Assembly (NCBI GenBank): GCA_038886995.1
Contig: JAWALG010000003.1
Coordinates: forward strand, 1-46,342
Length of the DNA: 46,342 bases
Direction: 5' to 3'
Source: Candidatus Iainarchaeum sp.
Lineage (GTDB): Archaea; Iainarchaeota; Iainarchaeia; Iainarchaeales; DTGL01
The position numbers were made by a program, and so were the translations under genes. The notes beneath the pieces were generated by a model. The model worked only from the letters and a program-made list of their open reading frames with translations, was not told where the DNA came from and did no database searches. Below are positions 1 to 46,342 of the stretch, piece by piece (the stretch's first letter is position 1; each line of letters begins with the position of its first letter).

Positions 1-102
1 CCCGCTGGAGGTTTTATTTCGGTTGCTGGAGGTCATAGGAACCCGCTGGAGGTTTTATTTCGGTTGCTGGAGGTCATAGGAACCCGCTGGAGGTTCCTAT
101 GA
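1..102. repeat. 41-bp tandem repeat (2 full copies + partial) with five GCTGGAGGT cores and a terminal 11-bp inverted repeat
   Basis: Units 1-41 and 42-82 are identical; 83-95 is a partial copy. GCTGGAGGT starts at 4, 25, 45, 66 and 86. TCATAGGAACC (74-84) and GGTTCCTATGA (92-102) form a dyad. The array may continue left of the window. Confidence 0.9.
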
Positions 103-103
103 G

Positions 104-118
104 GGAAAGTTTTTATAT
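104..118 (+). promoter_or_regulatory. Putative archaeal BRE/TATA promoter
   Basis: GGAAAG-TTTTTATAT lies about 30 nt upstream of the ATG at 148. Confidence 0.55.
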
Positions 119-147
119 TTGATATGTGTAATATAGATTGGATTTGA

Positions 148-2235
148 ATGCCAGAGACAGAAGAAAAAAGGCGTGCGATAATACTTGATACTGTAAAAAA
201 GTTAATAAGCCTCGACTTATCGGATGAAGAAATAGTAAAGAACCTTCAAGACGTAGGCATAAGCGAAAAAGAGGCAAAAGAGCTAATAGCACAAGCTAAG
301 TCCGAAGGGGTTACAACAGAAACAAAGGCTAGTTCTGAAAAAAAATTAGATAAGGGGTTGCCAAGTGGTTTCGAAAGCAAGGCAATTGAACTTTGGCAAA
401 ACGCAGTAATAAACATGGTAAATAAGAAAGTTGAAGAAAAAACAGCAGCTCAGTTCGAGGCAGAAAAAAATAAGCTAATTGCGCTTATTGACTCAAAGAT
501 TGTATTCACAACTCAAAAAATAATGAGCGATATAGAACAAAAGCAGAAAGAAATGGAAGAGATTCTAAACGTTAAGATAGCTGAGATCAAGACAATGGCT
601 GAAAAACACAGCCAGATAGTTGAAGAATTGAAAAATGTGACTGCAGACAAGGATAAGTTATTGGAAGAGTTATCTGAAGCAAAAAAGAATGTAGATGCAG
701 CCAAAGAGGAAGCTGAGCTGCTAAAAGAATCCCTTGAAAGAGATATCAAAGAGCGCGTAGCAGAAGTAATGAAAGAGATCGACGAGAAAAGCGAAAAAAT
801 GGCAAAAGAGGTTTCATCTGCTACGCTAAACAAAATAAACAAGCTTGAGGGCGACCTTGCGAGCATGAGATACAGCATAAAGAAGGTTAGTGAAGATGCC
901 AGAGCAGAGCTTGAGAATGCAGCGATGGATATAAAAGCCAGAATTACAAAGGAAATAAATCAGCTGATGGAAAAAAAGGTTGGTGAAGCTGGGCAAGAGA
1001 TAAATGTTATAAAGCAGACACTCGTAACAGAAGTAGAAGACGCTTTGGCAAAGTCAAGAATGGACACTAAGCAATTTTTAAGGAAAGCACAGCAGGAAAT
1101 AAGCCGTTTAGATACGCGTGTTGTCAAAACACTTGAGCTTGAGTCAGAAGTTATTGAAGACCTTCTTAAAGAAGCCGCAAATCACATAGAGAGTATGAAA
1201 ATAGCCACAAGAGATGAACTTGTGGCTGAAATAAACAAGCACCTTGAAGAGCTTGAAGCAATGAAGAGAGAAATAAATCCTGAGGCAATAAAGTCAAAGA
1301 TGGCTGAGCTAGAGCAGATGAAGAAACAGATTCCAAAAGACATTGAGCAGATAGCCAAAGAAAAGCTTGGTTCGTTGGAAAAGGAGTATACTGCAAAAAT
1401 AAGCGCAAAAATATCAGAGATTGAAGCAAAGATGGGTGAAACAGAAGATGTTGTTGAGGAAATTGTGCACTCCGCAGACCTCAAGGCAAAAGAGCTTGAA
1501 AAGCTTGACGAAGTTCTAAACACAAAAACAATAGCCCATATAAATCAGATGGAAAAGGACTACAAAAGCAGAATGAACGAACTTACAAAGGACATCGAAG
1601 CAGCGAAGAAGGACTACTCTAGGCTCATAGAAGAAACCAGCAAGCTAAAGGAAGAGCTGGAAAAAGCAAAGTTAGAATTAGAAAATGAGGCTAAATCAAA
1701 TAAAGAGTTCTTGCTTGCTGCCATCGATAAAATAAGGGCTGAAGACAAAGCAAGGGTAGAGGAGTTCATAAACGGTATAGAAAATGGGATTATAAAAAGA
1801 TGCGAAAGAGTTTTGAAAGGGTTTGAGGGGTACACCACAATGGACTTAAACAGATTAAAGCAAACTATTGTTAGGGAGTCACTAAAAGAAATGCAAAAAG
1901 AGCTTGAGGATAAGAAAGAGGAATTTGAGAAAGAGATGAAAGCATTACAGCAGAAGATAAGCAAAGAAGCAGCAAGCTTAGACCTTGAGAAAGTAAAGAG
2001 TGAGGTTGAAGCCGTTACTGTGTTTAGGGAACAGTTTGTGAAGGTGCTTGATGGCCACATTGAGAAGTTCAATGAGAAGATACAAAAATTCAATGAAACA
2101 GTAAACCAAATGGATGCACAATACAAAGAAAGAGTAAAGCTTATTGACGAAAAGATAGAAGAACTAAACAAGTTTGAAAAGAACTTTGCAAAAATAATCG
2201 GGCTTAGCTTAGACACACTTGTTGAGAAAAAGTAG
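148..2235 (+). CDS. Long coiled-coil protein with a small N-terminal helical domain, function unknown
   Basis: 695 aa, E/K-rich heptad pattern throughout, no Walker motifs, no TM segment. Confidence 0.8.
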   Translation: MPETEEKRRAIILDTVKKLISLDLSDEEIVKNLQDVGISEKEAKELIAQAKSEGVTTETKASSEKKLDKGLPSGFESKAIELWQNAVINMVNKKVEEKTAAQFEAEKNKLIALIDSKIVFTTQKIMSDIEQKQKEMEEILNVKIAEIKTMAEKHSQIVEELKNVTADKDKLLEELSEAKKNVDAAKEEAELLKESLERDIKERVAEVMKEIDEKSEKMAKEVSSATLNKINKLEGDLASMRYSIKKVSEDARAELENAAMDIKARITKEINQLMEKKVGEAGQEINVIKQTLVTEVEDALAKSRMDTKQFLRKAQQEISRLDTRVVKTLELESEVIEDLLKEAANHIESMKIATRDELVAEINKHLEELEAMKREINPEAIKSKMAELEQMKKQIPKDIEQIAKEKLGSLEKEYTAKISAKISEIEAKMGETEDVVEEIVHSADLKAKELEKLDEVLNTKTIAHINQMEKDYKSRMNELTKDIEAAKKDYSRLIEETSKLKEELEKAKLELENEAKSNKEFLLAAIDKIRAEDKARVEEFINGIENGIIKRCERVLKGFEGYTTMDLNRLKQTIVRESLKEMQKELEDKKEEFEKEMKALQQKISKEAASLDLEKVKSEVEAVTVFREQFVKVLDGHIEKFNEKIQKFNETVNQMDAQYKERVKLIDEKIEELNKFEKNFAKIIGLSLDTLVEKK

Positions 2236-2308
2236 TGGGCCCGGGCAGAATTGAACTGCCGACCTCCTCCGTGTCAGGGAGGTGTCATAGCCACTAGACC
2301 ACAGGCCC
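2236..2308 (-). tRNA. tRNA-Val(GAC)
   Basis: Reverse complement folds as GGGCCTG...CGGGCCC-A; anticodon arm CCTCC-CTGACAC-GGAGG; T-loop TTCAATT; CCA not encoded. Confidence 0.95.
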
Positions 2309-2361
2309 TTACAATGATTTTGATGCACAATTAATTTAAAAACTTGCCACGATTGAGAGGA

Positions 2362-3315
2362 CTAATCATTTATTTCGGCCAACTTCTGGCAAGTATCGCA
2401 AATTTCTTTTGTGCTTGGTTCGCCACAAACTTTGCATTCTTTCAACTGAAACCCAGAGAAGAGGTTTGAAGAAAGAAATTTTTCTCTTATGCTCGTATAA
2501 AAATTCCAAAGGGAATATTTTGTGCCTGGATAGTGTTCATCAAGTTTGTCCAACACATCTCTGTAAATATTCCTCTTAGCTTTTCCCTTATAGGGGCAGC
2601 AAGTACCAGAGTAGTGTCTTATGCCAACATAATTAGCGTAGAGGAAGATCTCCGCTTCTGGAATTTCACATATTGGCTTTATCCTTTGGACAAAGCCAGG
2701 AATTTGCTTAATGCCAGACACAGGACCTGATCTAAAAAACCTTGCAATGTCATTATCACAGGCATTCATCAGTATGCTCTGCAATTCATCATCAAGGTTA
2801 TGCCCAGTTATAAGCTTATCCGCCTCAAGTTTTTTTGCATATTTGTTCATTATTGTCCTGCGCATAGTGCCGCAAAACGAGCACATTGAGCCATAGTTTT
2901 TTCCAGATTTGCTGATTTTTTTACTAATTTTGCTCATTGTTGTGCCAAACTCGTCTTTAAAGCGCACCTTCTTAAAAGGTATTCCCCAAGCTTTGCATTG
3001 GGCTGCTGCAATTTTTAAGGCCTTATCTCGGTAACCGGCTATGCCTTCATCTATTAGAAGTGCTGCTATTTTGTTTTGTTTTCCAAAATATTTTTTTGTT
3101 AGGTAAAGTGCAGTAAGTGAATCCTTGCCGCCGCTTACTGCTACAACAAGGTGTTCATTCTTTCTTATGAGAGAATATTTCCTTACAGTCCTTCTGAACC
3201 TCTTTTCAGTGAGCTGGATGAAATGTTTTTCGCAAAACTTTTGTGGGCCATATGGAAGATACACTGAAGCTTCTTCGTTGCATTTTAGGCATTTGTCTCC
3301 TTTCTTTAAACCCAT
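2362..3315 (-). CDS. ttuA: tRNA 2-thiolation protein, TtuA/NcsA/Ncs6 family
   Basis: N-terminal CxxC...CxxH zinc finger, PP-loop SGGKDS, CSFC, GHNLDD, CPY, C-terminal CxxC-CxxC. Start moved to the Met at 3315. Confidence 0.88.
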   Translation of the reverse strand: MGLKKGDKCLKCNEEASVYLPYGPQKFCEKHFIQLTEKRFRRTVRKYSLIRKNEHLVVAVSGGKDSLTALYLTKKYFGKQNKIAALLIDEGIAGYRDKALKIAAAQCKAWGIPFKKVRFKDEFGTTMSKISKKISKSGKNYGSMCSFCGTMRRTIMNKYAKKLEADKLITGHNLDDELQSILMNACDNDIARFFRSGPVSGIKQIPGFVQRIKPICEIPEAEIFLYANYVGIRHYSGTCCPYKGKAKRNIYRDVLDKLDEHYPGTKYSLWNFYTSIREKFLSSNLFSGFQLKECKVCGEPSTKEICDTCQKLAEIND

Positions 3316-3423
3316 TTTGGCATTCTTTACCAATATAAAAGGTGTCTCACAGCCCATACCAAAACCTTTAAATTAATTCCTTAGAAGAAATAATTAAATT
3401 AAGAATCTCGTTTTGTTTTTCTG

Positions 3424-3987
3424 GTGGTTTATTTGAGCGCAACAAAGCAGATAGCAAAAACAATTAGGAAAGAGTACATGGAAGAAAAAGGGGTCTATAA
3501 TTATAAGGCCATTAAAAAGAATAAGACACTTGCTTACAGGCAAACAGAAGAAGCAGTAAGTAGGATTGACAAACCCTCAAACCTGCCAAGGGCAAAAAGT
3601 TTAGGCTACAAAGCAAAAAAGGGCTTTATAGTTGTAAGGGTGAGGGTCAAGCGCGGTGGCGGCGCACATAAAAGGCCACGCTCTGGAAGAAGACCAAAAC
3701 GCATGGGTGTTAATAAGCTAACTAGGAATATAAGCAAGCAAAGGATTGCTGAGCTGCGCGCAAGCAGCAAGTACCCTAACTGCGAAGTTCTGAATTCTTA
3801 TTATGTGGGTGAAGACGGAAAGCACAAATATTACGAAGTAATATTGGTTGACAGAAACGCGCCAGAGATAAAAGCAGACAAAAATATTAGCTGGATATGT
3901 AGCTCAAAACACCGCGGAAGAGCTGAAAGAGGCCTTACAAGCAAGGCGAAGAGAGAAAGAAGGGGTAAAAGTAAAAAAGGAAAATAA
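3424..3987 (+). CDS. rpl15e: 50S ribosomal protein eL15
   Basis: [49 protein letters not shown]. Alternative TTG start at 3433. Confidence 0.95.
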
Positions 3988-4051
3988 GTTGCTAAACATC
4001 AAAAATACTTAAAAAATATTAGCATCACTGCTTTTAATAATCGGTGCTATA

Positions 4052-5143
4052 ATGCTTGTTAAAGTTGGTAAAACTAAAAAATGGTTTACTGCGAGTTGGT
4101 TTGAAAAGGGCACTGTGAAGGTGATTGATCAGAGGTTGCTTCCTTTTGAGTTCAACATAATAACTCTTAAGAACCACAGGGAAACTGCCTCTGCAATCAG
4201 GGACATGGCTGTAAGAGGTGCTGGGTCAATAGGTGCTGCTGCTGCTTTTGCTTGCGCACAGGCGGTTCTTGAATGCAAGCAAGAGAAAAATTGGATGGCA
4301 AAAGTTTCTGGCTCTTTTCAAACAATTGCAAAAACAAGGCCCACTGCAAGAGACCTTTTTTATGCGGTTGAACGCATAGGGGAAAATATTTACGGGAAAA
4401 ATTTGCAAGAAGCAAAAAAGGCAGCGGTTGATGAGGCCATAAAGATTGGAAGAGAATATGAAAAAAATGGCAAATTGATAGGCAAGCATGGATCAAAGCT
4501 CATAAAAAATAATTATGGAATTCTAACTCATTGCAATGCTGGTTGGCTAGCGCTTCATGATTGGGGCTCTGCTTTAGCACCAATGTACTTTGCAAAGCAT
4601 TCTGGAAAAAGATTTTTCGTTTTTGTGGATGAGACAAGGCCTAGGCTGCAAGGCGCAAAGCTTACATCTTGGGAGCTCCTCAATGAAGGTATCAAGCATG
4701 CGATAATAGCAGACAATGCTGCTGGCTTCTTTATGCAGCAAGGAAAAATTGATATTTGCATTGTTGGTGCTGACAGGATTGCTTCAAATGGTGACTTTGC
4801 AAACAAGATTGGCACATACGAGAAAGCGGTCCTTGCAAAAGAAAACGGCATTCCTTTTTATGTTGCTGCACCAAAAAGCACCTTTGATTTGGAATGCAAA
4901 AACGGAAGAAATATAGAGATAGAACATAGGCCTAGCGAAGAATTGCTTTTTGTGGATGGGTTTGACGGACGCCAAAGGAAGGTAAGAGTTGCGGCTTTTG
5001 GGGCTGAAGCATTAAACCCAGTGTTTGATGTTACGCCTGCAAAGTATGTTAGTGGCATAATAACTGAAAAAGGCATAATTAAGCCGAAAAAAAGCGATAT
5101 AAGAAAGGTGTTGAGGTTTGAGAAAAGACATCGTGCCGAGTGA
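4052..5143 (+). CDS. mtnA: S-methyl-5-thioribose-1-phosphate isomerase (eIF2B-related family)
   Basis: IDQRLLP, VRGAG, RPTA, THCNAG, DETRPRLQGAKLTSWEL, GADRI, NKIGTY, NPVFDVTP. Confidence 0.88.
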   Translation: MLVKVGKTKKWFTASWFEKGTVKVIDQRLLPFEFNIITLKNHRETASAIRDMAVRGAGSIGAAAAFACAQAVLECKQEKNWMAKVSGSFQTIAKTRPTARDLFYAVERIGENIYGKNLQEAKKAAVDEAIKIGREYEKNGKLIGKHGSKLIKNNYGILTHCNAGWLALHDWGSALAPMYFAKHSGKRFFVFVDETRPRLQGAKLTSWELLNEGIKHAIIADNAAGFFMQQGKIDICIVGADRIASNGDFANKIGTYEKAVLAKENGIPFYVAAPKSTFDLECKNGRNIEIEHRPSEELLFVDGFDGRQRKVRVAAFGAEALNPVFDVTPAKYVSGIITEKGIIKPKKSDIRKVLRFEKRHRAE

Positions 5144-5651
5144 GGAAGAGTGTCTTAAGATACTAAAGGCACACGATGTGCCAGAGAACATAATAAAACA
5201 CTCAATTAAAGTAAAAGAGCTTGCGCTTGAAATATGCGAAATGCTAAAAAGCCGTGGCATAGAAGTGAATGAAAAGCTTGTCGTTGCTGGCGCATTACTT
5301 CACGACTTAGATAAAGCAAAGACACTAAATTCTGAAAAAGGGTACCACGGAAAGGTTGCGGCAGAAGAACTTGAAAAGCTCGGCATGAAAAGTGTTGCTA
5401 GCATTGTTAGAAAACACCTTCTTGAGAACCTACTGCGTGGCGAGATAAAAACGATTGAGGAAAAAATAATATTCTATGCGGATAAAAGAGTGCAAGACGA
5501 TAAAGTGGTAAGCTTGGATGAAAGGTTTGAATACTTGAAAAAAAGGTATGGTTTAAAAGACAGTTCAATTATGAAAATTATATGTGAAAGCTACCCAAAA
5601 GTTGTTGAGCTTGAAAAGGAGTTGGTTAGTTGGAAAAAAAGCTTAAGTTAG
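5118..5651 (+). CDS. HD-domain metal-dependent phosphohydrolase
   Basis: H...GALLHDLDK...H...H...YADKR pattern. Confidence 0.85.
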   Translation: MRKDIVPSEEECLKILKAHDVPENIIKHSIKVKELALEICEMLKSRGIEVNEKLVVAGALLHDLDKAKTLNSEKGYHGKVAAEELEKLGMKSVASIVRKHLLENLLRGEIKTIEEKIIFYADKRVQDDKVVSLDERFEYLKKRYGLKDSSIMKIICESYPKVVELEKELVSWKKSLS

Positions 5652-6160
5652 TGCTTATTGAGTTGATACTGCTTTGTGCGCTCATGGCTGGCGGCATTGT
5701 CAGTGAATTAAGTGGCAACCAATATTTAATTTTTTATGCAATGGCTTGCGTTGTTGCATTTGTTGCAGTTCTTTATTTGCTTAAAAGGGAAACCGGGCCT
5801 GATTTTTGGAGATATGCTGCATACTTTTTTATTATGCTCTTGCTCGTTATCTATGCATTAATTGCTGTTCAGTCACTTAGGGAAAACCTGTTGGATTTGA
5901 GACCTGTCCTTTTGGTAATTATTGGCCTTTTATCCGTAAACCTGATATTTAGGTCTTTTTTTGCAAAGGACTTTGTTGATGGCAAAGTGTTGCTCTGTGA
6001 TGGTGAGCTTGCTGCTGTCGAAATTGGGTTTGACCTTTTTGCAGCTGTAAATCCTGGAAAATACATAGTGCAATGTGACAAGAAGTTCAAAAAGGGAGGT
6101 ATTGTCAAGGTAAAAATAAAAAAAGGTTTCTTCAAAAGAGTGCCAGAAAAGGCCTATTAG
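5630..6160 (+). CDS. Membrane protein, DUF2101-like
   Basis: Four TM helices, then a soluble beta-rich tail (DGKVL...VEIGFDLFAAVNPGKYIV...GGIVKVKIKKGFF...P) resembling archaeal DUF2101. Confidence 0.6.
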   Translation: MEKKLKLVLIELILLCALMAGGIVSELSGNQYLIFYAMACVVAFVAVLYLLKRETGPDFWRYAAYFFIMLLLVIYALIAVQSLRENLLDLRPVLLVIIGLLSVNLIFRSFFAKDFVDGKVLLCDGELAAVEIGFDLFAAVNPGKYIVQCDKKFKKGGIVKVKIKKGFFKRVPEKAY

Positions 6161-6198
6161 ATATGAAATAAAATATTTTTGTTTTAGATGAATATTTA

Positions 6199-6561
6199 AT
6201 GCTGCTGAGAGAGTGCCTAATAGGCAGAATTGCTTTAGTTTGCGCCATAGCTGGCATTATTTTGCTTTTTGTATACTCCAGCACAGAGTCACCAGTCAAA
6301 ACAAAAATATCTCAAATAAATCAAAGAAGCGTTGGCACTAAAGTTGAAGTAGACGCATTTGTGTCATCAAGCAGGGTTTCAAATAATGTCTTGATTTTTG
6401 AGCTTGATGATGGGGCAAAAATTTTAGGTGTCTATTTTAACCCGGGGATTGAGGAAAAAATTATTTTGAGGAAGGGCAACTTCGTGCGCGTATTTGGAAG
6501 AATAAGTGAGTATAAAGGCAGTATTGAGATCGTTGCAGAAAAGGTGTTGCTTCTTGATTGA
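6199..6561 (+). CDS. Membrane-anchored OB-fold nucleic-acid-binding protein
   Basis: N-terminal TM helix, then an RPA/tRNA_anti-type OB pattern (GTKVEVDAFV...FELDDG...KGNFVRVFGRISEYKGSIEIVAEKV). Confidence 0.75.
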   Translation: MLLRECLIGRIALVCAIAGIILLFVYSSTESPVKTKISQINQRSVGTKVEVDAFVSSSRVSNNVLIFELDDGAKILGVYFNPGIEEKIILRKGNFVRVFGRISEYKGSIEIVAEKVLLLD

Positions 6562-7735
6562 GCTTCTCATTTGGATTTTAGCAGGTTGTTGCTGTGGGGT
6601 TATAACAGGAACATTACCTGGCCTTCATGTAAATACTCTAGCTTTCCTTCTTATGCTCGCTTTTGCAGATATGCCGACAGGAATTGCTGCCTTTATTGTT
6701 TCAATGGCTGTCACTCATAGTTTCTACGATTTTATTCCAAGCATAGTTCTTGGTGTTCCGGATGAAGACAACTACCTTAGCGTATTACCTGGCCACAGGT
6801 ACTTTTTAAAAGGTCTTGCCTATAAGGCAATAATGCTCACAGCCATTGGTGGCCTTTTAGGGACTATTTTTCTTTCGTTGATTGCACCATTATTCATCTT
6901 TTTTGTTGAAAATGCAAAGAACTTTATGCCAATTTTCATACCGTGGATACTTGTTCTTGTATTGGTTTTAGTTGTTCTTGCTTCGAAGCGAAAAGCACAG
7001 ACGGCTTTTGTAGTACTAATGTCTGCGCTTTTGGGCATAGCAGTCATTACTAATTTGTCAATGAAAAATGGTGTAACGGCTATTGTTTTGGGGATTTTTT
7101 CTATGAGTACTCTTCTGATATCACTTTCAGGAAGAAGTTGCTTGAGAAAACAAAAACTATACTTGGGAAAGATGGGGGCAGAAAACGCATTACAGGGTTC
7201 TTTGCTTGCTGTGATTGGCTCCGCTATTGTTTCAGTGCTTCCAAGCATGGGGCCAAACCATGCTGCCTTTATCTTGAGAAAGATCTTTGGCAAAATAAAA
7301 AATGAGGCATATATGGTTATGATTGGAGGAATAAACACTTGCAACCTGCTTTTTTCACTCTTAGTTCTGCAGATGGTTGGGAAAACGAGGACTGGAGTGG
7401 CGCTTGCGTTAAGGCCTTTTGTGGAAAATAATTCGAATGCGCTTATTCTTTTCGTTGGTGTTGGTTTTGTTGCAGCGTCTTTTTCAGTGATAAGCATAAG
7501 CTTTATAGCAAAACAGATACTGAAAAACCTGCCAAAAGTGCCCTACAAGAAATTGAATGCAGCAACATTTTTTGGAATATGTGTTTTTATACTGCTTTTT
7601 GGCGGCCTCTTTGAGCTTATTGTCTCACTTGTGGCCTGTGCAATTGGCATCTATGCAGCGACAGCAAAGGTTGCAAGAAGCAGTTGCATGGCTTTTTTAA
7701 TTGTGCCAACCATTATAGTGTACTTGGGTCTTTGA
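6554..7735 (+). CDS. TctA-like (DUF112) multi-pass membrane permease
   Basis: GTLPGLHVN, DFIPSIVLGVP, SVLPGH motifs and many TM helices. TTG start at 6554 with an AGGTG SD. Confidence 0.82.
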   Translation: MIELLIWILAGCCCGVITGTLPGLHVNTLAFLLMLAFADMPTGIAAFIVSMAVTHSFYDFIPSIVLGVPDEDNYLSVLPGHRYFLKGLAYKAIMLTAIGGLLGTIFLSLIAPLFIFFVENAKNFMPIFIPWILVLVLVLVVLASKRKAQTAFVVLMSALLGIAVITNLSMKNGVTAIVLGIFSMSTLLISLSGRSCLRKQKLYLGKMGAENALQGSLLAVIGSAIVSVLPSMGPNHAAFILRKIFGKIKNEAYMVMIGGINTCNLLFSLLVLQMVGKTRTGVALALRPFVENNSNALILFVGVGFVAASFSVISISFIAKQILKNLPKVPYKKLNAATFFGICVFILLFGGLFELIVSLVACAIGIYAATAKVARSSCMAFLIVPTIIVYLGL

Positions 7736-8100
7736 TGCTAAAGATAAAAAGGCAGGTGTTGGATGGTATTGCTGAAGCAGCAAAAAACACTTATCCGAGG
7801 GAGTTCTTTGCGCTGCTTGGAAAGGATAAAAAAGGTGTTATTGAGGAGCTAATAATTGTTCCTTCAACATACGGCAAAACACATGTTTTGGTTAAATCGC
7901 ACTTGATACCAATAGATTCTAAGATAGCTGGTTCGGTGCATTCACACCCAATCAGCTCATTGAAACCAAGCAAAGAAGACATAAGTTCATTTCCAAATTT
8001 TGGAGAAGTACATTTAATTATATCTTGGCCTTTTCGTATTGAGGATGTGAAAGCTTACGATGTGTTTGGCAAGGAAATTCCTTGGGTGATAGTAGAATGA
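7735..8100 (+). CDS. JAMM/MPN+ (JAB) metalloprotease
   Basis: YPREF...GSVHSHP...PSKED. The ATG overlaps the upstream TGA. Confidence 0.88.
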   Translation: MLKIKRQVLDGIAEAAKNTYPREFFALLGKDKKGVIEELIIVPSTYGKTHVLVKSHLIPIDSKIAGSVHSHPISSLKPSKEDISSFPNFGEVHLIISWPFRIEDVKAYDVFGKEIPWVIVE

Positions 8101-9620
8101 GAAAAATAATAATGGTGATAAGAGATGGCTGGGGGTATAACCCAAAAAAAGAAGGAAATGCAATAGCAAACGCGAAAACACCAAACACAAACTTCTTAAT
8201 GAAAAATTTCCCAAACACGTTACTGTGCTGCTCGGGTGAGGCTGTTGGGCTTCCAGAAGGCTACCAAGGGAATAGCGAAGTAGGACATATGACAATAGGT
8301 AGTGGCAGAATACTTTTTCAGCCAATGGTGCGCATAGACAAGGCAATAAACTCAGGGGATTTCTTCAAAAACAAGGCTTTCAAAGCAGCAGCAGAAAATT
8401 GCAAAAAACATTGCTCTGCAATGCACCTAATTGGTCTTTTGCAGTCAGAAGGTGTGCACTCGCATGAAAGACATCTCTTTGCGCTTTTGGAATTTTGCAA
8501 AAGAGAATCGCTTAAAGATGTATACATACATGCAATATTAGACGGCAGAGACGCACCACCAACTGATGGAATAAAGCACATCAAGCTTTTGAAAGAAAAA
8601 ATAAAGGATCTGGGTATTGGGAACATAGCAACAATATCTGGCAGATACTTCACAATGGATAGGGACAAAAGATGGGATAGGACAAAAAAGGCCTATGATT
8701 GCATAGTTTCAGCACTTGCTGAGGAGGAATTTAATGACGCAGAAAAAAAGGTTTCTGAGTGCTATGCCTCTGGTGAAACAGATGAGTTCATAAAGCCAAG
8801 AAAGAGATTTGGCTATTCTGGAGTTAAAGATAATGATAGCATAATATTCTTCAATTTCAGGACTGATAGGCCAAGACAACTAACTCAAGCAATAGTAGAA
8901 AAAGAATTTACAGAGTGGGAGAGAAAACCGCTTAAAGTTTGCTTTGTGGCAATGACCCAATACTACAGCCCAATGAATGCTTTAGTTGCTTTTGAGGATC
9001 AACCGCTAACTAATCTCCTTGGCGAAGTCATAAGCAAAGCAGGCATAAAACAGTTGAGAATATCTGAAACCGAAAAATACGCTCATGTAACTTTCTTCTT
9101 CAATGGGCAGAATGAAAAACCATTCGAAGGCGAAGATAGAATTCTTATAGATTCTCCAAAAGTAGCAACATATGATTTAAAGCCGGAGATGAGCGCCTAT
9201 GAGGTTACTGAGCGCCTAGTAAAGGAAATCGAAAGCCAAAAATATGGCTTTATCGTTGTGAACCTTGTAAACGGCGATCTTGTAGGACACACAGGTGTTT
9301 GGGAAGCATGTATAAAAGCAGCTGAAGCTGTTGATGACTGCTTGGGCAAGATATGTGAAGCTGGGCTAAAAAACAAATATACTATCTTTGTTTTCTCGGA
9401 CCACGGCAATCTTGAAGACAAAAGCCCGGCTTTCAGCACATCACATACCACAAATAAAGTTCCTTTTATCCTTGTTTCTGAGGAGCCAATGCTTAAAAGG
9501 GCAAGGCTGCTAAAAAACAAAGGGCTGCAAGATGTTGCACCCACAGCATTAGCCCTTATGGGCCTTCCAAAACCAAAAGAGATGACTGGCGAGAACATCA
9601 TAGCGAGTAGCTCAAAATAG
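8097..9620 (+). CDS. gpmI: 2,3-bisphosphoglycerate-independent phosphoglycerate mutase, bacterial type
   Basis: DGWG, GNSEVGH, GVHSH, DGRD, SGRYFTMDRDKRW, SETEKYAHVTFFFNG, DLVGHTG, SDHGN. Confidence 0.95.
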   Translation: MRKIIMVIRDGWGYNPKKEGNAIANAKTPNTNFLMKNFPNTLLCCSGEAVGLPEGYQGNSEVGHMTIGSGRILFQPMVRIDKAINSGDFFKNKAFKAAAENCKKHCSAMHLIGLLQSEGVHSHERHLFALLEFCKRESLKDVYIHAILDGRDAPPTDGIKHIKLLKEKIKDLGIGNIATISGRYFTMDRDKRWDRTKKAYDCIVSALAEEEFNDAEKKVSECYASGETDEFIKPRKRFGYSGVKDNDSIIFFNFRTDRPRQLTQAIVEKEFTEWERKPLKVCFVAMTQYYSPMNALVAFEDQPLTNLLGEVISKAGIKQLRISETEKYAHVTFFFNGQNEKPFEGEDRILIDSPKVATYDLKPEMSAYEVTERLVKEIESQKYGFIVVNLVNGDLVGHTGVWEACIKAAEAVDDCLGKICEAGLKNKYTIFVFSDHGNLEDKSPAFSTSHTTNKVPFILVSEEPMLKRARLLKNKGLQDVAPTALALMGLPKPKEMTGENIIASSSK

Positions 9621-9657
9621 GTAAATTTAAATACTTCTTTTTTATTAATCGTATATT

Positions 9658-10086
9658 ATGCCTTCGAAAGACCTGCATAAGAATTGTAAGGGGCAGCTAA
9701 CAATAGATTTTCTCTTGGCATTTCTCTACCTTATAATTTTGATAGATTCACTGCTAATCATAAACAAAAACTACATTCAGAACCAAAATGAGATGCTGAT
9801 AAGGCTTCAAGAGAAAAGAATTGCTTACACTATCGGTGAAATGATTAATGCTAGCAGCATTCTATCTGACGGCTCCTCAGAGGTAAAGTTTATTGTTCCG
9901 GGTATAAGGCATGTAAATAAAACAATGCCAATGCCTTGTAGTATAAACATAGGTAATGACTACATAGAAGTATCAACAGATGTGAATGGACAAAACATTG
10001 CTGAGAGGTTAAGCATTGTAAGGCCTACAACCGCAATAGTTACTGGCAACAAATGCAATAGCGAGTTAATCATAAGGTATACTTAG
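9658..10086 (+). CDS. Pilin-like protein with class III signal peptide
   Basis: KNCKG/QLTIDFLLAFLYLII: basic leader, Gly at -1, Gln at +1, acidic residue at +5, hydrophobic helix. Confidence 0.72.
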   Translation: MPSKDLHKNCKGQLTIDFLLAFLYLIILIDSLLIINKNYIQNQNEMLIRLQEKRIAYTIGEMINASSILSDGSSEVKFIVPGIRHVNKTMPMPCSINIGNDYIEVSTDVNGQNIAERLSIVRPTTAIVTGNKCNSELIIRYT

Positions 10087-10098
10087 CGAGGTGCACAG

Positions 10099-10641
10099 AT
10101 GAAAAAGCACGGATATATAGCCAGTGTTGATATAATGCTTTCAACAATTCTATTGATGTTTGCAATTGGCTATGCATATAGAGTTTCTGAGGGAAACTTC
10201 TATTCACTTAAACAGGATGAACTCTATGAAGAGCTTAGACTTTTTGGCAGTACAGCAGCAGAGCTATTGATAAGTTCACCAGAAACCACGTGCAGATGCT
10301 CTGTGCTAGCAGGTACAAGCCCTGGTGACCCCCATTACGTTATGAATTGCTTAGATACATCCAAGCTCGCCAGCTTATCATCAAACCCAGATGACCTTAA
10401 AAGGGCACTTAAATTGCCACCAGCAAGATTTGGTCTAAGGGTAGAAATTCTTAAAGATAGAAGCACTGTAGTTGGTAATTATGGTGAATCTGTGCCTGCG
10501 GAAGCGGCAAACACATATTCTGAGGCCCGGCCAGTAATAATAAACGCTGGTGACATAACAAAAGGGCTGCTATTGAAGTGTATTTCGGGTCAAGAAACAT
10601 GTGAACGGCATGTCGCAAAAATTACTGTTTGGAGGAAATAG
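10099..10641 (+). CDS. Minor pilin-like protein
   Basis: MKKHG/YIASVDIMLSTILLMFAIG followed by a Cys-containing extracellular domain. Confidence 0.68.
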   Translation: MKKHGYIASVDIMLSTILLMFAIGYAYRVSEGNFYSLKQDELYEELRLFGSTAAELLISSPETTCRCSVLAGTSPGDPHYVMNCLDTSKLASLSSNPDDLKRALKLPPARFGLRVEILKDRSTVVGNYGESVPAEAANTYSEARPVIINAGDITKGLLLKCISGQETCERHVAKITVWRK

Positions 10642-10642
10642 G

Positions 10643-11002
10643 GTGTTAATTGTGGAATTTGATAGATTTAGTTTTGGGTCTAGTAAGCGTGGCTTTATAT
10701 TTACTCTTGATAGCATTGCTGCAGCGTGCTTAATAACCCTCTTAGCAGTGACATGGTCGATTTCAGTGAGATCAAAGGACAGCGAGCCATACTATACTTA
10801 CATGGAAAAAATTGCAAGGGATGAATCATTGGTAAACATATACACATCAAACACTGGCTACGATGACTTTTTGCCGAATGACCAGAACGCTAACATAAGC
10901 TGCAAAAAATACTTTGTTGTGAAGGAGAATAATCGGCGCGATGAGAAAGATGTCAACACCTATATAAAATGCGTTTATGATATCTTGGTGAGATTGCCAT
11001 GA
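10643..11002 (+). CDS. Minor pilin-like protein
   Basis: KRG/FIFTLDSIAAACLITLL. Start uncertain (GTG 10643 after GGAGG, or GTG 10652). Confidence 0.68.
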   Translation: MLIVEFDRFSFGSSKRGFIFTLDSIAAACLITLLAVTWSISVRSKDSEPYYTYMEKIARDESLVNIYTSNTGYDDFLPNDQNANISCKKYFVVKENNRRDEKDVNTYIKCVYDILVRLP

Positions 11003-11586
11003 ACTCTAAAGGTGCAATATACTCCATAATGACTGCAGCACTTGTTATGGTTACAATTGCTTTAGTAATGCATTCAAATATTTCTGCTCTTAACCAGGAA
11101 CGTTATGCTGCTTACACAAATAATATGTCAGACCTAAAACGCCATTGGCAAAATGCAAGGTTAGTTCTAGATAAAATTGCTGGTGAGGCCCTGGCTGATT
11201 ATGTAAGAGACCAAAATTTAACTGGATCGGCTTGTGATGCATCATTAATCTCGCAGCCGGGCGCCCAATCCAAAGTAGAAGAGTACATGACATATGCGCT
11301 AAACAAAATGATGGGTGAAATAAAAGGCGAGATGAACTGTAGAACAGAGAATTTTAGCTATAATCCGGCGGCTGGTGGGACAACTCAGTCGGCCTCAGTT
11401 GCAATATCGTTTACCTTGACTTGTGAGCAGACTACAAAAAAAGGTGCCAGCAACGAAAACGCTTTTTACGTAAGTTATGCTAAAAATGTTAATTTCAATA
11501 AGAGGGTCGAAGCAGTAAGCCCTGACTGCATAGTCATAGCATACGATGCACAGTCGAACACTATTGATGCAAATACTTGGTATTAA
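10999..11586 (+). CDS. Minor pilin-like protein
   Basis: MNSKG/AIYSIMTAALVMVTIAL, several N-x-S/T sequons and Cys residues, ATGA overlap with the upstream gene. Confidence 0.62.
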   Translation: MNSKGAIYSIMTAALVMVTIALVMHSNISALNQERYAAYTNNMSDLKRHWQNARLVLDKIAGEALADYVRDQNLTGSACDASLISQPGAQSKVEEYMTYALNKMMGEIKGEMNCRTENFSYNPAAGGTTQSASVAISFTLTCEQTTKKGASNENAFYVSYAKNVNFNKRVEAVSPDCIVIAYDAQSNTIDANTWY

Positions 11587-12397
11587 TCAACTTTTTCAGC
11601 TTTTTTGATATGCCGCTTCCATATTGGATTGCACTCTTCCTTGCAAAACAGATCTCATCAGCCAGCCCTATTCTCTTTGCTAGAAACCTCAAAGTGCGCT
11701 TCCTCAATAAATCATCAGAACCACAAATGTTTTCTTGGGCTCGGAAAGCCAAAGCTTCACTAACAAAATGGCTTTCAAGAAAAGGTAAATGAAGGCAAAG
11801 TGAAAAGTGTCTTGCAATGGCTAAATCGCGGTTCAAGTTGCTTTTGTAGATATTCTGAAGTTTTTCTAACCTCGCAGCTTCAAGTTCGTTGTAACTCTTG
11901 CTTTGCAAAATGCGCCTGAACTCATCATAACCAAAAAAAAGTTCATCTGCACCTTGCCCTGAAAAAACATGTTTGATTTTGTCTTCTTTTATTCTTTCCA
12001 TGCAAAAGTATAAAGGAACTGCTATTTGTAGATTCATTATATTATCTGAAGATATTATTTTCGCAATTTTTGGCAGTTTTAAAGGAATTTCCTCTTCTTC
12101 TATGATTACCTCATGAATGCTCAGACCTAACAGAGATGCTGCTCTTGACGCATTTTCAAAAACCTTCGCATTGGGAAGCCCAGCACAGTAAAGCTCGGTT
12201 TTTTTTATTTTTTTGGAAACTGCGTATGCTATTAAAGCTGAATCTAAGCCACCGGAAAAAAGCACTGCGCAGCGCTTCTTTTTCCCAGCATGATAGGAGA
12301 TTGCTGCAAAGAAGGCTTCCTCCAACTTTTCAAAAGAAGGCTCTTGCGATTTTTTGCTTATCGCAGAGATCTTTTTCGGATCGAAAAGCGCAACCAT
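11561..12397 (-). CDS. Asparagine synthetase-like protein, synthetase domain only
   Basis: LFSGGLDS, SGQGADELFFGY, NLNRD, LPFL, RKSAIQYGSG. No N-terminal Cys1 glutaminase domain. Confidence 0.8.
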   Translation of the reverse strand: MVALFDPKKISAISKKSQEPSFEKLEEAFFAAISYHAGKKKRCAVLFSGGLDSALIAYAVSKKIKKTELYCAGLPNAKVFENASRAASLLGLSIHEVIIEEEEIPLKLPKIAKIISSDNIMNLQIAVPLYFCMERIKEDKIKHVFSGQGADELFFGYDEFRRILQSKSYNELEAARLEKLQNIYKSNLNRDLAIARHFSLCLHLPFLESHFVSEALAFRAQENICGSDDLLRKRTLRFLAKRIGLADEICFARKSAIQYGSGISKKLKKLINTKYLHQ

Positions 12398-12515
12398 ACT
12401 TAATTTTAAAAGCGTAAGGCATAAAACAGATGCTAAAGTCAGCATCCGTAAGCCATTTGCCGAACGGAAACAAATGATTTTAAAGGGGTTTGATGTAAAA
12501 ATTCAGTGTGGTTTT

Positions 12516-14072
12516 ATGGAAGAAATAAAAAAGGTTTTGATTTCGGTTGCTGTAATTGTCGTTCTGCTGTCAGTAGTGGCAATAATGACTGTTTACCAGA
12601 AGCCAAATGAGTTGATTAGCGCATCCAAAAGCAATGGCGAAGGTTCTTCTAAAAAAGATTCTTTCGAAAAGATAAACATCAAAGAGTATTCTTCTGTTGT
12701 TAGTTCTGAGAAGCCGGCACAAGTTATGCTAAAGCTTGCGGAGTCATCTTCAAAGGAAAAAGAAGGAACTGAGCTTACAATCTACAACCAAAACATGGCG
12801 CTTGTAAAGGAAATAAGGGCATTAAACCTTAAAAGTGGCTTAAACCTTGTTCAGTATGAAGACATTGCAAGCCAGATAAAAGCCGACACTGTTCTTTTTA
12901 CTGACTTAACTGATCCAAAAGCAATAGTCATCGAGCAAAACTATGAATATGACCTGGTAAGCTTAGAAAAAATATTGGAAAAGTATCTTGGTAAGAACAT
13001 AACAGTGGCCACAAAAGATGGTAACTCCTATAGTGGTAAGCTGCTTAGCTACAGAGGAAGCATAGTGATAGAATCTGAGGGAAAAGTTCTTTCATTAGAA
13101 GATGTATCTAGATATGAGTTTCCGGAGCTACCAGAAGGGCTGCTCACAAAGCCAACCCTAATTTGGAAGCTTTACACTGAAAAAGAAGGCACTCACAATA
13201 CACAAACAAGCTACATAACAAATGGAATGACATGGTCCACAAGCTATGTTGCCAAAGTCAGCGCAGATGATAAGTTTGCAGACCTCACAGGTTGGGTAAC
13301 TATTCAAAACAGCTCAGGAACTAGTTACCCAAACACAAGCTTAAAGCTTGTTGCGGGCGAATTGAATATTGTACAGCAAGATTATGGTGTTAAAAGGTCT
13401 GAGTACGTTCAAGCAACACCCACTGGTGGCTCACAGTTTACTGAAGAGTCATTCTTTGAGTACCATCTTTATACACTAGACCGCAAGACAGATATAAGGA
13501 ACAACGAAACAAAGCAGATAAACCTCTTAGAGGCAGAAAAAATTGCCCTAAAAAAGGAATACGTGTTTGATGAGCAGGATTATTACTATTATTATTATAG
13601 CAGCAATTACAACACCTCTAAAGGAAAGGTTAAAACAATGGTTTCATTTGAAAACTCTCAGTCAAACAACATCGGCATACCATTGCCAAAAGGCATTGTC
13701 AGGGTTTACAAAGAGGACTCCCAAGGAAAGCTACAGTTTATAGGCGAGGACTCAATATACCATACCCCTAAAGACGAAAAGGTGAGGTTATTTTTAGGGT
13801 ATGCCTTTGACATAGTTGCTGAAAAGAAAGTTACTGAAACTACCCCTGTCGGGGACAGGTGCACAAGAAAATCCTATGAAGTTAGTATAAGGAACCACAA
13901 GGAAGAAGATGTAACGGTAACTTCAATACAAAAAAGCTACTACGTGAGCAACGACCTTATAAACTCAAGCCATAAAGGCAACAAAAAAGATGCATACACA
14001 TATGAGTTTGATGTTCCGGTCAAAGCAAATGGGGAAGCAAAGCTTACATACACAATAATGAGCTGCTGGTAA
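12516..14072 (+). CDS. DUF4139-family membrane-anchored protein
   Basis: N-terminal TM; LTIYNQNMALVKE, EQNYEYDL, LKLVAG, FFEYHLYTL, GIPLPKGIVRVY, FIGEDSIYHTPKDE, LGYAFD. Confidence 0.8.
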   Translation: MEEIKKVLISVAVIVVLLSVVAIMTVYQKPNELISASKSNGEGSSKKDSFEKINIKEYSSVVSSEKPAQVMLKLAESSSKEKEGTELTIYNQNMALVKEIRALNLKSGLNLVQYEDIASQIKADTVLFTDLTDPKAIVIEQNYEYDLVSLEKILEKYLGKNITVATKDGNSYSGKLLSYRGSIVIESEGKVLSLEDVSRYEFPELPEGLLTKPTLIWKLYTEKEGTHNTQTSYITNGMTWSTSYVAKVSADDKFADLTGWVTIQNSSGTSYPNTSLKLVAGELNIVQQDYGVKRSEYVQATPTGGSQFTEESFFEYHLYTLDRKTDIRNNETKQINLLEAEKIALKKEYVFDEQDYYYYYYSSNYNTSKGKVKTMVSFENSQSNNIGIPLPKGIVRVYKEDSQGKLQFIGEDSIYHTPKDEKVRLFLGYAFDIVAEKKVTETTPVGDRCTRKSYEVSIRNHKEEDVTVTSIQKSYYVSNDLINSSHKGNKKDAYTYEFDVPVKANGEAKLTYTIMSCW

Positions 14073-15839
14073 CTATAAGTAATAGTACTTACCGGCTTTC
14101 TTTTGTTCTCGGTCCTTTACAGAACCTGGTTTGTTCGCTCTAGGCCTTAGTGTCTGTGCATCTCGCCTAAATGTTACATCAAAGCTCTTGAGGAAAAGGT
14201 TCATGGCCTCTTCTTTTGCTTTTGGCTCAAGTGCAAAGCCAGCGTGTGCAGGTACACCTTCAAAAACTATAAACCTGTCACACAGGCAATCCTGGAAAAG
14301 CAAATCGTGGTCAACCACAATACAGGCCTTATTTTTCTTTTCAATGACAGAGCGTATGAATGCAGCAGCATTGAGGCGTTCCTCAACATCTAAAAAAGCA
14401 GACGGCTCATCCAGCAGAAAGAGGTCTGCGTCTCTACACATTGCAGTGGCAACTAACACCTTTTGTAGCTCCCCGCCGCTTAATTCAGTCATGGTGTTTT
14501 CATAAAGTTCTTTTACGCTGAGCCTTTTTTCTGCTTCCGAGCTAAAGAGCTGCATATCTATAGAATTGCGCATAACATATTCCAATACTGTTTCATCTCT
14601 TTCAGCTTTTATGTACTGTGGCTTATAAGACAATTTAAGACCTGTTGAAAAAAGTCCTTTGTTATGTTCTGTGTTGCCTGCAATAATATTTACAAAAGTT
14701 GTTTTTCCAATTGCATTAGGGCCAAGAATGCCCACTACTTCGCATTCCATTATTGACCCACCTTTTGCCTCTAGCTTGAAGTTGCTGTATGATTTTTCAA
14801 AAGGTGGATATTTAAAGTACTCTTTGTTCTTTACTTCAGCATTGGGTACCTTGGAGAAGCTTAACTCTTTGTCACGAAAAACAACATTCTCTGCCTTAAG
14901 GTGACCCTCAAGATACTGGTTTATGCCATTTAGGACGCTCATCCTAGAGCTTACAACACCATAGGCGCCTCTTACGCCGAAAAGAACATGCACATAATCG
15001 CTAAGGTAATCGAGTACTGCAAGGTCATGCTCAACAACCATTACATATTTGCCTTTTTCAGCAATGCCACGTATTGCCTTAGCTACTGTAAGCCTCTCTT
15101 GAACATCAAGATAGGATGCCGGCTCATCGAAAAAGTAAAAGTCAGCATCTTTAAGCATTGCTGCAGCAACTGAAACCTTTTGGAGTTCACCGCCGCTGAT
15201 ATCTGAAACTTTGCTTTTCAATATTTTGGTAAGACCAAAAAGTGAAGCTACTTGCTTGATATTGTCTTTTTCATCAAAATGCATTAGCAGCTCTTCAACC
15301 TTGCCTTTAAAGGATTCACGAACCTTATTTATATCCTGCGGCTTAAATGATGCCTTAATGCCTTCCTTAGAAAGTGTCTCAAAGTAAGCTTGCAACTCAT
15401 TTCCTTTGAAAAGGTCTATCAAAAAAGCATAACCCTCCTTATCGCCTGATTCTGACTTTGGAACGAGTTTCCCTGAAAGCAATTTCAAAGCTGTTGACTT
15501 GCCTATGCCATTGCTGCCAATAAGCCCAACAACCGCTCCTTTTACAGGTATTGGTAAGCCGTACAATCTAAACTTGTTCTTTCCGTAGCTATGCACTGGC
15601 ACATCAACCTTTGCAGTTATGTTCACGATTTTTATCGCTTTGAAAGGACATTTGTGTATGCATATACCACAGCCAGTGCAAAGCATTTCTGAGATCTCAG
15701 CAGTTTTGCCTGGAATTGTAATACACTGCTTGCCGGAGCGATTTATTGGGCAAACTCTAAAGCAAAATGATCCACATTTCTCAGGATGGCATTTCTTTTC
15801 ATCAATGACTGCTATCCTTATGCGACCTTCTTTAGCCAT
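14073..15839 (-). CDS. rli: ABCE1/RLI ribosome-recycling ATPase
   Basis: N-terminal Fe-S domain (CHPEKC...CPIN...CTGCGICIHKCPF) and two ABC domains (GSNGIGKST/SGGELQ; GPNAIGKTT/SGGELQ). True start MAKEGRIRIAVID. Confidence 0.95.
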   Translation of the reverse strand: MAKEGRIRIAVIDEKKCHPEKCGSFCFRVCPINRSGKQCITIPGKTAEISEMLCTGCGICIHKCPFKAIKIVNITAKVDVPVHSYGKNKFRLYGLPIPVKGAVVGLIGSNGIGKSTALKLLSGKLVPKSESGDKEGYAFLIDLFKGNELQAYFETLSKEGIKASFKPQDINKVRESFKGKVEELLMHFDEKDNIKQVASLFGLTKILKSKVSDISGGELQKVSVAAAMLKDADFYFFDEPASYLDVQERLTVAKAIRGIAEKGKYVMVVEHDLAVLDYLSDYVHVLFGVRGAYGVVSSRMSVLNGINQYLEGHLKAENVVFRDKELSFSKVPNAEVKNKEYFKYPPFEKSYSNFKLEAKGGSIMECEVVGILGPNAIGKTTFVNIIAGNTEHNKGLFSTGLKLSYKPQYIKAERDETVLEYVMRNSIDMQLFSSEAEKRLSVKELYENTMTELSGGELQKVLVATAMCRDADLFLLDEPSAFLDVEERLNAAAFIRSVIEKKNKACIVVDHDLLFQDCLCDRFIVFEGVPAHAGFALEPKAKEEAMNLFLKSFDVTFRRDAQTLRPRANKPGSVKDREQKKAGKYYYL

Positions 15840-15936
15840 AACAGAACATTGCATCAAATGGTTAAAAATATTATAGCATGTTCTGAGGTGTCTGAGTTGA
15901 TAATATTTTAAATAAGGTGTGAGGATAGCACTATTT

Positions 15937-16965
15937 ATGAGGGTATTGAAGATTGATGAGAAACACGGCATAATTTCAGTGATTCCTGAAAATGAAGATG
16001 ACTTGTGGCACTTGAGCAAAGTTATTGAACCGGGTGATAAATTAGTAGGAGTTACTTCAAGGAAAGAAAAAGGCAAAGAAGGAACCTCTGCAATTAGAAA
16101 GGTTTTCCTTGCAGAAATAGAAGCATCTGATGTCTCCTTTGACAGCTTTTCTAAGGCACTGCGTGTAAATGGCCAAATCAGTGGTGGAAACCTTGATGTT
16201 GTACCACTCGGCTCCATGCAAGTAATAGAGGTTACTCCAAACGAAAAATACAAAATTGTAAAAAAGGGGCTTAGAAAGTACCACATAGATAGGATTCAAA
16301 AAGCAGCAAAAGGAAGAAGGGAAGAAATAACTATTGTGGTGATAGATGATGAAAGTGCCACAATTGCGTCCTTTAGGGACTTCAAGTGTGAGGTAAAAGC
16401 AGAGATCAGATCCAACAGAGCTGGTAAGCGCTTTGCTTCTGAAGATGGCATGAAGGAATACCTTGGCAATGTCTCGAAAAAAATTGCAGATATTGGCGCA
16501 AAAACAGTAGTGATTGCCGGCCCTGGATTTGTTAAAGATGATCTTGCCTCATTTCTATCAGAAAAAAGCTTCTCTGGAAGGGTTTATGTTCAAGGCACAA
16601 GCACAACTGGCATAACAGGCCTAAACGAGGTAATAAAAAGCAAGGCCTTTGAAAATATAGCAAGGGACTCCCAGTTAGCTGAAGAGGCAAGGCTTATTGA
16701 AAAGTTACTTGAGGAAATAGCAAAGGGCAAACTAGCCACTTATGGTTTTGAACAAGTGAAAAAAGCGGTTGAGTGCGGAGCTGTCGATAGATTGCTTGTA
16801 CTTGACAAGCTCTTACAAGAGAGAAAAGATGAAACATACGAAATAATGACTTCTGCAGAGAGTTCAGGAGCTGCTGTTCACATATTCAATTCAGAGTATG
16901 AGCCAGGTAAAAAATTAGAAGGTCTGGGCGGCCTAGCGGCGTTATTGCGATATGCTTTTGGTTAG
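15937..16965 (+). CDS. pelA: Pelota/Dom34 ribosome-rescue factor
   Basis: PENEDDLWHL, LRVNG, IAGPGFVKD, ATYG, GKKLEGLGGLAALLRY. Confidence 0.93.
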   Translation: MRVLKIDEKHGIISVIPENEDDLWHLSKVIEPGDKLVGVTSRKEKGKEGTSAIRKVFLAEIEASDVSFDSFSKALRVNGQISGGNLDVVPLGSMQVIEVTPNEKYKIVKKGLRKYHIDRIQKAAKGRREEITIVVIDDESATIASFRDFKCEVKAEIRSNRAGKRFASEDGMKEYLGNVSKKIADIGAKTVVIAGPGFVKDDLASFLSEKSFSGRVYVQGTSTTGITGLNEVIKSKAFENIARDSQLAEEARLIEKLLEEIAKGKLATYGFEQVKKAVECGAVDRLLVLDKLLQERKDETYEIMTSAESSGAAVHIFNSEYEPGKKLEGLGGLAALLRYAFG

Positions 16966-16971
16966 CTCAAT

Positions 16972-17364
16972 TTATCTTGCACTTAGTTCGTACCATTCAA
17001 CCTTTTTTTCTTGTACAAGCTTTTTTATTCTCTTTTCTCTATCGCTAAGCTTTGAGTCTGCAAACTTAAATTCACAGAAGTATATGCAGTCGTCACAGAA
17101 AGCAATACCATCAATAGGTGATCCTAAAAACCTGAAGTTTTCTGGATCAAATGGGAATTCTTTGCTAAATGGAAGCCACTGCTCAGCAATTAGGCCATAG
17201 CGCACGCTTTGCGACTTCTTGTCATAGCTTAGCTCAGACAATCTTTGGTCCAAGTATTCAGCACGCTTGTAAATAAGGAATGCAATTAAAGATACCGCGA
17301 CTAAAAGAAAAATAAGAATAACAATGATGAATTCAATCATAAAACCATTATGGCTGATTACCAT
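16972..17364 (-). CDS. Membrane-anchored Holliday-junction-resolvase-like PD-(D/E)xK nuclease
   Basis: N-terminal TM; G-x-I-A-E-Q, FRFLGSPIDGIAF, FCEFK, LSDREKRIK. Confidence 0.75.
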   Translation of the reverse strand: MVISHNGFMIEFIIVILIFLLVAVSLIAFLIYKRAEYLDQRLSELSYDKKSQSVRYGLIAEQWLPFSKEFPFDPENFRFLGSPIDGIAFCDDCIYFCEFKFADSKLSDREKRIKKLVQEKKVEWYELSAR

Positions 17365-17375
17365 TAAAAAGGCAA

Positions 17376-17723
17376 TCAGTACTCCTTAAGCCCTTCTCCA
17401 GTTAGCACCAAAATCTTAAATTTTTTGTTTGATTCCCTAATAGCTGAAATAAGAGCGGAGTGCTCACGCCCAGTACCTGAGATCAGGGATATGAAAAGGT
17501 CTCCTTCAGGCAAAGCATTCTTTATTTGCTCTTTTAGGGCCTCAAAGCCGCTTCTTGGATTTATAAGTATCCAATCACAATGCTTTTGTGGCTTAAAGTT
17601 TTCCTTGGCAAAATCAGTGCCTATCAGCACAATTTTATCCCATTCATTTTCCTGGATTATGCGCCCAACATGGCCCCATGTGCCTTTACCCATGCCAAGC
17701 GTTGCAACAAAAACTTTGTCCAT
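17376..17723 (-). CDS. Small Rossmann-like hypothetical protein, possibly CARF-like
   Basis: VATLGMGKGTWGHV...WDKIVLI...ISLISGTGREH, alternating beta/alpha pattern. Confidence 0.6.
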   Translation of the reverse strand: MDKVFVATLGMGKGTWGHVGRIIQENEWDKIVLIGTDFAKENFKPQKHCDWILINPRSGFEALKEQIKNALPEGDLFISLISGTGREHSALISAIRESNKKFKILVLTGEGLKEY

Positions 17724-17767
17724 AGTAAAAGGTTCGCATGCAAATGCTTTAAAAGGTGTCGTGCTGC

Positions 17768-18154
17768 CTAAACCTTTAATTCTTTTAGGCCACCACGAAG
17801 TACTGCCAACCTTGCTTTGTCGTAAAGTTCGATAAACCTTTTTCCTAGGTCTGTGAGGTAGTAAAACTCTTTGTTTGTTGCTTTAAACCTGCCTACAAGT
17901 CCGATCTTTTCAAGAAGTGTTAAAATTTCAAGAAGGTCTTCTTTTTCAATGTAAGGGAATACTGATCCAAGCATTATAAGGTCTTTTGCGTTTTTTAAGT
18001 ATCTAAGTATTTGTATGAAAAGAGTGGAATGAAGTATTGGAAACAAAACAGGGTATTTCTCAATGAAATGCATTAGTTCCCTGTATGAGTTCTCTAGAGA
18101 ATCGGTTTGAACATTGTCTGGAGCTGCTTCATCAGGCATAATAGCAATACGCAT
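17768..18154 (-). CDS. Winged helix-turn-helix protein
   Basis: LEILTLLEKIGLV...YYLTDLGKRF wing signature. Confidence 0.7.
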   Translation of the reverse strand: MRIAIMPDEAAPDNVQTDSLENSYRELMHFIEKYPVLFPILHSTLFIQILRYLKNAKDLIMLGSVFPYIEKEDLLEILTLLEKIGLVGRFKATNKEFYYLTDLGKRFIELYDKARLAVLRGGLKELKV

Positions 18155-18159
18155 TTACA

Positions 18160-19749
18160 TTATATAAGTCTTTTGTAAAGATATGGTCCTTTGTCTTTAT
18201 ATCCAAACTTTTTTCTATAGTATTCCTTAACCCCTATCCCAGAAATTACAAAAATATTTTTTCGCCCAAAGCCCTCTTTCGTTATGCGCTCAGCTTCATT
18301 TATGAGTTTTGCTCCGAGACCTTGGTGTTGTATTTCATTTGCCCTTTTTTCACCTAGAAGCAGTGGTTCGCCGAGGACGCGGAGTTCCCTTATTATTGCT
18401 GCCTTATTGGCTATCTCACGCCTGAATGACCTTTCAGGGATTCTAAGGCGGCAATATGCATAAAGCAATTCTCTATTTTTATCCTCAAACGATAGAAAGA
18501 TCTCAGTGCCTTTGCTTGCACAATATTCATCCTTAAAAAGTTTTAGGTCATGTAGTGAGAGCTCTTTTCCTTTAGAAAGCTGATTCAACTTTGCTTCCCT
18601 GCACCTTATGCACTTGCAGAAATCACCATTCTTAGCCAGCTCCTCGTGCACTATTTGCCTCAGGTTGCTCTTCTTCACTCCGGCTTCTATTATCTGTGCA
18701 GGTATATCTCGCTGCACTCGCATTATGCGTGCCCAATAAGGCACATATCTTTTCATTTTAGCAATGAGCTTTGCGGCCTTTTCGGTGTCAAGAGGAGTGT
18801 ATGCACGCGTTGCAAACATTTTGCTTAACTCAGTTCCTTTTATCACTAGGCAGGGGTATAGCTTAATGTTGTCAGGCATGAATTCTCCAGAAGAAAAAAG
18901 CTTCTTGAAGTTATAAAGGTCATCCTCGGGTGCAGTATAAGGCAAGCCAGGCATAATGTGGTAGCAGACCTTAAAGCCGGCATCTTTAAGCAGACGAGTT
19001 GCTGTGGCTACATCTTTGACAGTATGGCCTCTTCTTATTTTCTTATATATTTCATCATCCGCTATTTGCACGCCTAGCTCACATCTTGTGCCGCCAAAGT
19101 TTAGCATTCTGTTAACATGAATTTTTTTGCAATAATCAGGCCTTGTCTCAAAGGTTATGCCAATTATCCTACGCTTGGATTTCTCTGCGATTTTCTTTGC
19201 ATCTTCCAATGAGTTTGATTTTTTCCCTGTTATGCCGTCAATAGCGCCTTTTACAAAAAATTTTTGGTATGAAACAGGTGTTGAAAGGAATGTGCCACCC
19301 ATTACAATGAGTTCAATCTTTGATGCATTATGGCCTGTCTCAACAAGCTGCCTTATGCGATCTTCAACCTGCTTTTTTGGGTCAAAATTTGACTGCAATG
19401 CACGCATTGTAGCCGGTTCTTTCCCAGTGTAGCTCTTAGGCGTTTCTTTAGAGATTTGGCTGCTAGGGCAATATATGCATCTTCCTGGGCACTTATGCGG
19501 CTTTGCCATAATAGCAATTACATTTATGCCTGAAGATGACCTAACTGGCTTCTTAGTAAGAAGTGCTGCTGTCTTGTCGCTTTTAGTAGATGCGTAACGC
19601 ATTATTGTTGGATTCGTGGGTATCTTCTTAAGCCCGTATTTTTTCGCAAGTTTAAGCTTTGCCTTGTTAAGCTGTGCTTTGCTTTTCAAACGGTCTGCCT
19701 CTATGAGTGCAATTATCTCTTTGCAGTATTTCTCTTCGGCTTTGCTCAT
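18160..19749 (-). CDS. elp3: Elp3 tRNA uridine(34) acetyltransferase (radical SAM + GNAT)
   Basis: CPGRCIYCP, PKSYTGKEPA, MGGTF, ETRPD, ELGVQ, RVQRDIP, CIRCRE, QHQGLG, VISGIGVKEYY. Confidence 0.95.
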   Translation of the reverse strand: MSKAEEKYCKEIIALIEADRLKSKAQLNKAKLKLAKKYGLKKIPTNPTIMRYASTKSDKTAALLTKKPVRSSSGINVIAIMAKPHKCPGRCIYCPSSQISKETPKSYTGKEPATMRALQSNFDPKKQVEDRIRQLVETGHNASKIELIVMGGTFLSTPVSYQKFFVKGAIDGITGKKSNSLEDAKKIAEKSKRRIIGITFETRPDYCKKIHVNRMLNFGGTRCELGVQIADDEIYKKIRRGHTVKDVATATRLLKDAGFKVCYHIMPGLPYTAPEDDLYNFKKLFSSGEFMPDNIKLYPCLVIKGTELSKMFATRAYTPLDTEKAAKLIAKMKRYVPYWARIMRVQRDIPAQIIEAGVKKSNLRQIVHEELAKNGDFCKCIRCREAKLNQLSKGKELSLHDLKLFKDEYCASKGTEIFLSFEDKNRELLYAYCRLRIPERSFRREIANKAAIIRELRVLGEPLLLGEKRANEIQHQGLGAKLINEAERITKEGFGRKNIFVISGIGVKEYYRKKFGYKDKGPYLYKRLI

Positions 19750-20525
19750 TTAGATCTTATTAAAAAGGAGCTCGCAAGAGCATTTAAAAGGTACCCTGGC
19801 AGCAGAGAAACTGAGAAGAAAGGCATTGAATAAATTGCCGTGGTGTATTTTGCACCCAAGGATGGTGTTACTTTCATTGTTGCCTCAAGCTCATTAAAAA
19901 CAGTTCCAGAAAGAGCCGACTTTACTGTGAAGGCAAATCTCTTGTAACCAGGTGTGAAAGCGTTTACTCCGAGTTTAATTGTTTTAGAGCTTTGTTTAGC
20001 TAAAGAAACCCTTTGTGTTGCAAACCACGTCTCGGGCAATGAGCTTGTTATTTCAACGCTGTGCTCTGCCAAGCTTTCGTTGGTCAGAACTAGCTCAAAC
20101 TCCGGCTTGCTACCAACGTTGCAGTCCTCGTGCGTAGTATTCAGAATGGCTTTAACAAGATCATTCCGCACGTAAACAGCGAGGTTAAATGATTCTTCTA
20201 CACCTGTCTTGCTATCCCTTAAAGTTATTTCAGTGTTAGTCACACTCAAACTTGCATCCAAAGGCACGGTGAGGACAAGCCTTATTGTCTTATCTAGGAC
20301 TTGTGCAGTATATGGCCAAGGGCTCTTGACTGTTATATGGTCCCATTGAGAGTTGGGGCTTTTCCTATCGAATATAAAGACAATATTCTCGCCTGGCTGT
20401 GCGTACTTTGCCTCAAACAGACCATTTTTTTCAAGTATGGCTTCATTGGGGCTGTTCACAATTACACTTGCATTTGCACTAAAGCAGATAATGAGCATAA
20501 TCGAAAAAACAACCTTTTTTAACAT
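19746..20525 (-). CDS. Exported beta-sandwich (Ig-like) protein with hydrophobic C-terminus
   Basis: Signal peptide MLKKVVFSIMLIICFSANA, beta-rich body, hydrophobic C-terminal tail. Confidence 0.6.
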   Translation of the reverse strand: MLKKVVFSIMLIICFSANASVIVNSPNEAILEKNGLFEAKYAQPGENIVFIFDRKSPNSQWDHITVKSPWPYTAQVLDKTIRLVLTVPLDASLSVTNTEITLRDSKTGVEESFNLAVYVRNDLVKAILNTTHEDCNVGSKPEFELVLTNESLAEHSVEITSSLPETWFATQRVSLAKQSSKTIKLGVNAFTPGYKRFAFTVKSALSGTVFNELEATMKVTPSLGAKYTTAIYSMPFFSVSLLPGYLLNALASSFLIRSK

Positions 20526-20579
20526 TTAAACCACATAAAATTATACGATGCAAAGAAAAAAATACTTAATGGTGGTGCC

Positions 20580-21215
20580 TTGAAAATACTTGCGCTCAGT
20601 GATGTGCACCAAAGGGAAGAAAACTTAAAGTCAATAATGCAGAAAGTGCAAAATTTCAAAATAGAGTTAGCAGTCATAGCTGGTGACCTTACTAATTATG
20701 GCGACAGCACAGATGCATCGAAAATTGTCGATATATTGAAAGCACCAAAAATACTCGCTGTTCCCGGAAACCTCGACGGAAGCAATGTCTTGGAATTTCT
20801 TGAGAAGAGCGGGTTATCTTTGCACAAAAAATTGATTTCTTATAATGGCTTTGATTTTTGTGGTTTTGGTGGTGGCCTTTTAGGCAAGACGGGTGAGCTC
20901 CTATCATCTGAACTTGAGATAGAGAACTGCCTCAGAAAAATTGTAACGAAAGGAAGCATACTTGTAACTCACTTGCCACCAAAAGAAACATCTCTGGATT
21001 TAGCAGAAGGTGAGCATATAGGCAGCTTGGCTGTCAAAAAGATAATTTTGGAGAAGAGGCCTTTCATGCACATATGTGGCCATGCTCATGAAGCACATGG
21101 TAGGATAAAAGTAGGTGAAACTGTTTGCATAAATGTAGCATCTGTAAAAGAGGGCTTTGCTAGCATCATCGACATAAGAGATAATAAAGTACAGGTTAAG
21201 AGGATATCTGCATGA
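20580..21215 (+). CDS. Calcineurin-like metallophosphoesterase
   Basis: LSDVH, AGDLT, VPGNLD, TH-PP, CGHAHE. Confidence 0.88.
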   Translation: MKILALSDVHQREENLKSIMQKVQNFKIELAVIAGDLTNYGDSTDASKIVDILKAPKILAVPGNLDGSNVLEFLEKSGLSLHKKLISYNGFDFCGFGGGLLGKTGELLSSELEIENCLRKIVTKGSILVTHLPPKETSLDLAEGEHIGSLAVKKIILEKRPFMHICGHAHEAHGRIKVGETVCINVASVKEGFASIIDIRDNKVQVKRISA

Positions 21216-21802
21216 ATGAAGATAGCGTAAGGTTCAGCATGGTAAAGACAAGACACAAAAATCGACTCGAAGAAGCAATAAAAAAGGGTGAGGCAGATAA
21301 GCTAATCTGCAATCTTTGCAAGCTTATTAACAGCAAAAAAAATTTTTTCACATCTTCAAGCTGCAGCGGGAGGATAATTCTCCTTGGAATTTTTGGGAGG
21401 GGCAAAAACAATGCTTATTTCCATAGGAAGTGGCACTCAAAAGTTGGCTTTGCGGAAGTTTGGAATTCTTTGAATGAGGAAACTAAAGGCACGATTTGGT
21501 TCAAGATGGAATCATTTATAATCCATATTGGTGCCTTTAGCGAAAATGATGCAATAAAAATTCTTGATATAAAAAACAAGGCAGGCATAAAAAGAGGTGG
21601 CATCATATCACTGAAACCTGGCAAGATAATTGTTGAACTAATAGGCACAGAAGATATCGCGATACCTGTAAAAATGGGTGAAAATGTAATTGTAAGCGAA
21701 AGTTTCATGCGCGAAGCTGTAAACCAGGCAAACAAAAAAATGGAAGAGAACCTTAAGCGCTTGAAAGTTTTTGAAAGTGTAATAAGAAAGGAACTCAAGT
21801 AG
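21212..21802 (+). CDS. taw3: tRNA wyosine-pathway methyltransferase Tyw3/Taw3
   Basis: FTSSSCSGRI, KWH, IIH, AGIKRGGI. Confidence 0.88.
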   Translation: MNEDSVRFSMVKTRHKNRLEEAIKKGEADKLICNLCKLINSKKNFFTSSSCSGRIILLGIFGRGKNNAYFHRKWHSKVGFAEVWNSLNEETKGTIWFKMESFIIHIGAFSENDAIKILDIKNKAGIKRGGIISLKPGKIIVELIGTEDIAIPVKMGENVIVSESFMREAVNQANKKMEENLKRLKVFESVIRKELK

Positions 21803-21807
21803 GTTTT

Positions 21808-22338
21808 GTGATGAGGGCTTTCATTGCCATTAACATACCTGAAGGAGTTAAAGAAGAGATATGGAAAAAATTCTCTGGAAAGTTTAGTAGGAGAGGCATC
21901 AAAGCGGTTGAAAAAGAAAACCTGCATATAACCTTGCTTTTCTTAGGAGAGGTCCCAGACAGCTACGCAAATGACATAAGATCCAAACTTGAACCATTGG
22001 GTGCATTTGGGCAGTTTAAGCTATCACTTGGAGATGTTGGCTTTTTTGAGCCAAGGGTCCTTTGGATTGGTTTTTCAGAAGGTGAAGAAAAGCTAAAAGC
22101 CATACACAAAAAAGTTTGCTCACTTATAGGGGTTCCTGAAGAGCGCTTTTCAGCTCACCTCACAATTGCGAGAAACAAAAACCTAACAGCAAAAGAGTTC
22201 TGGAAATTAGCTGAGGAATGCAGAAAAGAAAAAGTTAGCGCATCTTTTGTTGTTTCGAGCATAGATATTATGAAATCGACTTTAACTAAGGCAGGCCCTA
22301 TATATGAAAAAATAGGGGAAGTTAAGCTTAGTGCTTGA
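21808..22338 (+). CDS. thpR: RNA 2',3'-cyclic phosphodiesterase (2H family)
   Basis: MRAFIAI, HITL, PRVLW, HLTIAR, STL...GPIYE. Confidence 0.9.
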   Translation: MMRAFIAINIPEGVKEEIWKKFSGKFSRRGIKAVEKENLHITLLFLGEVPDSYANDIRSKLEPLGAFGQFKLSLGDVGFFEPRVLWIGFSEGEEKLKAIHKKVCSLIGVPEERFSAHLTIARNKNLTAKEFWKLAEECRKEKVSASFVVSSIDIMKSTLTKAGPIYEKIGEVKLSA

Positions 22339-23890
22339 AAACCTTGTCTAGGACTGCTTTTGGATCTGTGTAATATTGTGTTATTATGTCTTGGACTTCG
22401 CCCCATTTGTTTATCCTGTTTGCAACCATCCACTCGAGAACATGCTGCCTTATTTCAATTTCTTGCATTATTTCGCTTTTGGTAAGACCTGTTGCCTCTG
22501 CAAACTTGTCTAGCATCCTTGAAGGCACATCTGTCTTGTCAATTGTGTCTTTGCGCTTGTTCCATTCATAGACATTGCTAAGCAATATCTTTTCTTCCAT
22601 GTGCTCTATCTCAGCAACCTCGCGAACACGCCTTATTAGGCCGTGTTGCTTTGTATAAACCTTAAACATGATAACGCCTAAATCAAGAAGTGGAATCATA
22701 TTAATAGGCACATTCATAGGGGCTGATTTAAGGCGCAGCACCATTTCTCTTGCAGTATTTGAATGTAGTGTTCCGAGAAGACCTTTATGGCCTGTGTCCA
22801 TTGCAACGAACATTGTTTGGGCCTCTTCGCCTCGGACTTCACCGACTATGAGCCTGTCGGGCCTCATACGAAGTGCATTCTTTAGCAGGTCATTCATTGA
22901 AACTTCGTTAAGGTTCATTATTTTTGGCCTCGATTCTAACTGTATAACATTTTCTCGTTCTCCAAGGTCTAACTCGAGTGTGTCTTCTATTGAGATTATT
23001 CGCTCCTCAGGCCTTATAAATGAACAAAGCGCGTTGAGCAGAGTTGTTTTTCCTGATCCGGCACCGCCGCTTATTATAATGTTGGCGGGGCTTAAGCGTA
23101 GGCCTTCAACCGCAAGCCATAAGAAAGCAGCTACTTCTGGGCTCAATGTTCTTTTTTCAATTAGTTCTATCACAGATATCGGGTTCTTGTTGAACTTCCT
23201 TATCGTAAGAGTGTATCCAAATGGAGTGACGCTCTTAAATGTAGCATTTACGCGAGAGCCGCCTGGAAGGCGTGCATCTAAAAGCGGATGCTCCTCATCA
23301 AATGCTTTGCCAATAGTGCCTGCTATTCTGCTTATTAACCTATATAGTGTTTGCTCTGTTTCAATTATGACATTTGTTCTGCAGGTGCCATATTTTTTGT
23401 GAAAGACAAAAACCGGCTTTCCTTTACCGTTTATCATTATCTCCTCGAGGTTTTCATCTTCCATGAACGGCTCAAGGAAGCTATAACCAACTGAGTCGCC
23501 TAAGATTTTAGAGATTATTTCTTCCTTTTTTTCTATATCTGGAAAATATTCATTGAAAAGTTTTAGCAGTGCGTTTTCAAGTTCTTTATAAGTATCATCA
23601 GAAGGTAGCTTTGTAAGCAGTTGGTTAACTTCTATCGTTTGGACAATTTCCCTATTGAAACGATCCGCGAACTCTTCTGCGCTCTCAATTGGCATAACTG
23701 CGCTCAGCTCTTCTATTGAATAAGAGCGCTTGACAGCGCTGGATAAAAAATCAATGAAGCGCTGTTGCTCAATTGTGAACTGGTTTGTCTTTACGGCGTA
23801 TAGCTTATATGGAACGCCATTGTAGATGTTTACCTGACCATATGACTCAAGAAGTTCTCCTTTTGTGAAAGTGGCTTTTTTTTCTGGCAT
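22328..23890 (-). CDS. Type IV pilus/secretion ATPase, CpaF/TadA/VirB11 family
   Basis: EEIMING, DARLPGGSRVNA, TIRKF, GGAGSGKTT, IEDTLEL, LRMRPDRLIVGEVRG, MDTGH, GTLH. Confidence 0.92.
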   Translation of the reverse strand: MPEKKATFTKGELLESYGQVNIYNGVPYKLYAVKTNQFTIEQQRFIDFLSSAVKRSYSIEELSAVMPIESAEEFADRFNREIVQTIEVNQLLTKLPSDDTYKELENALLKLFNEYFPDIEKKEEIISKILGDSVGYSFLEPFMEDENLEEIMINGKGKPVFVFHKKYGTCRTNVIIETEQTLYRLISRIAGTIGKAFDEEHPLLDARLPGGSRVNATFKSVTPFGYTLTIRKFNKNPISVIELIEKRTLSPEVAAFLWLAVEGLRLSPANIIISGGAGSGKTTLLNALCSFIRPEERIISIEDTLELDLGERENVIQLESRPKIMNLNEVSMNDLLKNALRMRPDRLIVGEVRGEEAQTMFVAMDTGHKGLLGTLHSNTAREMVLRLKSAPMNVPINMIPLLDLGVIMFKVYTKQHGLIRRVREVAEIEHMEEKILLSNVYEWNKRKDTIDKTDVPSRMLDKFAEATGLTKSEIMQEIEIRQHVLEWMVANRINKWGEVQDIITQYYTDPKAVLDKVFKH

Positions 23891-23955
23891 CAAATCACTC
23901 TAAGATTTCAAATATAATTAAAAGGTTTTCAATATTAAAAGGTTACTGTGTTGTT

Positions 23956-25320
23956 ATGGAAGACAAAGTGGCAAGAATACTTGAGGAAGTATCGAGGAGA
24001 ATAACTCCTACCGATGATGAGAAGGAAAAGGAGCTTGAGGTAGTTAGGAAGATAATAAGAAGGATTTCTGGTTCAAGAAGAGGTATAAAAGCACTGCTTT
24101 GCGGCTCTTTGGCTAGGGACACGCACCTGCGCGGCGAAAGAGACCTTGACATATTTGTGCTTTTCAACAAAAATGTGCCAAAGCAGGAATTTGAGAAAGA
24201 AGGCATAAAAGTTGGGCTAGAAGCACTTGCTGGTTATGAGCATTGGCTTGAGTATAGCGAACACCCTTATGTTAAAGGCATTGTTGATGGCTACGAGGTT
24301 GAAATTGTCCCTTGCTACAAGGTAAAGAAGGCCTGTGAGCTTAAGAGCTCTGTTGACAGATCTCCTTTCCATGCAAGATTCCTTAAGAGGAATTTAAAGC
24401 CAGAGCAAAGGAAAGAAGCACGGTTATTGAAAGCATTTATGAAAGGCATTGGCTGCTATGGTGCAGACATATCAAAAGAAGGTTTTTCAGGATACTTGGC
24501 TGAGCTGCTAATATTAAAATATGGGGATTTTATAAGCTGCATAAAAGCAGCATCTGAATGGAGACCAGGCCTAAGAATAGCCCTAGATGAAAAACATCTG
24601 CGCAAGTGTGATGCCTTAGGCAATCTTGTCTTTCCAGATCCAACAGATCCAAAAAGGAATGTTGCCTCTGCTGTTAGCTTAGAGCAGTTCGCAAGGTTTG
24701 TTGCTGCAAGCAAAGCATTCCTTAAAAGACCTTCAAAAAAGTTCTTCTTTGGCGAAAAAAAGAAAAAAATAAGCAAAGCCAATGCAATAAGGGCAATAAA
24801 GAAACGCAACCTTGTAGTGGTTAAAATAGACCTTAAAACACTTCGAGGTAGAGACACAATACATGGGCAAATGAAAAGGTTCAAAAATCTTGTATCTGGC
24901 TGGCTAAAGAGAAATGGCTTCTTGGTGCTCAACGAAGTTGTAATTGACTTGGAGAGCACAGTATACTGTGCTGTAGAGGTGGAAGAAAAAAAGCTTGGGA
25001 ACCTAAAGAAGATAACGGGTCCGCCTGTGTTCGACGAGAGAAATGTTGCAGCATTCCTTAAGAAGCACAAGAAGATTGTTTCTGGCCCAAGGATAGAAAA
25101 TGACCGCATTGTTATAGTCGAAGAAGCAAAGGGCAGGGTTGATTTCATAGTTGTAAAGGAAATAGTTAATTTCTTATCGAAAAGGGGCAAAGAGCCACTA
25201 AAATCATTGCTAAAAAGCGCAAAGGTGCTTGAAGGCAAAACGCTAATTAAGGAATGTGAGAAAAGCACTTTCAGAGAAGCACTGATAGAGTTTGTAATAG
25301 GAAAAGAGGTTTTCTTTTAG
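23956..25320 (+). CDS. cca: Archaeal class I CCA-adding enzyme
   Basis: GSLARDTHLRGERDLDIF, YSEHPYV, SSVDRSPFH, GFSGYLAELL, DPTDPKRNVASA. Confidence 0.95.
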   Translation: MEDKVARILEEVSRRITPTDDEKEKELEVVRKIIRRISGSRRGIKALLCGSLARDTHLRGERDLDIFVLFNKNVPKQEFEKEGIKVGLEALAGYEHWLEYSEHPYVKGIVDGYEVEIVPCYKVKKACELKSSVDRSPFHARFLKRNLKPEQRKEARLLKAFMKGIGCYGADISKEGFSGYLAELLILKYGDFISCIKAASEWRPGLRIALDEKHLRKCDALGNLVFPDPTDPKRNVASAVSLEQFARFVAASKAFLKRPSKKFFFGEKKKKISKANAIRAIKKRNLVVVKIDLKTLRGRDTIHGQMKRFKNLVSGWLKRNGFLVLNEVVIDLESTVYCAVEVEEKKLGNLKKITGPPVFDERNVAAFLKKHKKIVSGPRIENDRIVIVEEAKGRVDFIVVKEIVNFLSKRGKEPLKSLLKSAKVLEGKTLIKECEKSTFREALIEFVIGKEVFF

Positions 25321-25331
25321 CCGTATTTTAA

Positions 25332-25423
25332 TGGCCCCGGAGGGACTTGAACCCTCAACCTGCCGGTATCACCAAACTAAAAATTCCGAAGCCGGCTGCT
25401 CTGTCCTATTAAGCTACGGGACC
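25332..25423 (-). tRNA. tRNA-Arg(TCG) with an 18-nt intron at 37/38
   Basis: GGTCCCG/CGGGGCC acceptor stem; GCCGG-CTTCGG[AATTTTTAGTTTGGTGAT]A-CCGGC; T-arm GAGGG-TTCAAGT-CCCTC. Intron at 25368-25385. Confidence 0.9.
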
Positions 25424-25486
25424 TGTAGAACTATTTAAAAATATAGTGTTAAAAGAATTAATAATTACTGCTACTTAGGTGGAAAT

Positions 25487-25642
25487 ATGAAAAGGTGCGG
25501 TACTTGTAATGTGAGTGTGACAAATGACTATGTTGAGTTTAAATGCCCAAATTGCTTAAAAGCAACCATAATAAGATGTGACAGCTGCAGGAGGAAGGGC
25601 AAGCTTTACAAATGCCCTGAATGTGGCTTTGTGGGGCCTTAA
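25487..25642 (+). CDS. Small zinc-ribbon protein (DUF1610-like), absent from the ORF track
   Basis: MKRCGTCNVSVTNDYVEFKCPNCLKATIIRCDSCRRKGKLYKCPECGFVGP*, four CxxC motifs, AGGTGG SD, sits upstream of EF-1beta. Confidence 0.9.
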   Translation: MKRCGTCNVSVTNDYVEFKCPNCLKATIIRCDSCRRKGKLYKCPECGFVGP

Positions 25643-25658
25643 AGCCAAAGGTGATTTT

Positions 25659-25916
25659 ATGGCTGAAAATATAGCAGTTTTTAGGATAATGCCTGAAGAA
25701 CCAGGCCATGAAAATGAGATAAAGAAAAAACTCTCAAGCATTAAGTCAGCTAACCTCAAGGACACTAAAATTGAGCCCTTTGCCTTTGGCCTCAATTCAA
25801 TTAACGCTGTTTTTGTTTTAGAGGAACGCGAAGGCGCCTTGGATGCCCTTGAGGAAGAAATAAAAAAAATAAAACATGTAAGCGATGTTCGCCTTGAGCA
25901 TATAACCAGAATCTAA
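25659..25916 (+). CDS. ef1b: Translation elongation factor aEF-1beta
   Basis: FRIMPEEP, EPFAFGL, LDALEEEIKKIKHVSDV. ATG at 25659 after AGGTGA. Confidence 0.9.
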   Translation: MAENIAVFRIMPEEPGHENEIKKKLSSIKSANLKDTKIEPFAFGLNSINAVFVLEEREGALDALEEEIKKIKHVSDVRLEHITRI

Positions 25917-25955
25917 CTGAAATGTAATTTAAAGGTAATTGACAAAAATGTTTTT

Positions 25956-28346
25956 ATGATAAAAAGAGTTCTGATTGAAAATTGGCGCTCGCATAAGAGA
26001 ACAGAGCTTGAGTTTGAAAAAGGCAGCAATGTCCTGATAGGTCGTATGGGGGCTGGCAAAAGCAGTGTTCTCAATGCAATATGCTTTGCTCTTTTTGGCA
26101 CTTTCCCTGAACTGCAGCGCAGGGAGACCACTATTGAGAACGTAATAATGAGCAGACCTAATAAACAGGACTACGCTAAGGTATTGCTAGAATTCAGCTT
26201 TGAAGGCAAAAGTTATTCTGTGGAGAGAAAAATATATGCTGGAAACAAAACAAACGAGGCCAAATTATACTGTGATGGGAAGCTTGTTGCAGGGCCTAAA
26301 GTAAGCGATGTTAACAGCGAGGTTGAAAAAAGGCTTGGCATTGATTATGAGCTCTTTAGCCGTGCAATGTATGCGGAGCAAAACCATATTGACTATATAC
26401 TAAAGTTATCTCCTAACGAAAGAAAGGTCAGATTCGACCAGCTCCTTGACCTGGAGAAATATGAAAGGGTAAGAAAAAATGCAGTTACTCTTAGGAATAC
26501 CCTGAAAGCGTTATCAGAAGATAGAAAGGCAGCACTTTCTGAAATGAAAGCAATGTTCTCAGAGGATGAGCTGCTAAAGCTTCAGAAAGAAGCTGAAGAG
26601 GTTGAAAAGGTCATAGAGCAAAAAGGGTTGTTGCTAGAGGGTGCTAAAAAAGAGGTTGAAAAAGCAAGAGATGAGATGAACAAACTAATTGAAAAGCAGA
26701 AAAAATACTCTGAACTAAAAGAAAGGGCTGCACAGCTTAAAGGACACATATCAATGTTAAAGAAGGAGATTGAAAGGTATGAAAAAATGGTTGGAACTAG
26801 CGTTACTAACCTAAAAAAAGAATTTATTGAGGCAAAGATTAACGCCCTGCAAGACGAGGAAAAAAACCTTGCTAAAAAAGCAGACGAGTTAAATGAAATA
26901 AGAGCAAAAATTAGGGAGAAAAAGGCAAGGTTGGCAAGCTTAAATGAAGAAAGCGATCGCTTAAAAAGCACGTTGTTGAAAGAAGCAAAAGGTTTTGAAG
27001 AGGTAATGGAAAAGCTAAAGTGCAATGAGAAAGCGCTGCAGGATATTGAGTTAAAGATTGAATCTTTGAATAAAGAGAAGGCGAAAAGCGAAGAAGAGCT
27101 TGCAAAGATTAAAGAAAAAATAGAGGTTGAGAAGAGCAAAGCACATGAAGTTGAAGAAAAAATAAAGGAACTGGAGAAAGCTAAGGCGTTATGCCCAACC
27201 TGCAATCAAAAGCTTACTGAAGAGCACAAAAAGCGCCTGCTTAGCGAATTCAAGAAAATGATTGAAGATGGAAACTCCGGGATAAAAAGTTTGTCTGAGT
27301 CTGCCGACAAGCTCTCTGAAAAAATCAAAGAATATGAAAATGGTTCTGAAGAGGCTCGAAAAAAACAGAAGGCACTTATTGAAGAAAAGTCATTTTTGCA
27401 GGGCCTTAGCGAAAAGGCCAAAAGATTACAAGAAAATGAAAAAGCATCTGCTGAATTAATGAATGAAATTTCTAAATTGGAAGCCGAAGAAAAAAGCTTT
27501 GGCGATATCAAGGCAATGATTGAAGATACAAGAAGAAAATTAGATTCTGCAAAATCCGAGATTGAAATGATAAATTATGCGGAGATGCTAAAAGTAGATG
27601 AGGAAAAATTGGCGCTTGCAGAGAAGGAAGTTTCTGCGCTTGACTTTGATGAATCAAAGGCGCTTGATATAAAGGCAAACTTTGAGAGAAAAAATGCTGA
27701 GAAAAAGGCATTGGAAGATGCAATTGAATCGAATAAGTCAATTCTAGCTGAGAAAAAGCGCAGATTGGATGAACTTCAAAGAAGGAATCAGCAGATTAAA
27801 GCCCTTGAAGAAAAAATAAACGTTAGCGAAATGATGTCTGAGAAAATACTATTGTTCATAAATGCAATAAAATCTGCGCAATCAGAGCTTAGAGAAACAC
27901 TAATAGATGCTATAAACCAAGCTATGAACCAGCTTTGGGTAAGCATATATCCTTACAGCGATTACTCTGAGATTAAGCTATCTGCTTCCGAAACATACGA
28001 GCTTATGGTGAAGAGCAATGGCGAATGGATAAGCGTACAGGGTAACTTAAGTGGTGGTGAAACAAGTGTAGCAGCGTTAGTTTTAAGGATTTCAACATCC
28101 CTTGTGCTTGCTAGGCGCTTAAGGTTGCTTATACTTGACGAGCCAACCCACAACCTTGATGAAAGAACCATTGAAGTTTTGAGTGACCTAGTAAAAGAAA
28201 CTCTGCCGAAATTTGTGGAGCAGATATTTCTTATAACCCATGAGAAAGGCATGGAAAAAGCAGCAAGTGCAACATTGTACATGCTAAGCAAAGATGCAGA
28301 ACATGGCAACATTACAAAAGCAGAGCTCGTCTCTTTGGTATCTTAG
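25956..28346 (+). CDS. rad50: Rad50 DNA double-strand-break repair ATPase
   Basis: ENWRSH, Walker A GRMGAGKSS, coiled coil with central CPTC zinc hook, LSGGE, LILDEPT, LITH. Confidence 0.92.
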   Translation: MIKRVLIENWRSHKRTELEFEKGSNVLIGRMGAGKSSVLNAICFALFGTFPELQRRETTIENVIMSRPNKQDYAKVLLEFSFEGKSYSVERKIYAGNKTNEAKLYCDGKLVAGPKVSDVNSEVEKRLGIDYELFSRAMYAEQNHIDYILKLSPNERKVRFDQLLDLEKYERVRKNAVTLRNTLKALSEDRKAALSEMKAMFSEDELLKLQKEAEEVEKVIEQKGLLLEGAKKEVEKARDEMNKLIEKQKKYSELKERAAQLKGHISMLKKEIERYEKMVGTSVTNLKKEFIEAKINALQDEEKNLAKKADELNEIRAKIREKKARLASLNEESDRLKSTLLKEAKGFEEVMEKLKCNEKALQDIELKIESLNKEKAKSEEELAKIKEKIEVEKSKAHEVEEKIKELEKAKALCPTCNQKLTEEHKKRLLSEFKKMIEDGNSGIKSLSESADKLSEKIKEYENGSEEARKKQKALIEEKSFLQGLSEKAKRLQENEKASAELMNEISKLEAEEKSFGDIKAMIEDTRRKLDSAKSEIEMINYAEMLKVDEEKLALAEKEVSALDFDESKALDIKANFERKNAEKKALEDAIESNKSILAEKKRRLDELQRRNQQIKALEEKINVSEMMSEKILLFINAIKSAQSELRETLIDAINQAMNQLWVSIYPYSDYSEIKLSASETYELMVKSNGEWISVQGNLSGGETSVAALVLRISTSLVLARRLRLLILDEPTHNLDERTIEVLSDLVKETLPKFVEQIFLITHEKGMEKAASATLYMLSKDAEHGNITKAELVSLVS

Positions 28347-28348
28347 CA

Positions 28349-28546
28349 TTATTCTTTTGGCTGTGCAACTTTGATTAACCTTGCTATGTAACTTGCGGTT
28401 AGGTTTATCTCAAGCTTAGTAAGTTGCACTCCGAGCTCCTTCAAAGAGGCCTTATTTTTTTCAAAATCTGTGGAGAACTTTTCAGGATAAAGCTCCAGTA
28501 GCTCTTTTGCCCTGTTCTTGATTATCCTTGGAACTGCTTTGCCCAT
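28349..28546 (-). CDS. rps17e: 30S ribosomal protein eS17
   Basis: MGK...IK...ELLELYPEKFSTDFEKNK...N.TASYIAR. Confidence 0.88.
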   Translation of the reverse strand: MGKAVPRIIKNRAKELLELYPEKFSTDFEKNKASLKELGVQLTKLEINLTASYIARLIKVAQPKE

Positions 28547-28554
28547 AAAAACAC

Positions 28555-28758
28555 CTAAATTTCAACTTTTTCGAAAGTGCCATCAGCGTATGTCCTTATT
28601 ACGGCTATTGGCAAGACCTTTTGCTCAAACTCCTTCTTTGCTACACTTATTGGTGTTTCGTCTTTCTCCGGTTTTATTAGTGGTGGAGCCCCAAGCGATA
28701 GTTGCAACGCACGGGCACCAATAATCCTTGCAATTTCAAATCTTGTAAGCTTTTTCAT
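28555..28758 (-). CDS. rpoK: RNA polymerase subunit Rpo6 (K)
   Basis: LTRFEIARIIGARALQLSLGAP...LPIAVIR. Confidence 0.95.
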   Translation of the reverse strand: MKKLTRFEIARIIGARALQLSLGAPPLIKPEKDETPISVAKKEFEQKVLPIAVIRTYADGTFEKVEI

Positions 28759-28850
28759 AAGAACACCGCTAAAAGCAGATAATATTGAGATGTGTGTGGA
28801 AAGAATTAAAAAATTATATTTTTGCCTTTTTGAAGTAAAATCAAAGAAAT

Positions 28851-30386
28851 TTAAAGAAAAGAAAGCGCTTCACTGTCGGCTTCTGCCTTTTTACTTTCAA
28901 ATTTAATGGCTGCTTCCTCAAGTGTCTGTTCATGCTTTGAAGGCATTGAGCGCCTCTGCCTAACCTTAAAGAACATAGGGTAACCAACTGCTTCACCTAT
29001 AATTAGTGCCTCGCCAACATGAAGTGAGGTTATCAAATCCATGCTGTCTTGGTCTATGGCTTCTGCTGATTGCGCTATGTGCTTAAGGTCATAGGGGTTC
29101 ATTATCCTAAGGATTATCTTCGTGTTGCATTGGCTTAGCGTGGTAGTATCTAGCTGGACTGGCCTTTGAGAAATAAGACAAAGGCAAGCACCAAACTTGC
29201 GACCTTCCCTGGCAATAGCCCTTATTATACTACGCGATATGGCGTTTTCCTCTTTGGTTTTCTCGGGGCAGAACTGGTGGCTCTCTTCTATAACTAGCAG
29301 AAATGGGGGGATTTTGTTCTTACGCCTCAAACTGAAAAGCTCTTGTGAAAAATAGCAAAGAATCATCTGCTTTTTTCTTACGTCTAGAATATCTGAAAGG
29401 TCAATAACGGCAAGCTTGCCTGATTGCGCTATGTTGCTTATATTTGGAGAATCTATCTTTGAAAAAAGATGCAATGACTCCAAATCCTCAAGCCATGACA
29501 AAACAGCATCTTTTGTATTTTCTTTAATATCGGCATCTTTTATCTCTTTAATTATATCTTTCAAATCAAAAGGCCCAGCACCAGAGCCCATTTGTTCTTT
29601 CAGTTTTGAAAAAACCTTTTCGAAAGCCCTGCGCTGCACATTGCTAAGGCCTGAAGCAATTATTGATATGATCTTCGTGTTTAGGTTTGAAACGCCGATC
29701 CTTATGTTTGATCCTTTAATAAGAATTGTCCTATCGCTGTAGTCAGCATAGCCTTCCTCGGCTGGCTCTGCAAAGCAAGCATACTCACCATGTGGATCAA
29801 AAACAACGCAAGCAATTCTACCGAGTTCCTTCCCCCTGTCCAAGAGTTCTTCAAAAAGCACTGATGCACAATATGACTTGCCTGCGCCGCTTATGCTCAG
29901 TATTGCAAGATGCTTCTTAAGAAGCTTTGTCATGTTTAGCTTTACAGGCAGCTTGTGGGCCTCTACGTCGCCCAAATATAGGCCGCTTTTGTCTATATGG
30001 TAAAATTTCTCTAACAGCGAGTTATCTGCGGAAAAAACCTTGCTTCCTGGCGCAGGTGGTAAGCCAACTCTCTCAGATTTTTCTCCTGAAAAAAGCCCAA
30101 GCAGCTTGGCTTTTGCAACAGTGTATTCCCATTCGCTTGCCGGAAACTGTTCAAGTATCGAGGAACCTCTAAGCTCAAATTCCTTCACTGAGTCGGCTCT
30201 TTCAAAGTATTTATTGGTTTTGTAAATGCTCACAACAAGCGCAAGCAAAATGCCTTCTTCTGAATTGATTTTAACAAATTGCCCTTTTCGCACTTTGCTC
30301 GAGGTCAAAACGAATGTAAAGCTCTCTGTGCTGGGGGATTCCATTGTGGATATCACAATACCGAGATGCTCTTCATTTCCTTTCAT
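28851..30386 (-). CDS. herA: HerA helicase/translocase
   Basis: N-terminal HAS-like barrel, KHLAILSISGAGKS, FDPHGEY, IEESH, AREGRKFG, SQRP, LSQCNT. Confidence 0.9.
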   Translation of the reverse strand: MKGNEEHLGIVISTMESPSTESFTFVLTSSKVRKGQFVKINSEEGILLALVVSIYKTNKYFERADSVKEFELRGSSILEQFPASEWEYTVAKAKLLGLFSGEKSERVGLPPAPGSKVFSADNSLLEKFYHIDKSGLYLGDVEAHKLPVKLNMTKLLKKHLAILSISGAGKSYCASVLFEELLDRGKELGRIACVVFDPHGEYACFAEPAEEGYADYSDRTILIKGSNIRIGVSNLNTKIISIIASGLSNVQRRAFEKVFSKLKEQMGSGAGPFDLKDIIKEIKDADIKENTKDAVLSWLEDLESLHLFSKIDSPNISNIAQSGKLAVIDLSDILDVRKKQMILCYFSQELFSLRRKNKIPPFLLVIEESHQFCPEKTKEENAISRSIIRAIAREGRKFGACLCLISQRPVQLDTTTLSQCNTKIILRIMNPYDLKHIAQSAEAIDQDSMDLITSLHVGEALIIGEAVGYPMFFKVRQRRSMPSKHEQTLEEAAIKFESKKAEADSEALSFL

Positions 30387-30400
30387 AAAACCACCAAACA

Positions 30401-31459
30401 TTAGTCAAAGGGGCGCCTGTTTCTTCGCAGCGCAACATTAGCTGGCTGTAGCTTGCAAAGAACTTTATCCATAACTGCTTGAACTTCTTCCGGTTTCAAG
30501 CGTGCATGCAGGTCAGCTTCAAGCAGCACTGAAGGATAGCTGTACTCGCGATGACCTTTGCTAAGCGTATAAGCAACACTAGCAGCAGTATCAACACAAT
30601 TACTTAAACTTGATATTGATTTGGCTAAAATTTCTACTCTCAAAGGAATATCATACTTGCTTGACCTTATGTAAAACACAAAAATTTTTTCTGAGAGTTC
30701 TTTTTTTATATCCTTAAGTACTGGGTGCTTTGATGGGTCCCTTGAGTAAGGGAAAGCAAAAGTACGAGTACCTTCTTCCATAACATAGCTCAAAAGATTT
30801 GTGTCATAAACCAGGTTTTCTGAAGAAAGCCCCAGCATATCTTGGAGCATTGTGCCTTTCGAGTCCTCAACACATGCAATCAGCATCACCCCGGATTTAA
30901 GAGCGCATTCGTAGAGTTCTTCAAATGCCAAAAGTGTTTTTTCGTAAAGTGGCTTAAGGCAAGAATTTTCTCTTGGTTTGTCAGCATGCTGTGGCACTAT
31001 TGATCCATCAAGAAAGCAAAAGTCCGGTCTGAACTTTCTAATTGTTTCAGAAGCCACATTTGTTTCTCTTATGAGGCGCAATAAGCTCTTATTCACTGGA
31101 ATGTCTTCATTTTGCATTGCTTTAGTGCAAATTATTGGCTCAGGCATTGGAATTACTTTAGGCAAATACTCGGCTTGCTCCAGAGAATTGTTCTTGTAAG
31201 TAAAAACTGCTGCAACGGCTCTTATTAGGACTATCTCTATATTTAACAGGCTTATATTGGTAAAACCAGAATCAATCCCTGCAACCTTTGCATTTAGCTT
31301 TTGCTCTTTTATGGGAATGAAAAGCTCTTTGTCGGGTAAGGCAAGGTCACGAACTTTATTTGTTGACCCAGCAAGCTGTGATGCTAAAGCTTTCCTTTTG
31401 TTTTCTTCTTCGCTTATTAAACTAACTGCTTGATTCAAGGCCTCTTCAAAATGTTGCAT
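30401..31459 (-). CDS. nurA: NurA 5'-3' nuclease
   Basis: AGIDSG, FLDGSI, EDSK, LRVE, YSYPSVLLEADLHA; adjacent to herA. Confidence 0.88.
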   Translation of the reverse strand: MQHFEEALNQAVSLISEEENKRKALASQLAGSTNKVRDLALPDKELFIPIKEQKLNAKVAGIDSGFTNISLLNIEIVLIRAVAAVFTYKNNSLEQAEYLPKVIPMPEPIICTKAMQNEDIPVNKSLLRLIRETNVASETIRKFRPDFCFLDGSIVPQHADKPRENSCLKPLYEKTLLAFEELYECALKSGVMLIACVEDSKGTMLQDMLGLSSENLVYDTNLLSYVMEEGTRTFAFPYSRDPSKHPVLKDIKKELSEKIFVFYIRSSKYDIPLRVEILAKSISSLSNCVDTAASVAYTLSKGHREYSYPSVLLEADLHARLKPEEVQAVMDKVLCKLQPANVALRRNRRPFD

Positions 31460-31518
31460 AAGATATGCACGCTATGAAGATTTTTTTAAGTTTTTCCAGC
31501 CTGTTTTCCAGTGAATAC

Positions 31519-32802
31519 TCAGCGCTTGGTTATTTTTACTAGAACCCTGCTATTGCTTGTGCCAACATTTTCAATCACAAGCGTGTGAGTTCCTGGCCCA
31601 AGATGCAAGTCGCTATTTATGTCGATGGATGATCTTGAATAATCGAGGCCTGTCTGTACCTTATATGCGCTCTCAGCCGGATAGCAAAAAACTGGGTTGA
31701 CCCGTCTCAGGAAGTCGCCTTCCCTGTATGCGTAGCGGTTCTTTTCAATGGAATTGTATGTGCAAGGCCCAAAAACAAAGAAGAATTCTTTTCCATAGCC
31801 GGGAGTCCAAAAATGGGTTGCATAAAGGTTGAATACGCTTGGGTCAACATTTGTTATGTTCAGTTCATAGCATGAGCCAGTTGAGATAAGGCCGAAGAAG
31901 CTATTTGCTGACTGAAAGCCAGCATAGTCAATGTTAAGGCCTGATGTCAGAACTCTGCTTGTAACGCTGCCAACCTGAGTGCCATTTATGAAACTAGGGA
32001 TATAAAGGTTGTAGTCTCTATAATTACTACCAAGCTTTAGGCCAAAGGTGAAAGTATGTCCTGCGGATTTTAAGGCAGCGTAGCACTGCTTTATGTCTTC
32101 AGTATTGCCAGCGAGATCAACTGAATAGTATTCAATCAGGTGATTGCCATCCTGTGCAATGGCAACTATGTTGCCCGTCTGCCAAGAAGCCGAGTCAATG
32201 CGGTAGTATGTCCTACTACAGCCCGACTTTGCATCATTGCAATTTAAATTAACATTAAATGCAGTTGTCTGCCAACCGCTTGGAGCGTCATCTGTTGTTA
32301 TTGGTGCGTTGTTGTCAACCACAAAGTTTGAGTTGCTTGAAGCAGTACTACTGAGACCAGTGCCATCGTGTATATTGATATCTATAAAGTAGTTTCCATC
32401 TATTACTGATTCTGTATCCCACGAGTATGAGCAAAGGGTAAAGTCCTGGAAATTTGTATCACTGCAATTGAACAAGCTAGTGTTGAAAATATTACCATCT
32501 TTTATTATTAGATTGCTGAAGCCGCCTTTTGTTGAAGAATAATATATATCAATGAAAAGCGCTCCGTCTTCTATGCTACCTATATCTTCATCTTTTGCAT
32601 AAAAGTTTATGTCATATGACCCACTTATGTATTCGCCACCATTGGGCTTGACAAGCTCGACTGTCGGTGATGCAGCGCTTGCTGACAATGCTATAAAAAT
32701 TAAGGATAAGCATGAGATAAGCAGCATTTTTGAAAATAAATCTATTGTATTGGCTTTGAGGCAATTTTTGCACGAGCGCTTAATCCTTCTCTTGCTTTGC
32801 AT
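31519..32802 (-). CDS. Exported surface protein with Ig-like domains
   Basis: Hydrophobic N-terminal segment; PNGGE, YSWDT...DGNY, VDNNAPIT, DAKSG, DGNHLIEYYSVDLAGNTE. Confidence 0.7.
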   Translation of the reverse strand: MQSKRRIKRSCKNCLKANTIDLFSKMLLISCLSLIFIALSASAASPTVELVKPNGGEYISGSYDINFYAKDEDIGSIEDGALFIDIYYSSTKGGFSNLIIKDGNIFNTSLFNCSDTNFQDFTLCSYSWDTESVIDGNYFIDINIHDGTGLSSTASSNSNFVVDNNAPITTDDAPSGWQTTAFNVNLNCNDAKSGCSRTYYRIDSASWQTGNIVAIAQDGNHLIEYYSVDLAGNTEDIKQCYAALKSAGHTFTFGLKLGSNYRDYNLYIPSFINGTQVGSVTSRVLTSGLNIDYAGFQSANSFFGLISTGSCYELNITNVDPSVFNLYATHFWTPGYGKEFFFVFGPCTYNSIEKNRYAYREGDFLRRVNPVFCYPAESAYKVQTGLDYSRSSIDINSDLHLGPGTHTLVIENVGTSNSRVLVKITKR

Positions 32803-32889
32803 ATATTTCTATTAAAGTTATTTTATTAATAAACTTTGTTATATAACCAAAATCAAGTATTTTTAAACTATTTCGGGCAATTAGCTTTT

Positions 32890-34470
32890 ATGGAATACTT
32901 TGAGCATGCCCTTTTGAGGCCTAATGTGATTGAAAAGCGTGCATACCAAGAGCGCCTTGTAAAAAGCTTTCTTGAGAAAGGCAATACCCTCATAGTAGCG
33001 CCGACCGCGATAGGAAAGACCGTTATAGCAGCAGTTGTAACCGCACACTTTCTTGAAAGGGACAAGAATGTCCTTATGTTGGCACCAACTAAGCCACTTG
33101 CTGTTCAGCATAGTAAAAGCATGGTAAATTTTCTTAATGTGGGTGCAAAAAGCATTGTTCTTATTACTGGCTCAACACCTGCAAAAAAGCGCTCATTAGC
33201 ATACGCAGAGGCAAAATTAGTTTGTGCAACACCACAGTGTATTGAGAATGACATAAAGAATGGCTCTGTTGAGCTTAATAAGTTCGGCCTTTGCATATTT
33301 GATGAAGCACATAGGGCTGTTGGTGACTATGCCTATGTGTTCATAGGCAAAGAGTGCATAAAATCTGGTGTGAAAGTTCTTGCGCTAACTGCTTCGCCTG
33401 GCTATGAAAGGGAACACATTGAAGAGGTATGCAGAAATCTTAATATAAAAAACATAGAGATTGTAACTGAGCAAGACCCTGATGTAAAGCCATACCTGCC
33501 TGAGCTTAAGCTTGAGTGGGTTAGAGTTTCTTTGCCGGAAGATTTTGCATCTGTGCAATTGCTCCTGCGCCAGTATATTAGGGAGTCCGGTGAAGCACTA
33601 ATAAGGGCAGGTTTAAGAATGCGCAAGAATGATTTTTTCAACAGGGCTCGCCTATTAGAGATGCAAAAGAAGATTAGCTTCCAAATAGCAAAGAATGGGC
33701 GGAAGAGGCCTGCCCTTTATGGAATTGCCTCAAAGATTGCAGCCATAATAAAAGTAAACCATGCTCTGCTTCTTATAGAGACCCAAGGTGCCAATGCACT
33801 GATGAGTTACTTCGAAAGGTTGTATGAGAAAAGAAAGGTTGAAAGGGCAACCGCTGGCCTTTTCAATGATGCAAGGATAAAAAAAGCTGTTGAGCTAACA
33901 AAGGAATTATGCAATAAAAATGCTAAACACCCTAAGCTAATAAAGCTATTTGAGGTAATAACAGAGCAGCTATCGAGAAACCCCGAAAGCAGGATAATTG
34001 TATTTAACCATTACAGGGATTCTGTAGGTGAGCTGACTGAAGCGCTGAATTCGGTCCAAGGGATCCGCGCAAAGGCCTTTGTTGGGCAAGCGAAAAGATC
34101 CGGCACAGGAATGAACCAAAAAGAGCAAACACAAACCATAGAAGATTTTGAATCTGGAAAGTACAATGTTTTGGTCGCAACAAGCGTTGCTGAAGAAGGC
34201 CTTAACATACCTTCTTGTGATTTGGTTGTATTCTTCGAACCAGTGCCTAGTGAGATAAGGCAGATACAACGCAGAGGCAGGACTGCGCGCTTAAGAAGCG
34301 GTCGCGTTGTCATACTTATAACAAGAGACACAAAAGATGAATCTGCGTATTGGAATGCCCGAAGGAAAGAAAAAGGCATGTTTGAGCAGCTTAGGCAAAT
34401 AAAGAGAGATGGGCTTGAACAACAAAGCCGAATTACTGACTATGCCTTTTCAGGTGTCACGCGTGAGTGA
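32890..34470 (+). CDS. hef: Hef/FANCM-family SF2 helicase (helicase half)
   Basis: RAYQ, APTAIGKT, LAPTKPL, DEAHRAVGDY, LTASPG, HPKL, ATSVAEEGLNIP, EPVPSEIRQIQRRGRT. Confidence 0.92.
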   Translation: MEYFEHALLRPNVIEKRAYQERLVKSFLEKGNTLIVAPTAIGKTVIAAVVTAHFLERDKNVLMLAPTKPLAVQHSKSMVNFLNVGAKSIVLITGSTPAKKRSLAYAEAKLVCATPQCIENDIKNGSVELNKFGLCIFDEAHRAVGDYAYVFIGKECIKSGVKVLALTASPGYEREHIEEVCRNLNIKNIEIVTEQDPDVKPYLPELKLEWVRVSLPEDFASVQLLLRQYIRESGEALIRAGLRMRKNDFFNRARLLEMQKKISFQIAKNGRKRPALYGIASKIAAIIKVNHALLLIETQGANALMSYFERLYEKRKVERATAGLFNDARIKKAVELTKELCNKNAKHPKLIKLFEVITEQLSRNPESRIIVFNHYRDSVGELTEALNSVQGIRAKAFVGQAKRSGTGMNQKEQTQTIEDFESGKYNVLVATSVAEEGLNIPSCDLVVFFEPVPSEIRQIQRRGRTARLRSGRVVILITRDTKDESAYWNARRKEKGMFEQLRQIKRDGLEQQSRITDYAFSGVTRE

Positions 34471-35146
34471 AAAGCAAAGCACTCTTATTGGATACACTGG
34501 CTTTGAAAAGCCGGTTATTTTTGCCGATGATAGGGAGATGAATTGCAATGTTGTCCTTTACTTAAAAAGGCTAGGTGCAGATGTCAAAAGCGTGCGCTTA
34601 GATATTGGCGACTATCTTATATCAGAAAAGATTGTAGTTGAAAGGAAAACAGCCTCTGATTTCTTGAGCAGCTTATGTGATGGGCGTCTTTTTGAGCAGG
34701 TCAGAAATATGATTTCCTATGAAAGGCCACTTTTAATAATAGAGGGTAACCTAAGCAGTTTGTTTTCTATGAGGGATATAAACAATAAAGCAATACTTGG
34801 AGCACTAATAGCCATAAGCATGGATTTTGGGGTTTCAATTTTATTTTCAGAAAATGAAATGCAGACTGCAGAGATATTATATTTGGTTGCAAAAAGGAAT
34901 CAGTCAGGGTCTGAAAAAGAAATCGCGCTGAACAAAAAGAAAAGAATGGGTCTTCCTGAACAGCAGCAGTTCATAGTGGAATCATTGCCTCTTGTTGGCC
35001 CAAAAACAGCAAAAGAACTACTAAAAAAATTTGGTTCTGTAAGAGGTGTCTTTAGCGCAGGCAAAAAAGAGCTTGAAGAGGTAACCAACATTGGGCGAAA
35101 AAAAGCGAAAAGAATAATAGAGGTTCTGGATGCAAAATATAAATAA
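34463..35146 (+). CDS. XPF/ERCC4 nuclease with HhH2 domain (nuclease half of Hef)
   Basis: ADDRE, GDY, VERKT..DF..S..DGRL, LIIEG, LPLVGPKTA, HhH2. GTG start at 34463 after AGGTG. Confidence 0.9.
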   Translation: MSEKQSTLIGYTGFEKPVIFADDREMNCNVVLYLKRLGADVKSVRLDIGDYLISEKIVVERKTASDFLSSLCDGRLFEQVRNMISYERPLLIIEGNLSSLFSMRDINNKAILGALIAISMDFGVSILFSENEMQTAEILYLVAKRNQSGSEKEIALNKKKRMGLPEQQQFIVESLPLVGPKTAKELLKKFGSVRGVFSAGKKELEEVTNIGRKKAKRIIEVLDAKYK

Positions 35147-35159
35147 AAGAGCAAATAAT

Positions 35160-35230
35160 GCGGCTGTGGTCTAACGGCAGGATACCAGCTTCCCAAGCTG
35201 GTTGTCCGGGTTCAAATCCCGGCAGCCGCA
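35160..35230 (+). tRNA. tRNA-Gly(CCC)
   Basis: GCGGCTG/CAGCCGC-A; CCAGC-TTCCCAA-GCTGG; CCGGG-TTCAAAT-CCCGG. Confidence 0.95.
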
Positions 35231-35239
35231 TTTTGCAGG

Positions 35240-35779
35240 GTGTCTCGCTTGGAAGATTTTCTTGAAGAAGAAAATGAACAGCTTGAGTATTACAACTCTG
35301 CTGGATTTTTTAAAGGCCTAGCCGAGAGGAAAGTTATACATAACGATGGATTCTGGCATAAAGGCGTTCACGTATGGCTCTTCAACAGAAAAGGTCAACT
35401 CTTCCTAAAAAAAAGGTCCAAATACAAAAAAATACATCCTCTGCATTGGGAAGATGTTGGTGAGCATTTAAAGCCAAATGAGGGCTTCAAAGATGCTGCT
35501 TTGCGTGGGCTCAAAGAAGAGCTTGGAATTGATGAGAATAAAATAAAAGGCCTTTACAAAGTTTTAAGCCAAAAGATGGAATTTGGAACAGACCGTGAAT
35601 TCATTGAATTGTGGTTTTGCATATACGACGGGCCGATTGAGGAATCGAAGGAAAGCTTTTCAGGAAGGTTTTTTGAAAAGGAAGAGATAAAGGAGATGAT
35701 AAGGAACAGGGCCTTGATAACACCTTGGTTTAAAGAGCTTTTTTACTGGTGCTTGAAGGAAGAAATATGGGTAAAGTAA
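35240..35779 (+). CDS. NUDIX hydrolase, IDI/YfcD-like subgroup
   Basis: H..G.WHKGVHVWLFN, KRS..K...P..W, E...DAALRGLKEELGI. Confidence 0.8.
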   Translation: MSRLEDFLEEENEQLEYYNSAGFFKGLAERKVIHNDGFWHKGVHVWLFNRKGQLFLKKRSKYKKIHPLHWEDVGEHLKPNEGFKDAALRGLKEELGIDENKIKGLYKVLSQKMEFGTDREFIELWFCIYDGPIEESKESFSGRFFEKEEIKEMIRNRALITPWFKELFYWCLKEEIWVK

Positions 35780-36093
35780 AATCTTCTTTAAAAGATGAGA
35801 TGAAAAGCATTGCAATGCAAAGGATACGCAAGCTCTTTGATCTTGCTGAGAAAAATTTTAATGAAAAGCCAGAAAGGAGCAGGCGCTATGTGGAAATTGC
35901 AAGAAAGATAGCAATGCGCCACAACATCAGATTTGATTATGAGATTAAAAAAAAGTTCTGTAAGAAATGCGGTGCTTTTTTGCTTGTTGGTAAAAATGCA
36001 AAGATCAGAATTAGTAATGGCCTTGCAAAGGTTACTTGCCTTGAATGCGGATTCACGAGAAAAATATCATTGAAGAGGGAAAAGCAGGCCTAA
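35767..36093 (+). CDS. rnp4: Ribonuclease P protein component 4 (Rpp21)
   Basis: IAMQRIRKLF, SRRYVEIARKI, FCKKC, TCLECG. Confidence 0.92.
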   Translation: MGKVKSSLKDEMKSIAMQRIRKLFDLAEKNFNEKPERSRRYVEIARKIAMRHNIRFDYEIKKKFCKKCGAFLLVGKNAKIRISNGLAKVTCLECGFTRKISLKREKQA

Positions 36094-36900
36094 AAAACCT
36101 GGGAAGAGCCATGAAAGCAAGATTCCGAAGAGCAAGAAAGGCGCGAAAGGCGGCAAGTTTCTGTAAACTGGCACTTTCTTTATTCCCCTTGCTTCCAGAA
36201 GCTTTTTTTCTTTCTCGGAAAGCACGCCTTTAAATGAGCCGATAGCCTCGAGGGTATCTTTATCGAGATATTCCTTTGCAACTACTTCATCATCCTCAAG
36301 GTTCTTTAAGCTAACCCATTTCAAAAAAAGCTCTTCTTGTATCTGGCTTCTGAAAGCAATATAAATTAGTGAAATAAAAAGAGGCAATGAAATCACTAAA
36401 ATTGCAAATAAGCTTATTGCACTGAGCAAAAAGTAGAGCACATACAAGTAAGCCGCAATGAATAGGCCTAAGGCAAGGGCTTTAATTGACTCTTTATCAG
36501 GCCTTATCTTCTTTTTCTTTTTTGACATGAAAACCTTTATTATGCTAATCAAAGGTATCACAAAAGCGCTTGCTAAGGATGCAATTAGAACCACGCTTAG
36601 CACAAAGATTTGCCCTTTGTAGATTGGCAAAAGCAAAGACAAGCCAAGCAAAAACTTTACATCGCCGCCGCCAAGTTTGCCATTATAGTAAAGCAGATAT
36701 GTAAAAGCAAAAACGCATGCTGGGATTAAAAGAATTGTTGGATCTTCACCTAAAAAAAGGTCTGCTGCAGTGAAAATAGCACCAATGAGAATCATTGGAT
36801 AGGTAACCTTGTCATAAATCAGGCCTTTTTTTATGTCTGTGTACGCTGATATTATAGCACAAGCCAAAATTAAAGCAATGCGCAGCTCTTCAAAAAGCAT
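36067..36900 (-). CDS. Prepilin/preflagellin peptidase, A24 family
   Basis: YTDIKKGLI, GGGDVK, multiple TM helices, C-terminal PPFAPFL. Confidence 0.88.
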   Translation of the reverse strand: MLFEELRIALILACAIISAYTDIKKGLIYDKVTYPMILIGAIFTAADLFLGEDPTILLIPACVFAFTYLLYYNGKLGGGDVKFLLGLSLLLPIYKGQIFVLSVVLIASLASAFVIPLISIIKVFMSKKKKKIRPDKESIKALALGLFIAAYLYVLYFLLSAISLFAILVISLPLFISLIYIAFRSQIQEELFLKWVSLKNLEDDEVVAKEYLDKDTLEAIGSFKGVLSEKEKKLLEARGIKKVPVYRNLPPFAPFLLFGILLSWLFPGFLGLLFPLQ

Positions 36901-36901
36901 G

Positions 36902-38233
36902 TCATCGCCAGAACTTTTTCTTCTTCTTCACAGAAAATTTTTTAAGAATCTTTTCCATGTCAACATCTTCAATGGAATCACTTTTAGCAATCTTCTTAAT
37001 CTTACCAAACATGCGCTCCATCTTCTTGTAATTCCTAAGAAGCTCTCTTACATTTGCCTCTGTGCTTCCTGAACCCTTTGCTATGCGCTTTATCCTGCTG
37101 CTCGTTATGATCTCTGGCTTCTTCCTTTCTTGTTTTGTCATTGAGTCCATGATTACTTTGAAGCGTTTTAGTTTCTCACCCGTTATTTCAATTTCTTCTT
37201 TTGGAAGTGCTTGTTTTAGGCCCAACATTTCAGCAATTTTGTCAAGAGGGCCCATGCTCATTGTTGCTTTGAGCTGCTTGTAGAACACATCAAGATTGAA
37301 TTCCTCTTCAAGCAATTCTTCAGGGCTTTCAATCTCAATTTCTGATGCCTTTTCAAGTAAACCCTTAAGGTCTGGATAGCCCATAATTTTTGCAATATAG
37401 CGCTTTGCATCAAATAGCTCAAATTCATCTGTTTTTTCTCCTGTGCCAATGAAATAAACAGGCGCTTTTGTCTCAGCACAGGCAGCCAAAGTGCTCCCTG
37501 CTTTTGCAGAGCTATCCGCCTTGGAAATTATTATTCCATTAACGCCAACAGCATCGTGAAATGCCTTTGCTTGCTTCTTTGCAAGTTGTCCGATGTCGGC
37601 GCTCAGAACAAGCCATATTTCATCAGGATTAAGCGCGGCCTTTAAATCTTTTATCTCTTGGATAAGGTCAGCATCTAATGCAGATCTTCCAGCAGAGTCA
37701 ACAATTAGAAGGTCTTTCTTTTTTAATGAGCCAATTGCTTGTTCAACGATCTTCCTTGCGTTTTTTTCGCCCTTTATCCCGAAGAAATCTACACCCACTG
37801 CTTCTGAAAGCTGTTTTAGCTGCTCATAGCTTGCAGGCCTGTGAACATCGGCGCAAACAAGGCCAACGCTAAGCCCACGCTTCTTGTAAAACCTTGCGAG
37901 CTTTGCAGCTGTTGTTGTCTTGCCTTGCCCGAAAAGGCCTAAAAGCAGTATTGACCTTGGCTTTTCTGGCGGGTTTGGAGTGCCGCCGAGCAGCGCTGAA
38001 ATTAAGTCATATGTATTCTTTATTATGAATTCTTTCCTTGAAAGTCCCTCTGGCGGCTTCTTCTTTGAAATAGCACGGATCTCATTTGCAAGGTTATAAA
38101 CTAGGTTAACATCAACATCGCTTGCAATAAGAGCCCTTTGTATGTCTTTTATTGATTCCTCTATTGTTTCATCGCTAAGGAATGTTGCTGAGCTTATCCT
38201 ATCCAATGCTTTCCTGAGGTTTTCCCCAAGCAT
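36902..38233 (-). CDS. srp54: Signal recognition particle protein SRP54
   Basis: IQRALIASDV, GLFGQGKTTT, DVHRPA, DSAGR, FIGTGE, M domain with DSMT..ER and SRIKRIAKGSG. Confidence 0.95.
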   Translation of the reverse strand: MLGENLRKALDRISSATFLSDETIEESIKDIQRALIASDVDVNLVYNLANEIRAISKKKPPEGLSRKEFIIKNTYDLISALLGGTPNPPEKPRSILLLGLFGQGKTTTAAKLARFYKKRGLSVGLVCADVHRPASYEQLKQLSEAVGVDFFGIKGEKNARKIVEQAIGSLKKKDLLIVDSAGRSALDADLIQEIKDLKAALNPDEIWLVLSADIGQLAKKQAKAFHDAVGVNGIIISKADSSAKAGSTLAACAETKAPVYFIGTGEKTDEFELFDAKRYIAKIMGYPDLKGLLEKASEIEIESPEELLEEEFNLDVFYKQLKATMSMGPLDKIAEMLGLKQALPKEEIEITGEKLKRFKVIMDSMTKQERKKPEIITSSRIKRIAKGSGSTEANVRELLRNYKKMERMFGKIKKIAKSDSIEDVDMEKILKKFSVKKKKKFWR

Positions 38234-38280
38234 ACAAGAATAGGTTGGGCAAAATATTAAAAGAGGGTTTGCTTATACGC

Positions 38281-39267
38281 TTATATTATTCTTTCAAGTA
38301 TTTCGTCCGCATTGAATGCTTTTAAGTCATCATAGGTTTGGCCTGTGCCAATAAAAATTATTGGCTTCTTAAGCTCATGCAATATGCTTAGCATTGTGCC
38401 GCCTTTTGGGTCAGCGTCAACCTTTGTCATTATGAAGGCATCTATGCCAATTGCATTGTCAAATGACTTTGCTTGATCAAGAAGGGTCTTGCCAGCAAAT
38501 GCCTCGCCTACAAAGATTTTTAGGTCTGGCTCTGTAACGCGTGCAATTTTTTTAAGTTCTTGTATGAGGTTCATGTTAGTTTCTTGACGTCCAGCAGTAT
38601 CAATCATAACAATATCAATTGATTTCGCCTTTGCTGAGTTTATGGCATCAAAAGCAACTGCAGCCGGATCAGCACCATATCTGTGCTTTATCAGAGGAAC
38701 ACCAAGCTTCTTGGCATGCTCTTCTAACTGCTCAATTGATGCCGCACGGAATGTGTCCGCAGCAGCAAATATTGTTGTAAGGCCATTTTCGCGGAAAAGT
38801 TTTGAAAGCTTTGCCATTGTTGTTGTCTTGCCTGCTCCATTAGGGCCTAAAAAAAGTATTTTAAATGGCTTTTGCGAGTCCTTTGCTTTTTCAACAATGT
38901 CAATATTTTCGACATGCATCATCTCTTTTAGAGTTTGCCTTATGGTTTCCTTTACAAATGAATCTATGCTTTTCTTATGAACGCTCTTACTTAGTATCCT
39001 GTGCTTGATTTCCTCGCAGAATTTCTTTGCGGTTTCATCATGCACATCAGCTTCAAGAAGAGCCAACTCTAACTCATAGAGAGATTCCCTAAGGTCTGCT
39101 TCTCTAAGACGAATCTCTTTTTCAAAAACAGCCCTGGCTTTTGTTATTGCTTTAAGTTCAGGAGTAAAGTCGCGTTTCTCTGGAACCTCTTCCTTCTTTT
39201 CTTCTGGTGTTTTCTTTGAGATGTTTGAAACAAAAGCAGAAAGCTTGTTTTTTAGAAGGTCAAACAT
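38281..39267 (-). CDS. ftsY: SRP receptor FtsY
   Basis: LLEADV, GPNGAGKTTT, DTFRAASIEQL, DPAAV, DTAGR, TKVD, GTGQ. Confidence 0.95.
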   Translation of the reverse strand: MFDLLKNKLSAFVSNISKKTPEEKKEEVPEKRDFTPELKAITKARAVFEKEIRLREADLRESLYELELALLEADVHDETAKKFCEEIKHRILSKSVHKKSIDSFVKETIRQTLKEMMHVENIDIVEKAKDSQKPFKILFLGPNGAGKTTTMAKLSKLFRENGLTTIFAAADTFRAASIEQLEEHAKKLGVPLIKHRYGADPAAVAFDAINSAKAKSIDIVMIDTAGRQETNMNLIQELKKIARVTEPDLKIFVGEAFAGKTLLDQAKSFDNAIGIDAFIMTKVDADPKGGTMLSILHELKKPIIFIGTGQTYDDLKAFNADEILERII

Positions 39268-39275
39268 TGTGGCAC

Positions 39276-39761
39276 CTATGCTACGCCTGGTGTGCCTCCT
39301 TGGGACATCTTCTTCTGGGCTTCTTGGATAATCCTTTCGAGTTGCGAAAGAGAAGCAATTGCTTGATTTTTTCTCTTTAAAACTTCTTTGAGGTTCGCGC
39401 TAAGCTGTGCCTTTCTTGCCTCTAAGCGTTCAATTGCCTTAGCAGAGGGCATTCTCTCAAAATAGTTGTTACCTATGTCAAGCTTCACTGCACTTGGATC
39501 AGATATCCTTGCATATGCAAAGACGCCTGCGCCAAGGGGCACCAAAACATTTGTGTCCTTTTCAGAGGCCTTTATTTCGCGAATTGCATCTTGTGCTGCA
39601 TCAATCTCAGCAATGACATTGTTTATGAAACGCTCTTGTGCAACCATTGCTTCGAGCATCTGCTGGTTTTGCTGGTACATTGCTAAAATTTGCTCAAATG
39701 AAAGCTTAATCTCTTTCTTTTGCGCCTGGCCTTCATCTTTTTGCTCCTTCTTTTTTGCCAT
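39276..39761 (-). CDS. pfdA: Prefoldin alpha subunit
   Basis: Coiled coils flanking LVPLGAGVF...DIGNNYFE hairpins; conserved position in the cluster. Confidence 0.9.
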   Translation of the reverse strand: MAKKKEQKDEGQAQKKEIKLSFEQILAMYQQNQQMLEAMVAQERFINNVIAEIDAAQDAIREIKASEKDTNVLVPLGAGVFAYARISDPSAVKLDIGNNYFERMPSAKAIERLEARKAQLSANLKEVLKRKNQAIASLSQLERIIQEAQKKMSQGGTPGVA

Positions 39762-39765
39762 AAAA

Positions 39766-39960
39766 TCACTCCTTTTTTTCTACATTCTTTACCTTTTGCA
39801 CTGACTCTATCTTAACAAAGCGCCTCGGTATGCCATGCTCTGAACCAAAAAGCCCAAATAGCTTTTCCTTTGCAAAGTTTTCCGTAGGCGCATTTATTGT
39901 CCTGCAGAAAGGCCTCCATTCGCCTTTTATTCTTATTTTGCCCTTAAACTCAAAGTCCAT
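39766..39960 (-). CDS. rpl18a: 50S ribosomal protein eL20 (L18a/LX)
   Basis: AKEKLFGLFGSEHGIPRRFVKIESV; located between aIF6 and pfdA. Confidence 0.88.
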   Translation of the reverse strand: MDFEFKGKIRIKGEWRPFCRTINAPTENFAKEKLFGLFGSEHGIPRRFVKIESVQKVKNVEKKE

Positions 39961-39969
39961 TAGACCACC

Positions 39970-40632
39970 TTAACCAAAAAAGTCATGAATCCTTAAAATC
40001 TCATATGTTGTAGTCCTATCACCTAAAAGCATTGCTTTAGAATTCATTATTGCGCTATTACCAACAAACCTATCGCCGTAATTCATTGTGCAAGCAATTC
40101 CATCTGTGCCAAATGCTTTTTTTAGAATCTCAAACTCCTTCTGCTTTACATTTGGGTTTACAACAAAGCCTCTATCAGAGGCTATCGTGCAAGAGCCAAC
40201 AATGTCAAGAGAAGCAACCTTTGTCTGGTAAAATTTAATGCCAAAAAAGGCCTCTATTGATGATAGCTGCTCTTTTGTTAGAGCCATGCTTGCAATGCCT
40301 CCTTTGCTATTTGCCCTTATAAGATTACCTATTGCTGTTGTGCCTTCAATTCTTTTTATCTTAAGCCCAATCGACTCAAGATGCTCAACCTCGGAATCAA
40401 GTGCAAGCTCCGAAACAACAAACTTATCGCCTATGCCTGAGCAAAGTACGCCAAGCAAAGAACTATCTGAGAGCTTTGCCTTTATAATCTCAACATCAAA
40501 TGTCTTCTTCAGCTTTTGCTCTTCTTTTGGAAGTATGCTTGATGGAACCAAGGCAACGTTTTCTGTTAACGCAATGAAAACACCAACGAATGGGCTTGAG
40601 TTGGCTGTACCTTTATCAATCTTCATATGCAC
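39970..40632 (-). CDS. eif6: Translation initiation factor aIF6
   Basis: SPFVGVF, SLLGVL, AIGNLIRANSKG, VGSC, TMNYG..FVG, TT.YE. Confidence 0.9.
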   Translation of the reverse strand: MHMKIDKGTANSSPFVGVFIALTENVALVPSSILPKEEQKLKKTFDVEIIKAKLSDSSLLGVLCSGIGDKFVVSELALDSEVEHLESIGLKIKRIEGTTAIGNLIRANSKGGIASMALTKEQLSSIEAFFGIKFYQTKVASLDIVGSCTIASDRGFVVNPNVKQKEFEILKKAFGTDGIACTMNYGDRFVGNSAIMNSKAMLLGDRTTTYEILRIHDFFG

Positions 40633-41130
40633 CTATTTGTCCTGTTTTCTTTTTATAGCGGTCCTTTGTGCTGCTTTTTCCCGCTCTTTCTTTTCTTCGA
40701 GTATTTTCTTCTCTTCTGCTTGCTCAAGTGTTTCTTCCTTCTTTTCTTCAGCAATCGTCTGTTCTTTGCTCTCTGGTTTTGATGGCTTGGCCTCTTTTTC
40801 TTTTGAAGCTTCTTTCTGCGCCTTCTCCTCTTTCTTCTCTTCCTTCTTTTTCTCCTTTGGCTCTATCTTCTCATTCTGCAAGTATGCCCTTACCTTGTTT
40901 TCCTCAGAAACAACTTGAATCTCGAGAACACGGGGTATCTTTTGCGGGCCTCTTGCAAAAATGGTTTCATTTATTTTTTGCGATATGAAGACATTATCTT
41001 CAGAAACCTTGTATTTCTTTGCAAGATAGCGCCTCAATCTAAGCATCGCGCGCCTTGCCCTTTTCGTGCATGGGTGATCAAAGAGTTCCTTAAGTGGAAA
41101 ATTAATCTTTTCTGGTTTTGCTTCAGCCAT
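40633..41130 (-). CDS. rpl31e: 50S ribosomal protein eL31 with long charged C-terminal tail
   Basis: INFPLK...KRARRAM..LR...INETIFARG..KIPR. Confidence 0.85.
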   Translation of the reverse strand: MAEAKPEKINFPLKELFDHPCTKRARRAMLRLRRYLAKKYKVSEDNVFISQKINETIFARGPQKIPRVLEIQVVSEENKVRAYLQNEKIEPKEKKKEEKKEEKAQKEASKEKEAKPSKPESKEQTIAEEKKEETLEQAEEKKILEEKKEREKAAQRTAIKRKQDK

Positions 41131-41131
41131 A

Positions 41132-41326
41132 TCATGCCTCCTTTTTTAATTTTCTATATTTTTTCCCGAAGTCGCATATCTTCCAAGATCTTTTTTGCTT
41201 TGGGCTAAATATCCGCTTGTTTGCTTTCTGGAATATCCATACTGGTGCACTGCCTATGCCAGAGCGTATGCTCTTCCTTTTGCTTATAACAAAATCCTTG
41301 AACTCCTTTTCCTTATTTGAAGCCAT
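41132..41326 (-). CDS. rpl39e: Divergent 50S ribosomal protein eL39
   Basis: MAS.K...APVWIFQK...KRSW; syntenic position between PDCD5-like and eL31. Confidence 0.7.
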   Translation of the reverse strand: MASNKEKEFKDFVISKRKSIRSGIGSAPVWIFQKANKRIFSPKQKRSWKICDFGKKYRKLKKEA

Positions 41327-41330
41327 AATA

Positions 41331-41639
41331 TCACTTTCTCACAATTCTTGTCTCCCTTTTCTCAGAGAGCTTTACCAGAAGCTTTTTAACAAGGTCGTCA
41401 TCAACTGGCGCAGATATTTTTCCTGCTTGGGCTGCAACTACAAGTGACTGCACAACCTTGTAGTAAAGCTCTGGATTCACGAGGCGAACATTCTTAAGGC
41501 GCTGCCTTGCTTGTGGGCTGAGCAGCTGTCGCAAAACAGCGTTCAGCTGCCTCTCTGCTTCGAGCTGCTGCGCAATTTCCTTTTGCGCCTTATAATATTT
41601 TTTCAGTTCTTCGTTTTGGTTGTTATCTATGCCATTCAT
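41331..41639 (-). CDS. PDCD5-like DNA-binding protein
   Basis: LRQLLSPQARQRLKNVRLVNPE...KKLL..L..KRETRIVRK. Confidence 0.9.
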   Translation of the reverse strand: MNGIDNNQNEELKKYYKAQKEIAQQLEAERQLNAVLRQLLSPQARQRLKNVRLVNPELYYKVVQSLVVAAQAGKISAPVDDDLVKKLLVKLSEKRETRIVRK

Positions 41640-42280
41640 TGCGATACCTTATTTCCAGAAGGCTTGCTTTCAGCAGGAACCTTGGCAAGCTTTTCTTTTA
41701 GCTCAGAAACAACCTCTGCGCTTTTTTGCTTCTTTTCTGACATGGGTTGCTTTTGTTCCTTGCCTTTTTCCTGCTTTTGAGATTCCTTTTTCTGGGCTGT
41801 TTTTTCTTCAGCCATGCTTTTTAAGCTAAGCTCCTTTTTATGCGTAGCGTCCTTTAATTTTTCTTCCCAATCCTTTTTTGCCTTATTGGCAATCTTTGAA
41901 AGATACTGTTGGCCTTTTGGTGTTAAGGCACGGCCTTTTTGCACCTTTTTAACAAAGCCCAAGGCCTCGAGCTGCTGCAGGCCGTAGCGTATTATTTTGC
42001 CACCTGCGCGCCTAAACTTGTGCTTTCTTCTGCCCCTGTTCTTTTTATCACCGTAGTATGTGCGCAAAGCGCCCACGCCCAAGGTGCCTTCTTTGAGCAA
42101 TCGATAAAGCATTGAAGCTAGCCTCTTGTAATACCAGTCGCTCTGCATTGGCACCCTATCTTTTGAGCATGCTGTTTTTACAAATAGTGCAAACTTTGGC
42201 TGCTCAACTTTCAGGTTATTCTTCAAATCATCTGCTACTGCATTTATAAGTTCACTTGCAGGTACTTCAAAAGGATTCAT
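41636..42280 (-). CDS. rps19e: 30S ribosomal protein eS19 with C-terminal extension
   Basis: FVKT...P.Q.DWYYKR.AS, GVGALRTYYG, GGKIIRYGLQQLE.LG, GRALTPKG. Start at MNPFEV. Confidence 0.92.
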   Translation of the reverse strand: MNPFEVPASELINAVADDLKNNLKVEQPKFALFVKTACSKDRVPMQSDWYYKRLASMLYRLLKEGTLGVGALRTYYGDKKNRGRRKHKFRRAGGKIIRYGLQQLEALGFVKKVQKGRALTPKGQQYLSKIANKAKKDWEEKLKDATHKKELSLKSMAEEKTAQKKESQKQEKGKEQKQPMSEKKQKSAEVVSELKEKLAKVPAESKPSGNKVSQ

Positions 42281-42376
42281 AAGATCACGCTTCTTTCGAA
42301 GCCATTGCTCTACGCTTAAAGCGGAGCAAAAATAGGCCTCTTTTAAAGTAAATTGCATGCAAATGTTTTTAATGCT

Positions 42377-43531
42377 TTATTTTCGTTCCTGCTTTACAAA
42401 AATTAGCATTGCAAAGGAAATTGCTGTCAAAGCCAAAGAAACATAGAATGGTGCTTCAATCCCAAGATAATCCCAAAGAAAGCCAGCAAAGGCAGAAGCT
42501 GGCAATGCGCACAAGCCAATAACCATTTGGAATGCGCCTAAGGCGCTTGCCCTGTACCGCTCTGGAGCAAGCTCAGAAACAAATGTTTTTTGGACTGGGT
42601 CAAGGGCGCCTTTATGAAGGCCGTAAAAAATAAACGCAAGCACAATTGCTTCGATGCTCCTAAAATAGATGAAAATGAAGCATACTGATGCCCAAAAAAC
42701 ATATGAAACCATTATCAGCGGCTTTCGGCCTATCCTGTCTGAGAGCTTGCCGGCAGGTAATGAAAACAATGAGGCAACAAAGGTGAAGAGCAGATAAAGC
42801 ACAGGCACAAAAACAACTTTAAAGCCAGCAACCTTGGAGAAAACTAGCAGGAAGGAATAGCTGAATGAGCCAAGCGCAAAAATTGCGCTAAGGAAAAGGA
42901 AAAGCTTAAAGTTTTTGGTGAGGTCCTTTAATCTGAAGCCCTTATAGATCCTTGTTTCTGATTTTGTTTCCTTTATGAATAAAAACACAAGCAGTGCAGC
43001 AATGAATGAAGGTACTGAAGCCAATATGAAAAGGTTCTTATAGCCAAGAATTGGGAAAAGGGCCAAGCAAACTAAAATGCCGAGCACTGCGCCAAGGTTA
43101 TCCATTGTTCTAAGCAACCCAAAATTTCTACCGCGATTTTCGTTGCTTGAAACATCTGCAATCATAGCATCTCTTGGAGCAGCCCTTATCTTGCCAGCCC
43201 TGTCTAAAACCCTAAATGGTATTAAGTGAGGCCAAGCTGTTGAAAACGCATAGCCAACCCTTGAAACTGCACCAAAAACATAGCCAGTCCATATGAAAAC
43301 CTTTCTGCGCCTTAACTTGTCCGAAGCATAGCCAGATACTGCTTGGGAGATTGAAACTAGGGCTTCACCTAAGCCATCTATGAATCCCAAAACAGCCATG
43401 TTTGCTCCGAGCACAGAGGTAACGAAAAGAGGCCATATCGGATAAATTATGTCAGAGCCAAGGTCATTCAGAAAAGAAGCCAAAGCAAAGGTTCTGACTG
43501 TTTTCTTCTCTTCTTTCTCCAAAAAACTCAC
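42377..43531 (-). CDS. Major facilitator superfamily transporter
   Basis: SFLNDLGSD, SGYASDKLRRRK, RAAPRDAMIA, GKLSDRIGRK, about 12 TM helices. Start is GTG 43531 or TTG 43522. Confidence 0.9.
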   Translation of the reverse strand: MSFLEKEEKKTVRTFALASFLNDLGSDIIYPIWPLFVTSVLGANMAVLGFIDGLGEALVSISQAVSGYASDKLRRRKVFIWTGYVFGAVSRVGYAFSTAWPHLIPFRVLDRAGKIRAAPRDAMIADVSSNENRGRNFGLLRTMDNLGAVLGILVCLALFPILGYKNLFILASVPSFIAALLVFLFIKETKSETRIYKGFRLKDLTKNFKLFLFLSAIFALGSFSYSFLLVFSKVAGFKVVFVPVLYLLFTFVASLFSLPAGKLSDRIGRKPLIMVSYVFWASVCFIFIYFRSIEAIVLAFIFYGLHKGALDPVQKTFVSELAPERYRASALGAFQMVIGLCALPASAFAGFLWDYLGIEAPFYVSLALTAISFAMLIFVKQERK

Positions 43532-43541
43532 CAATAAACAG

Positions 43542-43613
43542 TGCGGCTGCCGGGATTTGAACCCGGGCCACCAGCTTGGCAAGCTGGTATCCTAACCACT
43601 AGACAACAGCCGC
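43542..43613 (-). tRNA. tRNA-Gly(GCC)
   Basis: GCGGCTG/CAGCCGC-A; CCAGC-TTGCCAA-GCTGG; T-loop TTCAAAT. Confidence 0.95.
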
Positions 43614-43650
43614 ACAGTAATAAATTTTCTCACAATTGTTTTTATAAGTT

Positions 43651-43723
43651 TGGGCCTGGGCAGAATTGAACTGCCGACCTCCACCTTGTAAGGGTGGCGT
43701 CATAACCACTAGACCACAGGCCC
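43651..43723 (-). tRNA. tRNA-Val(TAC)
   Basis: GGGCCTG/CAGGCCC-A; CCACC-CTTACAA-GGTGG; T-loop TTCAATT. Confidence 0.95.
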
Positions 43724-43766
43724 TTAGAAAAATATTATGGGTGCAATTTAAAATTATGCCGTGGTG

Positions 43767-44492
43767 CTATTTTTTTGGCTTGTATTCTGCCTTAAAGCCG
43801 ATTGAAATGTGGGTGCCATCGCAGAATGGCTTATTATTTGATGCGCCGCACCTGCAAAGTGTAACCCTATTTCTTTTCTCGTAGTAGAAACCTTTTGATG
43901 ATTTTATTGGAATGTTTCCTTTCACCCATAGAGGGCCTGAGCATTTTGCCTGAGGGTCCTCAACAAGTGCAATTTCCTGCTTAAGCTTTGGTTCAATGTG
44001 CTTGCCGCTTTTTTCAAGAGCAACAAGGCGCCCTGAAGGGCAGTTGCATGCTGACTCTATTGCTATCTTCTTGAGCTTTTTGTCTGAGGATTTTTTTATT
44101 AAGTTCCAAACGCTACCTGCACGATGGCAAAACCTTGCAGAAGCGCAAATATCAGGCCAATCAAGCAAATCCAGGTCTTGGCCTGTATACTTCTTTGCTT
44201 TTTTTAAGTAAGGTGAATTTTCAGCGGTTTCAGTTCCATTGAAATTTATTAGCATGTGGGTGCCATCGCAGAATGGCTTGTTTTTTGAGGAGCCACATCT
44301 GCATAGAGCATATGACTTTTCAACCTTAAAGGCCTCTGCTTTTTCCCAACGCTCTGGTTCATTGTCAGGGCCTATTGCAATAATTTCTTTACGCAAAGGA
44401 ACCTTGCCTGAAACAAGATAAGGCCCATTTTCTGTAATAGTTATTTCGGGATTAGGCCTTTTGCTTTTCTTTTTTATCTTGCCTGAAACCAC
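43767..44492 (-). CDS. CDGSH iron-sulfur protein (two CDGSH motifs flanking a ferredoxin-like domain)
   Basis: LCRCG.S.NKPFCDGTH occurs twice; central CASARFC...CPSG. Confidence 0.9.
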   Translation of the reverse strand: MVSGKIKKKSKRPNPEITITENGPYLVSGKVPLRKEIIAIGPDNEPERWEKAEAFKVEKSYALCRCGSSKNKPFCDGTHMLINFNGTETAENSPYLKKAKKYTGQDLDLLDWPDICASARFCHRAGSVWNLIKKSSDKKLKKIAIESACNCPSGRLVALEKSGKHIEPKLKQEIALVEDPQAKCSGPLWVKGNIPIKSSKGFYYEKRNRVTLCRCGASNNKPFCDGTHISIGFKAEYKPKK

Positions 44493-44542
44493 AAAAACAC
44501 CAAACCGAAATTAAACTAAAATAAAAAAGCAAGTATAAAAAT

Positions 44543-44568
44543 AAAAAAAGTTGCGGGCAAGGCCCGCA
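44543..44568 (-). terminator. GC hairpin plus U-tract downstream of the LamG gene
   Basis: TGCGGGC-AAG-GCCCGCA (44552-44568) is followed on the minus strand by a T-run. Confidence 0.6.
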
Positions 44569-44590
44569 TTTTTAGCAAACTTTTTGTTTG

Positions 44591-45763
44591 TTACCAAGGC
44601 AATGGCTTTAGATAGTATAGGAACTCTTCTATTATGCCCTTGCTGCAGCCAAACTTCCTGTGGCCTTCCATGTTTCCGTAAAGCAATGGGTTGTACTCCT
44701 GCAATATGTCAAGTATCTGTGTACAGCTGCATCCGTTTGTCATAGCTAGTGTAAACTCTGACTGTGCTGCAAAGAAGTTTGTCTTGCCTTTCACTGTCTT
44801 TGAAGATAGTGTAGTGAAGTAGCCACCCCAGCTGTAAGCGTCAGTCCACATGAACCTGTTAACTCCGAGGTATCCAGCAGTTCCTATGTACTTGCCGTAT
44901 ATCTTCCATGGGTCTGCTTCTGTTTCACATGACCATTCGCACACTTGATTATCAACTGCGTCATCGCAGTTATCATCTATTCCGTTGCAAGCTTCTTCTG
45001 CGCCTGGGTTCACATCGGGGTTTTCATCGTTGCAGTCTGCAAAGTAGCCATAGCCATCAAGGTCATTATCAGCAAGTTCTTCCTCAGAAAGTGCTTTGTT
45101 CCAAATTCTGACTTCGTCGATGAGGCCTTTGAAAGCCAATGGTCCGCCATTATCAGTTGTTGGCTGTCCGCCTATCCTTACTGATAAATTGTTCTGGTAT
45201 ATGTCAGCAGTAGAAGAAGCAGGTGTTCCTTCTTCAACCCCATTTACAAAGATTCTGACATATTCTTTGTCGTATGTCATTGCAACGTGAATCCAATCAT
45301 TTGTTGCAAGGTTTGTTGTACCCGTAACCACTTTTGCTGCTGCTCCACCAGTTGTGCCGACATTTACCCAGCCCCTCAAAACCCTTCCGTCACTAGTAAC
45401 AACAGTATCCAGACCATACGTTCTGTCACCAAAGTGTCCTTTTCTTAAAATGTTTCTTTGTCCGCTACCAATATCACTTATTTTAACCCAAGCTTCAATT
45501 GTTATATCCTCAGCAATGTCAAGTGTTGGACTATCTAGAACTTCTATGTAATTACCTGCTGTTCCATCAAAATCAACTGCTTTTCCATATTTGCCACTAA
45601 CATAGTTTATAGTTCCTACCTCATTTCCATGGTTATTTCCTGTTGCATCATTCGCGTTGTCTTCGAACTGCCACCAAGCAACAAGCTCTGCTGGTATTGC
45701 TGAAAAAGCCACTGTGCTCAGTAAAAGGCCTATCACTAGAACTCCCAAAATTTTCGTCTTCAT
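44591..45763 (-). CDS. Secreted LamG/concanavalin-like protein with a MopE-like Cys/Asp motif
   Basis: Signal peptide; LVAWWQFE...D.TGNNHG, ITIEAWVK, WIHVAMTYD, FKGLIDEVRIWN; DCNDENPDVNPGAEEACNGIDDNCD; AAGGAGGT SD. Confidence 0.85.
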   Translation of the reverse strand: MKTKILGVLVIGLLLSTVAFSAIPAELVAWWQFEDNANDATGNNHGNEVGTINYVSGKYGKAVDFDGTAGNYIEVLDSPTLDIAEDITIEAWVKISDIGSGQRNILRKGHFGDRTYGLDTVVTSDGRVLRGWVNVGTTGGAAAKVVTGTTNLATNDWIHVAMTYDKEYVRIFVNGVEEGTPASSTADIYQNNLSVRIGGQPTTDNGGPLAFKGLIDEVRIWNKALSEEELADNDLDGYGYFADCNDENPDVNPGAEEACNGIDDNCDDAVDNQVCEWSCETEADPWKIYGKYIGTAGYLGVNRFMWTDAYSWGGYFTTLSSKTVKGKTNFFAAQSEFTLAMTNGCSCTQILDILQEYNPLLYGNMEGHRKFGCSKGIIEEFLYYLKPLPW

Positions 45764-45897
45764 CTTCTATTACCTCCTTTATTTATACATAATTTATGCA
45801 TATTACATTATATTTCTATCAATTAAATTGGCCTAAAAACCAATTTAATCTTAACCTATGACTAGGTTAATATTTCTAATCTAAAGGCATTCTTTTG

Positions 45898-46342
45898 TTA
45901 ATTCTCCGATTTCTTCTCCTTTTTGAAGCAAAGGAACCAGTCAAGGCAGTAAATGTCTGATTGCTTTTTCTCTGTGCGCTCCTTTGCTGCTCCACACGAC
46001 CCAGGCGCAGGAATTATTACATCTTCGCCTGGCTGCCAGTTTGCTGGCGTTGCAATGCCTTCTTTATCTGCTTTCTGCAAAGCAATCAGCAGGCGCTTTA
46101 TCTCTTGCATATTCCTGCCTGCAGACAATGGATAATAAAGTATTGCCCTAACCTTTGCATTATCATCAATTATGAACACTGCTCTTACTGCTTGCGTGCT
46201 TGAAGCATTTGGCTGAATCATGCCATACTTCTTTGCAACCTCCATCTTTATGTCTTCAATCACTGGAAACTTAACCTCAACATTCTTCATGCCTTTATAC
46301 TCAATCTTCTCCTTTATAGTTCTGAGCCAAGCAATATGCGCA
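45898..46342 (-). CDS. Peroxiredoxin (Prx6/archaeal TDXH-like), 5' end outside the window
   Basis: HIAW, FPVIED, VRAVFIID, YYPLSAGRNM.EI.R, ATPANW.PG, C.DWFLC. Confidence 0.92.
   Translation of the reverse strand, partial: AHIAWLRTIKEKIEYKGMKNVEVKFPVIEDIKMEVAKKYGMIQPNASSTQAVRAVFIIDDNAKVRAILYYPLSAGRNMQEIKRLLIALQKADKEGIATPANWQPGEDVIIPAPGSCGAAKERTEKKQSDIYCLDWFLCFKKEKKSEN

Follow-up and report, generated by a model that had tools for sequence, protein, structure and literature searches.

A candidate pilus-linked DNA-uptake module in Iainarchaeota, composed of a DUF2101 protein, a membrane-anchored OB fold and a TctA-like permease

How does DNA pass the membrane in archaea? The question arises because archaea lack ComEC, and one genetic study has implicated a pair of proteins, one with an OB fold and one resembling the permease TctA. 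We examined a locus that bears on it: three closely coupled genes at positions 5630-7735 of the forward strand of a 46,342-nt window (the whole stretch of DNA analysed), from an 866 kb, 88.6% complete MAG of Iainarchaeota, a DPANN lineage. They encode a DUF2101 membrane protein, an OB-fold protein with a single transmembrane (TM) helix and a TctA-like permease. A sequence-only reading had proposed that they form a ComEC-independent DNA-uptake module in a probable DPANN organism, and the closest relatives are indeed Candidatus Iainarchaeum/Diapherotrites MAGs. The core idea, that an OB-fold and TctA-like pair serves DNA uptake, is already published (Fonseca 2023, PMC10133366); to this we add independent evidence from a comparison of the window with its relatives. 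We favor the view that the module is the Iainarchaeota version of an archaeal pilus-dependent DNA-uptake module, and would put its probability at roughly 0.55.

Three coupled genes and their conservation

The three adjacent membrane genes of the sequence-only reading are open reading frames lying exactly where it had placed them, and they belong to the Pfam families it had named. The longest frames, all on the forward strand, run from 5630 to 6160 (176 aa; PF09874, DUF2101, 38.6 bits for a cut-off of 22), from 6199 to 6561 (120 aa; PF01336, OB fold, 36.5 bits, cut-off 27) and from 6506 to 7735 (PF01970, TctA, 134.7 bits, cut-off 28.9), while an NCBIfam search of the three proteins returned nothing above cut-off. 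The overlap between the permease start and the OB gene that had been noticed is real, but its extent had to be corrected: the longest permease frame would overlap the OB gene by 56 nt, whereas the database gene call, a 393-aa arCOG04469-type protein (6554..7735, +), begins at a TTG at 6554 and overlaps the end of the OB gene, with its stop codon at 6559-6561, by 8 nt.

The string of genes extends on both sides of the trio. Upstream, the 3' end of a gene for an HD-domain protein (5118..5651, +; PF01966, 53.7 bits) shares 22 nt with the start of DUF2101, and downstream the ATG of a Prok-JAB/MPN gene (7735..8100, +; PF14464, 31.1 bits) has 1 nt in common with the TctA stop, in the junction TGATG (7733-7737). 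We rejected both as module members: the three closest relatives (L009, L010 and L011) are the only others with an HD gene in this position, and the JAB gene follows TctA only within Iainarchaeota (15 of 80 related loci, the best 80 of 580 confirmed matches, all in the Iainarchaeota clade). Scans for sigma-70 promoters (28 sites for a background of 22.5±5.3) and terminators (11 for 8.5±3.0), both at background level, rely on bacterial models that are not applicable to archaea.

In a compact genome where genes are this dense, and where the unrelated HD, JAB and iPGM genes overlap in the same string, three unrelated genes could have come to lie side by side by accident. The conservation counts effectively refute this already, and we give it almost no credence. 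Sampling covered 201 + 40 + 133 genomes and 80 loci, the latter being the best 80 of 580 confirmed matches to a search seeded with a 7-sequence permease alignment; these loci are phylogenetically clustered, so that counts among them are not independent events. The OB gene lies directly 5' of TctA in 38 of the 80, across several phyla (its profile for this count was restricted to small adjacent ORFs), and it is because of this recurrence that we do not attribute the juxtaposition to chance. DUF2101 in turn lies directly 5' of the OB-TctA pair in 14 of these 80 best matches, and of the 24 genomes of the phylum that have an above-cut-off DUF2101 match, 20 carry the gene immediately ahead of OB/TctA. 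Finally, both members of the pair are needed for one and the same phenotype in Methanococcus maripaludis (PMC10133366). The remaining 42 of the 80 loci (again the best of 580) have no adjacent OB gene, which counts against a role of the module in DNA uptake.

The permease and its two accessory proteins

The TctA family comprises secondary transporters of small anions, and the match of our permease to PF01970 spans its full length, which places it in that family. This is a natural starting point for a more conventional explanation, a small-solute importer whose permease moves nucleotides, short oligonucleotides or a carboxylate, with the OB protein replacing TctC and the DUF2101 protein replacing TctB. 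The small TctB subunit has four TM helices, as has the DUF2101 protein; a tethered binding domain instead of the missing TctC is parsimonious; and PurD was not found in the genome (14 of 14 controls matched), which makes purine scavenging plausible. Published annotation points the same way, since arCOG04469 has been predicted to be a carboxylate transporter (Makarova et al., 2015). An earlier comparative study regarded the family as mostly stand-alone genes for probable carboxylate transporters.

Other properties of the proteins sit badly with such an importer. The absence of a TctB/TctC partner, one of the initial observations, extends from the neighborhood to the genome: at 88.6% completeness, it has no match to TctB (PF07331; controls matched in three genomes) or TctC (PF03401; controls matched in four), and the DUF2101 protein gave no TctB match in the Pfam search. 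In two bona fide TctCBA operons, TctA has 498 and 513 aa and scores 457 and 411 bits to PF01970. In an IQ-TREE phylogeny of 80 rows, of which only two are bona fide TctA, these two are split from the 78 TctA-like sequences by a branch of 1.28+1.28 with an SH-aLRT of 100. The permease thus falls outside bona fide TctA; its sister is a sequence from an Iainarchaeum MAG, within an archaeal TctA-like clade that includes a Methanococcales gene. Four polar residues (H25, N27, H81 and R279) are invariant in the TctA-like clade and replaced in bona fide TctA. Judging from sequence, the system is not a tricarboxylate (TctABC) transporter. The permease has 11 TM segments by a simple hydropathy window, has no match among PDB sequences (phmmer, E<=10) and, in a tblastn search of 72,556 plasmids, matched only two, both cyanobacterial. 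The genome also has no match to the ComEC Competence domain (PF03772; controls matched in 10 bacteria), in agreement with the proposed independence from ComEC.

The OB protein consists of one N-terminal TM helix (residues 7-25) and one OB domain, according to hydropathy and Pfam. Its structure model (pLDDT 95.8) is a five-stranded barrel with 346 Foldseek matches in the PDB at E<=1e-3, led by the anticodon-binding domains of AspRS/AsnRS and the ssDNA-binding OB folds of RPA32 and Stn1 (E ~1e-6); by sequence (phmmer), PDB entries gave only weak matches to RPA32 (E 0.025). The domain is therefore predicted to be of a nucleic-acid-binding type by fold, although a shared fold alone does not establish DNA binding. 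Such a fold resembles nucleic-acid binders and not solute-binding proteins, a further difficulty for the importer. It also revises the suggestion that the protein is a ComEA-like receptor: ComEA binds DNA via helix-hairpin-helix motifs, whereas the resemblance here is to ssDNA- and tRNA-binding OB folds. The protein aligns with 38 TctA-adjacent homologues, one of them from Methanothermococcus. Charges do not make the case for a DNA receptor easier: the pI of the ectodomain ranges from 4.3 to 9.9 and exceeds 7.5 in only 17 of 39 sequences, so that it is not consistently basic, which counts against uptake, and the charges flanking the TM helix do not decide the topology.

The DUF2101 protein has four TM helices followed by a basic, five-stranded C-terminal beta-barrel (residues ~112-176; AlphaFold model, pLDDT 87.7). 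This domain has a pI of 9.5 and a net charge of +6, a basic character shared by 15 of 15 homologues. With the whole model, Foldseek found nothing in the PDB at E<=1e-3; weaker matches, at E 0.026-0.18, point to barrels of the S1, cold-shock, IF1 and TRAM types, and VIA-align returned only generic helical bundles (best Z 11.1, within noise for helical models). Family clusters in the Atlas come from Iainarchaeota and Methanobacteriota, and a Hydrothermarchaeum homologue scores 109.7 bits to PF09874. The Iainarchaeota form (176-197 aa) is without the N-terminal ~60 residues of the form found in Hydrothermarchaeota and Methanobacteriota (229-254 aa). A search of one Methanococcales genome gave no match, nor did 14 control genomes, and a literature search found no mention of its function or genomic context. 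We infer that DUF2101 is a lineage-restricted candidate third component, previously unconnected to the pair. Complex prediction from the TctA-like, OB and DUF2101 alignments gave scores of 0.00 and 0.00, which speak neither for nor against binding.

Links to type IV pilus genes

A pilin cluster about 2 kb downstream had been part of the original proposal. Four consecutive pilin-like ORFs (9658-10086, 10099-10641, 10652-11002 and 10999-11586, all +) do begin 1.9 kb from the module. A Pfam search of the four matched no family, and we call them pilin-like because of their N-terminal motif, in which a class-III-signal-like [KRH]G is followed by a hydrophobic stretch, and because of conserved synteny with relatives: the order JAB, iPGM, four pilin-like ORFs recurs in two of them (L023 and L025), and N-termini akin to these are found in the three closest (L009-L011). 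The genome is well equipped with type IV pilus machinery, with seven T2SSE matches, one of them a pilus/archaellum-family ATPase in the window (22328..23893, -; PF00437, 133.8 bits), nine T2SSF matches, two A24 peptidase matches, of which a short-form Peptidase_A24 prepilin peptidase (36067..36900, -; PF01478, 56.3 bits) is separated from the module by 28 kb, and, judged by the N-terminal motif, 25 pilin-like ORFs. In this window, however, the module shares its direction with housekeeping genes (HD, JAB and iPGM), and neither a peptidase nor upstream pilins adjoin it; both facts count against the uptake reading.

The connection is much tighter in relatives. Among the best 80 of 580 matches, an EppA-type A24 prepilin peptidase lies within 5 kb in 17 of 38 loci with an adjacent OB gene and in 0 of the 42 others, and the start of DUF2101 or OB directly adjoins a pilin-like ORF in 13 loci. 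Three loci of the Iainarchaeota clade (L023, L025 and L012) and one of Hydrothermarchaeum (L045) share the order peptidase, pilins, (DUF2101), OB, TctA, so that in Iainarchaeota and Hydrothermarchaeota the module stands directly 3' of prepilin peptidase and pilins. In a Methanosphaera locus (L086), TctA is followed by two unknown ORFs, T2SSE, T2SSF and an OB+HD protein. By hand count, among the 154 phylum genomes with a TctA-like gene at least 60 also encode an A24 peptidase 1.9-3.5 kb upstream, in the same orientation. What is new here is the setting: type IV pilus operons enclose the module in at least two phyla, and in a third lineage it neighbors pilus motor genes. The co-occurrence with pilins and an EppA-type peptidase that the sequence-only reading had proposed as a check is strong in relatives of our genome, but no pilus gene lies within 5 kb of the one Methanococcales locus examined (Methanothermococcus). 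With a small-solute importer, it would be hard to see why the module so steadily shares operons with prepilin peptidase and pilins.

The operon link is, conversely, what one would expect if the trio merely helped to assemble, anchor, modify or retract one class of type IV pilus, without any contact with DNA. In many relatives the genes lie between prepilin peptidase and pilins on one side and further pilin-like genes on the other, and M. maripaludis cannot be transformed without its pilus genes (PMC10133366); the loss of transformation in the mutants could then follow from a pilus defect. In the sections consulted, that paper describes no assay of piliation for its OB and TctA-like mutants, so an indirect effect on transformation is possible. 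We nevertheless think this explanation unlikely. One Iainarchaeota family (f9) keeps an A24 peptidase in 18 of 18 genomes and a TctA-like gene in only one, which argues that pili exist without it. Methanococcales have one TctA-family gene each in 35 of 40 genomes; OB and TctA-family genes are present or absent together in 38 of the 40 (both in 34, neither in four) and adjoin in 14 of the 34 genomes with both, so that in 20 of these 34 they are not adjacent, besides the one locus that stands away from pilus genes. And two nucleic-acid-type barrels have no obvious part in pilus assembly.

A putative route for DNA and its known counterparts

The functional evidence comes from genetics: in-frame deletion of either MMJJ_13020 or MMJJ_13030 in M. 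maripaludis abolishes transformation and complementation restores it, and deletion of the TctA-like gene of M. thermophilus has the same effect (Fonseca 2023, PMC10133366). The link to Methanococcus transformation made in the sequence-only reading thus stands for the OB-fold and TctA-like pair, but does not extend to DUF2101, the family with no match in the Methanococcales genome searched. What the M. maripaludis mutants lose is transformation with a plasmid, which needs long intact DNA, so a small-solute importer would have to account for the defect as an indirect one, or as uptake of processed fragments; we regard this importer as improbable, though it deserves to be kept in mind. Our own comparison used the Methanothermococcus locus (L070) as a stand-in for M. 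maripaludis. It holds an overlapping OB-TctA pair, with a TctA 30% identical to ours (E 5e-42) and an OB protein that scores 39.5 bits to PF01336 and aligns with the one in the window; since 35 of 40 Methanococcales have a single TctA-family gene, we take the published M. maripaludis gene for its orthologue.

Several lines of reasoning lead us to prefer pilus-dependent DNA uptake: the architecture and homology match those of the Methanococcales pair, with a permease apart from TctA and an embedding in pilus operons; both accessory proteins carry nucleic-acid-type barrels; and a reduced-genome phylum has kept the TctA-like gene in 154 of 201 genomes, about three quarters, while PurD was not found. 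On this account, a type IV pilus would bring DNA to the cell surface, where the membrane-anchored OB domain would receive a strand, and the 11-TM permease, having diverged within a family of small-anion transporters and lost TctB and TctC, would carry this strand through the membrane, whole or in fragments. DUF2101 might act as a lineage-restricted third subunit of the same complex, its basic TRAM/S1-like barrel, probably cytoplasmic, handling the incoming strand. Several facts weigh against such a route. No polymer translocation is, to our knowledge, known for the TctA family, and we know of no DPANN archaeon in which transformation has been demonstrated. A thermonuclease, required for M. maripaludis transformation (PMC10133366), was not found in our genome (PF00565), and M. 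thermophilus lacks a clear homologue of the OB protein (PMC10133366).

If the uptake reading is true, the imported DNA might serve as a source of purines or for recombination, and the module would offer a genetic marker by which competence in uncultured archaea could be predicted. A bolder generalization, that the archaeal DNA translocon is a three-part machine of outer OB receptor, repurposed permease and cytoplasmic DUF2101 barrel tied to a dedicated competence pilus, and that its retention in about three quarters of genomes marks Iainarchaeota as habitually competent scavengers of environmental or host DNA, is one that we put forward only tentatively, as conceivable but rather doubtful.

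Among known systems, the closest is the M. maripaludis pair, with which the module shares the two-gene architecture, the gene order, the Pfam families, a ~400-aa permease described with 11 TM segments there too (PMC10133366), the failure to find TctB or TctC, and type IV pili encoded in the same organism. It departs from the Methanococcales pair in the DUF2101 gene that precedes OB and TctA-like here, in an OB protein of 120 aa where theirs is longer (204 aa) with a Cys-rich tail, and in its position inside a pilus operon in this organism's relatives, whereas the Methanothermococcus locus stands alone. With TctABC (the TTT family) it has in common a permease that fits the TctA Pfam model over its full length; it differs in size and score (393 aa and 134.7 bits versus ~500 aa and 411-457 bits for TctA adjoining TctB/TctC), in forming a separate clade (SH-aLRT 100), in its invariant polar residues, and in that TctB and TctC were not found. 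The ComG/ComEA/ComEC competence machinery is similar in outline, joining a pilus to a nucleic-acid-binding domain at the surface and a polytopic protein in the membrane, each of them needed for transformation. There is no sequence relationship to this machinery. ComEC itself has an N-terminal OB fold, while here the OB fold is a separate protein anchored by a single TM helix.

Gene trio and identity of the permease

ORF calling and Pfam bear out the three adjacent genes that the sequence-only reading had proposed as a DNA-uptake module. All on the + strand, they encode a 176-aa DUF2101 protein (5630-6160; PF09874, 38.6 bits, cut-off 22), a 120-aa OB-fold protein (6199-6561; PF01336, 36.5 bits, cut-off 27) and a TctA-like permease whose longest ORF spans 6506-7735 (PF01970, full-length match). 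The database gene call gives the permease 393 aa, with which a TTG at 6554 is consistent, overlapping the OB stop codon by 8 nt. By a simple hydropathy window, DUF2101 has four TM segments, the OB protein one (N-terminal) and the permease 11. Chance juxtaposition of the three genes is effectively excluded. Behind the permease, 7735-9620 is overlap-packed: the JAB/MPN gene (7735-8100) starts at an ATG at 7735, overlapping the permease stop by 1 nt, and the mutase gene iPGM at an ATG at 8097, overlapping the JAB stop by 4 nt. The order JAB, iPGM, four pilin-like ORFs is conserved in Iainarchaeota (loci L023 and L025), with a glycolytic mutase thus placed between module and pilin-like genes.

Two archaeal genomes carry true TctC-TctB-TctA or TctC-TctA clusters (L098, L099). 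Their bona fide TctA proteins are longer (498 and 513 aa) and score higher (457 and 411 bits) than the window permease with its 393 aa and 134.7 bits; the bona fide proteins also have an extra C-terminal segment and replace four residues (H25, N27, H81, R279) that are invariant in the TctA-like clade. In a quick IQ-TREE phylogeny (LG+G4, 80 rows; the partial L053, L058, L059 and L062 dropped), a long branch with SH-aLRT 100 splits the two from all 78 TctA-like rows, among them the Methanothermococcus permease. The earlier reading had named, as what would speak against it, a grouping with bona fide TctA and a TctC elsewhere; we found neither, since tree, scores and residues separate the permease from bona fide TctA, and TctC, like TctB, gave 0 matches in the organism's own assembly (865,833 bp, 38 contigs, estimated 88.6% complete). 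The permease has L009 as its sister (support 97) and falls inside a clade of Candidatus Diapherotrites/Iainarchaeum MAGs, which also supply its closest relatives (58% identity), so the guess of a DPANN organism is supported.

A tblastn search of 72,556 plasmids returned only two permease hits, both cyanobacterial. One, on Pseudanabaena galeata plasmid pPg_03 (83937-85352), is an archaeal-type TctA-like protein of 471 aa (172 bits) that branches within the archaeal clade, with Undinarchaeota sequences as its neighbours (SH-aLRT 93), and has no OB, TctB or TctC neighbour at the plasmid locus. Inter-domain transfer is a possible origin of this gene.

Pilus genes around the module

The main new result is the linkage of the module to pilus genes. 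Searching with the permease matched at least 600 stretches, 580 of which were confirmed; the best 80 were kept, a set skewed towards the query's relatives, and all locus counts below refer to these 80. At 38 loci the gene immediately ahead of the permease encodes a small single-TM OB protein; of the remaining 42, five are too short on the upstream side for a judgement. With a profile built from four Pfam-confirmed A24 prepilin peptidases, an A24 gene was found within 5 kb at 17/38 OB-linked loci (upstream and co-oriented at 16, downstream at one) versus 0/42 others, and at 13/25 versus 0/33 where at least 3 kb of upstream sequence exists. Pilin-like ORFs, from a crude class-III-signal scan with some false positives, occur at 22/38 OB-linked loci versus 4/42 others, and at 13 loci no more than about 100 nt separate the end of such an ORF from the start of DUF2101 or OB.

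Gene orders (Pfam) make the association concrete. L023 and L025 both read T2SSF, T2SSF, three class-III-signal pilins, an A24+Arc_PepC peptidase, two pilins, OB, TctA, JAB, iPGM, four pilin-like ORFs and ABCE1; L012 reads T2SSF, peptidase, two pilins, DUF2101, OB, TctA. In another phylum, Candidatus Hydrothermarchaeum profundi (L045) has a peptidase, four pilin-like ORFs, DUF2101 (109.7 bits), OB and TctA. At five Methanobacteriaceae loci a T2SSF gene follows the permease at a distance of about 2.4 kb, and a Methanosphaera sp. locus (L086, 5001-10522) runs TctA, two small unknown ORFs, T2SSE, T2SSF and a protein of 297 aa joining OB-fold (PF01336) and HD domains. A protein of this kind (295-297 aa) recurs in L049, L064 and L080 and looks like a nuclease partner. 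At six Aenigmatarchaeota-type loci a 557-647-aa SecD/SecF-family protein replaces OB directly upstream of the TctA-like gene, assigned by Pfam in L034 (3225-4949) and by the equivalent ORF in L037, L060, L072, L079 and L084.

The arrangement in the window is a rearranged version of this order. An HD gene stands in place of the upstream pilus block, as it does in the closest relatives (L009-L011), the downstream order of JAB, iPGM and four pilin-like ORFs is retained, and an A24 peptidase (36067-36900, - strand) and a T2SSE ATPase (22328-23893, - strand) lie elsewhere, away from the module. The whole genome has 7 T2SSE, 9 T2SSF and 2 A24 matches; alongside them its 866 kb hold about 25 pilin-like ORFs in roughly nine clusters. 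Pilus genes are borne on contigs C1, C3 (the window), C9, C13 and C24, the last with a small major-pilin-like ORF (212-526), two T2SSF and one T2SSE up to the contig edge, a set resembling the upstream half of the L023 operon.

Across 201 sampled genomes of the phylum, the TctA-like gene is present in 154 (45 of the 58 of high quality) and an A24 peptidase in 199. In at least 60 of the 154, A24 precedes the permease by 1.9-3.5 kb in the same orientation, a lower bound from coordinates compared by hand for 150 of 425 peptidase matches. All these counts are drawn from related genomes and cannot be treated as independent events; they amount to about three independent lineages (Iainarchaeota, the Hydrothermarchaeota group and Methanobacteriaceae). 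Such linkage would also be expected of a pilus accessory, and the accessible text of PMC10133366 reports no piliation test of OB or TctA-like mutants. We nevertheless consider this role unlikely: family f9 keeps A24 in 18/18 genomes yet has the permease in 1/18. Within it, genus g14 has the permease in 0/17 genomes, many of them 92-96% complete, which looks like a clean lineage-specific loss.

Two barrel proteins

DUF2101 occurs at 14 of the best 80 loci, directly upstream of the OB gene each time. In the phylum it was matched in 30/201 genomes, 24 over the cut-off; by coordinates, 20 of these immediately precede the permease in the same orientation, with a gap of 420-910 nt that fits an OB gene. 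The exceptions lie 2.1 kb off (G270), 4.4 kb away on the opposite strand (G233) and 32 kb away (G197), and in G145 the permease was not found. DUF2101 was not found in the Methanothermococcus genome (0/14 control genomes were positive) and would therefore be a lineage-restricted addition, outside the published system. Its model (pLDDT 87.7) predicts four helices followed by a C-terminal barrel of five strands. Structural neighbours of the barrel are weak (S1, cold-shock, IF1 and TRAM; Foldseek E 0.026-0.18, with Atlas TRAM rows at TM below 0.5), and we take these likenesses as leads only. It is strongly basic in 15/15 homologues (pI 9.5-10.4, net charge +5 to +11), which together with the loop charges fits a cytoplasmic barrel.

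Of the 346 PDB matches to the OB model (pLDDT 95.8) at E<=1e-3, the top ones are anticodon-binding domains of AspRS/AsnRS and the ssDNA-binding proteins RPA32 and Stn1; by predicted fold it is an OB of the nucleic-acid type. It bears no resemblance to ComEA, with which it had been compared. ComEC carries an OB domain at its N-terminus, and this domain, rather than ComEA, would be the closer bacterial analogue. Across homologues the pI of the ectodomain spans 4.3-9.9, with just 17/39 above 7.5, which counts against simple electrostatic DNA binding; charges beside the TM helix are compatible with either topology.

Function and the published pair

A transposon screen in Methanococcus maripaludis identified MMJJ_13020 (OB-fold, one TM helix) and MMJJ_13030 (TctA-like, 11 TM helices); according to the accessible text (Fonseca et al. 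2023, PMC10133366), in-frame deletion of either abolished transformation, complementation restored it, and the authors propose the TctA-like protein as a possible archaeal DNA transporter. In Methanoculleus thermophilus, for which they report no clear OB homologue, deleting the TctA-like homologue likewise abolished transformation. Makarova, Galperin and Koonin (2015, PMC5898192) term arCOG04469 (COG1784, pfam01970) euryarchaea-specific, with stand-alone genes in most archaea, and a possible carboxylate transporter.

We favour, at a probability of about 0.55, a pilus-coupled DNA-uptake module, because of the published genetics of the core pair, the pilus-operon context, the two nucleic-acid-type barrels and the loss of TctB/TctC. 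Import of small solutes, which suits the permease's transporter family and an apparent absence of PurD, leaves both the loss of plasmid transformation and the pilus linkage unexplained, and we regard it as improbable. PurD (GARS_A, PF01071) was not found in the 88.6%-complete genome (14/14 control genomes positive), a single marker suggesting that de novo purine synthesis is missing; an OMP-decarboxylase-family gene is present (C7:25204-25842). The same genome gave 0 matches to the ComEC Competence domain and to thermonuclease. Recombination machinery for incoming DNA is present in the organism, given a repair cluster at 25956-35146 (all Pfam): Rad50 (25956-28346, +), HerA (28851-30401, -), NurA (30401-31459, -), a Hef-like DEAD/Helicase_C helicase (32836-34470, +) and an ERCC4/XPF nuclease with HhH (34409-35146, +), besides a Holliday-junction-resolvase-like endonuclease (16972-17364, -).

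The window's OB and TctA-like pair aligns with the Methanococcales pair throughout. In Methanothermococcus sp. Ax23 (L070, Methanococcaceae) the genes overlap, and the OB protein has 204 aa, one TM and a PF01336 match of 39.5 bits. A TctA-family match is present in 35 of the 40 species genomes of Methanococcales, as a single gene each time (split into two adjacent pieces in two genomes), so the published M. maripaludis gene must be the orthologue of these. The L070 OB homologue is likewise in 35/40; both genes occur in 34 genomes, neither in four, and two are discordant, with adjacency in 14 of the 34 by hand-compared coordinates. The L070 OB protein (4345-4956) has about 70 extra C-terminal residues with several cysteines, and a Theionarchaea one (L073:4037-4969) has 311 aa and two OB matches; the receptor is thus modular across lineages.

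In the literature searched, with relevance judged by title and abstract, only the Fonseca work ties archaeal TctA-like proteins to transformation, and we found no report linking DUF2101 to DNA uptake or TctA-like genes, or placing the latter in pilus operons. The idea of OB plus TctA-like proteins as a ComEC-independent archaeal DNA-uptake system is already in print, and the module is therefore not categorically new. Three features are new relative to that literature: DUF2101 gives the module a three-gene form, relatives carry it in operon-level union with pilus genes, and most genomes of a DPANN phylum possess it.
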